Part shown: positions 1-64,000 of the stretch, one piece after another
Numbering within the stretch: the stretch's first letter is position 1
Layout: the number at the start of each line of letters is the position of its first letter
Source: Dehalococcoidia bacterium
GTDB lineage: Bacteria > Chloroflexota > Dehalococcoidia > Lucifugimonadales > UBA1123
NCBI GenBank assembly: GCA_965116405.1
Contig: OZ220685.1
Location: forward strand, 1,875,492-1,939,491
Direction of reading: 5' to 3'
DNA length: 64,000 bases
The notes under the pieces: generated by a model
What the model saw: the letters and a program-made list of their open reading frames with translations, nothing else
Databases searched by the model: none
Told to the model about the DNA's origin: nothing
Position numbers and translations under genes: made by a program

Positions 1-3000
1 ACCCCTGTAGCGATCCACCAGCGATAGGAACTCCGACAGGCACCTCCCGCCAGAATCGTCCCGATTCGACCGCACGCCTCACCACACTACTTCGTACCGC
101 GACTCTCGACAGCCTGACTATGTCGTCGACCCGGCCCGGGATGCCTTCGGCATAGGCCTGTGCGCGGGCCGTATCCTCGATTCCGTCGCCCGTTGCGAGG
201 TCAATCGTCTGAAGGACCGCGTGGACAGCACGACCTATCTGAGTTCCAGCCCGCCCCCGCCTCCAGGGTTCGTCATTCTCCTGCTCGTCCTTGGTCTCTT
301 CGTTGGCGACCTCCGCCAGCCTGGTCGCTGCGACTGTGGTTGGACGCCCCTGTCGTCCGATCAGGTCGTCACGGGCCTCGATCCATCGGATTCTGGCATC
401 TCCTGAGTGATCGACAACGTCGATGTCATCTGTAGACCGATCACTGCTGCCTTGCGAGATTGCCACAGGCATTTGCTCTGCCGGGTCGGGCAGACGACGC
501 CACATGTCATCCTGCCCCTCGAAGTGGTCTGCGATGTAGGAAGCATCCGACTCGCTTCCCAACCGCCGGTACATGCTGAGAACGAGGTGGTCCATGGCGC
601 GCGTGGCCGCGACGTACAGCAGCCTGACATGCTCGTCGTCGAGCATCGACTTCTCATCCGACTCTAGCGCTTCATATCCCGATGTCTGGAACCTCTGGAC
701 GCCGCTTCCGACCTTCACCTCCACCGAGTTGCGTCCACTATGTCCGTCCTGACGATCAAACAGCACCTGACCCGTCCGGTTCGATCTCCGAGCGTTCAGG
801 CCCGTCAGTATCACAACCGGGAACTCCAAACCCTTGGAGCCGTGCACCGTCATGATGCGGACGGCGTCTTCGTCGGTCTCGGGGACTGGGGTCTCGGTCA
901 CGCGCGCTCCCTCGCTTCGCTGCCGGTCGATCCACTCGAGGAAACTTCGGAGCGAGCCGCCTCCGGCCTCTGTGAACGCTCTCGCCTGTGCCACGATGAA
1001 CCGGTACCTGCGCCACTGCTCTCGCCTGCGGGGGTGGTCGACCGCGGCGGCCATCAGCGGTCGCTCACGAATGAACCCGTCGATTAGGGCAGCAACAGAA
1101 GTCCACATCCTGCGCTCGTGGTAGTCGTTCAGCGTTTCCAGCCCTTCGGCCACTGGGCCTCCTATGGCATCAGAGCGACTTAGGTAGTCGAATCGTCCCC
1201 CTGATTCGTAGTACCTGAGTAGGTCCACGTCCGTGCAGGCGAAGGCCGGGGAGCGGAGCGCGGCTACTATCGCGACCTCGTCGCCCGGGTCGTCAATCGC
1301 GCGGAGGCAGTTGAGGAGGTCGCGCACCTCCTGAGTGTCGAAGATCAGGGAGCTGCCCTCCAGCCTGTACGGCACGTCAGCTTCGTCGAGCGCGAGCTCG
1401 AGGTCGCGCAGTCCCGTGCGCGTCGGCATCAGTATGCAGATGTCGGAGTACCTGGCTGATCTGTACTCGGGTACGCCGTCACTCTCGCCCGATCTGATCT
1501 GCCAGCCAGCACCGGCAATCTGTCCTAGGGCAGACGCAATGCCCTGGCATTCGAGTTCCCTGACTTCCCCGATCGGCGCATCGAAAGCGTCACCGAGCCG
1601 CCATACAGAATGGAGACCATCTTCGCTGGTCGAAGTCTGCCACATGTGCCGCAGGCTCACGTACTCGGCCTGTGACTCGCTGGCCTCCATCCACTGACCA
1701 AACAGGTGGTTCACCCAGTCGATGATCGGTCGGTGGGACCTGAAGTTCTGGTCGAGGTTCACAGGCGTCTGGTTCATACGGCTCTTGAGTGTGTTGAGCT
1801 GCCGTACGTCCGCGCGCCGGAAACGATAGATTGACTGCTTGGGATCACCGACGACGAACAGCCTACCGGCGGCCGGCGGCACATTTCTCCAGTCCGTCGG
1901 ACGTGACTCGGGCGGCGTGCCGTCCGGGACATCCTCGGCGATGAACATGGCGATCTGCATCTGGATCGGGTCGGTGTCCTGTGCCTCGTCGAGGAGCAGG
2001 TGTGTGTATCGCTGCCTGAAGTGGTCGCGGACGCTGATGTTGTCTCGAAGCAGGTTCCGTGCCCATACGAGCAGGTCGTGGTACCCAGCGCGACCCTCCA
2101 GCTTGCGCTCCTGTTCATACCCGATTACGAAGTCTCGCAGTGCGGCCAGGATCGGGGGCAGTGACGTGTCCCTGGCCTGGTCCAACTCCATCGCGACCTC
2201 GTCGTGAATCTCCTGCAGGTACTCCTTGAGCTGCTTGCAAGCGTTCACTCCAGATGACGGATCGGTATTCCAGTCGCCCTGCCGTCCCCGCGTCTGGCGA
2301 AGAGGCATGAGCCTAGACAGCATTCCAAGGGCAACAGGCGACCCCGCCTCCATCTCGCTAAGCCGTCGCATGGACGACATCTTGGATTGGACGTGTTGGA
2401 AGAGCTGATCGTCCTCTTGTAACTTCGAGAATCCGCACAGTCGCTCAAGCTCAGGGCCAGCCTCAACAAGCCTCTGCACGGACTGGAACCTGGCCATACC
2501 AGGTATCCCCTCACTCTCAGGGCTTACAGGGGTAGATAGGCCGACAACTCGTTCGTCCTGAGCTTGTCGAAGGACATTCCCCATCCCCTGGATTCCCGCA
2601 TTCGCGGGAATGACGGTTTGGGAATTCCTACCTCTCTCAGCCCCCTCTCCTTGGGGGTGAGGGTGAACCGCAGCATCGTCGAACTCGACACCCTCAAGAA
2701 GGTCGTAGTTGTTGTGGAACTGGAGCGCGATCTGCCGGAGGTGGGCTGGTCGCAGACCCAGCGAAAGAGCCACAGGCAAGGTCGGTACGTTGTCAGCATC
2801 ATCGAGTGTCCAGTCGAGCCACTCGTTCCACTTCTCATCGAAGTCGAGGTCGCTTGCGACCTGGTCCATAGTCTCGAACGAAGGCGGAAGCCCCGCCTCC
2901 AGGGGACGCTCGCGAAGTATCGCGCCGGCGAAGCTGTGCAGCGTCGTGAAAGTCGCGCTGTCGATGTCCTCGACCCCGGCAGCGTAGCGTTCTCTCCACA

Positions 3001-3265
3001 CCGGGTTGGCCTCGACGTCGGATGCGGCCCTCTCCAGTTCCTCCCTGATGCGCTCCTGGAGCTCGGAGGCCGCGGAGTTGGTGAAGGTGATCGCAGCGAC
3101 CTTGTCCACGGTCGTTACACCAGTCCCGATCAGGTTGACGACCCTGCTCACCATGCTGGTCGTCTTGCCGGTACCCGCTCCGGCCTCGACGAACATCGTC
3201 TCGCCGAGCGAGAGCCGGATCTTGTCGCGCGCGACCTGGTCTATTGGTGTAAACGACGTCGTCAT
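1..3265 (-). CDS. addA: UvrD/PcrA-family helicase-nuclease, AddA-like; C-terminus runs off the window (at least 1088 codons here)
   Basis: Hand translation from ATG at 3265, just downstream of the addB-like stop: MTTSFTPIDQVARDKIRLSLGETMFVEAGAGTGKT (Walker A). Later motifs are LLLDEAQDTDP (II), GDPKQSIYRFRRAD (III), TVHGSKGLEFPVV (V), LLYVAATRA (VI), and IGRAVHAVLQ near base 240 (RecB-type nuclease region). This frame has no stop down to base 1, which explains its absence from the supplied ORF track. Confidence 0.85.
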   Translation of the reverse strand, partial: MTTSFTPIDQVARDKIRLSLGETMFVEAGAGTGKTTSMVSRVVNLIGTGVTTVDKVAAITFTNSAASELQERIREELERAASDVEANPVWRERYAAGVEDIDSATFTTLHSFAGAILRERPLEAGLPPSFETMDQVASDLDFDEKWNEWLDWTLDDADNVPTLPVALSLGLRPAHLRQIALQFHNNYDLLEGVEFDDAAVHPHPQGEGAERGRNSQTVIPANAGIQGMGNVLRQAQDERVVGLSTPVSPESEGIPGMARFQSVQRLVEAGPELERLCGFSKLQEDDQLFQHVQSKMSSMRRLSEMEAGSPVALGMLSRLMPLRQTRGRQGDWNTDPSSGVNACKQLKEYLQEIHDEVAMELDQARDTSLPPILAALRDFVIGYEQERKLEGRAGYHDLLVWARNLLRDNISVRDHFRQRYTHLLLDEAQDTDPIQMQIAMFIAEDVPDGTPPESRPTDWRNVPPAAGRLFVVGDPKQSIYRFRRADVRQLNTLKSRMNQTPVNLDQNFRSHRPIIDWVNHLFGQWMEASESQAEYVSLRHMWQTSTSEDGLHSVWRLGDAFDAPIGEVRELECQGIASALGQIAGAGWQIRSGESDGVPEYRSARYSDICILMPTRTGLRDLELALDEADVPYRLEGSSLIFDTQEVRDLLNCLRAIDDPGDEVAIVAALRSPAFACTDVDLLRYYESGGRFDYLSRSDAIGGPVAEGLETLNDYHERRMWTSVAALIDGFIRERPLMAAAVDHPRRREQWRRYRFIVAQARAFTEAGGGSLRSFLEWIDRQRSEGARVTETPVPETDEDAVRIMTVHGSKGLEFPVVILTGLNARRSNRTGQVLFDRQDGHSGRNSVEVKVGSGVQRFQTSGYEALESDEKSMLDDEHVRLLYVAATRAMDHLVLSMYRRLGSESDASYIADHFEGQDDMWRRLPDPAEQMPVAISQGSSDRSTDDIDVVDHSGDARIRWIEARDDLIGRQGRPTTVAATRLAEVANEETKDEQENDEPWRRGRAGTQIGRAVHAVLQTIDLATGDGIEDTARAQAYAEGIPGRVDDIVRLSRVAVRSSVVRRAVESGRFWREVPVGVPIAGGSLQG
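2530..2672 (-). repeat. composite hairpin repeat (modules C + A + B) embedded in frame in addA
   Basis: Module B is at 2548-2575, module A at 2590-2616 (GGATTCCCGCATTCGCGGGAATGACGG) and module C at 2631-2669. It translates as HPHPQGEGAERGRNSQTVIPANAGIQGMGNVLRQAQDERVVGLSTPV. Confidence 0.8.
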
Positions 3266-3269
3266 GTAA

Positions 3270-6200
3270 CTACTCGCCAACCAGGTCGCGGTAGCCGGAC
3301 AGCATCGGATTGTCGCGCTTCTTCTCCCAAATGCCGTCCCGCCGGGAGGGGCAGAGCGAGTCGAACTCGCAGAACCCGCAGTTCTCGAACCCGAAGTAAG
3401 CGTTTCTCTCTCCGGGATTGGCGGGAAACACGCCGCTCCTGATGCCAGAGACGATGCCGGAGACCACTTCACCGAGTCTTCCACGAACCTCGTCGGAGTT
3501 CCCGTCGACAGGTTCCTTCGGAGCGAGCGCGAATGCGCCCCGCGTCGTCACAAACCAATAGGCGGAACTCACACTCTCGACGTTGTCCAGGCCACCCTGG
3601 GCCGCGAGCGCATACACGCCAAGCTGGAGCCGTCTGCCCCTGTCCGTGGGGTCGTTCTCTAATCCGTTGTACGGGCGTGGGCTGCCTGTCTTGTAGTCGA
3701 CGACGAGCGCGGCGCGGCCGTCTGAGGAGATGTCGACGCGGTCGATCACGCCCCTGAAGCGCACTTGGTCGCCGCTGTCGAGACTCCACACTGCCTCTTG
3801 CCATGGACTGCCGCGCAGCCCGAAGCCGACCTCGAACGCGCTCGGGACCACGCCGAACCTCTCCCTGTGAGCGTCGTCGCGCTCCAGGAACGTGTCCAGG
3901 TCGGCCAGGATTTGCGCTCTTTCAAGCTCCCACATCACCGGCCTGCCCGTAACGCCGTCGGACTCGGCCTTGGCGAATTGCTCGCGGGCAACACTCATGA
4001 GCACGGCCCTGTGGCTGGTACTCCACGCCTCGTCCGGCTGGGGCATCGTTCCAGACCCGGCCACACGCCTCATGAACTCATCGAGGATGTTGTGGATCAG
4101 ACTGCCGCGTTCGAGGGCCGATATCGAGAACACGTCCTCTGGCGTCTCAACTGAGCCGATCCTCAGCACGTTGCCCAGGAAGTAGCTGAACGGGCACGCG
4201 GCCCAGCGTTCGAGCCGCGTCGGAGACAGCGCCCTGTTCAGGGTGTAGCTGGTATACCCGGCCTCTCTAGCGACGGACGAACCGTTGCCATCCCATTCAG
4301 TGAAGTTCCGGCTGTTGCGGGCTCGTCCCAGGTCGAGCGCCCTGCCCAGGGTCGCGCCCGTGGCGAACGGGTGTCGCGATACGTACTGGCCGGCACTCTT
4401 CCAGCGCACGAGGTGGCGCAGGTCATAGTCGAGAACGTCAGCGGCGTTTTTAGCTTCTCCGTCGAGGAGCGCGGACTCCGCCGAGGGAACGACGGTCAGC
4501 CAGTCCCTGCCTCCCATGCGCTGGAGCTCCGAGGCCGTCACCCGCGTGCCGTTCAACTCCGCCGCCTGTTCGAGCAGCCATCTTGACGCGTGCTGCTCTC
4601 GTCCGGCGGACGGGTCGGCCAGCGACACCGACAGGGTCCTGTCAGGCGCGCTGTCGAGCGCGTACAGGTATTCGAGCCGCTCCCTCGCCCTGGCGTCCTG
4701 CTGCATCTCGAATCCCGCTGCGGAGCCCCCTGCGCGGAGCCTCGCCGACTCTGGCACCAGCGGGTCGTCTGCCTGTGCGGGCGGCACCGCCCCCTCGATC
4801 ATCCCGACGAGGTACACGGCGTCGAACTGCATTCCTGCCGCATCCCGGAACCGGGCGACAAACACGCCACGGCCCGTCTCGCCCAATCGCCCGGCCGTAG
4901 CCTGTAATGCCTCGTACAGGTCCTCGCGGAATACCGGGAACGTCGGCTCCGGCGCGACCGCTCCCGCAGCGGTGAGCTCCGACAGGATGTCTTGTATCCT
5001 CTCCAGCGTATCCAACTCGTGCTCTGGAGTGCCCGCTCCCCTGGACACGTAGTCGTCAACGAGCTTTCGAGCCCACTCGGAAAAATCGGTCCATGAAGAT
5101 CCTTCGCCCGGCGGCTGAATGTCGTCGTGCAGGCGCTCGATGAAAGCGAGCAGCCCCCGCGCAGACTCAGCCTGTCCACGGATTCCTCTTAGCCTGCCCT
5201 CAGACATCTCCTCGGCCACTGCAGGATCGGAGATCGACTCCTCCAACCTCGCGGCGTACTTCTGCAGCCTGTCTCGCCACTGTCCGATACCCCGTACGAT
5301 CCCCGACTCCTTCGACAGCCTGTCCCACCTGCTCGGATTCAGACGTATCTCCCTGGAAGGCGACCTGACCGGGCATCCGGTCAGCCAAGACGTGACGAGG
5401 CCACGCTGGAGGTCGCTGTCGGCCAGTCCCATGAGACCTGTCAACGTCCTGCCCACTGCGGTCTCCGCCAACGTGGTGCGGTCTGGACCGGCGATGGGTA
5501 TGCCCGCCAGTTCCATCTCCTCGGCGATGAGCTTGCCGTAGTCTGGCTTCCGGTACAGCACCGCGATCCTGTTGAAAGGCGTCCCTTCCCGCGCCCTATT
5601 GGCGATCTGCCGGATCACCCACCTGATCTCCTGGTGTGGGTCGGACGCGATCAGCAGATGGGTATCGGCTTCTTCCGACGTCTGAGGGATGGTCTGAGGC
5701 TCGCCAAGAACTGGCGACAGTCTGTTCGCCAGCGTCTGCGTGGGACCGTCGGTAACTGAGTCGCCCGTAAGCCCCATCATCACGACGCAGCGGTCGCGCC
5801 TTCCCAACGCTTCTATGAGCGCACGCTGGGCGGGTGTGATGTCGCTCGGCATGTAGAACACGATTGCACCGAGGTCTCCAAATCCGGCGGTGGGCTGCTC
5901 GTCGACCGACTCGGCAGCGGCCTTCGCCAGGTCCTCATCGTCGTAGAAGTCTGCGACGTCACGCCTGAACTGCCGGTACAGTCTCACAGTCTCGGCCTGC
6001 AGCTCGCTGGTGGAGGCAAGAGCGTCGAGCGCGGCGACGGATACGCTTCTCAGTTCGCGAAACGACTGCTTGAGGCTACGAAGCGTTGACGAGTGTTCGC
6101 GCAGGTCGCCAAGCGGCCCAACCGCACCGCTGGCCACAGACCTGACTGCGGCGTTTTCGATCACGCGAGTAAGCGGAGCCCGGCCCTCGCTCGCCATACG

Positions 6201-6419
6201 CGGCGCGCCAAGGAACTCGGCGAGCCGCGAAAACACCATGAACCTGACGTTCACAAACCCGACGCGAGCGAAGTCGTGCCTCAGCGATAGGTTGGCGTAG
6301 TTGGACGGCCCCACGACCGTTACCGGCGCCAGCGGATCGTCGAGCTTCAGGCCGTTGACCACATCGTGCAGTGATTTAGCCGAGAGTTTGCCAGCGATGA
6401 GCGATCGGGAAAGTTGCAT
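3270..6419 (-). CDS. addB: AddB-like PD-(D/E)XK nuclease subunit of a helicase-nuclease complex
   Basis: 1049-aa ORF immediately upstream of the helicase gene. The C-terminal nuclease-like region has the Cys pattern ACPFSYF ... FENCGFCEFDSLCP, typical of the AddB Fe-S domain. The N-terminal P-loop is degenerate (VTVVGPSNYAN). Confidence 0.8.
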   Translation of the reverse strand: MQLSRSLIAGKLSAKSLHDVVNGLKLDDPLAPVTVVGPSNYANLSLRHDFARVGFVNVRFMVFSRLAEFLGAPRMASEGRAPLTRVIENAAVRSVASGAVGPLGDLREHSSTLRSLKQSFRELRSVSVAALDALASTSELQAETVRLYRQFRRDVADFYDDEDLAKAAAESVDEQPTAGFGDLGAIVFYMPSDITPAQRALIEALGRRDRCVVMMGLTGDSVTDGPTQTLANRLSPVLGEPQTIPQTSEEADTHLLIASDPHQEIRWVIRQIANRAREGTPFNRIAVLYRKPDYGKLIAEEMELAGIPIAGPDRTTLAETAVGRTLTGLMGLADSDLQRGLVTSWLTGCPVRSPSREIRLNPSRWDRLSKESGIVRGIGQWRDRLQKYAARLEESISDPAVAEEMSEGRLRGIRGQAESARGLLAFIERLHDDIQPPGEGSSWTDFSEWARKLVDDYVSRGAGTPEHELDTLERIQDILSELTAAGAVAPEPTFPVFREDLYEALQATAGRLGETGRGVFVARFRDAAGMQFDAVYLVGMIEGAVPPAQADDPLVPESARLRAGGSAAGFEMQQDARARERLEYLYALDSAPDRTLSVSLADPSAGREQHASRWLLEQAAELNGTRVTASELQRMGGRDWLTVVPSAESALLDGEAKNAADVLDYDLRHLVRWKSAGQYVSRHPFATGATLGRALDLGRARNSRNFTEWDGNGSSVAREAGYTSYTLNRALSPTRLERWAACPFSYFLGNVLRIGSVETPEDVFSISALERGSLIHNILDEFMRRVAGSGTMPQPDEAWSTSHRAVLMSVAREQFAKAESDGVTGRPVMWELERAQILADLDTFLERDDAHRERFGVVPSAFEVGFGLRGSPWQEAVWSLDSGDQVRFRGVIDRVDISSDGRAALVVDYKTGSPRPYNGLENDPTDRGRRLQLGVYALAAQGGLDNVESVSSAYWFVTTRGAFALAPKEPVDGNSDEVRGRLGEVVSGIVSGIRSGVFPANPGERNAYFGFENCGFCEFDSLCPSRRDGIWEKKRDNPMLSGYRDLVGE

Positions 6420-6440
6420 CAGTCGGTAGGATGCGAGGGT

Positions 6441-6471
6441 CTCACTCCTCGCTCCTCTCCACTCACTCCTC
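6441..6471 (-). repeat. purine-rich GAGTGAG-type intergenic repeat
   Basis: The reverse complement GAGGAGTGAGTGGAGAGGAGCGAGGAGTGAG shares the 16-mer AGTGAGTGGAGAGGAG with 53220-53235. Confidence 0.7.
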
Positions 6472-6486
6472 GGCGCAAAGCGCCCC

Positions 6487-7542
6487 TCACACCGCCCTCG
6501 TGACGGCCATGGACGCCACCTTGGGCAGCTCGCTCAGAATCACCGAACAGCGGTAACCCGTCGCCTCGGGAGAGCCGGCCCTCACCACCAGGATGTCGTC
6601 AGGCTCGGGAACGAAGTTGGCGAATACCTGGTAGTCCTGGGGGCCAACGTCGCCCTCCAGCACACGGACGATCTTCAGGTCGGCAATCGACCGGCCAATT
6701 CTCGGGTGAAGGTAATCGCGGACGTCTTGCTTCGTCCATGTCCCCCAGAAGTCGGCGGCTCCACCAATCGTCACCACGAGCTCGCCCTGCCTTACGGGCG
6801 TTGACTCGTCTCCGACCGAGTCCGACGACGCCAGCGACGATCCAAGCACCGAGGCAACGTCCGCGACCGTGTCCAGCACCACCTCCTGCGAGTATGCTGC
6901 CGAGCGTACCTGTCTCGGCTCCCACGACGCGAACACCGTGACCGCGCTCTGGTCAGGGCTGAACCCGCGCTCCACGTGCAGAGGCAGCCAGTCGGAGTCT
7001 GACTCGTTCTCGGCGATGCAGTACGTGTACTTGCCAGGGTGTCCGATTACCGTGCGGTCGAACAGGCCGGGTATGGACGCGCAGGCGTTCATCAGGATGA
7101 GGCGAATCGCGCGCCCAATCGTCGCGTTGGCGCGGTTGCCCGGCCCGAACAGGTTTGCGCCGGAGTTCATGCCAAGCTCATCCACGACGGGCCCATTGAC
7201 GATCACCAGCACTGCCGCGCCGCCCTGGCTGGATGAGGGTGCGATGAGGTTGAACTCAGGGTCCAGCATCGCCTCAGTGGCGGCGAGCACGACGGGGAAG
7301 TACTCAGGCAGGCAACCGGCCATGACCGCGTTCGCGGCTGTCTTGGCCACGGTGACCTCGCGCCTGCGCTCCGGTATCGAGCCCAGGACTTCGTCCGCGG
7401 GACGCCCTGCGACGTCCATGAACTCCTCCACCCGCTGGAGCGTCGGAGGCACGACGGGCAGTCCGTCAGTCCAACCCATCTCGTAGCAGCGCTCGATGGC
7501 CTCGATCGCATCGTTCCACTCGGCCGTTACCAGGTCCTGCAT
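6487..7542 (-). CDS. conserved hypothetical protein
   Basis: 351-aa ORF with no competing frame. The N-terminus reads ...CYEMGWTDGLPVVPPTLQRVEEF... I recognise it only as an uncharacterised conserved family. Confidence 0.65.
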   Translation of the reverse strand: MQDLVTAEWNDAIEAIERCYEMGWTDGLPVVPPTLQRVEEFMDVAGRPADEVLGSIPERRREVTVAKTAANAVMAGCLPEYFPVVLAATEAMLDPEFNLIAPSSSQGGAAVLVIVNGPVVDELGMNSGANLFGPGNRANATIGRAIRLILMNACASIPGLFDRTVIGHPGKYTYCIAENESDSDWLPLHVERGFSPDQSAVTVFASWEPRQVRSAAYSQEVVLDTVADVASVLGSSLASSDSVGDESTPVRQGELVVTIGGAADFWGTWTKQDVRDYLHPRIGRSIADLKIVRVLEGDVGPQDYQVFANFVPEPDDILVVRAGSPEATGYRCSVILSELPKVASMAVTRAV

Positions 7543-7589
7543 GTGTTTCCCCTCTTGGTGACAGTGGGTTTCTCGCCACCCACATCCTA

Positions 7590-7730
7590 CCCTTTCCCCA
7601 TTGAGGGGCGCGAGGGGCAGGCAGATCGGCGAGCCTGTCCCGGATAAGCAGGGACCTGCATTTGGAGCGCGGGCATCTTGCCCGCATCCGTTCGTCCTTC
7701 GACAAGATCAGGGCGAACGAAGCTTTCGGG
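7590..7730. repeat. composite hairpin repeat cluster (C-like, GTCCC/GGGAC, GCGGGCA/TGCCCGC, module B variant)
   Basis: Intergenic between the 6487..7542 gene and the antiporter gene. It includes TTCGTCCTTCGACAAGATCAGGGCGAACGAA at 7691-7722. Confidence 0.7.
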
Positions 7731-7737
7731 CTACTTA

Positions 7738-9384
7738 CTATATATCCCGACCACCAGCCGTCAGGAGAATCATCTCCAGTATCTCGTAGCTGGTAATAGA
7801 CCCCTGGAATTCTCCGGTTTCGGGATCGACCACAGGGAACACTGAAACGGAGCTCTCCTGCATGCGCTGCAGCGTGTCCTCCACAAGCTCGTCCGGGTCC
7901 GCCGTCGGCGTGCCTTGCCGCATGAATTCCACCAGCGAGGTGCTGGTCCACTGGCTTCTGGGGAGGTATCTCAGGAAGTTCAGGGAGACTATGCCGGCCA
8001 GGTTGGAACCATCCACTACAACATAGTCATGCTGTTCAGAAGTGGTCCAGTTGTCCACAAAGGTCCGCACGCTTATGGACTGGTCCGGGTAGATTCGAGT
8101 GTCATCTATCACGTCCTTCACGTGGATTCCGTCGAGGACGAAGCGGTCCATCATGTGTGGGATGTCGCTCTCTTCGGCAACGTCATCCGGGTGCCTGACC
8201 CGTCGTACTGCGTAAGCGATCCCCATTGGCGTTAGCAGAATGTATCCAAACATGATCACTACAAGCAGCGAGAAGAGCGATTCGTCGATGATATGCGCGT
8301 GCAGCATGACCAGGAGAAGGGCGATCTCCGCGACGCCCTTGGCCATCAGTCCGCTGGCCACGGCAAAGGGAGCTTCCAGGCGGACGACGTAGGCGCTGAT
8401 GAACGCGCCGGCGAACTTGGCGGCCAGCGGCACAAAGATCAGCGCCGCTATGAATCCGGGACTCAACGCCAGAAAGTCCAGGCTCAGGTTCAGCCCCGCC
8501 GAGGCAAAGAAGAGGGGAACGAACAGGCCCTCTGCCGTGCTCCTCATCCCCGGCATGGAGTCGTGCCTCAGCTGGTAAGGCAGAGGCGAAAGGGCCGCGC
8601 CAAACAGCAGTGCGCCTATCGAGCCGTGGAGCCCGACCTCTTCGGCCAGCACGATGACCAGGAACAGTCCGCCCAGCAGCAGCCCGTACGAAAGCTGCGG
8701 CACCTGCAATACCCGGTGCAGCAGCACCAGTACACGGGGGACGACCTTGTTGCAGACCAGCCACATGACAATGGTGAAAGCGGCCAGTTCACCTACCAGG
8801 AGAAGGACGCTGGTAACCACACTCAACTGTCCTTCGGCATCAAGGAAGGCGTGCTCGCTGATGGCGAATCCGACTATGAACAGCACCAGCAGCTCTGCGA
8901 TTACCACGCCAGTGAAGATCTGTATCCCCACCGGGTCCTTTAGGCGCTCTTCGTCCATTAGCACCTTCGCCACTATGCCCAGGCTGGAGAGCGACAGCAC
9001 GCCGGCCACGGCCATGGCGTCGGTAAATGCGAGGTCCAAACCCACGTCGAACAGGGCGTCGGTGGTCACCAGCATGGAGCCAACCATGGATATGACAACC
9101 GATAGGACTGCCGCTACGAAGAGCCGTCCCCGTATAGCGCCCAGGAAGCCGGAGATGTCCAACTCGTCCAGACCCACAAGGAAGAAGAAGACGAAGATGC
9201 CGATGTTCAGCAGGAGTTGAATGTCCCTGTTGGGTTCCACCAGGCCTGTTACAGGTCCCAGAAGCACTCCGGCGATTGCATAGGCGAAAATCGCACTGAT
9301 GCCTATCCGCTTGAACAGCCCCTCCAGGAGCTTGGCCACCACGAGGAGCAGACCTACGGCGAGCAGGGCGTCAAAAACTTCCAT
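7738..9384 (-). CDS. cation:proton antiporter (Na+/H+ exchanger family) with C-terminal CBS-domain pair
   Basis: 548 aa. The N-terminal ~400 aa is a run of hydrophobic helices typical of CPA-type exchangers. The C-terminal ~140 aa has CBS-like segments (HDYVVVDGSNLAGIVS, VFPVVDPETGEFQGSITSYEILE). Confidence 0.8.
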   Translation of the reverse strand: MEVFDALLAVGLLLVVAKLLEGLFKRIGISAIFAYAIAGVLLGPVTGLVEPNRDIQLLLNIGIFVFFFLVGLDELDISGFLGAIRGRLFVAAVLSVVISMVGSMLVTTDALFDVGLDLAFTDAMAVAGVLSLSSLGIVAKVLMDEERLKDPVGIQIFTGVVIAELLVLFIVGFAISEHAFLDAEGQLSVVTSVLLLVGELAAFTIVMWLVCNKVVPRVLVLLHRVLQVPQLSYGLLLGGLFLVIVLAEEVGLHGSIGALLFGAALSPLPYQLRHDSMPGMRSTAEGLFVPLFFASAGLNLSLDFLALSPGFIAALIFVPLAAKFAGAFISAYVVRLEAPFAVASGLMAKGVAEIALLLVMLHAHIIDESLFSLLVVIMFGYILLTPMGIAYAVRRVRHPDDVAEESDIPHMMDRFVLDGIHVKDVIDDTRIYPDQSISVRTFVDNWTTSEQHDYVVVDGSNLAGIVSLNFLRYLPRSQWTSTSLVEFMRQGTPTADPDELVEDTLQRMQESSVSVFPVVDPETGEFQGSITSYEILEMILLTAGGRDI

Positions 9385-9620
9385 GCACGAATCCTTTCGG
9401 GTAATTACCGTGAGGTTTAGTCATATAGTGGGTAAATGAAACACATGTGAGAAGTATATGGAGTGATGATAGGTATGTCATCAGCGGGTGACGAATCGCT
9501 GTCCTTGAGACGCCAACTACCACTGAATCATCGTCCACTGCCAGGGGAATGCCATTGCGTGCTAGCATTAGTGACTTCACAGGCAACGCCTATGGGCCCA
9601 GTTGCAACCACTGATCGGAA

Positions 9621-11305
<1,685 letters not shown>

Positions 11306-11309
<4 letters not shown>

Positions 11310-11334
11310 CATCGCACATATGGTCTGATACTCT
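11306..11334 (+). promoter_or_regulatory. sigma70-like promoter of lexA (TTGACA-17 nt-TACTCT)
   Basis: TTGACA at 11306-11311 and TACTCT at 11329-11334, about 35 nt upstream of the lexA start. Confidence 0.5.
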
Positions 11335-11341
11335 AGTCGTC

Positions 11342-11355
11342 AGAACATTCGTACG
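11342..11355 (+). promoter_or_regulatory. SOS-box-like LexA operator (AGAACATTCGTACG)
   Basis: GAAC-N4-GTAC lies just downstream of the -10 element of lexA. It has one core mismatch to the Gram-positive-type CGAACRNRYGTTYC box. Confidence 0.5.
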
Positions 11356-11367
11356 CGAGGTCAAAAC

Positions 11368-12012
11368 ATGAAGAACCGGCTCTCACAGCGACAGCAGCGC
11401 ATCCTTGAGTACATCCAGAGGTTCATGGACGAACACCAGTACCCGCCCACGGTGCGCGATATCCAGAACGGCTGTGATGTCAGTTCGACCTCGGTTGTCG
11501 ACTACAACCTACACAAGCTCCAGGCGATGGGATATCTGAGGCGCGAGCCCGAGGTGTCTCGAGGCATCGAGCTGATCGGAGAGGGGCTGAAAGGCTCCAA
11601 GCGCGACATCCAGAGAGTCCCGGTCATGGGCAGCATCGCCGCCGGCGAACCCCTCCAGATCCCGGACGCGCCTTCGTATGCGTCGGAAAGCGTCGACACG
11701 GTCGACCTTCCGCCGTTCCTCACGAAGGACCGTCAGAACCTCTTCGCACTCCGAGTGAAGGGCACGTCCATGATCGATGCGCTGGTTGCAGACGGTGACC
11801 TCGTACTGATCGAGCCTGCAGTTGATGCCAGTGACGGCGAGATGGTCGCGGCATGGATTGACTCGAAAGAAGAGACCACGCTCAAGCGGTTCTACATCGA
11901 GGGTGACATGGTGCGGCTCCAGCCCGAGAACGTCACCATGGCCCCGATCATGATACCCGCCAAGGACGTGTCGGTACGCGGCAAGGTCGTCGGAGTCGTT
12001 CGTACCATGTAA
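11368..12012 (+). CDS. lexA: LexA repressor (S24 peptidase)
   Basis: N-terminal winged-helix region (QRQQRILEYIQ...YPPTVRDIQ), cleavage region VMGSIAAGEP, and catalytic Ser/Lys context (VKGTSM ... LKRF). Confidence 0.95.
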   Translation: MKNRLSQRQQRILEYIQRFMDEHQYPPTVRDIQNGCDVSSTSVVDYNLHKLQAMGYLRREPEVSRGIELIGEGLKGSKRDIQRVPVMGSIAAGEPLQIPDAPSYASESVDTVDLPPFLTKDRQNLFALRVKGTSMIDALVADGDLVLIEPAVDASDGEMVAAWIDSKEETTLKRFYIEGDMVRLQPENVTMAPIMIPAKDVSVRGKVVGVVRTM

Positions 12013-12013
12013 T

Positions 12014-12031
12014 TTCGGCCCGCGGGCCGAA
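12014..12031 (+). terminator. stem-loop terminator after lexA
   Basis: Perfect palindrome TTCGGCCCGCGGGCCGAA followed by CTGTTTGATCTTG. A second hairpin, GGGACCC-TATTAA-GGGTCCC, lies at 12048-12068. Confidence 0.6.
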
Positions 12032-12120
12032 CTGTTTGATCTTGATGGGGGACCCTATTAAGGGTCCCTCTTCATTTGGGAAGACCGTCAAAATGGTACA
12101 ATTAGCTATCATCCGACGAA

Positions 12121-14655
12121 TTGAGTGGTGCACCGTTGGCGGCCCCTCCAGCTTCCCAGATCTCGCTCCAGGTCACTGGAATGACCTGCGCCGCCTGTGT
12201 CTCCCACGTCTCGGACGCGCTGATGTCGGTGGATGGCGTGGATGATGTGGCGGTGAACCTCGCTACCGAGAAGGCGACACTATCTCTCCGGGAGCCCATG
12301 GAACAGGGCAACGGGTCGATCAGCTTGGGCACTCTCAGCTACGCCCTGGAAGATGCCGGATACGGCGTCGCCACCCGCAAGGTTACCCTGGGTATCGAGG
12401 GGATGACTTGCGCTGCATGTGTGTCGCACGTTGAACACGCCCTGACGGGCGTCAGTGGCGTCGAGTCGGCATCCGTCAACCTGGCAACCGAACGGGCCAC
12501 CGTTGAGTACGTGCAGGGCGTGACCGGCATCGCGGACCTGCGGCTCGCCGTCGAGGACTCAGGCTACGGCGCCACGGCAATCGGCGACGGCGAATACGAC
12601 GCAGACTCCACACCAACTCGTCTGGCGGCTCTGAGGATCAAGTTCGTCTTCAGCCTGGCTGTCGCCGCGGTAATCATGGCACTCATGGCACTGCCGGGCG
12701 CGCATGATCTGCTTCCGTTCGATATGGACCTACTCCTGTTCGCGCTTGCGACGCCGGTCCAGTTCTGGGCCGCGTGGAGCTTCTACACCTCGGCCTGGAA
12801 CGCGGCCCGCCACCTCACGTCGAACATGAACACGCTAATCGCCGTGGGCACATCTGTCGCCTATATCTACAGCGCGGCCGTCACGATCTTTGGGAACTCG
12901 TGGTTCTTCGAAGGGCGCGCCACCGATACCTACTTCGACACTTCCACCGCTATCATAGGCATCGTCCTGCTTGGCAGGTTTATGGAGGCCAGGGCTAAAC
13001 AAAGGGCATCCAACGCGATACACGCCCTTATGAGCCTGCAGCCTCCCGCCGCACGGGTCATCAGGGGCGATGAGCATGTAGATGTCTCTATCGAGGACAT
13101 AGTCGTCGGAGACAAGATCGTCGTCCGTCCGGGCGAGCGGATTCCCGTGGACGGCGTCGTCGACACGGGTACGTCGTCCGTTGACGAGTCGATGCTGACC
13201 GGCGAGAGCGCTCCCGTATCCAAGGAGCCCGGAGACGATGTCTACGGCGCAACCGTCAACGGACGCGGCAGCCTGGTATTCACGGCGACTCGTGTCGGAC
13301 GCGACACCATGATCTCAAGCATCATCAGGCTCGTCGAGGAGGCCCAGGGCTCCAGGGCTCCGATTCAGCGACTGGCCGACCTCATATCGGCATACTTCGT
13401 ACCTGCCGTCATCGGAGTGGCAGCGTTGGTGTTCCTGGTCTGGCTGGCGGTCGGCCCTGACCCCAGTTACGTCACCGCCATCCTCACCGCCGTTGCGGTG
13501 CTGATAATCGCCTGCCCATGTGCGATGGGACTCGCCACGCCGACCGCCATCATGGTCGGTACTGGCAAGGGCGCCGAGAACGGCGTGCTGATACGCAGCG
13601 CCGAGTCGCTCGAACGAGCGCACGCGGTCGATGTCGTCGTACTGGACAAGACCGGCACCATCACGATGGGAAGACCGTCCGTCACCTCGGTCCACTTGCG
13701 ATCAAGTGCTTCCTCTTCCTTGGCGGGAGAGGGTGAAGACCGACTGATGTCGCTTGCGGCGTCAGTCGAACATCGCTCCGAGCACACGCTCGGTCAGGCG
13801 ATACTCGATCACGCACAGGAACGCGGACTCACGCTTCACGACTCCGACGACTTCTCCGCCATCCCGGGAGCAGGCGTTACAGCCACCGTCGATGGCGTCG
13901 AGGTCTCAATTGGCAACCGCGTCCTGATGGATGATCTGGGACTCTCGACCGGCAGCATGGATGAGGTAGCCACTCAGCTCGCGGCGCGCGGCAGCACGCC
14001 GGTGTTCGTCGGACTTGACGGCGTAGTCGAGGGCGTCATTGGCATAGAAGATGCGCTGAAGCCCGAGTCCGCTGCCGCCGTTGCCGCGCTGCGTGACAGG
14101 GGCATCGAGGTCGTCATGCTGACCGGTGATAACGCCCGTACCGCCACTGCGGTCGCCTCCACAGTCGGAATCGACAGGGTGATCGCAGAGGTGCTGCCGT
14201 CCGACAAGGCTGAGCGTGTCCAGGAGATCATGGCCGATGGCAAGACTGTGGCGATGGTCGGCGACGGCATCAACGACGCCCCTGCGTTGGCACAGGCCGA
14301 CATCGGGATCGCCATAGGCACAGGGACCGACGTCGCTATAGAGGCCGCAGACGTAACGCTCGTAGGAGACGACCTGCTCGGCGTGCCGGCGGCAATAGAC
14401 CTCAGCCGGGCCACCATGCGAGTCATCAGGCAGAACCTGTTCTGGGCGTTCGCCTACAACGTCGCGCTCATCCCGGTCGCGGCCGGAGTGCTGTATCCTC
14501 TCTTCGCCGGAGCAGGAGTGCCCGACGCCATTCGTCCGATACTGGGCGAACACGGCTTCCTGAACCCGGTCCTCGCCGCGGTGGCCATGGCACTCAGCTC
14601 AGTGACAGTGGTTTCAAACTCGCTGCGACTGAAGAGGTTCAAACCGAGCGCCTGA
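12121..14655 (+). CDS. copA: copper-translocating P1B-type ATPase with two N-terminal HMA domains
   Basis: Two [11 protein letters not shown] metal-binding motifs, plus [17 protein letters not shown] and GDGINDAP. Confidence 0.92.
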
Positions 14656-14699
14656 CGGCCCTCTATTGTCGTCGATTCACCAAAAGGAGAAACGCCCAG

Positions 14700-14903
14700 A
14701 TGAGAATCCCCCTGTTCAACAGGAGCGGCTCCGACCGCGCCACCGACCCTGTCTGCGACATGCAGGTCGACGTCCGCAAACCGCCCGGCGGCAGCTACGA
14801 CTACAACGGCGAAACCTACTACTTCTGCGCCCCAGGCTGCAACCGCGCCTTCCAAAAGGATCCCGAAGCCTACCTCTCCGGCGAAAAGAAAGTCCAGATG
14901 TGA
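14700..14903 (+). CDS. YHS/TRASH-domain small metal-binding protein
   Basis: 67 aa with the DPVCDM...YYFCAPGC pattern. It lies directly downstream of copA. Confidence 0.8.
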   Translation: MRIPLFNRSGSDRATDPVCDMQVDVRKPPGGSYDYNGETYYFCAPGCNRAFQKDPEAYLSGEKKVQM

Positions 14904-15005
14904 AGGCTGAATCCTTGAAGGACTCTTCTCTTGGGGTACAATCTGTCACACACCGTCGGGTGGAGAAGGTTCCTGCCATTTGGGTGAGGAACCAGGGGTG
15001 ACGAC

Positions 15006-15575
15006 ATGGTTATTGGGGCTAAGAAGAAACTCTTCACCGTTGATGAGTACTACGAGATGGCTCGCGTCGGGATCCTGACCGAGTCCGACCGTGTCGAGCT
15101 GATCGAGGGTGAAGTAGTAGAGATGTCTCCAATTGGAAGCCGTCACCAGGGGATAGTTGACAAGCTGAATTCGCTCTTCGTCAACGCTGTGGGCGACCGC
15201 GCTCTTGTCCGGATACAGGGGCCGCTACGACTTGCGGACATGACTGAGCCTCAGCCCGATATTCAGCTGCTGATACCTCAGAACGACTTCTACACCAGCG
15301 ACCACCCGACGCAACTCGATGCTCTACTAGTAGTGGAAGTGGCCGACACGTCGCTGGCCTATGACCGCAACGATAAGGCAGCAGTCTATTCCATGCGGGG
15401 AGTCCCCGAGTTGTGGATTCTCGACGTGAACAGCCCCCGACTCTTCGTCATGCGGGAGCCGGCTGAATTGGGCTACCGTGTTGTCATGGAGCTCGAAGCC
15501 GGCGATGTAATCTCGCCACTGGCCCTGCCGGACCTGTCTTTAGCCGTATCCGACATGCTTAGCCCGCTGCTATAG
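15006..15575 (+). CDS. Uma2-family (DUF820) restriction-endonuclease-fold protein
   Basis: 189 aa with FTVDEYYEM ... VELIEGEVVEMSP ... VVEVADTS, typical of the Uma2 family. Confidence 0.75.
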   Translation: MVIGAKKKLFTVDEYYEMARVGILTESDRVELIEGEVVEMSPIGSRHQGIVDKLNSLFVNAVGDRALVRIQGPLRLADMTEPQPDIQLLIPQNDFYTSDHPTQLDALLVVEVADTSLAYDRNDKAAVYSMRGVPELWILDVNSPRLFVMREPAELGYRVVMELEAGDVISPLALPDLSLAVSDMLSPLL

Positions 15576-15581
15576 GCGCGC

Positions 15582-16268
15582 CTACACGACAACCAGCGTC
15601 ACCACACCCGCTGCGACCAGCGCCCCCGCCCAGATGCGGTCCATGTTGAACCACGACTTTCTCAGCAGCGCGAGGCCGACCTTCTCGTACACCACAATGG
15701 CCACGACTGCCATCACCGCGAACATCGCGACCGTGTGCACCCCGATTGCCGTCAGTTGAGAGATCGCCGTCGAGATTGACGGCGCCGCTCCCAGCAGCAT
15801 GTACTCGGAGTGCGGGAGTTCACGCGCGTCGATTGCCTGGGCAGCCGATGGGCCATAGCTGGGAAGGTTGAACAGCACGGGCACGAGCATGAGGCCCGCA
15901 CCGTGCGCTGACGCCATAAGGAAAGACCAGGACGTCAGGTCCTTGAACCCGACCCGCATCCCGACCCAGCGAGGATGGGAGTTTCGCCAGAGCTTGTACA
16001 GGCCGTAGGCGATCAGCAATCCGGCACCGATCCACTTCAGGATGTCCATGGGGACTATCGTACGGCTCGCCGACACGACTGCAATGACGATAGCGACCGA
16101 GACGGCATGCCCCAGGGCTATCGGAGCAAACGCCCGCAGAACCGCCGGTCTGCTCTGCTCCTGAAGACCTAGCGCGACGGCGAATAGCCAGCCCATAGCG
16201 GGGTTGACCCCGTGGTACGCGCCCAAAGCTGCCAGCGCCAGCCAGGGCCAGAACTCAACGATTTCCAC
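15582..16268 (-). CDS. integral membrane protein, function unknown (several conserved His in TM helices)
   Basis: 228 aa with about 6 hydrophobic helices and His-containing segments (AYHGVNP, ALGHAVS, ASAHGAG). It lies downstream of the SBP56 gene on the same strand. Confidence 0.6.
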   Translation of the reverse strand: MEIVEFWPWLALAALGAYHGVNPAMGWLFAVALGLQEQSRPAVLRAFAPIALGHAVSVAIVIAVVSASRTIVPMDILKWIGAGLLIAYGLYKLWRNSHPRWVGMRVGFKDLTSWSFLMASAHGAGLMLVPVLFNLPSYGPSAAQAIDARELPHSEYMLLGAAPSISTAISQLTAIGVHTVAMFAVMAVVAIVVYEKVGLALLRKSWFNMDRIWAGALVAAGVVTLVVV

Positions 16269-16296
16269 CGCCGCGCGTCCCGATCACCCAGACTTG

Positions 16297-17688
16297 CTAG
16301 TCCGGGTAGCAGAACGAGTCGGACGAAGAGTCGCCGCCTTCAAGTCTTATCTGGTGTGGACGCTCGTCGCCGAAGTCCATGAAGAAGTCAGGGTCGACTT
16401 CCATCCCACCGTCAGGCGATGCGTTTATCTTGGTCGTCCAGCCCCGAATTCCTTCTGGGTACAGCTGCTCGTCCCATGCGATGTACAGGGAGTTGGTCAG
16501 GTAGATCCTGCGTCCGTCTCGGCTGACCTCCACCATCTGCGGGCCGCCGTTCAGCGGCGTGCCGTTGGGGTGGGATGCCTTCCTGACGATTCCGCCCAGG
16601 TGAACGGATCCGGTGAGCTTGGGGTCGAAGGGGTCAGACACATCGTACTGCCTAAACTCCCCTGTACCCCAGCACGACACGTACAGGAACTTGTCGTCCA
16701 GGCTGAGGTTGATGTCAGTTATGACAGGCGGCACCGCGCCGAAGCCCTGCAGCAGCGGAGGCAGCAGGTCCGGGTCGGCAGGCTCAGCAGGAACTTCGAT
16801 GACCTTGGTGGCCGTCCACTCGTCGCCGTCCTGGTGCCACAGGAAGACCGAGCCGGACAGGTCCTCAAGGCTGGTCACCACTCCCACGAAGCCGTACGCC
16901 TTGCGTGGGTCGTGAGCTGGCCTCAGTTCCAGCGCCATCTGGTGCTGGGCTCCCAGTTCGATAACCTGCTTGTGCTTGCGGGTCCTGAGGTCCCACACGT
17001 GTAGCTGGTGACCGTACTGGCCGTCGAGCAGCAGCTCGGGAAGGATCCCCGATTCCACCATCTTGGGCGTTCCCCACTCACTCGTGATCATGGTGTCGTG
17101 GTTGAGATGCCACCAGAAGTCGTAGGAGAGCACCTGCGGGCCTCTGTCAGCTTCCCATGCGCCCTTTACCTCGAAGGTCTCATGGTCGAGCATGAAGATG
17201 CCGCCAGGACCCTCGCCGTCGGGCGAGCCGAGCGCGTTCATGTAGATTGCGTCCGGTCCGCAGTGGACGGTGTGAGGCCGGCTGTACCCGGTCTTCTTCT
17301 GGAAATCTTCCGCCTTGATGACCTTCGCGATCTTCGGGTTCCTGGGATCGTCCTTGGTGTCCACAACGTAGATGTTGGACGATCTCAGCCCACCAAGCAG
17401 CAGGTACCGGCGCTCGACATGCGGATGAGGCATGTTCGGGCACAGCGACGCGCTGCACGCATTCCAGCCGAAGTGGTGCAACTCGTCCCCTGAGGTGGGC
17501 ATATCCATCCGACCGACAACCTGTTGGTAAGTGGGGGATGACGGATTTACGTCCAGGACGCCGAGGGCGTCCGGCTTACCGTCGTCTTTCGGGTTGACGA
17601 TCGCTACGTAAGCGAGTTCTTCTTGGGGGGCATCCATCGCCATCTTGGGTGACGGGTAGAAGGTCGGGTCGGGTGTCCAGGTGGCCAT
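16297..17688 (-). CDS. selenium-binding protein 56 family / methanethiol oxidase homologue
   Basis: 463 aa. By eye it resembles the SBP56 family over its full length (HHFGWNACSAS, SCWGTGEFRQYDVSDP, GGPQMVEVSRDGRRIYLTNSLY). Confidence 0.88.
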   Translation of the reverse strand: MATWTPDPTFYPSPKMAMDAPQEELAYVAIVNPKDDGKPDALGVLDVNPSSPTYQQVVGRMDMPTSGDELHHFGWNACSASLCPNMPHPHVERRYLLLGGLRSSNIYVVDTKDDPRNPKIAKVIKAEDFQKKTGYSRPHTVHCGPDAIYMNALGSPDGEGPGGIFMLDHETFEVKGAWEADRGPQVLSYDFWWHLNHDTMITSEWGTPKMVESGILPELLLDGQYGHQLHVWDLRTRKHKQVIELGAQHQMALELRPAHDPRKAYGFVGVVTSLEDLSGSVFLWHQDGDEWTATKVIEVPAEPADPDLLPPLLQGFGAVPPVITDINLSLDDKFLYVSCWGTGEFRQYDVSDPFDPKLTGSVHLGGIVRKASHPNGTPLNGGPQMVEVSRDGRRIYLTNSLYIAWDEQLYPEGIRGWTTKINASPDGGMEVDPDFFMDFGDERPHQIRLEGGDSSSDSFCYPD

Positions 17689-17783
17689 CGGTCTTCTTTT
17701 GGGTCCTTTCCTTTAGCTTTGCGGCAGGCTTCTTTCATATAGCGCACTGTATTCTAGGTTAATGATTAGTCTATGGTAAAGAC

Positions 17784-19775
17784 CTAATCCGCACTGGCGG
17801 ACCAGTCCCAGAATTTTCCGGCCTGGGCGAGGCACGTTTCGACATCCTGTTCCAACAGGAGACGCTCGGCAACCAGCTTCTGAGCCGCTTCGCGCACAAG
17901 CGACAAGTATAAATGTTTTGACGGGTATCGTGAACCTATGGACGGCCTTGGATCCCCCGAATTGGTGAGCTCGCTTTCGTTTTTCACGAACGGGATGAAG
18001 CCGCCGGCGAACATCAACGGCTGGGTCTCGCCGCCAATGTCGGGATGACGCAGGTTCCAGCCTGTATGGGCCGCCAGCGGTACTGATATCTCCGGCAGCG
18101 CAATTCCCGCTAACTCATTCCCGTCCGGGTCCACGTCCGACACCAGCGAGCCGTATACCTTGCCAACGGCAGGCGGCATCTTCGTCACCTGCTCCACGTC
18201 GGACTTCAGTTGGTAGTCCCGCCTGTGCGGAAGTGGATGCCTGGTCGGATAGTTGGACCCCGGAATCGCGTCCATGACTCCCCTGAGCTTTGCCGGCGGC
18301 ACCGCGGTCCCGTCGTCGACCCTGGGATGGCGACTCTCCGGTGGCTCGATTCCCTCTGCAACCCACCGGTCGAGGTTATCCAGGCACGCCCTCAGCAGCG
18401 GCGTGTAGTCGATTACGCTCCGCATGTTCTGGGTGCGGCTGATGCCCTCTCCTGAATCAGAGGTGTCCGTCGGCGGCCATGTGCCGGTGCCGTGCTCGGT
18501 GCCGGTGAAGTGGTACACGCGGACGTTCGGGCCGGGGTCGACGTCCACCGTGCCGTCGGGGTCCGTGTGAATGAGCGACGCGTCGCCCCTGTGGTACTCG
18601 GCTGACGTGTTGGTGTAGAAGACACGCAGTGGACTGCTGCGAGCGTCCAGCCTCCGGTGAAGCGAGTCGGTCACTCCGGTCTCGGGATCAGTCTGCTCGA
18701 CACTGGAGAACGGGAACAGTTGCGTCAGCATGTTGTTGCGGTCCTTCGAGTTCTGGCCGAACCGCTGGTTGAACTCGCCCCGCATTCCTCCCGCGACGTT
18801 GGCGATGATCCCGTCGAGCGCCTCGCGTCCCTGCTCATCGCGGTTGAAGTCGTTGTAGATGTACGTGCGCAGGTAGCGACCGGTCTGGGAACGTCCATAC
18901 GCGTACGCGTAGCTGATGTCGATTGGCGACTCCGAGTCCTGCGACCCGTACTTGAACCACGAGACGCAGTCACGCAGCCCGGCGAAGCTCAGACCCAACA
19001 CCGGAGCCCCGACCGTCGTGTACACGATCTGGTAGAGTCGGCCCTTCTCGAACTTGCCCTCTGCACAGATGTAGTCGGGGTCTGGGACGTACGTCCCGTC
19101 TTCTTCGATTCTCCCGAACCGCCAGTAAGAGCGCGGCACGAGCCTAGCCGGGCCGTCGGGCATGTCCCGAACTTCGAGCCGGGCGTCCGCCTCGTCCATG
19201 TCGTAGGCTGGATACGCCCTGTGACCCTTGTCGGACAGCAGGAAGTTGTGCGTGTCCTCGACGCTCTGGAGCTGCGTGTACACCTTCCCGACCATTGGCC
19301 CGCCGCTCTCGTTCTCAGCGTCCGGGCCGTCCATGGTGATAAGCGCCGGGAAAGCAGGAGTGTCGCCCTGCCAGCCGCACGCCACCACTGTGTAGCCTCG
19401 CTCCATCAGGAAGCCGTTGCCGAGACTGATATCGGCGTCATCGCTCACCCCTGCATCTATGGCCAACCGGTCGGCGCTGTTGAAGTTCGGCAGCGCGACC
19501 CGGTTGCCGCGATTGACGACGTCCAGCATCAACCGTCCGCTCCCTTTGGAGCGGTCCGCAGGCAGGATGATTGAGACATCGGACGAGAAGTCCACTCCGC
19601 CCGCGCTGTTCCTCGGCGCCCGCCCGGCGTCCGTGACGCGCGCATTGGCCGCGTTTTCCGGGTCGATGGAGAACCGCAGGGTGCCCCGTATCTCCTCGTA
19701 TGGCCCTACGTCACCCCACGACCTGCCGTCGGCGAGTGGTCTCCTGAATTTGACATCTAGTCTGCTAACCGGCAT
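17784..19775 (-). CDS. large conserved hypothetical protein (possibly alpha/beta-hydrolase-domain family)
   Basis: 663-aa uninterrupted ORF. The N-terminal pattern GRLMLDVVNRGNRVALPNFN resembles an uncharacterised hydrolase-domain family. The assignment is tentative. Confidence 0.65.
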   Translation of the reverse strand: MPVSRLDVKFRRPLADGRSWGDVGPYEEIRGTLRFSIDPENAANARVTDAGRAPRNSAGGVDFSSDVSIILPADRSKGSGRLMLDVVNRGNRVALPNFNSADRLAIDAGVSDDADISLGNGFLMERGYTVVACGWQGDTPAFPALITMDGPDAENESGGPMVGKVYTQLQSVEDTHNFLLSDKGHRAYPAYDMDEADARLEVRDMPDGPARLVPRSYWRFGRIEEDGTYVPDPDYICAEGKFEKGRLYQIVYTTVGAPVLGLSFAGLRDCVSWFKYGSQDSESPIDISYAYAYGRSQTGRYLRTYIYNDFNRDEQGREALDGIIANVAGGMRGEFNQRFGQNSKDRNNMLTQLFPFSSVEQTDPETGVTDSLHRRLDARSSPLRVFYTNTSAEYHRGDASLIHTDPDGTVDVDPGPNVRVYHFTGTEHGTGTWPPTDTSDSGEGISRTQNMRSVIDYTPLLRACLDNLDRWVAEGIEPPESRHPRVDDGTAVPPAKLRGVMDAIPGSNYPTRHPLPHRRDYQLKSDVEQVTKMPPAVGKVYGSLVSDVDPDGNELAGIALPEISVPLAAHTGWNLRHPDIGGETQPLMFAGGFIPFVKNESELTNSGDPRPSIGSRYPSKHLYLSLVREAAQKLVAERLLLEQDVETCLAQAGKFWDWSASAD

Positions 19776-20520
19776 TTGCTTCCCCCACCAGATCTGACTT
19801 TTCCATCGTCCGTTCGTTCTCGTTCGTCCTCGACATGTACCTGGGGACGATTACCAGTATCGCCGCCTCAATTACAACGGCTAGCGCGATGAGCATGGTT
19901 GCATCGAAGAAGAACCCCTGAGGGAACATGGCTATCAGGTAGTCGCGCCTTGGATCGAGCTGCCACAGGTCGTTGCTGAAGCTGATCAGATGGAACGCCA
20001 GGAACAGCCTGTCGAATCCGACAAGCGATCCAAGGCCGACCAGCAGGACCAACCCAAGCGTCACCCCGCCGCCCCAGCGCATCAGAGTGCCCAGCATCGG
20101 CGTAAAAGAACGCCCCCAGTTTATGAAACCGCCCACGATCACCAGTGCCATGAACAGGCCTGTGATCTCCGACACCCGGTACACGCCCTTGACAAGCCCC
20201 TTCACATCCCGCATGTGCAGCACTTCACGCTCGTTGTAGAGGTTCATGACGCGGATTCCGCCAACAACCACTCGTATCTCGAGCAGCTCGGCGTCGTTGT
20301 TGAAGTAGTCCCTGATCTGCTTTCCCGCCGAGATCAGCTCGTCCCGTTCAATTCCCGTGTAACGCACAATGTCGTACCTGTCGAAACCGTACGAGTAGAG
20401 AGGCGGGAAGTTGATGACCCAGCGGACGTTGAACGCTATCAGAAAGATTGGCACCATCGCGATGAACAGGACGGCAAGTACAACCTTGACCGTCGGCGCG
20501 ATGTCAATCCGGGGCGTCAT
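19765..20520 (-). CDS. DUF1461/TIGR01906-family membrane protein (Lit-like)
   Basis: Contains the motif FHLISFSNDLWQLDPRRDYLIAMFPQGFFFDA and TM helices. I prefer the ATG at 20520 (MTPRIDIAP...), because the track start at 20598 would overlap the divergent mazG start. Confidence 0.7.
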   Translation of the reverse strand: MTPRIDIAPTVKVVLAVLFIAMVPIFLIAFNVRWVINFPPLYSYGFDRYDIVRYTGIERDELISAGKQIRDYFNNDAELLEIRVVVGGIRVMNLYNEREVLHMRDVKGLVKGVYRVSEITGLFMALVIVGGFINWGRSFTPMLGTLMRWGGGVTLGLVLLVGLGSLVGFDRLFLAFHLISFSNDLWQLDPRRDYLIAMFPQGFFFDATMLIALAVVIEAAILVIVPRYMSRTNENERTMEKSDLVGEANAG

Positions 20521-20576
20521 GCGGTAGCATCTTATGGACGTGTTCCAGAGGGTGTCAAACAGAGAGGTGAACACCA

Positions 20577-21371
20577 GTGACAGACGATAGCTTCCCAAGC
20601 AGCTTCGAGGGGATCCAGCAGCTCGTCGCGACGCTGCGCTCGCCTGACGGATGTCCCTGGGACAGGGAACAGTCAGCCGACTCCCTCAAGCACCTCTTCC
20701 TGGAGGAGTGCTACGAGCTCGTGGAGGCCATCGAAGAGGGCGACGTGGAGAAGATTGCCGAGGAGCTAGGTGACGTCCTCTTCCACGGCGCTTCCCAGAT
20801 ACAGATAGCCGAGGAACGAGGCGACTTCAGCGGCTCCGACGTCTTCCAGCAGGTCATAGAGAAGCTGGTCCGTCGTCACCCGCACGTCTTCGGCGACGTC
20901 GTCATGGAGAATGCCGAAGAGGCTGTACCCCGCTGGGACGAGATCAAGCGCCAGGAGATGGCCGGCACCGACAGGTCGATCCTGGACGGTGTTCCCAAGG
21001 CGATGCCCGCGATGGGATATGCCCAGGCAGTGCAGGGTCGGGCGGCGCGAATGGGCTTCGACTGGGACGACTACGCCGGTGTGCTGGAAAAGGTCACCGA
21101 GGAGCTCCGCGAGCTGGAAGAGGTCGAGACTGACGACGCTCGCGAGGCTGAGTTGGGCGACCTCCTGTTCTCACTGGTCAACGCGAGCCGCTGGATGGGA
21201 ATCGAAGCAGAGACCGCCCTGCGAAAGTCCAACCGCAGGTTCTACTCCAGGTTCACTACGATGGAGCGTATGGCGCGCGACCGCGGCCTCGACTTCGAGT
21301 CGCTGTCTCTCGATGCGAAAGAAGACCTCTGGCAGGAAGCCAAGCGAGCCGAGTCCCAGACCGGCGAGTAG
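20577..21371 (+). CDS. mazG: nucleoside triphosphate pyrophosphohydrolase MazG
   Basis: LRSPDGCPWDREQSADSLKHLFLEECYELVEAI, plus a second MazG repeat (ELGDLLFSLVN). Confidence 0.9.
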   Translation: MTDDSFPSSFEGIQQLVATLRSPDGCPWDREQSADSLKHLFLEECYELVEAIEEGDVEKIAEELGDVLFHGASQIQIAEERGDFSGSDVFQQVIEKLVRRHPHVFGDVVMENAEEAVPRWDEIKRQEMAGTDRSILDGVPKAMPAMGYAQAVQGRAARMGFDWDDYAGVLEKVTEELRELEEVETDDAREAELGDLLFSLVNASRWMGIEAETALRKSNRRFYSRFTTMERMARDRGLDFESLSLDAKEDLWQEAKRAESQTGE

Positions 21372-21378
21372 AGTCCGG

Positions 21379-22941
21379 TCAACCCAACTGCCTGAGCGTC
21401 CTGATCCTCCAGACTGCCAGTGAGAACAGCACCAGCATCGTCCCAGCCGCGATCTGTGTGGCGTGAGGCGCACCGAGACGCTCCGCCAGGAATCCGGAGG
21501 CAAGGCTTCCGAACGGGAACAGCCCCCACGTCAGCATGTACAGACCGGAGACCCTCCCCCTGTAATTGTCGGGAACCGTGCTCTGCACCGTTGCGCTGCT
21601 CACAGAGAACAGCGTCATCATCGCCGCGCTGATTACCATCAGGTTCAGATAGGCGGTGGGGAAGAAGGCGTTGAACGAGAACAGCACCGTGGTCAGCGCC
21701 AGCGCCACGGCCGCGCTCAGCATCACGATGTTCTTCGCCCTGATGTCACCCATGGAGGCAAGCACGAACGTGCCGACCGTTGAGCCGGCCCCGATTGCAG
21801 ACAGCAGCAGCCCCAGCCCTTTGGCGTCGACCTTGAACACCTCGGCGGCGTACACCGGCATCAAGCCCTGTATCGAAGGCATGATCAGCAGCGCGGGCAT
21901 GGCCGTCAGGGTGAACAGCCCGATCAACAGCGGCTGGCTGAGGACGTAGCGGGCGCCATCACGAAGGTCTGAGAACACCGTAGGCAGCCTCAGCGCGGGC
22001 CTGTCCGTCTTTCTCACTTCCAGGAAGAGTGCGGCGCCAACCGCGCACACCTGAAGGGCAGCTTCGAGCAGCAGTGTCGGCCCCGTCCCGATCATAACTA
22101 TCAGTACGCCGCCCAGCGCCGGTATGCCCAGCCGCGTCACCGAGAAGGCCATCGAGTTCAACGCAAAGGCGTTGACGAGGTTCTCTTTCGGAACGATGTT
22201 CGGGATGAGCGACATTCGCGCGGGGTCGCTGATAACCCACGACAGCCCCATGAAGAATATGAAGGCGAATATGTGCCACGCTTCGAGGTTCCCGGTGATG
22301 GCGACTATCGAGAAGACTGTGGTCACCACGGCCTGGTAGGCATATACGAACGCGAGTAGTTTTCGACGGTCGAAGTTGTCGACGAGCACACCGCCTATGG
22401 GGCCGACCAGGAGGATCGGGAGCGCGTCCAGGCCCAACGCCAGGCTCGTCCATAACGCCGATTCGGTGACCTCGTACGTCAGCCACCCGACTACGACCTG
22501 CTGCAGCCAGAACCCGGCAGACGAGAAGACCGTCGCCAGCCAGATGAAAACGTAGCTCCGGTAGCGCAGGGAGTCGAATGTGCGCACCCGCACCGGCATG
22601 TGTACGGGCTTGATGTGTGGACGACGGAGATGCGGCCGGAACTTGCGCCGGGAAGCCGGGACCGGCGAGGGCGTTTCGATAGCGCCCGTGAGCTCAGCAG
22701 CCGGTGAGTCCTCGGGTACAAGGCTCTTCACGTCGGCAGTGGCCGCGGACGTCTCGGCGCCGCTCTCCACCGACGGCATGGCTGCGACGTCGCTCTCGTT
22801 GCCGCCGACGTCAGTCGTCGGCACGAGACTCTTCACGTCGGGGGAGTCAACGGGAGGAGTAGTACCGATGGGTACTACGGGTGAATCGGACGAATCACAG
22901 CCAGCACGGCTGCGAGAATGAGACAATTCTCGTGCTTCCAA
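21379..22941 (-). CDS. MFS transporter; the ~115-aa low-complexity N-terminal extension is uncertain (alternative start 22599)
   Basis: 12-TM MFS-like core beginning ...FDSLRYRSYVFIWLATVFSSAGFW. The extension carries a duplicated DVKSLVP motif. Confidence 0.85.
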   Translation of the reverse strand: MEARELSHSRSRAGCDSSDSPVVPIGTTPPVDSPDVKSLVPTTDVGGNESDVAAMPSVESGAETSAATADVKSLVPEDSPAAELTGAIETPSPVPASRRKFRPHLRRPHIKPVHMPVRVRTFDSLRYRSYVFIWLATVFSSAGFWLQQVVVGWLTYEVTESALWTSLALGLDALPILLVGPIGGVLVDNFDRRKLLAFVYAYQAVVTTVFSIVAITGNLEAWHIFAFIFFMGLSWVISDPARMSLIPNIVPKENLVNAFALNSMAFSVTRLGIPALGGVLIVMIGTGPTLLLEAALQVCAVGAALFLEVRKTDRPALRLPTVFSDLRDGARYVLSQPLLIGLFTLTAMPALLIMPSIQGLMPVYAAEVFKVDAKGLGLLLSAIGAGSTVGTFVLASMGDIRAKNIVMLSAAVALALTTVLFSFNAFFPTAYLNLMVISAAMMTLFSVSSATVQSTVPDNYRGRVSGLYMLTWGLFPFGSLASGFLAERLGAPHATQIAAGTMLVLFSLAVWRIRTLRQLG

Positions 22942-23123
22942 GGAATTAGCGCTCCACGCAAGAGTTCAACCAAAAAACGATCAAACGAGGCGGGGCGTAG
23001 AGCGCGATCCTTGTAGTCGCGTTACGGCCTCTCGCCAATCCCTATTTTAGCACTTTCATGATTCTGACTTCACTAATTTAGGTCATATTTTTCTCAATTT
23101 TGTAAGAATATCTTGAGAGTGGT

Positions 23124-24068
23124 TCAGGCGTATTCCTTGATATGCCCGAAGATGCGCTCCAGCCGGACTCGGTCTGCCTCCCGGAGGTACGGACGCTCCA
23201 TCGCCCTGACGTTGGCCTCCATGTGCCCCAGGTTCGATGTGCCCGTGATGACGCTCGATATGGCGGGGTGGTCTGCCGCGAACTTGTACGCTGCGCTGAT
23301 CACCGAGTCCACGTCGTCCCGCACCAGCCACCCGAGCGGGTCCCTGTCAGGAATCGAGTCGCGTGACAGCAGGCCTCGTGACTTCCACTCGGCGATGGTC
23401 TCTTCGAGCAGGTCGGGCTTGGGCAGCCTGATCCTGACCGCCGCCATGTTTAGTATCCCCACATCGTGCGCAAGCGCGAGCGGCAGCACCTCCCGCGCCA
23501 TCCACTGGTTGAGGATGCCGAACTTCAGCATGACCACATCCCAGAAGTCTGGAGCGCGCTTCAGCCCGGCCAGCGCGCCCTGCTGGTCGGGATCGACGAT
23601 GTATCTCAGGCTGAATCCACGATGGCCGATCTTGCCCTGCTCCCGCAGCCGGTCGAACACAGGACCATACTTCTCCACGGCCATATCATGGTGCTCGGCA
23701 AGGAGGCCGTGCAGCATCATCACGTCGATGTGGTCGGTGTTGAGGCTGCGCAGGCTGTTCTCGACTGAGCGAGCCAGGTCCTCGGGGTCTGCGGTGGGAT
23801 CTCCGTCTCTCGGATAGGTCCACTTGGTGACCAGCACGTAGCGGTCCCTTGGAATGCCCTTCAGCGAACGTCCCAGGATCTCTTCGCTGTCCCCATAACC
23901 CTCGTGGGTGTCGAACAGGTTGATTCCAAGGTCAAAGCATCGGTGGATGAGCCTGTCCTGTTCAGCCTGGGTCGCGCCCCGACGCTGCCCGAACTGGCTG
24001 GGGCCGCCTGTGCCCTGGCTTAGAAGAGAGACCCTGAGGCCCGTCCTCCCGAGAGTGCGATAGTGCAT
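23124..24068 (-). CDS. aldo/keto reductase
   Basis: MHYRTLGRTGLRVSLLSQGTGG... and overall AKR-like organisation. Confidence 0.88.
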   Translation of the reverse strand: MHYRTLGRTGLRVSLLSQGTGGPSQFGQRRGATQAEQDRLIHRCFDLGINLFDTHEGYGDSEEILGRSLKGIPRDRYVLVTKWTYPRDGDPTADPEDLARSVENSLRSLNTDHIDVMMLHGLLAEHHDMAVEKYGPVFDRLREQGKIGHRGFSLRYIVDPDQQGALAGLKRAPDFWDVVMLKFGILNQWMAREVLPLALAHDVGILNMAAVRIRLPKPDLLEETIAEWKSRGLLSRDSIPDRDPLGWLVRDDVDSVISAAYKFAADHPAISSVITGTSNLGHMEANVRAMERPYLREADRVRLERIFGHIKEYA

Positions 24069-24074
24069 GGACAG

Positions 24075-24863
24075 CTACATGCCGTGGCGGCCCTGCCACA
24101 GGCGTCGTTCCACGTCCGCGGCTATGGAACCGACGAGGCTGTCCGTCAGAGGGGCCGTTAGCCTCTCCACGAGGTTGCGCTGCGGCCTCAGGTACACCGT
24201 TCTCTTGGATATCCCAGCGGCCTTGGCGGCCATGTCGAGCGCGCGGTCGAGGTCGCCGACTTCGTCTACGAGCCCAAGCTCGGCGGCCCTCGTTGCAAGG
24301 TATACCTCGCCGGTCGCGATCTCTCGCACTCGCTCCTCTTCGATGTTGCGGCTCTCGGAGACGATGTTGACGAACGAGCTGTACATGTCGTCGACCAGCT
24401 CCTGCAGCTTCGCCTCTTCCTCTGGCGTCGTCTCACGCCACGGCGCACCCATGTCCTTGAATTCACCGCTCTTGTTGACGTTCACTCCGATCCCGGCGCG
24501 TTCGAGCAGTTCCTGCAGCGCGGGTCTTACAGAGATCACGCCGATCGAGCCGACGATCGATCCCTGCGCAGCCACTATCTGGTGCGCTGCGCAGGCGATC
24601 ATGTAGCCGCCGGAAGCGCCAATTCCGCGTATGTTCGCGACCAGCGGTCTCCGTCGGGCGATCCTCTTTAGGGCGCGGTAGATGTAGTCCGAGGCGGCGG
24701 CGTCTCCGCCGGGGGAGTCGATGTCCAACACCACGGCGCGCATCCGCTTGTCCTCTAGGATGCGGTTGACCAGCTTCTCCATGTCGGTTGACTTGATCTT
24801 GCCGCCGATTCCGCCGTGAATCTCGACGACGGCGATCTTGTTGATAACTTTCGCAACGAGCAT
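24075..24863 (-). CDS. sppA: signal peptide peptidase SppA (S49, 36K type)
   Basis: VVLDIDSPGGDAAASD and GASGGYMIACAA motifs. Confidence 0.88.
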   Translation of the reverse strand: MLVAKVINKIAVVEIHGGIGGKIKSTDMEKLVNRILEDKRMRAVVLDIDSPGGDAAASDYIYRALKRIARRRPLVANIRGIGASGGYMIACAAHQIVAAQGSIVGSIGVISVRPALQELLERAGIGVNVNKSGEFKDMGAPWRETTPEEEAKLQELVDDMYSSFVNIVSESRNIEEERVREIATGEVYLATRAAELGLVDEVGDLDRALDMAAKAAGISKRTVYLRPQRNLVERLTAPLTDSLVGSIAADVERRLWQGRHGM

Positions 24864-24900
24864 GGTGTGGCCTCGTGTAATGGACTTCAGCGCGTCAGCC

Positions 24901-24926
24901 CGTCATTCCCGCGAAAGCGGGAATCC
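24901..24926. repeat. hairpin repeat module A (CGTCATTCCCGCGAAAGCGGGAATCC)
   Basis: 7-bp stem TTCCCGC/GCGGGAA, intergenic between the sulfatase and sppA genes. Related copies are at 2590-2616 and 46369-46395. Confidence 0.8.
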
Positions 24927-24973
24927 ATAGGCCGGTATATTGGTGAGTCTAAATAGTCAAGAGTCCCTGGACT

Positions 24974-26611
24974 TCAGCCGGACATATGGGCGCTGCCGGA
25001 CCTCATTGCGGGGTTCCAGCCAGGGTTTATGACCGACCACGGCAGCACCCCGCATCGTTCGGCCCACTCTTCGTATATTCTCTCGAACTCCTGGGCCTTG
25101 GGCCTGTTTGTAGTGTACAGGTCGTCAAGCTCTGTGCGGTCGCGCTCCATGTCATAGAGCTCCCAACCGCCCCCGATAGCTGACACGAGCTTCCACTGGC
25201 CCTGTCTGACCGCCCGGCTGCCCTCGTGTTCCCACACTATCGGACGTTCCCGCTCCCAGTCTCTGCGCTGGATTGCGGGCAGCATGCTCTCGCCTTCCAG
25301 TGGAATGGTCTGCTGTCCGGCGCGCTCGGTCGGGTGCCCGGCTCCTGCGGCCTCCAGGCAGGTGGGCATGATGTCGATGAGGTGCACGGGCGAGTGTACT
25401 ATGCCGGGCTCGCTTATCCTCGCAGGCCAGCTCAGGATGAACGGCGTCGATATCCCGCCCTCATGCGTCCACCGCTTGTATCGGCGGAACGGCGTGTTCG
25501 ATGCGTTCGCCCACGGCAGGTCGTAGCTCATGAAGGTCTGGGCGCCGCCGGGTCGTAGCCCGGGGATGTTGCCTACGACTACCGGCGTGCCGTCCGGGTT
25601 TACCCCGCCGTACCTCGCCGGCTGGGGCATACTGCCGTCTTCGGCAAGGAACTCGGCGCATCCGCCGTTGTCAGACATGAACATGATGAGAGTGTTGTCG
25701 TCTATACCCGCCGACCTCAGGGCAGCAAGAATCCTGCCCACGCCCTGATCGACGCGGTCGATCTGCGCGGCGTACACCGCCATGCGGATGTCCTCCCAGT
25801 CCGGGTCGGCTACATCGTCCCAGGGAGGGCTGTCCGCATCGCGAGGGCTTATCTCCCACTTCTCGTCCAACACACCCTCGGCCTTCAGCTTCTCGTGTCG
25901 GCTGGTGCGCAGCTCCTCCCAGCCGCCTCGATACTGACCCTCGTAGCGCGCGATGTCTTCCTCGAGGGCGTGCAGCGGCCAGTGTGGAGCGGTGTAGGTG
26001 ACGTACATGAAGAACGGGCTGTCCTCCGCAACCGCTTCGCCGATCATGTTAACCGCGTTGTCGCTGATAGCGTCGGTGAGGTAGAAGTCGTCGAGTTCGG
26101 ACAGCGGCACTAGCGTGTCCTGGTCCATCAGCGTCTTCGGGAAGTAGAAGTTGCCCGCTCCGGTCAGAATGCCGAAGTAGCGGTCGAAGCCGCGCTGCGT
26201 CGGGGTTGGGAACCCGGGAGCGGCGGGTGTCCACGAGTCGGGATCGGCTAGGTTGTAGTCGCCGCCCACGTGCCACTTGCCGGACATGAAGGTGGAGTAG
26301 CCATCGGCCTTGAGCGCCTCGGCAACCGTTACAGCGTTTTCCTTCAGGAAGCCCTGGTACTCCGGCACTCCGAGGTTCGCGACCATGTGCCCGACACCGG
26401 CCTGGTGCGGGTTGAGCCCGGTCAGCAGCGCGGCCCTCGATGGACAGCATCGCGCCGAGTTGTACATCTGCGAAAACCGCAGCCCGCCTTCGGCGAGTGA
26501 GTCCAGGTTCGGAGTTCGTATCTCAGACCCGAAGCATCCAATGTCCGAGTACCCCATGTCATCCACAAGGATGACGATGATGTTCGGTCTGCCGGATGCG
26601 CCTTCGGGCAT
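24974..26611 (-). CDS. arylsulfatase (Cys-type, formylglycine motif CCPSR)
   Basis: PNIIVILVDDMGYSDIG ... SARCCPSRAALLTG. No obvious signal peptide. Confidence 0.9.
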   Translation of the reverse strand: MPEGASGRPNIIVILVDDMGYSDIGCFGSEIRTPNLDSLAEGGLRFSQMYNSARCCPSRAALLTGLNPHQAGVGHMVANLGVPEYQGFLKENAVTVAEALKADGYSTFMSGKWHVGGDYNLADPDSWTPAAPGFPTPTQRGFDRYFGILTGAGNFYFPKTLMDQDTLVPLSELDDFYLTDAISDNAVNMIGEAVAEDSPFFMYVTYTAPHWPLHALEEDIARYEGQYRGGWEELRTSRHEKLKAEGVLDEKWEISPRDADSPPWDDVADPDWEDIRMAVYAAQIDRVDQGVGRILAALRSAGIDDNTLIMFMSDNGGCAEFLAEDGSMPQPARYGGVNPDGTPVVVGNIPGLRPGGAQTFMSYDLPWANASNTPFRRYKRWTHEGGISTPFILSWPARISEPGIVHSPVHLIDIMPTCLEAAGAGHPTERAGQQTIPLEGESMLPAIQRRDWERERPIVWEHEGSRAVRQGQWKLVSAIGGGWELYDMERDRTELDDLYTTNRPKAQEFERIYEEWAERCGVLPWSVINPGWNPAMRSGSAHMSG

Positions 26612-26630
26612 ATTGGACTCCTGGTTGTAA

Positions 26631-26660
26631 GTAGGGGCAGGTGTCGAACCTGCCCCTGTT
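26631..26660. repeat. 10-bp-stem hairpin element (AGGGGCAGGT-GTCGA-ACCTGCCCCT), probable terminator of the DUF3179 gene
   Basis: Perfect inverted repeat between the DUF3179 stop and the sulfatase start. The sequence type resembles widely seen GC-rich extragenic hairpins. Confidence 0.6.
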
Positions 26661-26714
26661 AGAGAGCCTGAGTTGGTCTTGCGCTCGGAGTCTAAGAGTC
26701 CCGGAGAAATGGTG

Positions 26715-28016
26715 TCAACCCGTGAACAGCTCCGTATCGCGGTACCAGTCCGTCCACGCGAACCAGAACGACAGGTGCGATGGAAGACGCTCGAGCCTCG
26801 CGCCGGATAGCTCCCCCTCGACAGCCAGGCCGCTGAACGCCGACCACTTCGTTCCGGTCTCTTCGTCGACCAGCTTTGTCAGAATGCCGTTCGGCTCACC
26901 GTCTATGGAGAATGTCAGCGTGCGGTCGTCCACGGTCCGATCGAAGACCAGCGCCGTTCCGGTTGGACCGTCCATGTACACCAGCGCGGGCTGACCGCCG
27001 ACGTCGTCGTTCACAACTGGGGTGTTGAGTAGGGTGGAAGTCGGGTAAGCCTTGGTGACGCCGTTGAAGTCCACCCCGACCACCAGCGCCTTCGTGCCGA
27101 GTCTGTCGTCTTCGTGTGCCCGGCCGATTACGCCCGGCCTGTTGCTCATGTAGTAGCCGTTGTAGTTGTCGTACCTGGCCAGACCGCCCGTCGACATGAC
27201 CTTGGTATCGGGATGAAGCTCCTTCCAGGTCGCCCACGTCGTCTGGGTTACGGGGACAACGTCCAGCTCCACGTCCTTCAGTTCACCCTCAACGCCCTTC
27301 CTGAGGAACTGGCTCCAGAGGGTGCGCGTCTGGTGGTCGTACATCACCAGCGCGTTCATGATCAGCTTGCCGGATACGCCGAAGGTGTACTCTTCGTCTT
27401 CGATGGTGCGGCTATACACGATAGCCGAGAAGCAGAGTGGTCACCACGTCACCGCGACAGGTTTACCTCCAACGGTATCGTTGACTATCTCGTGCGCGCT
27501 GAGGGTCGGGATCGAGTATGCCCGGTGGTCGCCGTTGATAGAGAGTCCGAGCACCAGGTTGTGGTCTTCGAGCTCCTCTGAGGCAACTTCGGCGCTGACG
27601 AACTCCGGTTCGAGAATCGCCGGAATCGCGTCGAAAGGCAGCAGCGTTACGATCTCCAGGTCTCGCTCCTCGTCCTCCGACGTCACGGTTGCCGGAGCCG
27701 CCGCATCTGACGTAGCCGCGCTAGGGGGCGCGGCCGTTGGTGCAGGAGCCGAAGTGGATGTCGGTGCCGGCGTTGCGGGCACCGACGTCGATGTCGAGAC
27801 TGCCGCGGCTGTTGGGGGCGGCGCGGTCGGCGCCGCCGGGGCACTCGTGGGTGGAGGCGCTGTCGGTTGCGCTCGCGCGCTCGTGGCTGGCGCCGTAGTC
27901 GGTGCTTCCTGAGGCTCCGCCTGCTGCGGAGTTACATCCTCACTGCTGGAGCAGGCGACCGCCAGGGCGACGAGGCAGACTGCTACCAGCACAATTATCC
28001 ATGTTATTTTGGGCAT
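26715..28016 (-). CDS. DUF3179-domain lipoprotein with in-frame TGA (27441-27443), candidate selenocysteine (U-P-L-C)
   Basis: Track ORFs 27441..28016 and 26715..27419 share one frame and are separated only by TGA plus 7 sense codons. The read-through gives ...GGKPVAVTW-U-PLCFSAIVYSRT... The N-terminus has a lipobox (LAVAC) and an Ala/Pro/Thr linker. Confidence 0.7.
27409..27427 (-). promoter_or_regulatory. SECIS-like hairpin 13 nt downstream of the in-frame UGA
   Basis: CGGCUAU-CGUGU-AUAGCCG on the mRNA strand: a perfect 7-bp stem with a 5-nt G/U-containing loop. Confidence 0.5.
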
Positions 28017-28095
28017 GTCGTGAAAAACTCCCCACTTTGAGGCTCGATATGCCTTTAGATGCTGGCAATACCCTGCGCGGTTCGGGTCGTGATGT

Positions 28096-28803
28096 CTAGC
28101 TGATCTGACGCGGTGAGGGTCCCCAGCGCTTTTCGTGGGAGGCCACGAGGTCCGTCAACTCTTCCCGGTAGGAGTCGCTCCTGATCGGTACTGTCGTCAT
28201 GATCAACGCGTCTTCGCGATTGTCGGAGTAGTAGCCCTTGCGTGTGCCCCTCTCAGTGAACTTGTACTTCTTGTAGAGGTTCTGCGCCACGTAGTTCGAG
28301 ACCCGCACCTCGAGCGTCACCACCCGCGAGTCCATCTCGAGGGCCTGCTCGATAGCCGAAATCAGCAGAAGCTCACCCAGCCCGTAGCCGCGATACTCGC
28401 TCCTGACCCCGATGGACACGATGTGCGCCTCGTCGACCATGTACCACAGGCCCACGAAGCCGACGATGAGGTCCTCACCCGGCTGCCACGATGGATTGCG
28501 TCCCCTCCACATGTGGCGCGCGCCGGTCACCAGGCGGTTGAACAGGGGGCCATTGGGCGTCTCGGCGGACAGATCGGGGAGGGGAGGTAGATCACCCTCG
28601 TCGCCAGAACTCTCCCCTCGGCGCGACAGCACGAGATACCGGGCTATCCTGTTTCGCAGCTCGCGCCTGAAAGATGTGGGCGGAAAGAGTGTCGGAAAGG
28701 CGTCCTTCTCTACCTCGGCAGCCTGTCCAAGGTCGCGCTCCTCCATCGGACGAACGGTAAACGGTCGCGCCGTTGTAGGAGACTGTCTCCGGACCGCGCT
28801 CAC
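28096..28803 (-). CDS. GNAT N-acetyltransferase, RimI-like
   Basis: VRPMEERDLGQAAEVEKDAFP ... IGVRSEYRGYGLGELLL, a typical GNAT core. Confidence 0.78.
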   Translation of the reverse strand: MSAVRRQSPTTARPFTVRPMEERDLGQAAEVEKDAFPTLFPPTSFRRELRNRIARYLVLSRRGESSGDEGDLPPLPDLSAETPNGPLFNRLVTGARHMWRGRNPSWQPGEDLIVGFVGLWYMVDEAHIVSIGVRSEYRGYGLGELLLISAIEQALEMDSRVVTLEVRVSNYVAQNLYKKYKFTERGTRKGYYSDNREDALIMTTVPIRSDSYREELTDLVASHEKRWGPSPRQIS

Positions 28804-28843
28804 GACAGTTGCGCTGTCCTGGCTCTGAGCGGGAAGGGGCGGC

Positions 28844-28875
28844 TCTCACTCCTCACTTTTCTTCACTCACTCCTC
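28844..28875 (-). repeat. purine-rich GAGTGAG-type intergenic repeat
   Basis: The reverse complement is GAGGAGTGAGTGAAGAAAAGTGAGGAGTGAGAG, between folD and the GNAT gene. Confidence 0.65.
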
Positions 28876-29765
28876 AGATCCGGGTGCATGAAGAACCGCG
28901 CCGACTTCAGCGTGTTGTTCAGCAGCATCGCGATGGTCATTGGGCCCACGCCGCCGGGCACCGGCGTGATCGCCGATGCCTTCTCCCTGACCGCGTCGTA
29001 GTCAACGTCCCCGACCAGCCGGTAGCCCCGCCTGCGTTCGGGAGCGTCTATCCGGTTGATGCCGACGTCGATCACCACCACACCGTCGCTGACCATGTCC
29101 GCTGTCAGGAACCTGGCCCTGCCTATGGCCGCGATGATGATGTCGGCCTGTCGCGTGAGGTTTTCGAGGTCTCGCGTGCGGGTGTGGCACACGGTCACGG
29201 TCGAGTTGGCGTCGCTTGCCCTCTGCATCAGCAGGTTTGCGATGGGCTTGCCGACGATGTTCGACCTTCCCAGGACAACAACGTGCTTGCCCTCCGTGCC
29301 TATCCCGGTACGCAAGATCATCTGCTGTATTCCAGCCGGAGTCGCGGGTACGAACCTCGGCCTCCCCGCTGCCAGCAGTCCCATGTTGAACGGATGAAGC
29401 CCGTCCACGTCCTTCTCCGGCGAAATGGCCTCCATGACGGTGTCTTCGTCCAGGTGGTCAGGCAGCGGAAGCTGTACGAGCAGCCCGTGAATGCGGCTGT
29501 CCTCGTTAATCCTGCGGACCTCGCCCAGCACCTCGTCCATGGACGAGGTGGATGGGAGCGTGACCGATTCAGAGAACATTCCCGCCGCCTCCGCGGCGAG
29601 TCCCTTGTTACGCACGTAAACCGCTGAGGCCGGATCGTCCCCCACAAGCACGACCGCGAGTCCTGGGACCACGTCGTGCTTGGTGCGCATCTCCTCTACA
29701 CCCTCGGCGACCTCGGCGCGTATCTCCTCGGCCAGACGCGTTCCACTGATCACACTCGCGGTCAT
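28863..29765 (-). CDS. folD: bifunctional methylenetetrahydrofolate dehydrogenase/cyclohydrolase
   Basis: VLVGDDPASAVYVRNK, GRSNIVGKP, PVPGGVGPMTIAML. Confidence 0.95.
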   Translation of the reverse strand: MTASVISGTRLAEEIRAEVAEGVEEMRTKHDVVPGLAVVLVGDDPASAVYVRNKGLAAEAAGMFSESVTLPSTSSMDEVLGEVRRINEDSRIHGLLVQLPLPDHLDEDTVMEAISPEKDVDGLHPFNMGLLAAGRPRFVPATPAGIQQMILRTGIGTEGKHVVVLGRSNIVGKPIANLLMQRASDANSTVTVCHTRTRDLENLTRQADIIIAAIGRARFLTADMVSDGVVVIDVGINRIDAPERRRGYRLVGDVDYDAVREKASAITPVPGGVGPMTIAMLLNNTLKSARFFMHPDLRSE

Positions 29766-29885
29766 CGGGCGGCTCTCCCCTCACTACGTCACCCCGTACC
29801 ACGATACGGGGCAGGTGCATCAATTATAACGGCGCAACCCAATGCTGGGTATAATGACCGGGTTGAACGTGGATCGAGGTCAACC

Positions 29886-30275
29886 TTGCTGATTACCGGC
29901 GTAGACATAATCGAGATCCCCAGGATCAGGCGAGTGTTCGAGCAGTACGGAGAGCGTTTTCTCCGTCGTATCTACACTGACCGCGAGATCGCCTACTGCC
30001 GGGGCCGCGCGCCTCAGCTCGCAAGTCGTTTCGCTGCCAAAGAGGCGACCATGAAGGCGCTCGGGACTGGCGTGCGCGGCATCCGCTGGCGAGACATTGA
30101 AGTAGTGCGCGGCCGCGGGCAGGCTCCGAGGATCGAACTCCACGGCACCGCGCAGGCCAGGGCCGACAGGCTGGGACTGACCGACATCGCACTATCCCTT
30201 AGCCACTCACGGGAGTTCGCTGTCGCGTCCGTGGTAGGGGATAGTGAAAAGGGCAACATTCTGAGCAGACGATAG
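29886..30275 (+). CDS. acpS: holo-[acyl-carrier-protein] synthase
   Basis: From the TTG at 29886: LITGVDIIEIPRIRRV ... FAAKEATMKALG ... SLSHSREFAVA. The track ORF start (29676) would overlap folD and is unlikely. Confidence 0.85.
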   Translation: MLITGVDIIEIPRIRRVFEQYGERFLRRIYTDREIAYCRGRAPQLASRFAAKEATMKALGTGVRGIRWRDIEVVRGRGQAPRIELHGTAQARADRLGLTDIALSLSHSREFAVASVVGDSEKGNILSRR

Positions 30276-30297
30276 TTCACCGACAGGAAGAAGAGCA

Positions 30298-30717
30298 GTG
30301 CTTTACGTATCCATCCTCACATCTGACAGGACAAAGGACCCAGAGCTGTGGGCCACGATCTGGCAGGGCAACCCGCCTCCGAGCATCAACCTAATCGGCG
30401 CGTACAACCTCGGCAACGACAAGCGTGTCTTCATCTGGGAGGGAGAGTCTCTCGCGGACATTCAGTTCATGGACCGCTTCAACGAGGTCGGTGTGCTCGA
30501 GACTAACCCAGCGTTCAACCGCACCGAGGGCTGGCGGGCCGCGTTCGCCAAGGACATCGACGGCTTCAGGGCAAGACTCGAAGGATCTGGCACGACAGCG
30601 GCGGCAAGCGTGGAGTCGGCCGTCGACCTCAGAAGCCGGGGGATGAACGCGCCAAACCGCAATGCTGCTCGTGCCGCCGCCAGACAATGGGTAGCTGAAC
30701 AGGAGTCAGGGGACTGA
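30298..30717 (+). CDS. hypothetical protein
   Basis: 139-aa ORF (GTG start) tightly packed before the LLM oxidoreductase gene. I recognise no motif. Confidence 0.5.
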   Translation: MLYVSILTSDRTKDPELWATIWQGNPPPSINLIGAYNLGNDKRVFIWEGESLADIQFMDRFNEVGVLETNPAFNRTEGWRAAFAKDIDGFRARLEGSGTTAAASVESAVDLRSRGMNAPNRNAARAAARQWVAEQESGD

Positions 30718-30719
30718 TC

Positions 30720-31646
30720 ATGAGAATAGGACTATTCATCGGAACGATGGGCGCTGCCTCCACCCTGCAGGGACAGGTGCAGCAGTCCGCTGAGGCAGAG
30801 GCCGACGGATTCGAGAGCTTCTGGACGGCTCAGGTCGCCGGTATAGACGCGCTGACCCTGCTCGCGCTCTCCGGCGGCGTTACGCAGTCCATAGAGATGG
30901 GCACCGCCGTAGTGCCGACCTACCCGCGTCACCCGATGGCGCTCGCCCAGCAGGCGCTCACAACACAGGCCGCCGCCGGAGGGAGGCTCCTTCTGGGCAT
31001 CGGGCTTTCACACAGGCCGGTCGTCGAGGACCGCTGGGGCATGTCCTTCCACGCCCCCGCCGGGCACATGGACGAGTACCTGACCATTCTCCAGTCGCTC
31101 ATGTCGACGGGCAGCGTGGACTTCCAGGGCGAGCACTACAGCGCGTCAGGCGAGATAGCGCGAATGATCGATACTCCCCCTTCGGTGTGCATCGCCGCTC
31201 TGGCCCCCAGGATGCTTCGCATGGCCGGCTCGCGTGCCGACGGCACCATAACGTGGATGGTCGGACCGCGCACGCTCGACACCCACATCGTGCCCAGGAT
31301 CAGCTCCGCCGCAGAGGAAGCAGGACGACCTGCCCCACGCGTCTGCGTAGGACTCCCCATCGCTGTCACCGACGACAGCCAGGCCGGATTCGAGGCAGCC
31401 GCTGGGCACTTCCAGCGCTACGGCACGCTGCCCAGCTATCGCCGGATGCTGGACATCGAGGGCGTAGAAAGCCCGGCTGAGGTCGCGATCATCGGCAACG
31501 AGGCTGAGGTCGAAGAGCGGCTGAAGGCCCTCTCGTCCGCTGGTGCGACCGAATTCCTAGCTTCTATCTTCCCTGTCGGCGACGATGAGGATGCGTCTGT
31601 CGCCCGAACGCGGGAGCTTCTGAAGTCGCTCGTGGGTCGGGTGTGA
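30720..31646 (+). CDS. luciferase-like (LLM class) oxidoreductase, probably F420-dependent
   Basis: MRIGLFIG ... AEADGFESFWTAQ ... a TIM-barrel LLM-like sequence throughout. Confidence 0.82.
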   Translation: MRIGLFIGTMGAASTLQGQVQQSAEAEADGFESFWTAQVAGIDALTLLALSGGVTQSIEMGTAVVPTYPRHPMALAQQALTTQAAAGGRLLLGIGLSHRPVVEDRWGMSFHAPAGHMDEYLTILQSLMSTGSVDFQGEHYSASGEIARMIDTPPSVCIAALAPRMLRMAGSRADGTITWMVGPRTLDTHIVPRISSAAEEAGRPAPRVCVGLPIAVTDDSQAGFEAAAGHFQRYGTLPSYRRMLDIEGVESPAEVAIIGNEAEVEERLKALSSAGATEFLASIFPVGDDEDASVARTRELLKSLVGRV

Positions 31647-31654
31647 CCGCGAAC

Positions 31655-31706
31655 CGTCACTCCGGCGAAGAGCCTGCCCCGGACGTGATCCGGGGCCGGA
31701 GTCCAG
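31655..31706. repeat. nested hairpin repeat (variant of module A)
   Basis: CGTCACTCCGGC...GCCGGAGTCC encloses CCCCGGA-CGTGA-TCCGGGG. Intergenic between the LLM and nnr genes. Confidence 0.65.
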
Positions 31707-31729
31707 CAGGGTAGCCCGGGAGGATCTGT

Positions 31730-33280
31730 TTGAAGGTAGTCACCGCCGCCGAGATGCGGGCCATCGAGGACCTCTCCGAGGAGGCTGGTGTCTCGACGGA
31801 CACCCTCATGGAGAACGCGGGCCTCGCCGTTGCCCGTACCGCGCGGCGCATGGTCGGCTCGCTAACCGGCGCACCTGTTGTCGTACTTGTCGGATCCGGC
31901 AACAACGGCGCTGACGGTCTCGTTGCCGCCCGCCACATCCGTCGCTGGGGAGCTAGTGTCACCGCGTACATCTGCCGCGAGCGGGCTACGCCAGACCCCA
32001 AGCTGGAAGACGCCCTTCGCGACGGCGTAGAAGTCGTCGCCGTCTCTGAAGACCCGGGGCTCGATCGCCTGCGATGCCTGCTCACTTCCGCGCACGTCGT
32101 TATCGACGCCATGCTGGGCACCGGCAGGGCGAGACCAATCCAGGGTCTGTTCAAGGACATACTGGATAACCTGAATGTTGCACGTAGGGGCGGTTCGCGA
32201 ACCGCCCTTCTGATCGCTCTCGATCTCCCCACAGGCCTGAACTGCGATACCGCAGAGGTCGACCCTGCATGTGTAGAACCGGACGTCACAGTGGCGCTTG
32301 GCTACCCGAAGCGAGGCCACCTGAGCTTCCCAGGCGCAGACTTCGTTGGCAGCCTGGAGGTCGCCGACATCGGCATCCCTCACGGTCTCGACGACAACGT
32401 GCTGGTCAGCATGCTGACCTCCGAGTGGGCACGAAGCGCTATCCCCGAGCGCCCGGGCGACTCCCACAAGGGCACTTTCGGCCGGACGATGATCGTCGCC
32501 GGGTCGCGCCAATTCCTGGGAGCAGCCTACCTGGCCGCTGCGTCCGCTGCGCGAGTCGGTGCTGGCCTGGTCACGATTGCGATCCCAGCCACCCTGGTCT
32601 CATCAGTCGCTCCCACGGCCATCGAGCCCACATTCCTCCCACTGTCGGAGTCCAGCTCTGGAGTGGTGTCCCCCGATGCTGCCGAAGAGGTCCTTGAGGC
32701 CGTGAGCGGGTACAGTTCTCTCCTGGTCGGATGCGGCCTCGGGCAGGCGGATGAGACGCGAACGATGGTAGAGCGCCTGCTTCTCTCCGGGGCCGATCTG
32801 CCGGATACGATAGTCGATGCCGATGGACTGAACACGCTGGCACGAGTTCCAGGCTGGCATCAACGCTGGCCCGTCAACGCCATCCTCACGCCCCATCCCG
32901 GTGAGATGGCGCGACTTGTGGCGGGCTCGAACCTGCATGGCGACGCGGACCGCCTTGAGCTGGCGGTGGCAGGCGCGCGAGAGTGGAACAAGACGGTCGT
33001 CCTGAAAGGCGCGTACACTGTCGTCGCCCACGCTGACGGCACGTCGGGGATCGCACCGTTCTCCAACCCCGGTCTCGCCACAGCGGGGACAGGGGACGTA
33101 CTCGCCGGTGCGATAGCCGGGCTGATGTCGCAGGGGCTGGAACCCGAGACCGCCGCTTCTCTCGGAGTGTACCTGCACGGGCTGGCAGGAGACTCAGTCC
33201 GGGATCGGCTGGGAGACACCGGAATGGTCGCCAGCGACCTGCTCCCAGAGTTGCCGGTTACGATAAAGGACCTTAGGTAG
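31730..33280 (+). CDS. nnr: bifunctional NAD(P)H-hydrate repair enzyme (epimerase + ADP-dependent dehydratase)
   Basis: N-terminal YjeF_N (GSGNNGADG) and C-terminal carbohydrate-kinase-like domain (GTGDVLAG). Confidence 0.9.
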   Translation: MKVVTAAEMRAIEDLSEEAGVSTDTLMENAGLAVARTARRMVGSLTGAPVVVLVGSGNNGADGLVAARHIRRWGASVTAYICRERATPDPKLEDALRDGVEVVAVSEDPGLDRLRCLLTSAHVVIDAMLGTGRARPIQGLFKDILDNLNVARRGGSRTALLIALDLPTGLNCDTAEVDPACVEPDVTVALGYPKRGHLSFPGADFVGSLEVADIGIPHGLDDNVLVSMLTSEWARSAIPERPGDSHKGTFGRTMIVAGSRQFLGAAYLAAASAARVGAGLVTIAIPATLVSSVAPTAIEPTFLPLSESSSGVVSPDAAEEVLEAVSGYSSLLVGCGLGQADETRTMVERLLLSGADLPDTIVDADGLNTLARVPGWHQRWPVNAILTPHPGEMARLVAGSNLHGDADRLELAVAGAREWNKTVVLKGAYTVVAHADGTSGIAPFSNPGLATAGTGDVLAGAIAGLMSQGLEPETAASLGVYLHGLAGDSVRDRLGDTGMVASDLLPELPVTIKDLR

Positions 33281-33289
33281 GGGCGGACG

Positions 33290-34009
33290 TTGGCACAGCT
33301 ACGCGGCCCGGAACGCGCCCGCTACGTCACCAGCATGTTCGCCCGCATCTCGCGGCGATACGATCTCCTCAACTCGGTCATGTCCGGCGGACGCCACCAC
33401 GCCTGGCGGCGCAGGGCGACCGCGCTTGCTGTCGAGGGACTGTCCGGCATGGCGCTGGACGTCGCGACCGGTACCGGCGACTTCGCGTTCGATCTCGCAC
33501 GTCGCCCAGAGGTCAGTTCCGTCGTCGGGCTTGATTTCACGCGAGACATGATGACCATCGGCGTGCAGAAGGGGATACGACAGGGCGTCGAGTCGTCGGT
33601 CTCGTTCACCGAGGGCGACGCGCACGAGTTGCCGTTCGCGGACGACAGCTTCATGTGCGCGACTGTCGGATTCGGCATCCGCAACTTCATCGACGTTCCC
33701 AAGGCGCTGCGCGAGATGGCCCGCGTGGTCGTCCCCGGCGGCAGAGTCGTCTCCCTGGAGATCGTGCGGCAGGACGGCAGAGATCCCATTAGCGCAATGG
33801 CGCGACTGCACTTCAGGTACGCCACCCCCTGGCTAGGCGCATTGCTCGCAGGAGACCGCGAAGCCTACACGTACCTCCCGCAGTCGGCGCAGGGGTTCAT
33901 GTCCGCTGACGAACTGACCGATGCAATGACCGGCGCCGGGCTGCGGGTTACGCAATGCGTGAAGCTCGCTCTCGGCACTGTCGCCATTCACGTCGGTGAA
34001 AAGTGCTAG
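33290..34009 (+). CDS. ubiE: demethylmenaquinone/ubiquinone C-methyltransferase (UbiE/MenG family)
   Basis: FARISRRYDLLNSVMSGGRHHAWRR and the SAM motif LDVATGTGD. Confidence 0.85.
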   Translation: MAQLRGPERARYVTSMFARISRRYDLLNSVMSGGRHHAWRRRATALAVEGLSGMALDVATGTGDFAFDLARRPEVSSVVGLDFTRDMMTIGVQKGIRQGVESSVSFTEGDAHELPFADDSFMCATVGFGIRNFIDVPKALREMARVVVPGGRVVSLEIVRQDGRDPISAMARLHFRYATPWLGALLAGDREAYTYLPQSAQGFMSADELTDAMTGAGLRVTQCVKLALGTVAIHVGEKC

Positions 34010-34043
34010 GATATACGCGCCACATCATCAGGAGACTCATTCA

Positions 34044-34286
34044 ATGACCACACAGGTAGATCCAGGACTTCAGAGCGTACTCGACAACATCCAGGTGATC
34101 GCAGCCTCAGAGGGCGGGTCGATCCAGTTCATCGAGTCGCGTGGCGGCAAGCTCACGATCGAGTACACCCCCGGCGTCAACGAAGAGTGCCCCGAGTGCG
34201 TCCCCACGCACGACCTGATCGAGATGATGGTCAAGTCCTCCGCAGGCATCCTAGCCCCCTACATCACCGAGGTCGAGGTCAGGTAG
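34044..34286 (+). CDS. small NifU-like (CxxC) protein
   Basis: ATG at 34044 preceded by AGGAG. LQSVLDNIQVIAASEGGSIQFIE ... ECPECVP resembles the Nfu/NifU C-terminal domain. Confidence 0.6.
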   Translation: MTTQVDPGLQSVLDNIQVIAASEGGSIQFIESRGGKLTIEYTPGVNEECPECVPTHDLIEMMVKSSAGILAPYITEVEVR

Positions 34287-34311
34287 CAACACCCCGCTGG
34301 GAGTTTCCGGC

Positions 34312-35070
34312 CTACCTGCTCTCGACACTCCGTCTGGACAGGTCCTTCTCGATCACGCCAACGTACTGGGTACCTTCCGGTTCGATGAACTCTCGAACTG
34401 CCCATCCCGTCCCGGCGACGACCTCTCGCATCTCTTCTCTCGACACGAATAACCAGTCGAACCACGGTCCTTTCAGATTGCGGTAGCGTTCGCGATGGCG
34501 GAACTGCCCGCTCATCTTGCCTCGCGCACGGTTTCTTGCCATGTATGTAAGTTGGACAGGGTCGCTGGTTTTGTACGGGTCGGTAGTCTCCGCCAGGATG
34601 CGTCCTCGCGCTGTTGTCATGCGGTAGAGACGCCGCAGTAGGCACCGCGCCCGCTTCCGATTTCCGACCAGCCCGAAGTTGTTACCGGTCATCACGATGG
34701 TGTCGAATATGCCAAGTCGGTTGGCGCTGACTTGGGAAACAGGGAGAATCCTGGCGTCTTTAAGTCCGCGCTCTTGACACACTCGTATGGCCAGAGGTGA
34801 GTGGTCGACTCCAACAACGTCCACACCGTTCTGTTGCAGGTGGAGCGTTACTCGGCCCGCGCCACATCCAATGTCGAGCGTCCTGCTGCGAACGTAATCT
34901 ACAGACTTCTGAACGTGCGGGTACCACTCTTCGTACGGCGCGAAATACCAGCGAGGGTGATCGTAGACCTGGACGTAACCGTCGTCCCGCTCGCCAACCT
35001 CACGGAAGTTGTCTGGGATAAGGCCACGATGCTGGTCGTAGAGCTGCTGCCCGAATACGTCGAGAGACAA
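34312..35070 (-). CDS. class I SAM-dependent methyltransferase
   Basis: SAM-binding motif LDIGCGAGR and a Rossmann-like continuation. Confidence 0.8.
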   Translation of the reverse strand: MSLDVFGQQLYDQHRGLIPDNFREVGERDDGYVQVYDHPRWYFAPYEEWYPHVQKSVDYVRSRTLDIGCGAGRVTLHLQQNGVDVVGVDHSPLAIRVCQERGLKDARILPVSQVSANRLGIFDTIVMTGNNFGLVGNRKRARCLLRRLYRMTTARGRILAETTDPYKTSDPVQLTYMARNRARGKMSGQFRHRERYRNLKGPWFDWLFVSREEMREVVAGTGWAVREFIEPEGTQYVGVIEKDLSRRSVESR

Positions 35071-35306
35071 ACCCGTGCATCCTCAGCTTGCTTCAGTTCC
35101 AGAAAATTGAGAGCGGAGTCGGCGCTCAGGAGCAGGCACTACCGGCATAGCTCTTCGGTGATTTCGGAAAGCAAACATCAAGGGTGTCATCCGAGGCTGC
35201 CCACTCTGTTGAGATTCAATATTTCCCGCGTTCTCGCTTCGCGGTCCCACCCGTAGTGGATGTCATGTGCTTTAGCAGTAGCCGATGATTTCTGGACCGG
35301 TATCAC

Positions 35307-35624
35307 TCAAAGCCCCACAACTTCTGTCACAGTCCTCGGCTGCACCCGTGTCGCGATCCTCTCTCCTGCCTCGATCTCAGCTATACGCAGCTCGTATGTA
35401 CTCTGGAGATTTAGCCACAGTTGCGGTGTAGTGCCGAAGTATCGGGACAGACGTAGAGCGGTATCGGCGGTTATCCCGCGCTGCCCATTCAGGATTGCAG
35501 TGATCCGGTTTGTGGGAACGTCAAGCGCCCTCGCCAATGCGTTTGCCGACATCTCAAGCTCCTGGAGTTCTTCACCGAGAATCTCTCCTGGATGCACTGG
35601 CCGCATACCGCTTCTCAGACTCAT
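35307..35624 (-). CDS. higA: HigA-type antitoxin (XRE-family HTH)
   Basis: ATG at 35624 with AAGGAG 7 nt upstream. MRPVHPGEILGEELQELEMSANALARALDVPTNRITAILNGQRGIT. Confidence 0.85.
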   Translation of the reverse strand: MSLRSGMRPVHPGEILGEELQELEMSANALARALDVPTNRITAILNGQRGITADTALRLSRYFGTTPQLWLNLQSTYELRIAEIEAGERIATRVQPRTVTEVVGL

Positions 35625-35635
35625 CACAGGTCTCC

Positions 35636-35917
35636 TTATCGATGGTAGTCCACTATCTCGACGTCGTGAGGCCCATCGTCTTCCCAGCGAAAACAGACAC
35701 GCCACTGTCTGTTGATGCGAATGCTGTATTGCCCGCTTCTGTCTCCTGAGAGCGATTCCAGCCTATTGCTGGGCAGCCCTGCCAGGTCGTGAAGAGCGGC
35801 AGCATTGTCCAATATGGTTAATCTACGCGTCGCCTGGTCTGCAAAGCTCTGGTAGGCACGTACCGGGTGACCTTCGAAGAATCGTTGCGCTCTCCGATCC
35901 TTGAAACTTCTAATCAT
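35636..35917 (-). CDS. higB: HigB-type toxin (RelE/ParE superfamily killer protein)
   Basis: MIRSFKDRRAQRFF ... QYSIRINRQWRVCFRWEDDGPHDVEIVDYH. Confidence 0.85.
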   Translation of the reverse strand: MIRSFKDRRAQRFFEGHPVRAYQSFADQATRRLTILDNAAALHDLAGLPSNRLESLSGDRSGQYSIRINRQWRVCFRWEDDGPHDVEIVDYHR

Positions 35918-36036
35918 TATGACTTACGTAACAGGTAACATACTTACTGTACTACGCATTAGTCAGGTTATGCAATCAGACAGTTCCAGTGGAGACAGTA
36001 TCGGCTGGGCTGGAGGTAAGTCTGTTAGTCCTATAC

Positions 36037-37203
36037 CTACACGAGTTCCAAATACTTCAGCCCCGAGCCGGTGTTCAGCAGCAGGATTCGCTGATCGGCC
36101 CCTAGCTGCTCCGCCGCCAGCAGCTTCTCCAGCGCGGCGGCCGTAGCCGCGCCCTCGGGACAGATGAACATCCCCTCCAGCCGTGCGACCTTTGCCATGT
36201 AGTCGCGGATCTCGTCGTCGCTGACCGTTAGTGCTCCGCCGCTGCTCTCTCGGACGGCTCCCAGGATCAGGTAGTCACCGATCGCCGACGGCACCCGGAT
36301 GCCCGCCGCGACAGTATCCGCGTCCTGCCAGGGCTCGGCGAACTCGGTGCCCTGCTCGAATGCCCGCACAATTGGAGCGCAGCCCTCTGACTGCACAGCG
36401 AACATCCTCGGCCGCTCGCTGCCGATCCAGCCCATCGCCTCCATCTCGTCGAACGCCTTCCACATACCGACGATGCCTGTGCCCCCGCCTGTTGGGTAGA
36501 TGATCGCGTCCGGCAGCGTCCATCCTAGCTGCTCCGCGATCTCGTAGCCCATCGTCTTCTTACCCTCCACCCTGTAGGGCTCCTGGAGAGTGGAGATATC
36601 GAACAGGCCCTCTTCAGCGGCGCGCTCGCGGCTCATGACACCGGCGTCGCTTATCAGCCCGTCGATCAGGGTGAGCTCACCGCCCGTGATGACCACCTCT
36701 TTCTGGTTCGCCTCGGGCGCGTCCTTCGGCATGACCACGTACGAGTCGATACCGCCCTTCGCCGCGTACGACGTCATCGCGCCTGCCGCGTTACCTGCCG
36801 ATGGCATCGTGATCTTGGTGATACCAAGTTCCTTGGCCTTCGAGACGGCCGCAGACAGCCCTCGCGCCTTGAACGATGCCGTCGGGTTGACGCCCTCGTC
36901 CTTGATGAGCAGGTCCGAACATCCCATCTCAGGGCCAAGTCTCTCTGCCTGGAAGATCGGAGTGAACCCCTCGCCGAGCGTGATCACGTTGGCCTTGTCC
37001 CGTATCGGCATCACCTCGAAGTAGCGCCACATGTTCGCCGGACGTTCCTTGAGCATCTCGCGGTCCAGCGCCGCAGCCGCTCCTTCAAGGTCGTATCGCG
37101 GGTACAGCACCTTGCCGCATTCGGCGCACAGTCGCTGTGGCTCGTCAGCCGAGAACTCGGCGTCGCAGTAGGTGCATTCGAGGTTAATCAGGTAGCTTTT
37201 CAT
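36037..37203 (-). CDS. thrC: threonine synthase (PLP-dependent, N-terminal Cys-rich ribbon)
   Basis: CTYCDAEF...CAECG at the N-terminus, with the PLP lysine context (TASFKARG). Confidence 0.82.
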   Translation of the reverse strand: MKSYLINLECTYCDAEFSADEPQRLCAECGKVLYPRYDLEGAAAALDREMLKERPANMWRYFEVMPIRDKANVITLGEGFTPIFQAERLGPEMGCSDLLIKDEGVNPTASFKARGLSAAVSKAKELGITKITMPSAGNAAGAMTSYAAKGGIDSYVVMPKDAPEANQKEVVITGGELTLIDGLISDAGVMSRERAAEEGLFDISTLQEPYRVEGKKTMGYEIAEQLGWTLPDAIIYPTGGGTGIVGMWKAFDEMEAMGWIGSERPRMFAVQSEGCAPIVRAFEQGTEFAEPWQDADTVAAGIRVPSAIGDYLILGAVRESSGGALTVSDDEIRDYMAKVARLEGMFICPEGAATAAALEKLLAAEQLGADQRILLLNTGSGLKYLELV

Positions 37204-37221
37204 GGATTCTTACCAGTCCTG

Positions 37222-37614
37222 TTATTCGTTGTCAGCGGAGGTTGGCCAGTGGTCGGGTACAGGGTACGCCTCGTCCATGCCGGGCCATGCCGGTGTCGTG
37301 ACGATCACGAAGCACAGATCCTCATTGCCAGTGTTTTTGAATTGGAAGCGACTTCCGGTGTCGATGGTCAGTGCGACTCCGGCGAACACGTCCACAACCG
37401 ACTCGCTGCCCTCGTTCGCCCGCCAGACCTGTCCGTGCCCTGAGATGAAGAACCAGGCCTCTTCAACCGTCCTGTGCGCAACTGCCTTGGAGACCGCCCC
37501 GGGTTCCAGTGTGCAGTGGACCATGCTGGAACGACTGGTCTGTACCAGCTCGCGGATCTGGGAGCCGTCCGGCGCCACTACTATGTGGCTCTCCGGCAGC
37601 AGGGCAGTGCTCAC
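37222..37614 (-). CDS. cupin-domain protein (start uncertain: GTG 37614 or ATG 37653)
   Basis: HRTVEEAWFFISGHGQVW ... a cupin motif. GTG at 37614 forms a GTGA overlap with the stop of the upstream deacetylase-like gene. The track start at 37920 overlaps that gene by 300 nt and is unlikely. Confidence 0.65.
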   Translation of the reverse strand: MSTALLPESHIVVAPDGSQIRELVQTSRSSMVHCTLEPGAVSKAVAHRTVEEAWFFISGHGQVWRANEGSESVVDVFAGVALTIDTGSRFQFKNTGNEDLCFVIVTTPAWPGMDEAYPVPDHWPTSADNE

Positions 37615-38429
37615 TGCGACCCGCCTTGCGGCGGATACTTCTCCAGCCACCATCGCGCGATCTCGGTTCGTCGCGCGAACCACACGCCCGGGTACCTGTT
37701 CGCGTACTGTAGAAAGTCCCTCAGCGCTATGGCGCGGGACGGCCTGCCGACAATCCGGCAGTGCAGCCCGATGTTCATCATCTTCGGAGACTGATCTCCC
37801 TCTTCGTAGAGCAGGTCGAACGTGTTCTTCAGTGTCTCGTAGAAGTCGGAAGGGCTGTTCATGCCGCCACGCCAGAAGCGCGTGTCGTTGACCTCGAGCG
37901 AGTACGGCACGACCAGCCACGGCTTCCCGTGTACTTCGACGTAGTATGGGATTTCGTCCGCGTACGAGTTCGAGTCGTACAGGAACCCGCCCTCTTCGAC
38001 GACGAGCTCGCGCGTGTTCAGGCTGGGGCCGTACCGCGTGTACCAGCCGAGGGGCCGCACGCCCGTCGTCCGCTCGATCGACTCGACCGCCTTACGGATC
38101 GCCTCGCGCTCGGCGTCGCGGTCCATCCGGTAGTACTCCTCCCAGCGGAAGCCGTGCCCGAATACTTCGTGGCCCTGTTCGACGATGGCGGGACCGACCT
38201 CGGGGTTGCGCTCCAGAGCAAGGGCGCAGCAGTAGAAGGTGGCCGGCGTATCGAATCGCTTCAGGAGCCTTAGCACACGCCACACGCCGACCCGGCTGCC
38301 GTATTCGAAGAACGATTCGTTCGCCAGGTCGCGCTCGTCCAGGGGAAGCGGGGACGGCACCTCGCTGTTGGTCTCTCGATGTGCGTCGCCGTCGAGGAGC
38401 GAGTACTCGGAACCCTCCTCGTAGTTCAC
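37611..38429 (-). CDS. PuuE-like allantoinase / polysaccharide deacetylase family protein (canonical ORF is N-terminally short, see findings)
   Basis: NYEEGSE ... FEYGSRVGVWRVLRL ... PLGWYTRYGPSLNTRELV ... MNIGLHCRIVGRP match my memory of Pseudomonas PuuE. Confidence 0.8.
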   Translation of the reverse strand: MNYEEGSEYSLLDGDAHRETNSEVPSPLPLDERDLANESFFEYGSRVGVWRVLRLLKRFDTPATFYCCALALERNPEVGPAIVEQGHEVFGHGFRWEEYYRMDRDAEREAIRKAVESIERTTGVRPLGWYTRYGPSLNTRELVVEEGGFLYDSNSYADEIPYYVEVHGKPWLVVPYSLEVNDTRFWRGGMNSPSDFYETLKNTFDLLYEEGDQSPKMMNIGLHCRIVGRPSRAIALRDFLQYANRYPGVWFARRTEIARWWLEKYPPQGGSQ

Positions 38430-38517
38430 GACCAGCGAGATGGCAATGCGTGCGCCGTTCGGCCACTCGACTCGGGGAGGGTGCTGGCCGTAGCCGACGA
38501 AGTCTCTGGGAGTGTCG

Positions 38518-39447
38518 CTAGCTGGTGGAGTCGTCGTCTGAGTCGTCCTCTTCTGCCTGCCCGGTCACTTCTCGCAGGAACTGCTCGACACCGGGAGCCA
38601 GGTCCTGGGCTTCTTCGGCGTCCTCATCTTCTTCCTGCTGTCCGCCCTCGACCAGTACGCGGTCATAGTAGGACTCCAGCCTGCCGATCAGCGACCGTAC
38701 CTCTGGGTTGTTCTCGACTGCTCGGTTGACGTCTTCGTACTGTCGACGCCCACGCTCCCTGTCCGCGAGAGAGGCGGGAAGGTCGAACATGGCGGTCAGG
38801 ATCTCGACGATCCGTGCCGCGCCCATGTGGTCCTCGTCGAGCTGCATATACTGCGGCAGGTGCGCCATGAGGCTGGTAGTCGGGATCTCGCCCTGTGTCA
38901 CGAGGTCGGACACCATGTTGACGATGGAAGTAGGCCCCTGGTACGTGCTGCGCCTCTGAGACACCAGTCCGGTCGCCTTCGCCGCCTGATCGTCGTTCAT
39001 TGTGCCCGTTACCAGCAGAGGCCTGGTGTGAGGTACGGAGTCGTACATTCCACCGATTCGGCAGTACTCCTGGATGTCGAAATGCGATAGGACATCCGAG
39101 ATCGCGCGACAGTAGTCTTCTCCGAAAGCGTGCGGCTCCCGTATATGCAGGAACAGGTAGTCCCTGTCCGTGGCGTCGTCGTGTGCGTGGTGGATGATCG
39201 TGTTGGGAGTCGTGAAGACACGCTGTCCGTTGACGGTTCGCATCCGCGGTCGGTACCTCGTAAAGTCGAAGAACTTTCCGGGTTCGGCGAGCCTGCCCAA
39301 CTCCCGCGCCCCGAGGTGGCGCTGGAGTATGTTCAGGGCGAGCGTTCCGACCCTTCCCACGTCTATCCATGGCCTGAGCATGGCGATCGCAACTGGTCGC
39401 CGCAACTCCGGCACAGGGTCTCTGAGTTCGAATTCACCTATTCTCAT
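38518..39447 (-). CDS. PAC2-family (proteasome assembly chaperone 2-like) protein with acidic tail
   Basis: MRIGEFELRDPVPELRRPVAIAMLRPWIDVGRVGTLA..., with a C-terminal Glu/Asp-rich tail. Confidence 0.75.
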   Translation of the reverse strand: MRIGEFELRDPVPELRRPVAIAMLRPWIDVGRVGTLALNILQRHLGARELGRLAEPGKFFDFTRYRPRMRTVNGQRVFTTPNTIIHHAHDDATDRDYLFLHIREPHAFGEDYCRAISDVLSHFDIQEYCRIGGMYDSVPHTRPLLVTGTMNDDQAAKATGLVSQRRSTYQGPTSIVNMVSDLVTQGEIPTTSLMAHLPQYMQLDEDHMGAARIVEILTAMFDLPASLADRERGRRQYEDVNRAVENNPEVRSLIGRLESYYDRVLVEGGQQEEDEDAEEAQDLAPGVEQFLREVTGQAEEDDSDDDSTS

Positions 39448-39584
39448 GGACTTATCGTGCCAAAATCGAGTTCATTCCGCAAGTCCGTTCAGTTTCTTGA
39501 GACTGCCTAACGAGTAGGTCAGCCGGTCGGTCAGGTGCTATTCTCCAACGATTGGTTCAATGTGAGTAGGCACTTCCCCAAGTG

Positions 39585-41462
39585 TCATTCGATGACGAAT
39601 CTTGCCGGTGCCGGGATCGTCCAGGGCCAGCCGCTCACCGGCGGCATAATGTATGCGTACAGCTTGTCGTCAGCGTCGTCTGCCACCCACATGGTGGTCC
39701 CATCGGACCAGATGCCGGTGGCGTTGTTGTTGCCAGCAGCATCGGGTGTGGTGAAGTCCCTGTACCTGTCGTGTCCCGTATCTGAGATCCTGTACGCGTA
39801 GATCGTGGCGTGACTACCGTCCGCCACCCACATGGTTGTCCCGTTGGACCAGATGCCGCGTGGATCGTCGTCGTGGGCTGCAGCCAGCGTGTCGAAGTCC
39901 CTGTCGCGGTCTCGGCTCTTATCAGACATCTTGTAGGCATACAGCCTGTCGTCTTCCCAGTCCGCCACCCACATGGTTGTCCCGTCCGACCAGATGCCTC
40001 GGGGATCGTCGTTGTGGGCTTCGTCCAGCGTGTCAAAGTCCTTGTCAGGATCGCGGCTCCTGTCCGCCATCCTGTAGGCGAAGAGCTTGTCGTCTTCCCA
40101 GTCCGCCACCCACATGGTGGTACCGTCGGACCAGATGCCGCGTGGTGAGTCGTTACCGGCCTCGCCCAGCGTGTCGAAGTCCTTGTCAGGATAGCGGCTT
40201 TTGTCCGACATCCTGTAGGCATACAGCCTGCTGTCGTTCCAGTCTGCCACCCACATAGTGGTCCCGTTGGACCAGATGCCTCGGGGATCGTTGTTGCCTG
40301 CGGCGGCCAGCGTTTCAAAGTCTATGCAGGGGTTATAGGCCAAATAGCCCACCAGTGGTCTACACACGCCGACCGTGTAGCTCAGATTGCTGTTCGCAGC
40401 CGCTATCTCGATCGTGTTCCAGCCATCCACCAGGGCGACCTGGTGGCCTGCCAAGCCGGTGTTTGCGTCCGTGCCGGGATAGGCTACGCTGGCGCTCTCA
40501 TCGGTTCCAGTCGCGGAGACTGTCACGTGGTGTACGCCGACGGCAACTTTCGCCGTGTAATTCATTGTGCCGCTCGCAAAGGCAGGGCTCAGCGGAACAT
40601 CGCTGCCGCCAGGGCCGGTAAGGCTCAGTGCCTCCAGCTCCATTGGCATGTTGTAAGCGTATAGCCTGTCGTCACGACCGTCGGTCACCCACATGGTTGT
40701 CCCGTCCGACCAGATGCCTCGGGGATCGTCGTTTCCGGCGGCATCCGGCGTGTCGAAGTCCCTTGCAGGGTCGCGGCTCCTGTCCGACATCCTGTAGGCG
40801 TACAACTTGCGGTCACTCCAGTCCGCCACCCACATGGTTGTCCCGTCCGACCAGATACTGCGGGGGTCGTTGTTGCCCGCAGCATCGAGCGTGTCGAAGT
40901 CCTTTGCAGGGTCGCGGCTCTTGTCCGACATCCTGTAGGCGTACAACCTACTGTCATTCCAGTACGCCACCCACATGGTGGTGCTGTCCGACCAAATGCC
41001 CTGGGGGTTTTCGTTGACGGGGCCAGGCAGCGTGTCGAAGTCCTTTGCGTGATCGCGGCTCTTGTCCGACATCTTGTAGGCGTACAGCATTCCGTCTTCC
41101 CAGTCCGCCACCCACGTGGTTGTCCCGTCGGACCAGATACCATGGGGTGCGTCATTGCCGGCGGCATCGAGCGTATTGAAGTCCTTGTTCTGGTCACGGC
41201 TTCTGTCAGACATCCTGTATGCGTAGAGCTTGCGGTCCCGCCAGTCCGTCACCCACATGGTTGTCCCGTCGGACCAGATGCCGCGGGGATCGTCGTTTCC
41301 GGCGGCGTCCAGCGTCTCGAAGTCTCTGGCGACATTGTGCGCGAAACCGCTCTGTTGCGCCTGTATTGGGGACGAGAGCAGGACTGAAGCCGCTATCGCC
41401 AGTGACAGCGCGGCCAGCAGTGCGAGCAGAGTGGGGCCTCGTTGTCTACTGGAGCAAGTCAT
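39585..41462 (-). CDS. secreted repeat protein: 5 x 47-aa repeats, cadherin-like beta-sandwich, 5 x 47-aa repeats
   Basis: Signal-peptide-like N-terminus (LLALLAALSLAIAASVLL). The repeat consensus is DFDTLDAAGNDDPRGIWSDGTTMWVADWxDxKLYAYRMSDKSRDPxK. The central segment is LSLTGPGGSDVPLSPAFASGTMNYTAKV... Confidence 0.85.
   Translation of the reverse strand: MTCSSRQRGPTLLALLAALSLAIAASVLLSSPIQAQQSGFAHNVARDFETLDAAGNDDPRGIWSDGTTMWVTDWRDRKLYAYRMSDRSRDQNKDFNTLDAAGNDAPHGIWSDGTTTWVADWEDGMLYAYKMSDKSRDHAKDFDTLPGPVNENPQGIWSDSTTMWVAYWNDSRLYAYRMSDKSRDPAKDFDTLDAAGNNDPRSIWSDGTTMWVADWSDRKLYAYRMSDRSRDPARDFDTPDAAGNDDPRGIWSDGTTMWVTDGRDDRLYAYNMPMELEALSLTGPGGSDVPLSPAFASGTMNYTAKVAVGVHHVTVSATGTDESASVAYPGTDANTGLAGHQVALVDGWNTIEIAAANSNLSYTVGVCRPLVGYLAYNPCIDFETLAAAGNNDPRGIWSNGTTMWVADWNDSRLYAYRMSDKSRYPDKDFDTLGEAGNDSPRGIWSDGTTMWVADWEDDKLFAYRMADRSRDPDKDFDTLDEAHNDDPRGIWSDGTTMWVADWEDDRLYAYKMSDKSRDRDRDFDTLAAAHDDDPRGIWSNGTTMWVADGSHATIYAYRISDTGHDRYRDFTTPDAAGNNNATGIWSDGTTMWVADDADDKLYAYIMPPVSGWPWTIPAPARFVIE
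39639..40322 (-). repeat. intragenic 141-bp repeat block (repeats 6-10)
   Basis: Long near-identical nucleotide stretches (for example CCACCCACATGGTTGTCCCGTCCGACCAGATGCC) recur with 141-bp spacing. Confidence 0.85.
40644..41327 (-). repeat. intragenic 141-bp repeat block (repeats 1-5)
   Basis: Same unit as 39639-40322. The alternative-frame ORFs in the track are by-products of this repetition. Confidence 0.85.
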
Positions 41463-41758
41463 GTCCTCACCCTATTGTGAAGAGGTGATGCCGATTGTTG
41501 TGGAAGCTGATGTGGGGTAGGGGGAGGGGCATTACCTTCCAGGTAAACCGGTCAAGTTCCATGTGATAAACCAGAGGGATACGCCCTGCCTGAAGTATAT
41601 CAGAGCAGAGAGGAGACCCATTTGGAGGGGAAAGGCGGGTGGGATTTTTGAACTCTGGACTTTTCGCGAGGAGGCCATTTCCGTACAGGGAAACAGTGGC
41701 GGACACCATTGACTACGATTCAACTCGGCTATAGGATTCTGTAGCTAATCTAGCCGTC

Positions 41759-43003
41759 ATGGGAGTTGGTCAAATGCGTAAACACGCGCTTGAGGGGGTA
41801 CGGGTCGTCGATTTCTCTTGGATCGTCGCGGGCCCGACATGCACGCGAATCCTTGCCGATTTCGGAGCTGAAGTCATCCGCGTCGAGAACGAGCAGACGA
41901 TGGACTACACCCGTCACGGGTTGACGCCTCCAGGATCCAACAGCCCCAACGTGGGCGGCCTGTTCAACAACCTGAACCGCAACAAGCTCGGTGTCTCCAT
42001 CAACGTGATGCACCCCAGCGGCATGGAGCTGCTTCACGACCTCATCGCGGTCTCCGACATAGTCGTCGAGAACTTCAGCGCGACCGTTCTCAAGCGTTGG
42101 GGACTCGACTATGAAGCCCAGCGCAAGATACGCCCCGACATCATCTACGTCAGCATGTCCGGCTTCGGCCATACGGGACGGGACAACAGGTACGTGACCT
42201 GGGGCCCGACCGCGCAGGCGCTCTCAGGCCTGACGTTCATGTCCGGCCTGCCCGGCGAGGACCCCGCAGGATGGGGATTCTCTTACATGGACCACACCGG
42301 AGGGTTCTACGGCGCTCTGGCGTGCCTGAACGCGCTTCACCACAGGAACCGCACGGGAGAGGGCCAGTGGGTCGATCTGTCACAAGTCGAGGTGGGCATG
42401 GCGCTGACCGGCACGGCCATCCTCGACAAGTCTGTCAACGGCCGCAACTTCAGGCGTGAGGGAAACCCGCCCGGCAATAGGGCGCCAAACTACAAGGTCG
42501 CTCCCCACAATACGTACCGCTGCAAGGGTGAAGACCGGTGGTGTGTCATCACTATCTTCAACGATGACGAGTGGGACTCATTCGTCGATGCGATAGGCGC
42601 GCCTGAGTGGACCTCCGACGAACGGTTCGCCACCAACGAGGGTCGCTATCACAACCAGGACGAGCTTGATCGCCTGATCGAGACATGGACTATCGAGCGC
42701 AAGCCGCACGAGGTGCTCTACAAGCTCCAGTCAGCGGGTATCGCCGCTGGAGCCGTGCAGACGCCAAAGGAGAAGATCGAGGACGACCCGCAGCTCAGGC
42801 ACCGCGACTTCCTTCCCAAGGTCGAACATCCCGAGCTTGGCGTGACCGAGTACGAGGGTCAGCCGATGCGTCTATCCCGTTCACCGTGGGAGCTCCGCCG
42901 ATCGTCTCCCCAGTTTGGCCAGCACTCGCAGCAGATCTTCGGCGAGCTTCTTGGTGTGCCCGAAGAGCAGATGACTGACCTGATGGTCGAGGGGGCAATC
43001 TGA
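41759..43003 (+). CDS. family III CoA-transferase (CaiB/BaiF type)
   Basis: LEGVRVVDFSWIVAGPTCTRILADFGAEVIRVE. An alternative start is at 41774. Confidence 0.9.
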   Translation: MGVGQMRKHALEGVRVVDFSWIVAGPTCTRILADFGAEVIRVENEQTMDYTRHGLTPPGSNSPNVGGLFNNLNRNKLGVSINVMHPSGMELLHDLIAVSDIVVENFSATVLKRWGLDYEAQRKIRPDIIYVSMSGFGHTGRDNRYVTWGPTAQALSGLTFMSGLPGEDPAGWGFSYMDHTGGFYGALACLNALHHRNRTGEGQWVDLSQVEVGMALTGTAILDKSVNGRNFRREGNPPGNRAPNYKVAPHNTYRCKGEDRWCVITIFNDDEWDSFVDAIGAPEWTSDERFATNEGRYHNQDELDRLIETWTIERKPHEVLYKLQSAGIAAGAVQTPKEKIEDDPQLRHRDFLPKVEHPELGVTEYEGQPMRLSRSPWELRRSSPQFGQHSQQIFGELLGVPEEQMTDLMVEGAI

Positions 43004-44256
43004 TGAGCAACAGCCAGGGAGCGCTCTCCGACCTCACCGTGCTCGACCTTTGCGATGAAAAGGGTCAGTACATTGGCAAGCTGATGGGAGAGATGGGAGC
43101 GAGAGTCGTCAAGATCGAGCCTCCCGGAGGCGATGCCGCCCGCAACATTCGTCCCTTCCGAAATGACGAACCTGACCCCAACCAGAGTCTCAACTTCTGG
43201 GCCTTCAACATGGCAAAGGAGGGCGTCACGCTGGACCTGGAACAGCCTGAAGGTCAGAAGATTCTCAAGAAGTTGGTCGCAAAGGCCGACGTGCTGCTGG
43301 AGAGCTTCGATCCCGGCTACATGGACTCACTGGGTCTCGGCTACTCAGACCTGAGCGCCGTAAATCCTGAGCTTGTAATGACCTCACTCACCGGCTTCGG
43401 CCAGGACGGCCCGTACCGCGACTACAAGACGTCCGACCTCGTGGCCATGGCCATGGGCGGCATCATGCACAGCTGTGGCTACGACGACCTGCCGGGCGCG
43501 CCTCCAATCAGGCCGAGCGGCGGACACGGGTACATCATAAGCTGCAACTACGCCGCCATCGGCACGCTCATGGCCCTCAACTGGCGCGACATGACCGGAG
43601 AGGGTCAGCACGTGGACGCCTCCATCCACGAGGCCTGCTCGTGTACGACAGAGGCAGCGATGCCCACGTACATCTACACCAAGGAGATGGTGAAGCGTCA
43701 GACCGGCAGGCATCACGGCGTCCTGCCGACACCGAAGACCCTGTGTCCGACAGCCGACGGCAGGTACATCAACGTCTTCGCGGTATTCACCAGCCTCGAC
43801 CAGTGGCTGACCCTAGTCAGGTGGATGGACGACGCCGGAATGGCCGAGGACCTGACCGATCCCCACTACCGCGACATGGCAGCCATGCGAATGAGGACAG
43901 GGCCGGAGGTCGATCACGCCTTCGTAGTCGTGAAGAAGTTCATCGCGGCCCACAACGCCGAAGAGATATACCGAGGCGCCCAGGACCGCAAGTTCCCATG
44001 GGCCATAGTACGGTCACCTGAGGAGACGCTCGACGACGCGCATTTCGCTGAGGACCGCGAATTCTTTGCTGAGGTCGAACACCCGGAACTGGGCGAGACG
44101 TACACCTACGCCGGACGTCCGTACATCATGAACGGCACCCCGTGGAGCACCTTCAGGAGCCCGCTGATAGGCGAGCATAACGAGTCCGTCTACGGTGAAG
44201 ACCTCGGAATGTCGCCGGACGAGATCGAACGGCTACGCGCCGACGGTGTGATCTGA
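43003..44256 (+). CDS. family III CoA-transferase paralogue
   Basis: LSDLTVLDLCDEKGQYIGKLMGEMGARVVKIE. Its start overlaps the upstream stop (TGATG). Confidence 0.9.
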   Translation: MSNSQGALSDLTVLDLCDEKGQYIGKLMGEMGARVVKIEPPGGDAARNIRPFRNDEPDPNQSLNFWAFNMAKEGVTLDLEQPEGQKILKKLVAKADVLLESFDPGYMDSLGLGYSDLSAVNPELVMTSLTGFGQDGPYRDYKTSDLVAMAMGGIMHSCGYDDLPGAPPIRPSGGHGYIISCNYAAIGTLMALNWRDMTGEGQHVDASIHEACSCTTEAAMPTYIYTKEMVKRQTGRHHGVLPTPKTLCPTADGRYINVFAVFTSLDQWLTLVRWMDDAGMAEDLTDPHYRDMAAMRMRTGPEVDHAFVVVKKFIAAHNAEEIYRGAQDRKFPWAIVRSPEETLDDAHFAEDREFFAEVEHPELGETYTYAGRPYIMNGTPWSTFRSPLIGEHNESVYGEDLGMSPDEIERLRADGVI

Positions 44257-45078
44257 TCAGTTCATCCTGATCCCGCCGTCGACGTTGATCGCCTGCCCGG
44301 TGATGTTCTTCGCATCGTCGGATGCCAGGAACGCGGCGAGCTTCCCGATGTCCTCCGGGGTCTGCTCTCGCTTCATCGGCATAGTCTGATCGACTACAGT
44401 CTCGAATAGATCGCGCCCCGGCATTCCCTGGACGTCTGTATGCGTCTGGGTAGAACCGAGCCTCGAACGCCTCTGGGCGATCGCCTCCCACATCGGCGTC
44501 CACAGCAGCCCAGGACAGATCGCGTTGACGGTTATCCGGTGGCTGGCGAGCTGTAGAGCGTTGGACTGGGTCCAGCTGATGGCGGCCGCCTTGGAGGTGG
44601 AGTAGTGCGGGATGTCCGGGCTGCCCTGCCTGCCTGCGATTGAGGCAATGTTGATAATCCGGCCCGACCCGCGCTGGATCATGTGCCCTTGCACCGCCTC
44701 TGTGACCCTTACGATTCCCCTCACGTTCACCTGGAACGTATCGTCCCAGTCGTCGTCAGAGGACGAGTCCCTCTCCCACATGCCGCCGGCCCCGATGATA
44801 CCGGCGTTGTTCACCAGGATGTCGATCTGCCCCATCTGGTCGAGTGCGCTCGCGACCGCGGCTTCGACTGACGATCTATCTGTTACGTCCATCGCCATGG
44901 CTGCGGCTCGTCTGCCGTGCTGCCGGACCTCCTCAGCAACGTCGGCTGCGTTGCTTTCCACCAGGTCGGCGACGGCGATATCCGCCCCCTGCTCAGCCAG
45001 CGCGAGGCTGATACCACGTCCAATTCCGCGGCCGCCGCCCGTAACCAGGGCGACTCTTCCAATAAGGTCTGCCAGCAT
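44257..45078 (-). CDS. short-chain dehydrogenase/reductase (SDR)
   Basis: VTGGGRGIGRG, NNAG, and YSTSK catalytic context. Confidence 0.9.
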   Translation of the reverse strand: MLADLIGRVALVTGGGRGIGRGISLALAEQGADIAVADLVESNAADVAEEVRQHGRRAAAMAMDVTDRSSVEAAVASALDQMGQIDILVNNAGIIGAGGMWERDSSSDDDWDDTFQVNVRGIVRVTEAVQGHMIQRGSGRIINIASIAGRQGSPDIPHYSTSKAAAISWTQSNALQLASHRITVNAICPGLLWTPMWEAIAQRRSRLGSTQTHTDVQGMPGRDLFETVVDQTMPMKREQTPEDIGKLAAFLASDDAKNITGQAINVDGGIRMN

Positions 45079-45161
45079 GATGTCTCACTCCCATGTGATT
45101 TAGGGCCCGGATTCCGGGATCCTGACCCAATCATACTGCAAGAGTTGCCAGGAGTCCGACG

Positions 45162-46301
45162 CTAGTCCGACCTCAGTCTCCTCGGATCGAGCCTTCGAGG
45201 GTCGAGCCGCCTCGGGTCGATGATGCCGGGCTCTATGCGCCTCGGGTCGAGCTTGCTCACGTAGCTGAGCAGCCGTTCCGGTGCGACCGTGGTCGGCCTG
45301 AACCGTACCAGCCGCCTCCTCCCCAGGGAGATCCACTGTCTTGCCCAGAACACCCACAGCACACCTGCGATCGCGGTCGCCATAACTCCCAGCACGGCGA
45401 AGTAACCCCAGCGTACGCCGAGTTCAGGGATGTACTCGAAGTTCATGCCATAGATCCCGGCGATGAGACTCAGCGGCATGAACACCGTGGCCACCACCGC
45501 GAGCACTCTCATCAGATCGTTCTGCTGGTTCGCGACAAGCGACAGGTAGACCGAAAGTGTCGTATCTGCCCGGTCGCGCAGGGTCTCGTTCTGTCCCTCG
45601 ATCCTCAGGATGGTGTCGTAGATGTCACGGTAGTAGGGCAGGGCGTCGCCTGTAACATGGGCGAACTCGGCTCGACTCAACCTGTTGAGCATGTCTCGCT
45701 GGGGAGCTATCGCGCGTCGCAACCGGAAGCTGGACCTCTTGAGTTCCAGGATCGCCTCGAGCGCGTCGGGGTCGGGCCTTTCGATGACTGAGTCCTCTAT
45801 GTCGTCGACCCACTCCTCCAGCCCGTTGATGCCCGGCGTCAGGTTCTGGACCAGCGCATCCAGGAGGATGTAAGTGAGAAACGTCGAGCCGCGCCTGAGC
45901 GGGAGACCGTCGCGCTCCACCAGCGCGATCACCGACTCTATGTTGTACAGCAGACTGGCGTGCACGCTGACGACGAAGTTTCGCCCGAGGAACACGCCCA
46001 TCTCGGTAGTGGACAGGATGCGGGTATCGACCGTGTAGTCGATGCCGCGGGCGACGATGAAGATGTGGTCTCCATAGTCGTCGACCTTCGGCACCTGGTC
46101 CGCCATGTCCACGCACGAGTCCACCGCAACCGGGTGCAGATCGAACACCCGTCGCATGAACTCGCCATCTTCGACGCTCAGACCGTCGAAGTCCAACCAC
46201 AGATTGCCCTCACCGCTTTCGAGGGCAGCTTGGATGTCTACTTCAGACAGCCCGCTCTCCACGCTTCCTTCAGGTGTGAGGAAGTAGCTTCTGTACGGCA
46301 T
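45162..46301 (-). CDS. corA: CorA-family Mg2+/Co2+ transporter with ~55-aa C-terminal extension
   Basis: YGMNFEYIPEL (GMN motif) followed by the last TM helix. The tail ends ...KLDPRRIEPGIIDPRRLDPRRLDPRRLRSD. Confidence 0.88.
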   Translation of the reverse strand: MPYRSYFLTPEGSVESGLSEVDIQAALESGEGNLWLDFDGLSVEDGEFMRRVFDLHPVAVDSCVDMADQVPKVDDYGDHIFIVARGIDYTVDTRILSTTEMGVFLGRNFVVSVHASLLYNIESVIALVERDGLPLRRGSTFLTYILLDALVQNLTPGINGLEEWVDDIEDSVIERPDPDALEAILELKRSSFRLRRAIAPQRDMLNRLSRAEFAHVTGDALPYYRDIYDTILRIEGQNETLRDRADTTLSVYLSLVANQQNDLMRVLAVVATVFMPLSLIAGIYGMNFEYIPELGVRWGYFAVLGVMATAIAGVLWVFWARQWISLGRRRLVRFRPTTVAPERLLSYVSKLDPRRIEPGIIDPRRLDPRRLDPRRLRSD

Positions 46302-46368
46302 GGCGTACCCTCCGAAGAGTGAGAGCCTCCCGTCCCTTGGTGGGCTAATAGGGGTAGGTATTCACAAC

Positions 46369-46452
46369 CGTCATTCCCGCGAGACCGGGAATCCAGAGGC
46401 TGGGAGCGTCCTTCGACAGGCTCTAGCCTTCTCCCACCAGGGGAGAAGGGAC
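46369..46452. repeat. composite hairpin repeat (modules A + B + C)
   Basis: CGTCATTCCCGCGAGACCGGGAATCC, GTCCTTCGACAGGCTC, and CCTTCTCCC-ACCA-GGGGAGAAGG. Intergenic between the corA start and the ArsC-like gene end. Confidence 0.8.
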
Positions 46453-46464
46453 CAAATGCCCTTC

Positions 46465-46812
46465 TCAGCCCATCAGGTCTGCCATCGCCTTCTTGTCCGT
46501 GCCGACGATCAGGTCTCCGTCACCGGTCATGATCAGGGGTCGCCGGATCAGCCTGGGCTCTTCCACCATGAGCTTGAGCAGCTTGTCGTCACTGAGCTCG
46601 TCACGGGTCAACCCCATCTTGCGGAAAGACGGCGACCTCCATGAGAAGAAGTCCGAGACGGGCTTGGAGCCAATTGTTTCCCTGAGTTCGTCAACGGAGA
46701 ACGGCTCAGCGAAAAAGTCGCGCTCTTCGTATTCGATTCCGGCCTGCGAAAGCTCCGCTTTCACTCTTCGGCAGGTACTTCAACGCTTCCATGTGTAGTA
46801 CGTGGCAGGCAT
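46465..46812 (-). CDS. ArsC/Spx-family protein with in-frame TGA (46780-46782), candidate U-S-T-C selenoprotein
   Basis: ATG at 46812 (GAGGTG 9 nt upstream) gives MPATYYTWKR-U-STCRRVKAELSQAGIEYEERDFFAEP... This aligns by eye with Spx [33 protein letters not shown]. Confidence 0.75.
46746..46764 (-). promoter_or_regulatory. SECIS-like hairpin 15 nt downstream of the in-frame UGA
   Basis: GUGAAAGC-GGA-GCUUUCGC on the mRNA strand: a 6-8 bp stem with a G-rich apical loop. Confidence 0.45.
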
Positions 46813-46887
46813 GGGAGATTCCACCTCGTATCTTGGGATTGTCTGATTAGCGTATCCGCACTCTTTGCTCGAATGCTAGAAGAAAGA

Positions 46888-48222
46888 CTACCACTCTTCG
46901 ACGCGAATCAGGTTCCCGACCTCCGCCACCGTTTCGAGCGCTTCCAGCTCGACGATCGCCTGCTGCATCGCGGCCTCGTTGGCCCGGTGGGTCATCAGCA
47001 CGATTTCCGCGCGCTGCGCCACCTCGTCGGTCTCCTTCTGGATCGCCGACGCAATGGAGATGTTGTGCTCCGCGAACACGCCTCCGACCTGCGCCAGGAC
47101 GCCCGGTCGGTCTGCGGCCGTCAGCCGAATGTAGTACCGCGTTTCCAGCTCCGAGATCGGCCGGACGCCCCCGCCGACCTCCACGCCTTCGCCGCCGTTG
47201 CTCTGACCGCCATTCTCGGGTTGGACGAAGTTGTCGACCCCCGCGCTGATGTCCCTGGCGATATCGACTATGTCCGCGATCACCGCGCTCGTTGTCGGCA
47301 TCGCACCGGCGCCCGCCCCATGGAACAGCAGTTTGCCGGCGAGGTCTGTCTGGATCTCAACAGCGTTGAGAACGCCGTTTACGTTGGCTATCATCGCGTC
47401 CTCGCGGACGAACGCCGGGTGGACCCTGGCGTGGAGCGCCCCGCTGTCTGCTGAGGCAATTCCCAGCAGCTTGATCGCGTAGCCAAGCTCGCGGGCGTAC
47501 TGGAAGTCCCTTGCGGTCAGACGCGTTATGCCCTCGTGGAAGACGTCGTCATCTGTGACACGCTCCCTGAATCCGAGCGTGGCAAGGATCGCCAGCTTGT
47601 ACGCCGCGTCGATGCCTTCGACGTCGTTGGTTGGGTCGGCCTCGGCGTATCCCAGCCTCTGCGCCTCCGCCAGCGCGTCGCCGAAGTCGGCGCCGTCCTG
47701 CTCCATCCTGGTCAGGATGTAGTTCGTCGTCCCGTTGATGATCCCGTGAATCGTGATGACGTCGTTCGCCACCAAGTCTCGCATGAGCGGCGCGATTATG
47801 GGCGTTCCGCCGGCCACGGCAGCCTCGAACAGCACGCGTACCCGCTGCTTCCGAGCATACTTCAGGATGTCGAAGCCGTGCCTGGACATGACCTCCTTGT
47901 TGGCGGTCACGACATGCTTGCCTCCGGACATCGCCCTGAATATGTGCTCGCGTGCCGGCTCTTCGCCGCCGATGAGCTCGACGAGTATGTCGACTTCCGG
48001 GTTGTCCAGTATTCCTGATGGGTCCGTTGTAACCAGCCCGTCAGCAAGATCGATAGGCCTGGATTTTGAAGGGTCTCTAACGAGGACGCCCTTGAGTTCC
48101 ATTGGACAACCGATCATGTCGCCCAGGTGGTGACGCTTCTGCTCGATAATCTGCGCTACACCGCCACCCACAACACCCATGCCGAGCAGACCGATTCCGA
48201 TGGAGTCTTTAGTCACGATCAA
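46888..48222 (-). CDS. hom: homoserine dehydrogenase with C-terminal ACT domain
   Basis: IGLLGMGVVGGGV at the N-terminus, a conserved central catalytic region, and an ACT-like C-terminus. Confidence 0.9.
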   Translation of the reverse strand: MIVTKDSIGIGLLGMGVVGGGVAQIIEQKRHHLGDMIGCPMELKGVLVRDPSKSRPIDLADGLVTTDPSGILDNPEVDILVELIGGEEPAREHIFRAMSGGKHVVTANKEVMSRHGFDILKYARKQRVRVLFEAAVAGGTPIIAPLMRDLVANDVITIHGIINGTTNYILTRMEQDGADFGDALAEAQRLGYAEADPTNDVEGIDAAYKLAILATLGFRERVTDDDVFHEGITRLTARDFQYARELGYAIKLLGIASADSGALHARVHPAFVREDAMIANVNGVLNAVEIQTDLAGKLLFHGAGAGAMPTTSAVIADIVDIARDISAGVDNFVQPENGGQSNGGEGVEVGGGVRPISELETRYYIRLTAADRPGVLAQVGGVFAEHNISIASAIQKETDEVAQRAEIVLMTHRANEAAMQQAIVELEALETVAEVGNLIRVEEW

Positions 48223-48231
48223 ACCTGAATT

Positions 48232-49368
48232 CTAGAGGCCGCTCATGATGTTCTGCAGCGGGTTCGATACGGGTGTCGGCGTAGTGGCCGCGCTGATTCG
48301 GAGCTGCTCGATGAACCACGCGTAGATGTCCGAGTTGAACGTGGCGTACACGTCGTGGCTCTGTCTCTCCTGGTTGACCCATAGCTGGAGGACACGCGTC
48401 TTCAGCGTCTCCCGGTTGCGCCGGCTGACCTCCCGGTTGCCGTCCCGTTCCGATACCAGGAAGAAGAGTATCTGCTGGGGATTGTCCACGTTCGGTGTGG
48501 GCTTGGAGAGCACGCCGGGTTCCAGTTGCCAGAACTTGTCCTCGTAGTCTTCGTGTATTCCGAGCGGCGTCCATCCGACGTCTCCGGCGGATTCGTAGGT
48601 CTCGGGGTCGCTTGAAAACTCGCGCGCTATGGCTCTGAAAACGGCGCGAATGTTCTCTGGGCTCTTGTTGTCGCCGATCAAGTCCTGCAGCTTCGTCTGC
48701 ATGATGTCGATCTCGTCGTTATGTCCCATCGCTATGCGATGCAGGTAGACCTGCTCTGCGAACGCCGGCACCTGGTCCCCCAGGAACTGCCGGTACTTCT
48801 CCCTGAGAATAGACTTTCGCACCAGATCGCGGTGCTCCGCCTCGCTGACCTGGGCCTGGTTCAGGAACTGCCGGTACCGTTCATGGTACTCGCGCTCGAT
48901 CTGGGCGTCTGACTTGCCGAGAGACTCGTCCGGGGAGGGGGCAATCCTCGCCCTTATAGAGTTGTCTATCTCGTCGCGTGAGACCGATATCCCGTCGGAC
49001 GGCGCTGCCTGGGCGATCACTTCGTTCTCGACGATTAGCTGCAGCGCTTCGAAGACGTCGTCGCTGGTACGTATCTGCTGGGTCTGCGCCAGCTCCATCG
49101 ATCTCTGTCTGAGGCGCAGCAGCTTCACCATGTCGCCGCGTGTATAGACCACGTCGTTGACACGGACCACCAGCTGCTGAGGGGGCAGGACGAAGATTAT
49201 GACGTACCCGGCGACGATGATACCCGTGAGCACGAGCAGCATGGCGCCAATGATGATGAGCGCAATCCTGCGACGTCGTCGCTCTTCTGGAGTGCGCTCC
49301 GCCGCGATCCTGCGGCTGTCTCTTCTCACCGTCCTCCTGGACGGTACCTCCTGAGCTTCGTCAACCAC
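48232..49368 (-). CDS. membrane-anchored SurA/PrsA-like peptidylprolyl isomerase (parvulin domain)
   Basis: Single N-terminal TM helix, a SurA-N-like helical region, and a parvulin-like segment (EFSSDPETYESAGDVGW). Confidence 0.72.
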   Translation of the reverse strand: MVDEAQEVPSRRTVRRDSRRIAAERTPEERRRRRIALIIIGAMLLVLTGIIVAGYVIIFVLPPQQLVVRVNDVVYTRGDMVKLLRLRQRSMELAQTQQIRTSDDVFEALQLIVENEVIAQAAPSDGISVSRDEIDNSIRARIAPSPDESLGKSDAQIEREYHERYRQFLNQAQVSEAEHRDLVRKSILREKYRQFLGDQVPAFAEQVYLHRIAMGHNDEIDIMQTKLQDLIGDNKSPENIRAVFRAIAREFSSDPETYESAGDVGWTPLGIHEDYEDKFWQLEPGVLSKPTPNVDNPQQILFFLVSERDGNREVSRRNRETLKTRVLQLWVNQERQSHDVYATFNSDIYAWFIEQLRISAATTPTPVSNPLQNIMSGL

Positions 49369-49383
49369 GATAGTTTCAGCGTT

Positions 49384-49833
49384 CTACCTCGACCAGCGCA
49401 TGGGAGGACCATCGTGGTCAGGGCTGAATGGGATCAGTGCCAGGTGCCGGGCGCGCTTGATGGCAGTCGCCAGCGCGCGCTGGTGCTTCGAACAGACGCC
49501 CGTCTTGCGGCGGGACTCGATCTTCCAGCGGTCGGTCATGTACCTGCGGAACCGGTCAGTGTCCTTGTAGTCGATGAATTCGACGTGATCTACGCAGAAG
49601 CCGCAGATCTTCCGACGGCTATAGTATCGGGGCCTGCCGCGCCGGCCGCCGAATCGGCCGCCCGGTCGTCCACCGGGTCTGCCGCCGCCGGGTCGTCCGC
49701 CGGGGCCACCGGGTCTCGATCCGGTCGCTCCTCCTGGTCTGGAGCCGGGAGGGCCTCCGGGCCTCGGTCCCGAGGGAGCGCCTGGCCTGGGGCCGGTTGA
49801 TGGTGGTCTGCTAGTCTGTGTCGTCATGTTCAC
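49384..49833 (-). CDS. rpsR: 30S ribosomal protein S18 with ~70-aa Gly/Pro/Arg-rich N-terminal extension
   Basis: Core region is [63 protein letters not shown] saw no internal ATG/GTG/TTG start just upstream of the core. Confidence 0.88.
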
Positions 49834-49939
49834 TCACCTTGTATCTACGTCGTTCTGACTCTTGCTGGATTCTCCTGGACCGGCGAGGGAGGCATTCTGC
49901 CCGCTAACCGCCGGGGTGAGTCGACTGTATTGTTAGTTT

Positions 49940-50353
49940 CTACCAGGGAAGATCGTCTGCATCCTCTTCAGGCCCGCCGAATGGCGGCGGTGCTCCGTAA
50001 CCACCGGGGTCGCCGGAGACCTGTCCGCGCGGATCAAGGAATCGGACGTCGCTCGCCCTTACCTCATTGCTGAATCGCGTCTGTCCGTCTTGGCCCTGCC
50101 AGGAGCGACTTTGAAGGCGCCCTTCAACATAGACCTTGCTACCCCTTGTGAGGTACTGGTTGGTAGTTTCGGCTAGTCGTCCCCATGCGTTAATCCGAAA
50201 CCACTCCGTCTCTTCTCTCTGCTCGCCATCCCTTGTTCTATATCTCCAGCTTGTGGCCACAGAAAAGCTAGTCACTGGATCGCCGCTCGGCAGGTACCGC
50301 ATCTCGGGATCGCCGCCCAAGTTGCCGATAATCAAAATCTTATTCATGGTCAT
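49940..50353 (-). CDS. ssb: single-stranded DNA-binding protein
   Basis: MNKILIIGNLGGDPEMRYLPSGDPV..., an OB fold with an acidic tail ending DDLPW. Confidence 0.95.
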   Translation of the reverse strand: MTMNKILIIGNLGGDPEMRYLPSGDPVTSFSVATSWRYRTRDGEQREETEWFRINAWGRLAETTNQYLTRGSKVYVEGRLQSRSWQGQDGQTRFSNEVRASDVRFLDPRGQVSGDPGGYGAPPPFGGPEEDADDLPW

Positions 50354-50383
50354 GGCACTACTCCTGCCATCGCGTAGCGACTG

Positions 50384-51199
50384 CTACTCGCCTTCCTTGG
50401 ACTCGTCCTCGTTAGTGGACTCCTCTTCGGATGGCTCCGCTGATGCCTCGGCCTCGACGGGAGCGGCCTCCTCCGCCTCAGGCTCTGTGCTGGCCTCGGC
50501 TTGGACTGGAGCGGTCTCCTCGGCCTCTTCTGCGGTAGGCTCCGTGCTGGCCTCGGCTTGGACTGGAGCGGGCTCCTCGGCCTCTTCTGCGGTAGGCTCC
50601 GTGCTGGCCTCGGCTTGGACTGGAGCGGGCTCCTCGGCCTCTTCTGCGGCAGGCTCTGTGCTGGCCTCAGCCTGGACTGGAGCGGGCTCCTCGGCCTCTT
50701 CTGCGGCAGGCTCTGTGCTGGCCTCAGCCTGGACTGGAGCCGCATCTTCAGCTTCTGCGCCTTCCTGAGCGGCGGATTCGGCTGCTTCCGCTTCAGCCAG
50801 TCTGCGTGCCTCTTCGCGCTCTCTGGCCTCCTGCTCGGCGGCGGCACGTCGCTCGGCTTCCAGCCTTGCCGCACGCTCTCGCTCGGCCTGCTTCTCCATG
50901 GCGGCGATGTCGGACGGATCAAGCCGGAAAACGAGGTGTCTCAGCACGTCCTGGGACGAGTTCAGAGTATTGTCCAACTCAACGGCTGCCTGCGCATCCA
51001 TCTTGCAGCGGGCGATGAAGTAGTTGCCCTCGATGAACCGCTGGATCGGGTAGGCGAGCCTCCTGATACCCCAGTTCTCCTGGTCTGAGACGGCTCCGCC
51101 CCCGTCGGAGATGAGGCTCCTTATTCGATCGACAGTCTCAGACGCCTCGGCTTCAGTAGCCTCGGGGCTGAGAATCATTACAAGCTCGTAGTCGCGCAT
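50384..51199 (-). CDS. rpsF: 30S ribosomal protein S6 with ~170-aa acidic repeat-containing C-terminal extension
   Basis: From the ATG at 51199: MRDYELVMILSPEATEAEA...WGIRRLAYPI. After about residue 100 comes a charged helix and then tandem APVQAEASTEPAAEEAEEP units. Confidence 0.88.
   Translation of the reverse strand: MRDYELVMILSPEATEAEASETVDRIRSLISDGGGAVSDQENWGIRRLAYPIQRFIEGNYFIARCKMDAQAAVELDNTLNSSQDVLRHLVFRLDPSDIAAMEKQAERERAARLEAERRAAAEQEAREREEARRLAEAEAAESAAQEGAEAEDAAPVQAEASTEPAAEEAEEPAPVQAEASTEPAAEEAEEPAPVQAEASTEPTAEEAEEPAPVQAEASTEPTAEEAEETAPVQAEASTEPEAEEAAPVEAEASAEPSEEESTNEDESKEGE
50450..50760 (-). repeat. in-frame 57-bp tandem repeat (about 5 copies) inside the rpsF 3' extension
   Basis: Unit starts at 50498, 50555, 50612, 50669 and 50726 are nearly identical, with degenerate flanking copies. 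Confidence 0.9.
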
Positions 51200-51334
51200 C
51201 CGTACCGAAGTCAAACCAAATACTCCTGAAACCTGGGAGGGGATATCCAGAAAAGTATAGCACGCACCCCAAACGGGCAACAACGAACGAAAAACGACTA
51301 GAGTGCGAGAATGGAGAACGGAGCTGCTGCCTGC

Positions 51335-51733
51335 TTAGAGCCTGCTCACACCCTCCAAGGACGCCATTCTGCGGTCCAGTGTGAGAGTATCCAGTCCGGC
51401 TCTTGAGTAGTCGTTAGCGATGAGCCTGTCGAATAGACCGGGACCTCCGGTTGCCTCCAGAACGTCAATGACGGATTGGCCGCTTAGAGGGGCAACAAGG
51501 CCACTTCGCAGTGTGTTGAGCAAAGAAGTACGGGCATCGTCCTTCGATACTTTGTAGTGATGCTGGATTGCTACGTATGCTTCCCCAATAACCTGGTTCG
51601 ATGCGAAGACCTCGTCGCCTTGATCCTCGATCAAGGCTCGAAGCGCCTCGATGCAGCGAAAAAACTCGTCCTCGGGATCCTTGGTCAACAGTCTGACGAG
51701 AATGGATGTGTCAATCCCGTAGTGCCGGGTCAT
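51335..51733 (-). CDS. vapC: PIN-domain toxin VapC
   Basis: MTRHYGIDTSILVRLL..., with acidic PIN residues distributed along 132 aa. It overlaps the upstream antitoxin gene. Confidence 0.82.
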   Translation of the reverse strand: MTRHYGIDTSILVRLLTKDPEDEFFRCIEALRALIEDQGDEVFASNQVIGEAYVAIQHHYKVSKDDARTSLLNTLRSGLVAPLSGQSVIDVLEATGGPGLFDRLIANDYSRAGLDTLTLDRRMASLEGVSRL

Positions 51734-51953
51734 ACGTCTCCCTTCGGAAATCCCGGATATCGAAAGGTGGATGTCCAGGTGGTATCTTGTCTCTCAACGT
51801 TCCCAGTAGAGAGTAATCGATGCGCCGTGGGCGTAGGATGTAACCGTCAGAGGTCTCTGTCAGTTCAAGCTGATCGCCTGGTCCGACTCCCAAGGCGTCC
51901 AGTACCTTCGCTGGGAATGTGACCTGGCGTTTAGACGTGATTTTGACGATCAT
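51711..51953 (-). CDS. vapB: AbrB/SpoVT-fold antitoxin VapB
   Basis: ATG at 51953 with AAGGAG 7 nt upstream. MIVKITSKRQVTFPAKVLDALGVGPGDQLEL. Confidence 0.8.
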   Translation of the reverse strand: MIVKITSKRQVTFPAKVLDALGVGPGDQLELTETSDGYILRPRRIDYSLLGTLRDKIPPGHPPFDIRDFRRETYDPALRD

Positions 51954-52043
51954 CGTACTTCTCCTTACCAATATGCTATATCTGGTAAGGAGAGAGAATC
52001 AAGTTGGTACACTGTCAGTACTTGAGATACGGAGGGCACTTCC

Positions 52044-53210
52044 ATGCCAAACACAGCGGACGCGGTAGTGGTAGGCGGAGGAGTGATGGGATGCAGCATC
52101 CTCTTCAATCTCGCCCAGCGCGGCGTGACAAACACCGTGCTGCTCGAACGTGACGTGTTAGCGTCCGGCTCGACCAGCAGGTCGCAGGCTATCCTGCGAA
52201 TGCACTACTCGAACGAGGTCACCACACGCCTCGCTTGGGACAGTCTCTCAATCTTCCGGGACTTCTATGAACTGGTCGGAATGCCCTCCGGCTACACGAA
52301 AACCGGCTACTTCGTCATCGTTGGACCCGAGGACAGGGAGGCGATGGAGGGCAACGTCGCGATGCAGCGGTCCGTTGGGGTCGATACGTCGATCGTGACC
52401 GCAGAGGACGTCAGAGAGATAGCCCCGATGGTCGAGACGTTCGACGGCGAGTCCTTCGCGTACGAACCCGACTCAGGCTACGCCGACCCCTACTCCGTCA
52501 CCACCGGCTACGCCAACGCTTCCCGAGATATGGGCGCCCGCGTTCTGGCAGGTTCGCCCGCAACCGGCATCGAGATCACCGGAGACCGCGTGACTGCAGT
52601 ACTGACCGCCGAAGGCCGGATTGAGACGCCTATCGCCGTCGTTGCGGCCGGTCCGTGGTCTGGTCCGTTCCTCGAGTCCATCGGTGTTGAGGTCGATCTC
52701 CAACCCATCAGGCACCAAGTCATCATGCTCAGAAGGCCTCAGGACATAGTGCCGGACCACCCTATCATCGGCGACGTAGTAAACGACATGTCGCCCAGGC
52801 CGGATCTCGGCAACCTGACACTAATCGGCGTGGGAGAGGACGAGCCCGCCGATCCCGACAGCTACAACCAGGGCGTGGACATGTCCATGGTCGAGCAGAC
52901 CTTCGAAAAGCTGATCCGTCGTATGCCCGGTATGTCGCAGGCCCTCTTCCGGGGGGGCTGGAGCGGCCTATTTACGATAACGCCGGACTGGCACCCGGTG
53001 CTGGACCGCGTCGACGGAATCGAGGGACTCTACCTGTCCGTCGGTTTCAGCGGACACGGCTTCAAGCTCTCGCCCATGATCGGCGTTGTAATGTCGGAGC
53101 TGATCGTGGACGGCCAGGCCTCGAGCATAGACATATCCCAGCTTGGACTCGACCGCTTCGAGCAGGACCGGCACATGCGCTCGCGCTACTCCATGCAGGT
53201 GCTGGCGTAG
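52044..53210 (+). CDS. FAD-dependent oxidoreductase (DAO/sarcosine-oxidase beta-like)
   Basis: DAVVVGGGVMGCSILFNLAQRG dinucleotide-binding motif and a C-terminal GFSGHGFKLSP. Confidence 0.85.
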   Translation: MPNTADAVVVGGGVMGCSILFNLAQRGVTNTVLLERDVLASGSTSRSQAILRMHYSNEVTTRLAWDSLSIFRDFYELVGMPSGYTKTGYFVIVGPEDREAMEGNVAMQRSVGVDTSIVTAEDVREIAPMVETFDGESFAYEPDSGYADPYSVTTGYANASRDMGARVLAGSPATGIEITGDRVTAVLTAEGRIETPIAVVAAGPWSGPFLESIGVEVDLQPIRHQVIMLRRPQDIVPDHPIIGDVVNDMSPRPDLGNLTLIGVGEDEPADPDSYNQGVDMSMVEQTFEKLIRRMPGMSQALFRGGWSGLFTITPDWHPVLDRVDGIEGLYLSVGFSGHGFKLSPMIGVVMSELIVDGQASSIDISQLGLDRFEQDRHMRSRYSMQVLA

Positions 53211-53216
53211 CCCTGA

Positions 53217-53247
53217 GAAGTGAGTGGAGAGGAGTTAGGAGCGAGAG
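53217..53247 (+). repeat. purine-rich GAGTGAG-type intergenic repeat
   Basis: GAAGTGAGTGGAGAGGAGTTAGGAGCGAGAG, directly after the FAD oxidoreductase stop. Confidence 0.7.
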
Positions 53248-53298
53248 ATCCCCGTCACCGCCCCCTGTCAGGGCTGGCCTGGTCCTCTCGCAACCCTA

Positions 53299-53766
53299 TC
53301 AGCCGTCCACCTCGATGATGACCTCGATCTCCACCGGGATGTCGTTTGGAAGCCCCGCCATTCCGACAGCCGATCTCGCGTGACGTCCCTTGTCTCCGAA
53401 CACTTCCACCAGTAGGTCGGAACAGCCGTTGATCACGGCAGGCTGCTGATTGAACGAGGGGTCGCAGTTCACCATCCCCAGCAGCTTGACGACTTGGCGC
53501 ACCTTATCGAGGTCTCCAACCACGCCCTTCATTCGCGAAATAATGTTCAAGCCCGTCAGGCGCGCGGCCTCGTAGCCCTCCTCGGTGGTGAGGTCGCGAC
53601 CGACCTTGCCGGCCGGAATGGAGCCGTCAGGTCGACTGGCCGGTCCCAACCCGGACAGGTATACCAGGTTGCCGGTCCTCACCCCCGGCACGTAGTTGGC
53701 AATCGGCGGCGGCGTTTCCGGCAGCTCGATTCCCATCTCCGCCAGTCTAGCTTCGATCTCGGCCAT
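53299..53766 (-). CDS. RidA/YjgF-family protein
   Basis: ATG at 53766 with GAGGAG upstream. The C-terminal half is typical of RidA (ARSAVGMAGLPNDIPVEIE). Confidence 0.82.
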   Translation of the reverse strand: MAEIEARLAEMGIELPETPPPIANYVPGVRTGNLVYLSGLGPASRPDGSIPAGKVGRDLTTEEGYEAARLTGLNIISRMKGVVGDLDKVRQVVKLLGMVNCDPSFNQQPAVINGCSDLLVEVFGDKGRHARSAVGMAGLPNDIPVEIEVIIEVDG

Positions 53767-53859
53767 GTTCGTCTCCTCTTCAAAGCTGGTTGGGATCACC
53801 TAAGGTCGCATGGCGGATTGTACATTACGGACAGCCGTGATTGCGTGACGACAACTGAT

Positions 53860-53915
53860 GTAGAGTCAGGTTTAGAACCCGCTGACAGCGGCTGGCGTAG
53901 CAAACCTGACCCTAC
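53860..53915. other. long imperfect hairpin in the divergent RidA/VOC intergenic region
   Basis: GTAGAGTCAGGTTT pairs with AAACCTGACCCTAC (13 of 14 positions). It encloses a smaller CCGCT-GAC-AGCGG hairpin. Confidence 0.5.
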
Positions 53916-53984
53916 CAGCCATGCGCCACCGATCCTGTTATCATGATTCCCAAGTTTGGAATGCCACACTGGAGGGATGCAACG

Positions 53985-54380
53985 ATGTCAGGCATGATCG
54001 GCACCATCAGACTGCGAAGAGTCAACCACCTCACGTACTGCGTCAGGGACAAGGAGCGCGCAACCAGGTTCTGGGTTGACGTCCTGGGCGTCAAGGAGAT
54101 CCCCAGCATGGTCGACTCCGACCATATCGTGTGGCTCCAGCTTCCCAGCGGAACTATGGTGCATCTCATCGAAGGTGATGTCGCGCCATCGGTGCCGTCC
54201 CACCACGGGGCTTTCGAGGTGGAGGACATCGAAGAGGCGCAGAAGTACATGCACGCCCATAACGTCGAGACGACCGACATCACCACCCGTCATGACGGCC
54301 AGCGCGTCTTCTTCATAGAAGACACCGAGGGCAACCGCATCGAAATCTGCACCAAGTCCGGCTTCGGCGTCCTGGTGTAA
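53985..54380 (+). CDS. VOC-family (glyoxalase/dioxygenase fold) protein
   Basis: ATG at 53985 with GGAGGG upstream. RVNHLTYCVRDKERATRFWVDVLG ... HHGAFEVED. Confidence 0.78.
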   Translation: MSGMIGTIRLRRVNHLTYCVRDKERATRFWVDVLGVKEIPSMVDSDHIVWLQLPSGTMVHLIEGDVAPSVPSHHGAFEVEDIEEAQKYMHAHNVETTDITTRHDGQRVFFIEDTEGNRIEICTKSGFGVLV

Positions 54381-54650
54381 ATGCCGGAGATTTCCCGCTT
54401 CTTCGGCATCATCATTCGTATGTATCCTGAAGCAGGGGGACCACATCACTTGGCCCACTTTCATGCCTACTACCAAGATGCAGCAGCAGCGTATTCGGTA
54501 GCCGACCTGGATCTGATCGCGGGACGGCTCCCACGACGTCAGCACAGACTGGTAACTGCGTGGGCTGAGTTACACCAAGGTGAATTGGAGGCAAACTGGG
54601 CGTTGCTTCAAGCGGGTCGCATACCAAGTAAAATCGATCCACTGAGATAG
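54381..54650 (+). CDS. DUF4160-domain protein
   Basis: MPEISRFFGIIIRMYPEAGGPHHLAHFHAYY, the hallmark N-terminus of this family. Confidence 0.8.
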   Translation: MPEISRFFGIIIRMYPEAGGPHHLAHFHAYYQDAAAAYSVADLDLIAGRLPRRQHRLVTAWAELHQGELEANWALLQAGRIPSKIDPLR

Positions 54651-54661
54651 CGCATGACGAT

Positions 54662-54958
54662 ATGACACATCCAATTTACAGAGTCACGAGTTTTCGCTTC
54701 GAGGGTTCTTACACTCTTAGAGTGGAGTTCGATGACGGTTCCTGCCAGATGATTGATTTTGAACCCGTGTTGGCGGGTGAACTATACGGCCCGCTGCGCG
54801 ACGAGGAACTGTTCCGGCAGGTGTCGATAGACAGCGAGATTCATACGCTCGTATGGCCCAATGGGGCCGACTTTGATCCCGGGCTTCTTCACGAATGGAC
54901 GGAGCGTGCTGAAGCTATGGCTGAATTAGCACGTAGCTGGTCGCTTATTTCGAGATAG
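54662..54958 (+). CDS. DUF2442-domain protein
   Basis: YTLRVEFDDGSCQMIDFEPVL ... VWPNGADFDPGLLH, typical of DUF2442. Confidence 0.8.
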   Translation: MTHPIYRVTSFRFEGSYTLRVEFDDGSCQMIDFEPVLAGELYGPLRDEELFRQVSIDSEIHTLVWPNGADFDPGLLHEWTERAEAMAELARSWSLISR

Positions 54959-54975
54959 AACTGTGAGGTTTGGAT

Positions 54976-55950
54976 ATGACCTCTGAAACACGTTCAGGTC
55001 AGGAAGAACGCTGGCCCGATATTCGAGCCAGATCACGAACATTCTATGATGCGCCTCTGCTCGCAGATTTGGATGCCCTCGACGCAAATGTCGCCTTCGT
55101 CGGCATGCCCTTCGACCAGGGCACCTTCGGACGACCAGGCGCCCGTTTCGGCCCCGACGCCGTACGCGACGCCCGAGGCTACTCCTACATAGGCTACGGA
55201 GGAATGCAGTTTGACCAGGAGGCTGCCGGCTACTTCGACTCTGACCGAGGTACCGAGCTGCTCAAGGGCGTCACGATGGCCGACTGCGGCAACATCACCG
55301 TCGTCCCTTCAGACGTGCTCGACAACTTCCAGAAGCTGACCAACGTCGTCGAGAAGATCGTGTCGAAAGACTCCATGCCCGTCGTCGTTGGAGGCGACCA
55401 CGCCATCACCTTCCCGGTAGTGCGCGGACTTTCGGCCTTCGAGCCCCTGGACGTCGTCCACTTCGACGCCCACATGGATTACTCTCACGAGACCCAGGGA
55501 GTGCTCTACACACATGGCAGCCCAATCAGACGCTGCCGCGAGATGTCGTTCGTCCGCAACATAAGCTCCATTGGCATCCGCAAGGAGAGCCGGAAGGTCT
55601 ACGACGAGGCCATTGCGGACGGAAACTTAGTCGTCACTACCAGGAGGTTCAAGGAGCTCGGGCCTGAAGCCGCGATGGACCTCGTGCCAGAGTCCGAGAA
55701 CCTGTACGTCACCATAGACATCGACGTGATGGACCCCTCGCACGCGCCCGGCACTGGCACCCCGGAAGTCTGGGGCCTCTACTACGACGAACTCAGAGAC
55801 GCCCTGGTACACCTGGCCAGGAACCACAAGGTCGTCGCCTTCGACATGGTCGAGGTAGCCCCTCCATACGACCACGCCGACGTGACGTCCATGGTGGCAG
55901 CGAGGCTGATCATAGACTTCCTGACCGAGATCTTCCCGTCGCCAGCTTAA
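54976..55950 (+). CDS. arginase-family ureohydrolase (agmatinase/guanidino-acid hydrolase type)
   Basis: GGDHAITFPVV, FDAHMD and DIDVMDPSHAPGTGTPE metal-ligand motifs. The ATG at 54976 is preceded by GTGAGG. Confidence 0.88.
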   Translation: MTSETRSGQEERWPDIRARSRTFYDAPLLADLDALDANVAFVGMPFDQGTFGRPGARFGPDAVRDARGYSYIGYGGMQFDQEAAGYFDSDRGTELLKGVTMADCGNITVVPSDVLDNFQKLTNVVEKIVSKDSMPVVVGGDHAITFPVVRGLSAFEPLDVVHFDAHMDYSHETQGVLYTHGSPIRRCREMSFVRNISSIGIRKESRKVYDEAIADGNLVVTTRRFKELGPEAAMDLVPESENLYVTIDIDVMDPSHAPGTGTPEVWGLYYDELRDALVHLARNHKVVAFDMVEVAPPYDHADVTSMVAARLIIDFLTEIFPSPA

Positions 55951-56009
55951 AGCTGGACATATAGACAGGAGCCCACCACCGAAGCGCCAGGCTCTACAGT
56001 TAGCCACAA

Positions 56010-56335
56010 AGAAAACGAGGCGGACGCGAACGTCCGCCTCTCTGTTTTCGCGCCGTTCCCAATGACCCTGGGGCGAACCTCCCTACCTTCGAAGGCTTCC
56101 CTCCTCCGGCGGGACTTCTCGCCCAATTTCTGGGGCCCCCGCAGTAGCGCGGGAATCGAACCCGACTTAATCCTCCAGAACCTGGCCCCGAAGCCCGGCA
56201 CCAGCCTTCCGGCCCGCCTCACGTTCAGTTCAAGAGCTTTCTGAATGCTCCGTGGACGCCCGACTCATCGCCGGGGATGCCGTCACCTTAGCCCTGCGTA
56301 GCAGCTTGTTCAGTCACAGGGTCCTTGAAAACGGA
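56010..56335 (-). ncRNA. candidate unclassified non-coding RNA (promoter-to-terminator unit without a convincing ORF)
   Basis: It lies between the sigma70-like promoter at 56341-56370 and the terminator at 56017-56040. It contains several stem-loops and a GGTTCGATTCC T-loop-like motif (56151-56164 region). I could not fold it as a tRNA, tmRNA, SRP RNA or RNase P RNA. Confidence 0.3.
56017..56040. terminator. bidirectional rho-independent terminator
   Basis: GAGGCGGACG-CGAA-CGTCCGCCTC, flanked by AAAGAAAAC upstream and TCTGTTTTCG downstream. Confidence 0.75.
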
Positions 56336-56340
56336 TTGCT

Positions 56341-56370
56341 AGTATGACTGATCGTTAGACACCCTGTCAA
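56341..56370 (-). promoter_or_regulatory. sigma70-like promoter (TTGACA-18 nt-CATACT) on the minus strand
   Basis: The reverse complement reads TTGACAGGGTGTCTAACGATCAGTCATACT. Its architecture is very similar to the lexA promoter in this window. Confidence 0.4.
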
Positions 56371-56410
56371 TAGTAATTCTCGCTAGAATAGAATGATTCC
56401 AGAAATGTAT

Positions 56411-57328
56411 TTAACCCAGCAGGTGCCGCCGTATCTCATCCAGCCTTGCGCGCTCTTCCGGAGTCGCCTCTTCGAATACATCGCCCTTCTGCCGGATGGA
56501 TCCCGTGAAGTTCGGCGGCCTCTTCTCCAGGAACGCCGCGCGACCTTCGTCTCCGTCCCCGGTCATCTGCGTCAGGAGCGCGTTCATAAGTGTCTGTACT
56601 CGCCACGCCTCCGTCACCGGGATGTCACGGAATCGCAGCACAAGCTCTTTCATCATCCGCACAGCCAGCGGCGGAAGCGCGGCAATATAGTCGGCAAGCT
56701 CTTCGGCCCGAGCCATAAGCTGGTCGTGAGGAACGACCTCGTTGATGAGGTTGATCCGCAGCGCCTCCTCCGCGTCGAACGGCTCGTCCATAAGGAGTAT
56801 GCGCATCGCGTCGGCGTGGGAGATCTGGCGGGTGAGGTATGTAGCGCCCGGTCCGCCGCCGACCCAACCCTGGCTGAGCAGCGCGAACTTGAACCGCGCG
56901 TTCTCCCGCGAGGCGATCCGTATGTCCGTGGACGTGAGCATCAGGTAGAAGCCTGCTCCGGCGGCCCACCCGTTGATTGCGCCGATCACTGGCTTGTAGA
57001 TCTGCGGGTAGTGGTCGCCGAGCCTGCCGTCCGCCCCTATGAGCGCGCCGTTCACCGTACCGCTCAGTGGCCAGAACACGCCCTCAGCCCGAAGACGCTC
57101 ACGCTCTTCAGCGGTAACGTCCGGCCTCGACGCCAGGTTGTGTCCTGCGCAGAAGTGCCTGTCGCCAACTCCGGTCAGTATGGAGACCCGGATGTCCCGA
57201 TCGTCCCACACCTCCTTCCAGATCTCCGCGATCTCATGCGAGATCTGCCTGTCCAGGATGTTCGCCTTTGCCGGATTGTTGATCGTGATATAAGCGATCT
57301 TGCCTCTCTTCTCATAGTCAACGGGCAT
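56411..57328 (-). CDS. enoyl-CoA hydratase/isomerase (crotonase) family protein
   Basis: IAYITINNPAKANILD ... FCAGHNL ... INGWAAGAGFYLML. Confidence 0.9.
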   Translation of the reverse strand: MPVDYEKRGKIAYITINNPAKANILDRQISHEIAEIWKEVWDDRDIRVSILTGVGDRHFCAGHNLASRPDVTAEERERLRAEGVFWPLSGTVNGALIGADGRLGDHYPQIYKPVIGAINGWAAGAGFYLMLTSTDIRIASRENARFKFALLSQGWVGGGPGATYLTRQISHADAMRILLMDEPFDAEEALRINLINEVVPHDQLMARAEELADYIAALPPLAVRMMKELVLRFRDIPVTEAWRVQTLMNALLTQMTGDGDEGRAAFLEKRPPNFTGSIRQKGDVFEEATPEERARLDEIRRHLLG

Positions 57329-57433
57329 TTTCTTCCCCCTTCACGTAGCCGTGGGTCGGATTCTATGGTCAGGCATGGGTCTGGTCAACGACAGGCCGAA
57401 CCCGCGACTTGCTGTACAATTGACCCCGAAACC

Positions 57434-57913
57434 ATGAACCGCGTAACCCTCTACACAGACGGCGCATGCTCGGGCAATCCCGGCCCTGGAGGATTCGGCA
57501 CCGTCATGATGTCCGGTCCTCACCGCAACGAACTCAGCGGCGGCTTTCGCTCCACCACCAACAACCGGATGGAGCTTCTTGCCGTAATCAAAGGACTAGA
57601 AGCCCTGAAACAGCCATGCAAGGTCACTGTGTACAGTGACTCCCGGTACATCGTCGACGCTGTCAACAAGGGCTGGGCCGTGCGTTGGAGAGCCAACGGC
57701 TGGAAGCGCAACAAGAAAGACAAGGCAGTCAACCCTGACCTGTGGGGAAGGCTCCTCGAGCAGCTTGAACGGCACGACGTCGAGCTTCGATGGGTGAAAG
57801 GACACGCGGGCAACCCGGGCAACGAACGGGCAGACGAGCTTGCCGTCGCGGCTTCTAAGGGGGATGATCTCGCGGTAGACGAAGGCTACGAGAAAGTCGC
57901 CGCCTTACTCTGA
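57434..57913 (+). CDS. rnhA: ribonuclease HI
   Basis: [22 protein letters not shown] ... [16 protein letters not shown] ... [17 protein letters not shown]. The 506-aa track ORF is an antisense artefact fused to this gene. Confidence 0.92.
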
Positions 57914-57935
57914 AATAACTGAAGGTGATGACCCG

Positions 57936-58433
57936 TTGACCGACACGCGCGAACCCAGGCTGACCCACATAGACCAGAGCGGCAACGCCCAGATGGTGGA
58001 CGTCGGTTGGAAGCCCGACACCCAGCGTGAGGCCGTCGCCAGGGGCCGCGTGGTCATGCAGCCACGGACTCTCGAACTCATCCAGGCCAACGCATTCGAC
58101 AAGGGAGACGTCTTGGCGGTCGCCCGGATCGCGGGAATCATGGGCGCCAAGAACACCTCGCAGCTCATCCCGCTCTGTCACCCACTGCCCATCAACAAGA
58201 TCGGCGTGGACTTCGATCTCAACTCCGCCGACAGCGCCGTCGAAATCACCGCCACGGCGCGCACGACAGGCAAGACTGGCGTCGAGATGGAGGCGCTCAC
58301 CGCCGTCAGCATCGCCGCGCTCACCATCTACGACATGTGCAAGGCGGTCGACCGCGGGATGCGAATCGAGTCGGTCCGGCTCGCCCGCAAGACAGGCGGT
58401 CAGAGCGGAGACGTGGACCTCGAGTCCGAATGA
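57936..58433 (+). CDS. moaC: cyclic pyranopterin monophosphate synthase MoaC
   Basis: [18 protein letters not shown] ... [16 protein letters not shown] ... PLCHPL ... [11 protein letters not shown]. Confidence 0.92.
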
Positions 58434-58507
58434 CACGCCGCCAGCACTTCGACGACCTTCATCATGCACTCAGCAGCCAGTTGCATTAGCTACCCCAAGG
58501 AGCACAC

Positions 58508-58930
58508 ATGGACTTCAACGACGTAGTACCGTTCTTCGATACACATAAGAGAGGCGTAATCGCGACTCGCAGACCGAACGGCGCTACCCACTCCAGCATC
58601 GTGGTCTGCGGCGCGTACAAGGGCAACGCGGCGTTCGTGTCCGTCTACCCCCGCTCGCAGAAGATCCGCAACCTCCGCCGCGATCCGAACTGCACCGTGC
58701 TCTCCGTCAGGGACGACTGGCGAGGGTGGGTCTCGGTTGAGGGCCAGGCGACCCTGATCGACTACAACAACACCGATGCCGAGGAGATGCGCGTCCTTCT
58801 CCGCGAGGTGTACATGGCATGCAGCCACACCGAGCACCCGGACTGGGAAGAGTACGATCAGGCCATGGTCGACCAGGAGGCCGTGATCGTCCTTGTCAAG
58901 CCGGAGCGCGTCTACGGCCTGGTGCGGTAG
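58508..58930 (+). CDS. PPOX-class (pyridoxamine 5'-phosphate oxidase-like) probable F420-dependent enzyme
   Basis: 140 aa. RGVIATRRPNGATHSSIV ... a split-barrel-like pattern. Confidence 0.75.
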   Translation: MDFNDVVPFFDTHKRGVIATRRPNGATHSSIVVCGAYKGNAAFVSVYPRSQKIRNLRRDPNCTVLSVRDDWRGWVSVEGQATLIDYNNTDAEEMRVLLREVYMACSHTEHPDWEEYDQAMVDQEAVIVLVKPERVYGLVR

Positions 58931-58958
58931 GGGCCACAGCAGTAACCCCGAAATTTCA

Positions 58959-59579
58959 ATGACACTCCTCAAGAACCTGTTCAAACGAAACCGCAGGCTC
59001 AAGGGCCAGCTTGAGACTCCCGACCTCATCGTGGTCGGACTCGGCAACCCCGAGCCGCACTACCTCAAGACTCGTCACAACGCCGGCTGGTGGCTCATAG
59101 ATCTGCTCTCCGACCGGCACTCTATCGAGCTCCGCCGCGCTCACAGCACTACTAGGCTCGGCATCGGAAAGATGGAAGGGCGCACAGTTGCCCTCGCCAA
59201 GCCGCGCACCCACGTGAACGGCAGCGGCGACGCCGTCGCCTATCTGCTGGCGCGACTACGGACTACCCAGGACCGGCTCCTGATCGTCTACGACGAGACT
59301 GCACTCCCGCCGGGCAGGCTCAGGCTGAGACCCCGGGGAAGCGCCGCAGGACACAACGGCATCAAGTCGATCATCTCCGCACTCGGCAACCAGGATTTCG
59401 CCCGCCTGAGGATCGGCGTGGGTCAGCCCCCACCCGGTACCGACCGCGTCGGCTGGGTCCTCGGGGAGATGTCGTCCCAAGACCAGGAGCTGGTCGACGA
59501 CGCCATCGACAGGGCCTCGCAGGCCATCATCAGCCTGATGGAAGACGGCATCGACAGGGCAATGGGCCAGTTTAATTGA
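58959..59579 (+). CDS. pth: peptidyl-tRNA hydrolase
   Basis: LIVVGLGNPEPHYLKTRHNAGWW ... GSAAGHNGIKSI. Confidence 0.92.
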   Translation: MTLLKNLFKRNRRLKGQLETPDLIVVGLGNPEPHYLKTRHNAGWWLIDLLSDRHSIELRRAHSTTRLGIGKMEGRTVALAKPRTHVNGSGDAVAYLLARLRTTQDRLLIVYDETALPPGRLRLRPRGSAAGHNGIKSIISALGNQDFARLRIGVGQPPPGTDRVGWVLGEMSSQDQELVDDAIDRASQAIISLMEDGIDRAMGQFN

Positions 59580-59648
59580 ATAGGGAATAGCGAATTGAGA
59601 GTGGTGAAGTGTGGGAAACTTACCTATTCTGCATTCTCAATTCCTAAT

Positions 59649-60764
59649 TCACCGCAGCCCCATCTGCTGTGCGAACGTCTCGACGTACCCCGATGACGAC
59701 CCATATTTCAGCTCAGCCACCTTGGCCCTGCGCGTCCATAGCTGGAGGTCGTACTCCTCCATGAACCCGATGCCGCCGTGTATCTGCTGCGCCGTCAGCG
59801 TCGTCCACTTGTAGGCGTGGTTTGTCAGCGACTTCGCCAGCGCGATCTCCTTGTCCGCAGGCTGCCCGTCCTCGATCCTTGTGATCGCCTCGTAGGTCGC
59901 CAACCGCGCCGAGTCTATCGCGATCACCATGTCCGCGCAGTCGTGCTGCACCGACTGGAACGTCGCGATGGCTCTGTCGAACTGCACCCGCTGCTTGGTG
60001 TATTCGACCGTCATCTCCTGGACGTGCTGAGCTCCCCCAATGTTGTGAGCGCAGTGGAGCAGAGCCGCCCTGTCGAGCGCTCGCTTCAAGGCTGCCTCAC
60101 CTTGTCCTGCATCACCCACAACTCCGTCCGATACGAACACATCCGAGAACTCCACCGCGAACTGCGGGTCCCTCGCAATGCTGTCCAAACGAGTAAGGCC
60201 GATTCCGTCTGTGGCCGATGGCACCAGCAGCAACACAACGTCGCCATCAGCCCTCGCCGGAACCAGCATCAGGTCTGCCGAGTTGGCGTACTCGACGAAC
60301 ATCTTGGTGCCGTTGAGCACGTATCCGCCTTCGCGCCGTTCAGCCGTCATGGAGACAGAGTCAGGCCCATACCGAGCGTTCTCGTCCAGGAACGCCGATG
60401 TCGCAATGACCGATCCGTCAGTGATTCTCGGCAATATCTCCGAACGCTGCGAGTCAGAACCAGCGTCCAGCAGTGTCAGACCGACGACTGCAACGGAGTT
60501 GAAGAACGGCCCAGGCACTAGGGCACGCCCAAACTCCTCGAGGAGCACTGCGAGGTCGGTAAGCGTCCCGCTCGAGCCACCCAGTTCCTCCGGAAACGGC
60601 AGCCCGGACCATCCGAGACTGGAAATACGCTCCCACAGGTCCGCCGGATACCCCCGGTCGTCCTGCTCCATAGCCCGAACTAGGCTGGTCGGACACTCGA
60701 CCTCGAACACTTCCCGGGCCGTATCCTTCAGCCTCTGCTGTGATTCTGTAAGCGATAGGTCCAT
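59649..60764 (-). CDS. acyl-CoA dehydrogenase family protein
   Basis: Typical ACAD layout. The C-terminus reads QIHGGIGFMEEYDLQLWTRRAK. Confidence 0.9.
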   Translation of the reverse strand: MDLSLTESQQRLKDTAREVFEVECPTSLVRAMEQDDRGYPADLWERISSLGWSGLPFPEELGGSSGTLTDLAVLLEEFGRALVPGPFFNSVAVVGLTLLDAGSDSQRSEILPRITDGSVIATSAFLDENARYGPDSVSMTAERREGGYVLNGTKMFVEYANSADLMLVPARADGDVVLLLVPSATDGIGLTRLDSIARDPQFAVEFSDVFVSDGVVGDAGQGEAALKRALDRAALLHCAHNIGGAQHVQEMTVEYTKQRVQFDRAIATFQSVQHDCADMVIAIDSARLATYEAITRIEDGQPADKEIALAKSLTNHAYKWTTLTAQQIHGGIGFMEEYDLQLWTRRAKVAELKYGSSSGYVETFAQQMGLR

Positions 60765-60805
60765 TAAGGAGTCCTAGTGTATCGACAACTCATTTCTAAT
60801 GGTCA

Positions 60806-60895
60806 CAGTCGTTCGTCCTGAGCTTGTCGAAGGACGGGTTCATGGTTCGACGATCTCGTGAACTAGACGAACGGCTCACCGCTCACGATGGTGAA
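60806..60895. repeat. composite hairpin repeat (module B plus partner arm)
   Basis: TCGTTCGTCCTGAGCTTGTCGAAGGAC (60809-60835) is identical to 2549-2575. It is followed by GGGTTCATGGTTCGACGATCTCGTGAACTAGACGAACGG. Intergenic between the two ACAD genes. Confidence 0.8.
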
Positions 60896-60905
60896 CGGCT
60901 GTCAT

Positions 60906-62138
60906 CTACGTCCTGCCCGCAGCGGCCTGCGGCGACCTCAGGTCCTGCCTGGGCTCCGAGCCTTCACGCGGCATCCCGAGCCCTCGCTGCGCGATGATGT
61001 TGCGCTGCACTTCGTTCGCGCCCCCTCCGAATCTCAGGAAGATCCCGCTCCTATACGCCTGCTCCATCTCGCCGTCCATCAGCGCGAATGGCGAGTTCTT
61101 GGTGAGCTGCCCGTACAGGCCCAGAAGCTCGAACCCGAAGTCCGCCACCTCCTGGATCAGGTCGGTCGCGACTATCTTCAACGCGGAGCTTTCGTAGTTC
61201 GGCACGATCCCCTGGTCGATCATCCACGCCGTCCTGTACGACAACAGCCTGACCGTCTCCAGCTTCATGCCGATCTCGGCAAACCGCGTCCTGAAGTGCG
61301 GATCGCGTGAGAGCGGCTGGCCGTCCACCTCGGTCTCGTTAGCGTACTCTACGAGCCTGTTGAGCCTGCGCAGCAGGCCCGTGTACCGGGAGCCGATGCT
61401 GACCCGCTCGAAGTCCAGCGCCATCGCGACGTGGTACCAGCCCCGGTTGGGTTCGCCGATCAGGTTCTGGCGAGGGATGCGCACGTTGTCGAAGAACACC
61501 TCGTTGGTGCGCCCGCTGTCCATGCGCCACAGCGGACGGACGGAGATTCCATCCGAGTCCATCGGCACCAGGAACACCGAAAGACCTCGGTGTTTCCTTA
61601 CCTCCGTGTCGGTACGGGCCAGCAGCCACACGTGCGACGAGAAGTGACCCGCGCTCGTGAACAGCTTCTGACCGTTGATGACGTAGTCGTCTCCGTCCAC
61701 GACGGCGCGTGTCTGTAAGCCTGCCAGGTCGGTCCCTGCGCCCGGCTCAGTGTAGCCGAGAGCGCACTCGACCTCGCCGCTGAGCATCTTTGGAAGCCAC
61801 TCTGCGCGCTGTTCGTCGGTACCGACGTTCATGATGGTCGGCCCCACCATGTTCACCGCAGTGCCGTTGGTGTACAGGCCGCCGAAGCTGCCGATCTCCT
61901 CGGAAAAGATGTACTGGTCCATGAGCGACCGCCCCAGACCGCCGTACTCTTCGGGCCAGGAGATGCCGAGAAGCCCGCGACTGCCGATCTCTCGCATGAA
62001 CTGCTTGCCTGCAGGACCGGGGCCTACGTCGTCATCGCTCTCCATCTCATCCCGGAGTTCGGGGGTGATTAGCGACTCGATGGTCGAGCGTACTTCGCTT
62101 CGCCACTCGTCCTGCTCAGGCGTGAATCTAAAGTCCAT
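60906..62138 (-). CDS. acyl-CoA dehydrogenase family protein
   Basis: MDFRFTPEQDEWRSEV ... FGGGANEVQRNIIAQRGLGMP. Confidence 0.9.
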   Translation of the reverse strand: MDFRFTPEQDEWRSEVRSTIESLITPELRDEMESDDDVGPGPAGKQFMREIGSRGLLGISWPEEYGGLGRSLMDQYIFSEEIGSFGGLYTNGTAVNMVGPTIMNVGTDEQRAEWLPKMLSGEVECALGYTEPGAGTDLAGLQTRAVVDGDDYVINGQKLFTSAGHFSSHVWLLARTDTEVRKHRGLSVFLVPMDSDGISVRPLWRMDSGRTNEVFFDNVRIPRQNLIGEPNRGWYHVAMALDFERVSIGSRYTGLLRRLNRLVEYANETEVDGQPLSRDPHFRTRFAEIGMKLETVRLLSYRTAWMIDQGIVPNYESSALKIVATDLIQEVADFGFELLGLYGQLTKNSPFALMDGEMEQAYRSGIFLRFGGGANEVQRNIIAQRGLGMPREGSEPRQDLRSPQAAAGRT

Positions 62139-62150
62139 TTGGCGGTTTCC

Positions 62151-62573
62151 CTAAGCGGGCTTGAACACCGGAAGCGCTATCTCGCCCTCGCCCTGGTCGA
62201 TCCAGGTAAGCTCCACCCTCATGCCACAGGTGACGTCCTCGATCGGGTTCTCGACGTCCACGATGTTGGTCATGATGCGGAACCCCTCGTCGAGGTCCAC
62301 ATATGCCAGGGCGTAAGGTCCGAGGTCCTTGAATGCCGGGTGGTAGTTCTGCATGACCACGCTGAACGTGTAGACCTCGCCCTTACCGGCGGACACGTTC
62401 CACGTGATGTTGCCGGAAAGACATCCGGTGCAGTGCGCTCGCGGATAGAAGATCACCTCGTCGCAGTCGTCGCACGTCTGGTAGGTCAACTCACGCCGCT
62501 TGGTGGCCTCCCAGAACGGTTCAGTGTCCTGCTCCGGGAATCTCGGCTGTGGCCTCAGTGCTTGTTCGGTCAT
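62151..62573 (-). CDS. Zn-ribbon/OB-fold protein (DUF35), partner of SCP-x-type thiolases
   Basis: CDDCDEVIFYPRAHCTGCLS zinc ribbon followed by an OB-fold segment. It sits directly downstream of the thiolase-like gene. Confidence 0.85.
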   Translation of the reverse strand: MTEQALRPQPRFPEQDTEPFWEATKRRELTYQTCDDCDEVIFYPRAHCTGCLSGNITWNVSAGKGEVYTFSVVMQNYHPAFKDLGPYALAYVDLDEGFRIMTNIVDVENPIEDVTCGMRVELTWIDQGEGEIALPVFKPA

Positions 62574-62623
62574 TGGAATCTCCTGATGCGTTCCCCGGCC
62601 AATCGACGCCGGGTAGTGGATGC

Positions 62624-63817
62624 TTAGTCGGCTGCGAGAATGGTTACGCCTGTCGCGTGTCGCGACCCAAGCTGACCGCCGTTGCCCACGGCCACCGCCA
62701 GCTTTGCGTCGTCGACCTGCGAGTTCGACTCGCCTCGCAGCTGTCGCGCCGCCTCGAGCAGCAGGAAGATTCCGCGCTCGCCCGGATGGTTCGACGACAG
62801 TCCGCCGCCGTCAGTGTTCATCGCCGGCTTGCGCGGGTCGTCGAATGCCAGGTGGCCCTGGGCGACGTACTCTCCACCCTCGCCCTTCGCGCAGAATCCG
62901 AGGTCCTCGATCATGCACATGACCGTGATCGAGAACGAGTCGTACGCCATAAGCACGTCGATCTCGTCTGGCGTTACACCCGCATCGGCAAAGGCGATTG
63001 GGCCCGACTGCGCTCCTGCGCTGACGGTGATGTCTCCCCCGTTCTCGCGGTACTTGGTCGCCTCACCGCCGCCGATTATCCACACTGGCGGCTTCGCGCA
63101 GTTGGCTGCCACTTCCTTAGACGCGATGATCACTGCGCCCCCACCGTCGGAGATCATGCAGCACTCCAGCAGCCTCAGCGGCCACGCAATCATGCGCGAG
63201 TCCACTACGTCCTCCACGGTCAGCTCGCGAATGCCCACGAACTCCAGGTCGGTCATTGCCTTGACCGCCTCTGGGTTGCGCATCGCGTGCTTGCGGGTTG
63301 CGATCGAGATATGAGCGAACTGCTCGTTGGTCGAACCGTACTGGTACATATGCCGGTTCTTGACCATCGCGTAGTTGGCGATGAGTGTTTGACCCCAGGA
63401 CGACTCCATGTTCGTCTGGGGGTTGGGAACGCCCGCCCCCGGCGCTCCGCCGGTGCCGATACGGCGCCTGTCGGAGTGGGCAGTGGAGCCATACGTGATG
63501 AGAGCGACGTCAGCCTTGCCCGCGGCGATCATCGTGGCCGCGTGGTTCGCCTGGAACTCGTACGATGTCCCACCAACCGCGGTATTGTCGATCAGCCTCG
63601 GCTTGAGTCCGAAGTACTCTGAGATGCCCAGCCCGCCGATGTTCTGGTGGCCCCCGTGGTCGTACACGGCGTCAACGTCGCTCCAGGTCAGCCCCGCGTC
63701 CTCCAACGCGCGGGCGGCCGAGGCCGCCTTGATCTGCAGCGCACTGACGTTGGGCCCAACGACCCTCAGCGGGTATTCGTGAATGCCGACGATCGCGGCC
63801 TCTCTGGTTTGAGGCAT
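62624..63817 (-). CDS. thiolase-like lipid-transfer protein (SCP-x type)
   Basis: AAIVGIHEYPLR ... a thiolase-fold sequence, and the C-terminus has GGGLSSNHPGERGI. Confidence 0.88.
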   Translation of the reverse strand: MPQTREAAIVGIHEYPLRVVGPNVSALQIKAASAARALEDAGLTWSDVDAVYDHGGHQNIGGLGISEYFGLKPRLIDNTAVGGTSYEFQANHAATMIAAGKADVALITYGSTAHSDRRRIGTGGAPGAGVPNPQTNMESSWGQTLIANYAMVKNRHMYQYGSTNEQFAHISIATRKHAMRNPEAVKAMTDLEFVGIRELTVEDVVDSRMIAWPLRLLECCMISDGGGAVIIASKEVAANCAKPPVWIIGGGEATKYRENGGDITVSAGAQSGPIAFADAGVTPDEIDVLMAYDSFSITVMCMIEDLGFCAKGEGGEYVAQGHLAFDDPRKPAMNTDGGGLSSNHPGERGIFLLLEAARQLRGESNSQVDDAKLAVAVGNGGQLGSRHATGVTILAAD

Positions 63818-63980
63818 TTCCAGACGCTCCTTCCACGCGCCGCAGCGCGCCCATCATGATGATCAAACCAAGACCCGTACTCAGATACGGGAGTGCGCCA
63901 AAATTACCACACGCCCCATACACCGTCAACGAAACTTAGGCCCGATGAAACCGCCCCACGTTGCGTACTCATCTCCCTCC

Positions 63981-64000
63981 GTCGTTCCGGCGAAGGCCGG
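63981..64000. repeat. partial module A-like hairpin at the window edge (GTCGTTCCGGCGAAGGCCGG...)
   Basis: Same architecture as CGTCATTCCCGCGAAAGCGGGAATCC. It is truncated by the window end. Confidence 0.4.

Follow-up and report, generated by a model that had tools for sequence, protein, structure and literature searches.

The gene for a UvrD/AddA-type helicase-nuclease at the beginning of the window (the whole 64-kb stretch of DNA analysed here) contains an in-frame insert of repeat DNA, and this insert is composed of two nested events, namely an older hairpin remnant common to some relatives and a newer piece found in this genome only (Table 1). The most probable reading, to which we assign a probability of ~80%, is that selfish repeat DNA was genuinely inserted into a working gene and was tolerated rather than selected for. 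Polarity and nesting of the insertion, the reading frame, and purifying selection on the gene are directly shown, and neutrality, the position in a loop, and the route of arrival are inferences.

Table 1. Host operon, components of the insert, and repeat copies in the window.
Feature	Position	Strand	Remarks
UvrD/AddA-type SF1 helicase-nuclease gene (host gene)	2..3265	-	window contains the N-terminal 1088 codons
AddB/AdnA-like partner gene, upstream, 1049 aa	3270..6419	-	Pfam PDDEXK_1 4e-38, weak UvrD_C match
Whole lineage-specific insert, residues H201-M257, 57 aa, 171 nt	2495..2665	-	protein alignment A1; DNA aligned to the L002 locus, where the site is empty
Module C, 5' part, TTCACCCTCACCCC read as HPHP	2654..2667	-	common to orthologues P0002, P0003, P0005, P0006, P0009, P0011
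C 3'-arm-like segment, CAAGGAGAGGGG (QGEG)	2642..2653	-	imperfect direct repeat with 2507-2519; cf. 'HPHP(E/K)GEG' of L004/L005
Module E, left copy, GGGCTGAGAGAGGTAGGAATTC; inverted repeat at one end of the newer unit	2622..2643	-	15/22 vs reverse complement of 2520-2541
Module A, CGTC-1-type REP: CGTC, ATTCCCGC, GAAT, GCGGGAAT, CCAG	2588..2615	-	peptide VIPANAGIQ
A-B spacer, GGGATGGGGAAT, 12 nt	2576..2587	-	9-12 nt in intergenic composites
Module B, GTCCTTCGACAAGCTCAGGACGAACG	2550..2575	-	peptide VLRQAQDER; weak hairpin only
Module E, right copy	2520..2541	+	inverted vs 2622-2643
3' flank, TGAGAGTGAGGGG (PESEG)	2507..2519	-	maybe duplicated target or C-arm copy
Junction-spanning peptides of the insert, AAVHPHPQGEGAER and SPESEGIPGMAR			
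E-A-B composite with truncated B	46342..46425	+	intergenic; nearest relative of the genic unit in the window, 84% identity over E..B
Solo module A	24901..24928	+	intergenic
Module B, opposite orientation	60809..60835	+	intergenic; exact 27-mer match to 2549-2575
Module B, 2 mismatches, opposite strand	7694..7720	+	intergenic spacer; module content varies among all relatives

The full-length host protein (P0001, 1187 aa, 100% identical) ends with a PD-(D/E)XK domain (PF12705) and matches Pfam UvrD-helicase (4e-49) and UvrD_C. Its best match in the PDB was Bacillus subtilis AddA (3u44_A; 1.8e-71 with a profile, C-terminal nuclease stretch included), and further AddAB structures (3u4q, 4ceh, 4cei, and 4cej) were also among its PDB matches. 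An N-terminal UvrD-like SF1 helicase, a C-terminal PD-(D/E)XK nuclease, and an adjacent nuclease-bearing partner gene are all present, as is characteristic of the AddA/AdnB type, and the order of the helicase and AddB-like genes is kept in all relatives (synteny in L001-L005). The minus-strand helicase frame, which has its ATG at 3265, lacks stops all the way from above 3400 down to position 1, whereas the other two frames contain 33-34 of them. Walker A (GAGTGKT) upstream of the insert and DEAQD downstream of it are in one frame, and the frame reads EGVEFDDAAVHPHPQGEGAERGRNSQTVIPANAGIQGMGNVLRQAQDERVVGLSTPVSPESEGIPGMARF through the repeat mosaic; for both the stop-free passage and the position of DEAQD, the translation agrees exactly with that given in the first-pass annotation. 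The gene is evolving under purifying selection, with dN/dS values of 0.105-0.131 against six orthologues, and all invariant alignment columns are retained. The insert-bearing full-length helicase is presumably translated.

The 30 orthologues (alignment A1) share 56-86% identity. The site is empty in 23 of them, among which are every distant orthologue as well as the close relatives P0004, P0007, and P0008. In five orthologues, the site contains just the 'HPHPNPLPEGEG' hairpin remnant of 13-16 aa (module C), and P0003 has the C hairpin with a different module, D (RIKSGAG), nested inside it, while the E-A-B-E piece is present in the window protein only. Alignment of the DNA with the empty site of L002 gave clean junctions. 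Because orthologues lack it, the segment is a lineage-specific insertion, which is the outcome of the orthologue comparison that the earlier annotation had proposed. The insertion itself was correctly recognized there, but its length was put at ~48 residues, which falls short of the 57 aa obtained against empty-site orthologues. Its placement in a variable region between motif Ia and motif II was also accurate: the insert lies between the motif Ia/Ib region and motif II, and other orthologues show small indels nearby.

Module C is not restricted to this site. L001 contains it in frame at another position of the helicase (SPSPQPSPVKGEG) and also within the AddB-like partner, so that three different frames are used overall. 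In total, relatives contain three more in-frame C-module inserts, all of which are located within the two-gene operon of the helicase and the AddB-like protein. On the helicase tree (a rough NJ tree), the C remnant occurs in a patchy pattern, which calls for more than one gain at the same site or else for losses that were precise.

The newer piece spans ~123-135 nt; its unit, E> A> B> <E, has a length of 124 nt and is bounded by imperfect terminal inverted repeats. The first-pass annotation had described three hairpin modules; modules A and B do recur intergenically, but this description was too simple, as the structure is a C remnant with E-A-B-E nested in it and B is weak. Module A folds into a strong hairpin (-9 kcal/mol, z -4.0) whose 8-bp stem is closed by a 4-nt loop, while module B is energetically unconvincing as a hairpin (z about 0). 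No second good copy of the outer HPHP-type hairpin was found within the 64-kb window, and Rfam yielded no match at gathering thresholds, with only chance-level matches in 2400-2800.

Eight sites in the window bear modules, one of which is genic. The remaining copies are located between long ORFs or barely touch a stop codon. The earlier description, by which an intact AddA/UvrD-like helicase includes in its reading frame a translated repeat of intergenic type, is upheld. The 27-mer of module B at 2549-2575, for which no match was expected (0 in 100 shuffles), is identical at 27 of 27 positions to its counterpart at 60809-60835, as had been reported. Module A is represented by three copies, two of them intergenic and all of them singles; the genic copy (2585-2614) shows 3 mismatches to 24902-24931 and 87% identity to 46366-46404. 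The A..B core matches 46368-46425 at 48 of 56 positions (86%, 1 gap), somewhat better than the ~80% first estimated, and an intergenic copy in the relative L002 at 53 of 57 (93%). The longer arrangement E-A-spacer-B has counterparts of 84-93% identity at 46342-46425 and, between genes, in L002 and L004; module E precedes A at 46342-46363 and in L002/L004, and E is the mosaic boundary in L002 as well. Head-to-head (HH) dimers of the CGTC REP are present at other Dehalococcoidia loci (L117, L120, and L123).

Outside this lineage, the exact 28-mer of module A is spread over many phyla. When 143 matches to A in other genomes were screened for spanning ORFs, 24 'deep' candidates emerged. Ten of these ORFs were inspected and the two most plausible were scanned against Pfam; most of those inspected were rejected as spurious high-GC ORFs, and the only convincing genic copies of the exact 28-mer in this screen reside in a UvrA gene (L021) and a gene for an Eco57I-type DNA methylase. 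Among repair genes, those for AddA-like, AddB-like, and UvrA proteins were hit in the present data, and those for UvrABCD and RecBCD in published work. The 56-aa insert peptide gave zero candidates in a word-indexed protein search. Exhaustive HMMER searching with the 60-aa insert gave 8 matches at E<=1e-3, which are unusable as a census of genic copies: P0121 and P0126 are short ORFs reading the identical mosaic in the identical frame, and the others correspond to tandem arrays or unrelated repeat proteins. The A-spacer-B composite was matched once in a metagenome scan, and literature searches on Dehalococcoidia REPs and on the peptide VIPAKAGIQ found nothing.

Module A has the tag, stem, loop, and tail of CGTC-1 REPs. 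An unpaired 5' CGTC adjoins the stem (CCGTC, then ATTCCCGC, at 2615-2588), the 8-bp stem begins with the residues A and T (ATTCCCGC / GCGGGAAT), the loop consists of 4 nt (GAAT here, GAAA at 24901, and GAAG or GAAA in relatives), and the short unpaired 3' tail fits CCA (GCGGGAAT-CCAG). CGTC-1 REPs are multicopy, dispersed, and mainly intergenic repeats in which head-to-head dimers predominate (PMC3733652). Module A appears to be likewise dispersed, mostly intergenic, and frequent in mosaics; here it resides within a larger E-A-B-E unit instead of forming a single REP or an HH dimer. The class was equated by its authors with RPE-6 of R. conorii and dRS3 of Neisseria (Di Nocera, De Gregorio and Rocco 2013, PMC3733652), and the link of module A to RPE-6 rests on this published assignment. 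The first-pass annotation had compared the insert with the Rickettsia palindromic elements while placing it in a different repeat family; the analogy is apt, but the separation is not, since module A fits the CGTC-1 (RPE-6) class. Rickettsia palindromic elements are palindromic repeats of ~100-150 bp that occur in frame in functional genes and also intergenically (Ogata et al. 2000, per PMC10969869). Like them, the insert keeps the frame of a functional gene whose orthologues lack it, and the added peptide is apparently tolerated. In contrast to them, the host belongs to free-living-type Chloroflexota and not to obligate intracellular alphaproteobacteria, and the structure is mosaic and nested, whereas a Rickettsia palindromic element is one conserved element encoding one conserved peptide.

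BIMEs of Escherichia coli are extragenic elements in which REP hairpins and short conserved motifs are combined in varying order and orientation. The present repeats likewise combine hairpins and motifs at intergenic sites, although the sequences are unrelated, and to our knowledge nesting inside coding hairpin remnants has not been described for BIMEs. In heterocystous cyanobacteria, Elhai and colleagues reportedly noted in 2008 that tiny hairpin repeats insert into each other and occur within genes; here, both the phylum and the sequences are different. The E-A-B-E unit may also be likened to MITEs and REPINs (PMC10969869; Bertels and Rainey 2011, PMC3116915), which are small, non-autonomous, and multicopy, with imperfect terminal inverted repeats and the capacity for in-frame fusions; its own candidate terminal inverted repeats are imperfect, and so is the putative flanking duplication. 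RAYT-associated REPs and REPINs carry a GTAG tag, whereas the tag of module A is CGTC, and mobilization by RAYT was rejected on this basis. No feature supports an intein, an intron, or programmed removal.

CGTC and GTAG REPs have been reported in UvrD/REP-helicase, recBCD, and uvrA genes of several phyla, with in-frame copies described (PMC3733652), which leaves the lineage and the mosaic as the only new aspects of an already known phenomenon. CGTC repeats were known in 2013 from five phyla (Proteobacteria, Chlorobi, Bacteroidetes, Spirochaetes, and Thermotogae), a list from which Chloroflexi is absent (PMC3733652). With the present case, the known range of in-frame REP/RPE-type insertions comes to include Chloroflexota (Dehalococcoidia-type MAGs), and it provides independent support for the published but unexplained occurrence of such repeats in DNA-repair genes. 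The clean comparative series of an empty site, a hairpin, and a hairpin with two different nested cargoes documents how selfish repeat DNA has enlarged a protein loop step by step.

Survival of the gene is attributable to the added length being divisible by three and to landing in the sole stop-free frame: a six-frame test of the 159-nt insert segment left only sense frame 0, which is the helicase frame, without stops. In an AlphaFold model, as the first annotation had suggested preparing, residues 198-257 form a coil with pLDDT values of 23-28, and the flanking helices have values of 79-90; the model is weak overall (pTM 0.40), and the low values of the insert are partly due to the gap-rich alignment in this region. 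The extra peptide is probably a disordered surface loop, and the helicase-nuclease would thus keep working.

The history that we propose starts from an ancestral helicase that would have had nothing at the site (..FDDAQM-PAFDSAQ..). A 48-nt module C hairpin (HPHPNPLPEGEGV..) may first have entered a helical-domain loop between motifs Ib and II. Later, and in this lineage only, the 124-nt mosaic of E, A, spacer, B, and inverted E would have entered the C remnant, adding 41-45 aa. Because of the imperfect terminal inverted repeats and an imperfect direct repeat of 9-10 nt flanking the newer piece (GGAGAGGGG vs GAGTGAGGGG, ~8/10), we tentatively favour a MITE-like or hairpin-targeted insertion as the mode of arrival, at somewhat less than even odds. 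With only 15 of 22 positions matching between the terminal repeats and ~8 of 10 in the flanks, the signature of transposition falls short, and the flanking repeat can equally be read as a pair of C-hairpin arms or as a target-site duplication.

The C-arm-like character of both flanks also fits another possible, if less probable, route, in which homologous recombination, gene conversion, or template switching during replication would have introduced a copy of an intergenic C[E-A-B-E]C mosaic, with the genic C remnant serving as flanking homology. Intergenic mosaics of relatives have E modules directly next to arms of C hairpins (e.g. 'CCCTCTCCCTGAGGGGGCTTACAGGGGTAGGTATTC' in L005), and the published survey tied no transposase to CGTC REPs (PMC3733652), both of which are compatible with such copying. 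However, neither the 64-kb window nor the loci of the relatives yielded a donor with the full arrangement, and the flanking homology would be very short (~10-14 nt). A more far-reaching reading, in which CGTC-type REP mosaics actively insert hairpin into hairpin in a sequence-specific manner by means of a hypothetical mobilizing enzyme, and may also be biased to double-strand-break and excision-repair genes, is doubtful. Such a bias, if true, would fit repair intermediates that expose single-stranded hairpin targets and also altered repair proteins that favour the spread of repeats, and the four allelic states of a single codon position (empty, C, C+D, and C+E-A-B-E) would then offer a natural series for identifying the target rules and the enzyme.

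Exaptation, by which the loop or the DNA/RNA hairpin would alter the activity or expression of the helicase-nuclease under selection (for instance through recombination or mutation rates), appears improbable. Di Nocera and colleagues speculated that REP-tagged repair genes may alter these rates (PMC3733652), REPs occur repeatedly in repair genes (PMC3733652; both subunits in L001; UvrA in L021), and the 176-nt segment folds better as DNA than its shuffles (z -2.8). Nevertheless, the insert is present in one known genome only, close relatives work although their site is empty, a lack of structure is predicted for the peptide, and the different cargoes found at one site among relatives look more like turnover than conservation.

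It is very improbable that the assembly mis-threaded a repeat copy into the helicase locus at an existing hairpin. Repeats are a classic cause of misassembly and the protein cluster has one member from one contig; yet the flanks are collinear with the orthologous gene, which would require two switches within ~135 nt, the outcome is exactly in frame and in the sole stop-free frame, analogous nested states occur at the same site and elsewhere in independent assemblies of relatives, and the source contig is 3.57 Mb long. The notion that the segment is ancestral coding sequence from which the intergenic copies derive is refuted by the orthologue alignment and has a negligible chance of being correct, having nothing in its favour beyond the shared sequence and being opposed by the absence of the segment from all distant and several close orthologues and by the dispersal of the exact A 28-mer over many phyla.

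For annotation of this lineage, peptides such as VIPA(K/N)AGIQ, LRQAQDER, and HPHPNPLPEGEG in proteins should be taken as repeat-derived, and the exact 28-nt CGTC-1 hairpin is common to many phyla.

On the minus strand, the frame whose ATG lies at 3265 runs without a stop from beyond position 3400 to the window's left end, and 33-34 stops interrupt each of the other two frames. The part of the gene within the window codes for residues 1-1088 of P0001 (100% identity), a protein of 1187 aa located on a 3.57-Mb contig. P0001 comprises an N-terminal UvrD-type SF1 helicase domain (Pfam, 4e-49) and, in precomputed Pfam annotation, a C-terminal PD-(D/E)XK nuclease; the closest solved structure is B. 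subtilis AddA. Because this helicase-nuclease gene adjoins a gene for another PD-(D/E)XK protein with a weak UvrD_C match, the two were assigned to the AddAB/AdnAB-type helicase-nuclease pairs. The gene order is common to six orthologous loci of related genomes for which DNA was fetched (L001-L006). A 351-aa gene, whose product matched nothing in a Pfam search, lies immediately upstream of the pair in the window and is kept there in L001-L005, the five relatives whose locus reaches far enough; it may be a third operon component.

The helicase frame reads through a repeat mosaic (P0001 residues 201-257, HPHPQGEGAERGRNSQTVIPANAGIQGMGNVLRQAQDERVVGLSTPVSPESEGIPGM), as the first-pass annotation had described; this frame also contains Walker A, upstream of the mosaic, and DEAQD, downstream of it. 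When the 159-nt segment is read in all six frames, stops are absent only from the one used by the helicase. The inserted unit is modular and mosaic, being built from the small repeats A, B, C and E (see the table), and extends over 124 nt from E-left through E-right. The E-A-B-E unit is flanked by CACCCTCACCCC..GGAGAGGGG and GAGTGAGGGG.

Coordinates of the repeat modules and associated genes (window positions unless a locus is named)
Feature	Position	Strand	Remarks
C, 5' part	2654-2667		TTCACCCTCACCCC
C-arm-like segment	2642-2653		CAAGGAGAGGGG
E-left	2622-2643		terminal inverted repeat
A	2588-2615		CGTC-ATTCCCGC-GAAT-GCGGGAAT-CCAG; strong hairpin, z -4.0
A-B spacer	2576-2587		12 nt
B	2550-2575		hairpin equal to shuffles at best
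E-right, inverted	2520-2541		matches E-left at 15/22
C-arm-like flank	2507-2519		TGAGAGTGAGGGG
AddB-like partner	3270-6419	-	1049 aa; PD-(D/E)XK protein, weak UvrD_C match; directly upstream of helicase gene
351-aa gene	6487-7542	-	
Spacer upstream of 351-aa gene	7543-7737; L001:1358-1634; L002:1404-1714; L003:1384-1640; L004:1519-1712; L005:1332-1665		
C module in L001, place 1	shared helicase site		HPHPNPLPEGEG
C module in L001, place 2	second helicase site		SPSPQPSPVKGEG
C module in L001, place 3	AddB-like partner		14 residues, not shown
Module F	6440-6471	-	
Module F	28844-28875	-	
Module F	53215-53246	+	
141-nt (47-aa) tandem repeat	39819-41324		two blocks, 80-81% identity
625-aa ORF	39585-41462	-	cadherin-like beta-sandwich match
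57-nt tandem repeat	50464-50740		4.9 copies, 95% identity

The 27-mer at 2549-2575 has an exact second copy at 60809-60835, confirming the earlier observation, and a further copy, differing at two positions, at 7694-7720; chance alone would be expected to give no such copies. Further copies of a 30-mer spanning the strong hairpin were found at 24902-24931 and 46366-46404. A module scan and a four-way alignment identified an E-A-spacer-B composite common to the genic segment and 46342-46425, with 84% identity across E..B and 86% across A..B, in agreement with the likeness to 46368-46425 noted in the first-pass annotation. The same composite is also intergenic in two related genomes (93% identity in L002), and the remaining window copies lie between long ORFs or barely overlap a stop codon. 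Intergenic mosaics of L002 and L004 contain module D (CCGGATCAAGTCCGG, read RIKSGAG) embedded in module B; small modules nested in one another are therefore the rule in this lineage. The spacer 5' of the 351-aa gene contains a different combination of modules A-E in every relative, and only its final ~60 nt before the gene are conserved; this spacer is a hotspot for repeat turnover.

In a protein alignment of 30 helicase orthologues (56-86% identity), 23 have an empty site (..FDDAQM-PAFDSAQKL..), including all distant orthologues and three of the closest (P0004, P0007 and P0008). A 13-16-aa 'HPHPNPLPEGEGV..' segment occurs in five others (P0002, P0005, P0006, P0009 and P0011), P0003 alone carries this segment with 'RIKSGAG' nested within it, and the extra 41-45 aa are restricted to the window protein. 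In the alignment of the six orthologous loci, L002 is empty at the DNA level, and L001 and L006 contain a perfect 9-bp/3-nt hairpin, CCCTCTCCC TGA GGGAGAGGG, with CACCCTCACCCC in front. The change at this site is an insertion, made in two nested events, and it is lineage specific, as the first-pass annotation had supposed. The C remnant is patchily distributed across a rough NJ tree of the helicases, which implies repeated gains at the site or precise losses. The operon of the L001 genome contains three in-frame copies of the C module, all in one orientation and each read in a different frame.

All family-invariant columns are retained in the window helicase, and its dN/dS against six relatives is 0.105-0.131; purifying selection on the host gene continues. 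Other orthologues also accept indels near the insert site. In an AlphaFold2 model that is weak overall (pLDDT 62, pTM 0.40), residues 198-257 form a coil (pLDDT 23-28) between helices of pLDDT 79-90. Positioned after the 'TLHSF' motif and before motif II, the insert falls in a stretch outside the AddA profile alignment that, from UvrD-like SF1A topology, we take to be the accessory 1B-type helical domain. We infer that the insert peptide is a neutral surface loop.

The inverted E ends and a direct repeat of 9-10 nt at the flanks, both imperfect, are suggestive of a MITE-like event; the repeated nesting in hairpins suggests these as the targets. Copy-in through short-homology recombination or template switching is a serious alternative to such an event, because the unit is flanked by C-arm sequences, which are found next to E modules in intergenic mosaics as well. 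The collinear flanks, the precisely in-frame insert and the analogous states in independent assemblies make an assembly artefact unlikely.

In the definition of Di Nocera et al. (2013, PMC3733652), a CGTC-tagged REP has a stem of 8-9 bp that begins with AT, a loop of 4-5 nt, a CCA-like tail and a CGTC tag that is unpaired. Module A has every feature of CGTC family 1 (8-bp stem, 4-nt loop), which those authors equate with Neisseria dRS3 and R. conorii RPE-6. The same survey describes REPs that lie entirely within ORFs, with uvrABCD, UvrD/REP helicase, recBCD and polymerase genes as prominent cases, states that CGTC REPs lack an associated transposase, and places Chloroflexi under GTAG repeats only, absent from its CGTC list. 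The window insert is also alike in kind to the Rickettsia RPEs (summarized in PMC10969869). Neither the repeat family nor the phenomenon is therefore new: the first-pass interpretation was largely right, but its novelty was overstated, REPs inside uvrABCD/UvrD/recBCD genes having already been published (PMC3733652). The locus provides a clean allelic series at one site, and it adds Dehalococcoidia-type genomes to those with CGTC-1 REPs and with in-frame REP mosaics.

With one genome scanned per species, the exact module A 28-mer (27 specified bases and one N in the loop) was found in at least 120 stretches. The matches listed include Alpha-, Beta-, Gamma- and Deltaproteobacteria, Planctomycetes, Nitrospirae, Gemmatimonadetes and candidate phyla, among them the CPR candidates Peribacteria and Wolfebacteria, as well as at least 16 Chloroflexota MAGs, of which at least 13 are Dehalococcoidia. 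Such conservation of a 28-nt hairpin is striking for a non-coding repeat and is consistent with, and much broader than, the 2013 survey. Of the 143 A matches examined, two were confirmed deep in real genes: a UvrA gene, which contains a REP dimer, and an Eco57I-type methylase gene, which contains a single REP. The UvrA-like ORF (1941 aa; Proteobacteria MAG JAEWBU010000032.1, L021) spans the match at 7193-7220, and its REP pair, one member of which is an exact 28-mer copy, is in frame between the UvrA_inter and UvrA_DNA-bind domains (..ESRHPREGGDP...LDSRLRGNDD..); this case independently reproduces the published REP bias to uvrA. In a Dehalococcoidia MAG (L071:7715-7956), module A forms a head-to-tail array of at least three copies with a 107-nt period, whereas CGTC REPs are described as typically single or head to head.

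Module F is a separate 32-nt purine-rich repeat (GAGGAGTGAGTGGAGAGGAGCGAGGAGTGAGA), for which folding gave no hairpin. Its purine-rich strand is the sense strand in all three copies, which lie directly after or across the stop codons of the 351-aa gene, FolD and a DAO-family oxidoreductase; the next gene starts ~20-40 nt downstream of each of the two minus-strand copies. Module F has TGA in several frames as well as stretches rich in GGAG; a role as an intercistronic stop/Shine-Dalgarno cassette is conceivable. In the representative library, P0128 (561 aa), apparently a real protein, contains ~10 tandem copies of a 15-aa unit (SEPSHSAQDDRVVGM) resembling the module-B-derived peptide (AQDERVVG), and may represent a repeat-derived peptide amplified in tandem within a gene. 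The 625-aa ORF containing the 141-nt repeat blocks probably encodes a repetitive surface protein, and long ORFs overlap the 57-nt tandem repeat on both strands.

Follow-up and report, generated by a model that had tools for sequence, protein, structure and literature searches.

A DUF3179 family selenoprotein gene in a Dehalococcoidia genome, with a UGA codon conserved across related species and a covarying SECIS-like hairpin

The locus at 26715-28016 on the minus strand of the window, the 64-kb stretch of Dehalococcoidia DNA analysed here, is a genuine selenoprotein gene whose family is already catalogued. The reading that best accounts for the evidence as a whole is a single DUF3179 gene whose in-frame UGA is very probably recoded through a SECIS element and SelB, and whose product would be exported, anchored and most likely equipped with a redox centre. 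A first-pass annotation made from the letters of the sequence had described the ORFs, the TGA, the hairpin and the lipobox, and each of these descriptions proved correct when we re-checked it.

Results

A single domain runs across an in-frame TGA

Two minus-strand ORFs, one of 191 aa that ends in TGA (27441..28016) and one of 234 aa (26715..27419), lie in a common frame and are separated by the TGA at 27441-27443 and the seven sense codons P-L-C-F-S-A-I, so that both the coordinates and the frame originally proposed for this pair are confirmed. The read-through product is 433 aa long and reads ...GGKPVAVTW[TGA]PLCFSAIVYSRT... across the junction. With Cys put in place of the TGA, the 433-residue protein matches PF11376 (DUF3179) in Pfam with E = 8.9e-88 and 294.9 bits (cut-off 27), and the match is unbroken over the TGA, covering profile positions 2-292 of 292. 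Because this is one PF11376 stretch, at residues 129-428, the domain is continuous through the TGA. The features of the locus, and another selenoprotein gene elsewhere in the window, are as follows.

26715..28016, minus strand: the whole selenoprotein gene, with 433 codons, among them one UGA (Sec), closed by the true stop TGA at 26715-26717
27951..28016, minus strand: signal peptide with lipobox (…LAVA-C22), predicted N-terminal lipid anchor (lipobox pattern)
27633..27950, minus strand: Ala/Pro/Thr-rich low-complexity linker, residues 23-128, from anchor to domain (translation)
26733..27632, minus strand: DUF3179 domain (residues 129-428), in which one predicted all-beta module is duplicated in tandem (Pfam, half-to-half alignment, AF2 model of a Cys homologue)
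27441..27443, minus strand: UGA predicted to be read as selenocysteine, residue 192, first place of U-P-L-C (Cys alignment; TGA in 79/80 relatives)
27432..27434, minus strand: UGC codon, Cys195, partner Cys of the UxxC (P-L-C invariant, 80/80 loci)
27409..27427, minus strand: putative bacterial SECIS hairpin, in which 27421-27427 pairs with 27409-27415 as a 7-bp stem around the 5-nt loop CGUGU (27416-27420) (fold, covariation, model criteria)
46465..46812, minus strand: the other selenoprotein gene, which encodes a 115-aa protein of the ArsC/Spx family with U-S-T-C, UGA at 46780-46782 (PF03960, fold, homologue lengths, conservation)

Among ordinary stops in the window TGA is the most frequent, terminating many full-length Pfam-matched genes. 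Since it serves as a normal stop elsewhere in the window, there is no genome-wide reassignment of the code, and the recoding is specific to the site. Across 27441-27443 the locus is one gene, neither two genes nor a pseudogene; the earlier proposal of one 433-aa selenoprotein is upheld by the single PF11376 domain that spans the TGA and by the presence of TGA in 79/80 relatives.

The TGA codon is conserved across related genomes and corresponds to cysteine

The codon had been placed on the first Cys of a conserved CPLC motif, and alignment bears this out: the TGA column is the first Cys of W/Y-C-P/L-L-C in 9/9 full-length Cys homologues (VAVTW/Y-C-PLC). We also looked for TGA-containing DUF3179 genes in related genomes, as had been suggested, using one genome per GTDB species, and list 80 loci of the 563 GTDB hits, with 56-95% protein identity. 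All come from Dehalococcoidia, SAR202, Chloroflexota or Anaerolineales MAGs, many of them closed chromosomes, and one protein, from the closed chromosome OZ247432.1, is 95% identical to that of the window. TGA stands at the identical codon in 79 of the 80 listed loci and TGT in one (L063). The 79 TGA-bearing genomes share the motif W-U-P-L-C-F/Y, and the P-L-C that follows the codon is invariant in all 80 listed loci despite falling outside both called ORFs.

Database proteins tell of the same codon in another way. Among the best 120, 100 are fragments of 184-240 aa, mostly 232-236, that start just past the TGA. The other 20 are Cys forms of greater length that share about 50% identity with the query; 19 are full-length (358-418 aa) and one is a 299-aa partial. 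Conservation of the TGA throughout the lineage, and the correspondence of Sec with Cys at residue 192, are thus direct observations.

Because the TGA is fixed in 79 species and both of its flanks are under protein-level selection, it is neither a pseudogene lesion nor a sequencing error. An error in sequencing or assembly would require only one base to turn TGC or TGT into TGA, but the same TGA recurs in 79 independent assemblies from several technologies and projects, closed chromosomes included, and we consider this explanation extremely improbable. A true stop, which would leave either a pseudogene or two genes (a 191-aa lipoprotein fragment and a 234-aa protein from GTG 27419), agrees with the way gene callers split the locus in nearly all public records, as the 100 fragments among the best 120 proteins attest, and with the lack of Sec machinery within the 64-kb window. 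A nonsense codon, however, would not persist at one position in 79 species while the sequence on either side is conserved as protein; moreover, the invariant P-L-C is encoded within the seven inter-ORF codons, the site is bridged by a single Pfam domain and a single beta-hairpin, and the RNA hairpin downstream covaries. Taken with these points, a true stop is very unlikely.

The hairpin downstream of the TGA behaves as a SECIS element

The hairpin CGGCUAU-CGUGU-AUAGCCG (27409-27427) begins 13 nt past the TGA. The published bSECIS consensus (PMC13188914) describes a loop of 3-9 nt, an upper stem of 4-16 bp, a distance of 16-37 nt from UGA to apical loop, an MFE <= -7.5 kcal/mol, and a G at loop position 1 or 2 that is usually followed by G or U. 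The window hairpin agrees with all four of the published criteria. Its loop is 5 nt and its stem 7 bp, with an 8-bp stem and a 3-nt loop as a variant in relatives. The loop reads C-G-U-G-U, in which the G (column 25) is invariant in 65 sequences and doubles as the opening base of a Val/Gly codon; variant loops in relatives are AGUCU, AGGUU and CGGGU. From UGA to loop there are 20 nt, made up of the 13-nt spacer and the 7-nt stem arm. The bare hairpin folds at -8.4 kcal/mol against the threshold of <= -7.5 (z = -2.9; equally stable shuffles 1/200), a 60-nt fold reaches -13.8, and the structure is conserved beyond coding constraint.

The stem is in register at every TGA-bearing locus listed. In a set of 65 distinct 45-nt sequences, 98.7% of stem cells are standard pairs, and two of the 7 stem pairs covary with changes on both sides: pair 20:32 switches from C:G to G:C in 20 sequences, and pair 21:31 occurs as CG (31), UA (22), AU (10) and UG (2). 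Covariation scores 0.309, against 0.081 when shuffled, and 0/500 shuffles reach the observed score; sliding the 3' arm by 1-3 columns as a control lowers pairing to 27-42%. The compensatory changes alter the encoded residues (SAIVYSR, SAIVYGR, SGIVYAR), so RNA pairing constrains the amino-acid sequence at the hairpin. Coding also constrains the nucleotides of the loop and some positions in the stem, and part of the conservation of the hairpin is therefore not independent evidence. Since TGA recurs in 79/80 species-level genomes and the stem covaries, the observation is not due to chance.

The Cys-form genes bear on this assignment as well. Those at L063, L085 and L086/L087, the last being one gene on two contigs, retain 3-5 of the 7 stem pairs and differ at synonymous sites, so that the stem is degraded in 3/4 distinct Cys-form genes. 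The fourth, L088 (TGT, C-L-L-C), lies directly upstream of a Sec-form paralogue, and its stem is perfect, the sequences of arms and loop being identical; this suggests a recent duplication in which Sec was converted to Cys and a fossil SECIS was left behind. As L088 keeps a perfect hairpin next to TGT, the hairpin alone is not diagnostic, and a recent Sec-to-Cys conversion accounts for this case. The original description of a perfect 7-bp stem with a 5-nt loop, 13 nt past the TGA and SECIS-like, stands on the model criteria and on covariation, and the hypothesis that the hairpin at 27409-27427 acts as a bacterial SECIS element is strongly supported by its sequence features.

Probable selenocysteine decoding in the organism and a second selenoprotein gene

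Within the 64-kb window, ARAGORN finds tRNA-Trp only and thus no Sec tRNA, Rfam gives nothing at gathering thresholds, and Pfam scans of about 40 genes show no SelA, SelB or SelD. A scan of the window for further Sec candidates returned just the two, at 27441 and 46780. A CUCECC match at 35713 was set aside as a Sec candidate because of its junk-looking frame.

The candidate at 46780, which the first-pass annotation had offered as a second UxxC site, is genuine. TGA 46780-46782 occupies the first Cys position of the CxxC in an ArsC-family protein encoded by 46465-46812 on the minus strand, which reads MPATYYTWKR-[TGA]-STCRRVKAEL... and matches PF03960 with E = 2.7e-17. About 15 nt past this UGA lies a hairpin, GUGAAAGC-GGA-GCUUUCNC. 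The best 120 ArsC-family homologues measure 88-125 aa, mostly 99-101, against 115 aa for the read-through product, lengths that fit gene calls beginning beyond this TGA. Both TGA and hairpin are conserved in three other genomes at four loci (L081-L084), and among the ArsC-bearing relatives is a chromosome of 3.44 Mb on which a Sec-form DUF3179 gene is found as well (L017). The closed chromosome OZ242284.1 has both Sec genes.

Chloroflexi were counted among the Sec-decoding phyla as early as 2006 (PMC1794560), and all five SAR202 bins analysed by Slaby et al. 2017 have the SelA, SelB and SelD COGs (Table S4, PMC5649159). Our literature search found no reports specific to selenoproteins of SAR202. 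The ArsC-like gene and the DUF3179 gene together mark the lineage as a selenocysteine user.

Structure-stimulated UGA read-through occurs in bacteria, a fact that favours a further alternative in which the hairpin would stimulate decoding of the UGA as Trp or Cys by near-cognate or suppressor tRNAs, with no Sec involved. We judge it very unlikely, if somewhat less so than a true stop. The site is the catalytic-type Cys of a CxxC, a classic position of Sec/Cys exchange; the hairpin matches the SelB-type bSECIS in spacing, loop size and loop G; and a second, known selenoprotein family displays the same pattern in the same genomes. In addition, SelA, SelB and SelD are reported in SAR202 genomes (PMC5649159), and DUF3179 is catalogued as a selenoprotein (PMC9312934, PMC13188914). 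Insertion of selenocysteine at UGA-192, directed by SelB and the SECIS, is predicted with high confidence from these features.

Predicted membrane anchoring, fold and genomic neighbourhood

The N-terminus of the protein, MPKITWIIVLVAVCLVALAVAC, fits a PROSITE-type lipobox pattern, {DERK}(6)-[LIVMFWSTAG](2)-[LIVMFYSTAGCQ]-[AGS]-C, through the segment AVCLVALAVAC followed by SSS (in full, MPKITWIIVLVAVCLVALAVA-C22-SSS). What defines a bacterial lipoprotein, a signal peptide ending in a lipobox with an invariant Cys, is therefore present in the sequence. An Ala/Pro/Thr-rich stretch of ~100 residues comes next and forms the linker. A lipobox is found in 30 of 81 genes (the 80 related loci and the one in the window), and an N-terminal hydrophobic stretch in 76. 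Because anchor signals occur in 76/81, extracytoplasmic, membrane-tethered placement is conserved, and the suggestion that lipobox (LAVAC) and linker would put the U/CxxC outside the cytoplasm is borne out by the pattern match and the hydrophobic N-termini.

Elsewhere in the window, at 19765-20598, there is a homologue of Lit, the lipoprotein transacylase.

The two halves of the DUF3179 domain are 36% identical (E = 8e-24), which reveals an internal duplication, and in their alignment W-C-P-L-C of repeat 1 stands opposite M-D-G-P-T of repeat 2. We found no sequence relatives of the DUF3179 protein in the PDB, and no NCBIfam model matches it. The structure considered here is an AlphaFold (AF2) model of a Cys homologue, P0009, and not of the window protein. 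Its mean pLDDT is 82, with values >90 across most of the domain and <60 in the N-terminal region. The model comprises two similar, almost all-beta units, and its motif cysteines, Cys148 and Cys151, are located on a turn between strands 141-148 and 153-158.

Foldseek searches of the PDB with this model gave weak local Rieske/NirD-like matches only (E about 0.02, probability 0.9-1.0), with a target TM of 0.4-0.6 over about 90-130 aligned columns and an identity of 9-13%. No solved structures other than Rieske-fold and NirD-like beta domains thus resemble the P0009 model even locally. Membership among Rieske [2Fe-2S] proteins was rejected: the CxH...CxxH ligands are absent, there is one U/CxxC only, and the fold matches are weak and local. 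Since the ligand motifs are missing, the similarity to Rieske/NirD domains is a lead at the level of fold and not a classification. A thioredoxin-fold CxxC oxidoreductase was likewise rejected, given that the model is almost all beta, the motif lies between strands, and Foldseek returned no thioredoxin-fold matches.

Across the 81 loci, a GNAT acetyltransferase is found upstream in 44; 20 have a sulfatase downstream and 16 have FolD close by. The neighbourhoods of the Cys forms are unrelated to one another. Neither a redox partner nor a metal system or selenium gene accompanies DUF3179 with any consistency across the loci examined, and we therefore draw no functional inference from the neighbourhood.

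Discussion

Relation to known selenoproteins

The first-pass annotation had presented the gene as a candidate unlisted selenoprotein outside the classical families, and the claim that it is unlisted does not hold. The entry 'DUF3179 domain-containing protein, pfam11376, UxxC/T' appears among the prokaryotic selenoprotein families of Zhang et al. 2022 (PMC9312934), with MBW1804167.1 as its example, and the same UxxC/T family is entered by Zhang et al. 2026 (PMC13188914), with MDJ0986319.1. Both catalogues credit DUF3179 to the Olavius symbiont metagenome study of Zhang & Gladyshev 2007 (PMC1976440), and each gives one example accession and no function. The companion suggestion, that a Sec form would point to redox chemistry, is no new lead: with DUF3179 already catalogued, it is the field's standing assumption.

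The window gene shows every sequence-level feature of this family (PF11376, UxxC/T), namely a full-length PF11376 domain, Sec as the first residue of UxxC, CxxC in the Cys homologues and a hairpin after the UGA. It differs in no way of kind; the window copy is predicted to be anchored as a lipoprotein and comes from a marine Chloroflexi genome of the Dehalococcoidia/SAR202 type. The gene at 26715-28016 is accordingly a member of a catalogued family and adds no new family or mechanism. In the available literature we found no mention that the Sec form is nearly fixed in Dehalococcoidia/SAR202 (79/80 listed species), nor of SECIS-imposed covariation at the amino-acid level in DUF3179, nor of a fossil SECIS in a tandem Cys paralogue.

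Two other groups of selenoproteins invite comparison. The protein of 46465-46812 resembles the ArsC/Spx selenoproteins (NCBIfam NF041106, 'ArsC family (seleno)protein') in being small, in having Sec in place of the first Cys of CxxC and in the hairpin that follows its UGA. Its score against NF041106 is 24.9 bits with a cut-off of 85, so it represents a different subfamily. Unlike DUF3179, to which they are unrelated in sequence, ArsC/Spx proteins are cytoplasmic and have a thioredoxin-like fold. The DsbA-like, DsbG-like and thiol:disulfide interchange selenoproteins, which both catalogues also contain, are, similar to DUF3179, exported or membrane-anchored with a U/CxxC or CxxU redox pair. Such extracytoplasmic thiol:disulfide oxidoreductases offer the likeliest functional analogy. 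They adopt the thioredoxin fold, whereas for DUF3179 an all-beta module in duplicate is predicted.

Proposed mechanism and function

We propose that, during translation, the hairpin 13 nt past UGA-192 would act as a bacterial SECIS element and bring in SelB with GTP and Sec-tRNA(Sec), such that the UGA would be read as selenocysteine and not as a stop. The product would then be exported, with a lipid-modified Cys22 tethering it to the outer face of the membrane and the flexible Ala/Pro/Thr linker coming next; export and lipid anchoring are predicted with moderate confidence. The first repeat of the duplicated all-beta domain would bear U192-P-L-C195 on a loop between two strands, where U192 and C195 may form a reversible selenenylsulfide and thereby a redox centre outside the cytoplasmic membrane. 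Confidence in this last step is low to moderate. The redox reading is preferred because Sec/Cys exchange occurs at a CxxC and because UxxT members fit a single nucleophilic Sec; a role for U192 and C195 as a pair of ligands for a soft metal or metalloid appears less likely. Overall, we infer SelB dependence, selenium incorporation and redox chemistry from sequence features.

Implications for Dehalococcoidia/SAR202

A broader proposition is that the Sec form of DUF3179 is near-universal in marine and sponge-associated Dehalococcoidia/SAR202 (79/80 sampled), displayed at the surface as a lipoprotein or signal-anchored protein and built on a fold unlike those of solved oxidoreductases. In this full form we regard the proposition as doubtful. 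If true, an extracellular selenoenzyme would define this lineage, which ranks among the most abundant bacteria of the ocean, and Dehalococcoidia/SAR202 would have a selenium demand that has so far gone unaccounted for.

For the gene itself, the value lies in the correction of annotation: joining both ORFs restores a conserved selenoprotein that is predicted to be surface-exposed. Because gene callers cut the gene in two and no NCBIfam model covers it, this selenoprotein is systematically missed in Dehalococcoidia/SAR202 genomes. The locus also provides a clean, covariation-backed example of a SECIS element, in a family whose Sec form is dominant in the sampled clade.

The ArsC/Spx-family selenoprotein gene

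Beyond the DUF3179 gene, the window holds a second selenoprotein gene.

46465-46812 (-), TGA 46780-46782: ArsC/Spx-family selenoprotein gene (PF03960)

The read-through product, MPATYYTWKR-U-STC..., comprises 115 aa, and a hairpin, GUGAAAGC-GGA-GCUUUCGC, lies ≈15 nt past the UGA. Both the TGA and the hairpin are kept in all three of the other genomes read (four loci). Relative to the 115-aa read-through, the nearest 120 homologs in the database span 88 to 125 aa and are mostly 99 to 101 aa, shorter lengths that are consistent with gene calls beginning 3′ of the same TGA. The window protein itself falls short of the score cut-offs that NCBIfam sets for its existing "(seleno)protein" ArsC models.

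Other genes in the window

12121-14655 (+), in region 12121-15575: copper-type P1B ATPase with two HMA domains
14666-15001 and 15006-15575 (+): two small ORFs after the ATPase
16297-17688 (-): full-length SBP56 "selenium-binding protein"/methanethiol-oxidase-like gene (PF05694, E = 1e-192)
19765-20598 (-): Lit (lipoprotein intramolecular transacylase) homolog (PF07314)

Neither small ORF has an NCBIfam match, and 14666-15001 also lacks a Pfam match. The Lit homolog fits with lipoprotein maturation in the source organism. Against the NCBIfam MtoX model, the SBP56-like protein scores 123 bits, far under the 650-bit cut-off; nothing ties its gene to the Sec genes, but the gene is noteworthy given the use of selenium by this genome.

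Neighbors, copies, and overlapping reading frames of the DUF3179 gene

28096-28803 (-): GNAT acetyltransferase (RimI-like), immediately upstream of the DUF3179 gene on the same strand
27322-27912 (+): long antisense ORF over the DUF3179 gene, 196 aa

A GNAT acetyltransferase gene adjoins the DUF3179 gene in 44 of the 81 loci (the window's own included), an adjacency that could reflect either an operon or mere synteny. Antisense ORFs over the gene reach 330 aa in relatives (for example, 2905-3897 (-) in locus L002) and cluster as a 24-locus "family." These ORFs are typical high-GC artifacts, which gene callers could mistake for genes.

Separately, chromosome record OY762261.2 carries two Sec-form DUF3179 copies, L056 (810526-817491) and L057 (1380020-1386891), that are identical around the TGA. 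One lies right where the record ends, and the pair could reflect either true duplication or overlap in the assembly.

The SECIS stem in DUF3179 genes

L088 (ENA ERZ26167216, 397-kb contig), 5001-7510: tandem DUF3179 pair, Cys form then Sec form

The Cys-form gene (protein P0014) has TGT and the motif C-L-L-C, and its Sec-form paralog, which gene callers cut into 183 and 237 aa, follows directly. The Cys copy retains a perfect stem whose arm and loop sequences are those of the adjoining Sec copy; this stem is apparently a fossil SECIS, a remnant of the Sec form from which the gene recently converted to Cys.

Among the distinct 45-nt sequences across the hairpin (alignment A2), stem covariation of columns 20/21 with 31/32 (window 27405-27425 (-)) is coupled to amino acid changes. 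Ala/Gly at Sec+5 covaries with Ser/Gly/Ala at Sec+10, and the variants of this stretch are SAIVYSR, SAIVYGR, SGIVYAR, and SGIGYSR. The DUF3179 protein sequence at the SECIS stem is shaped by RNA structure, and its correlated residue changes are forced.
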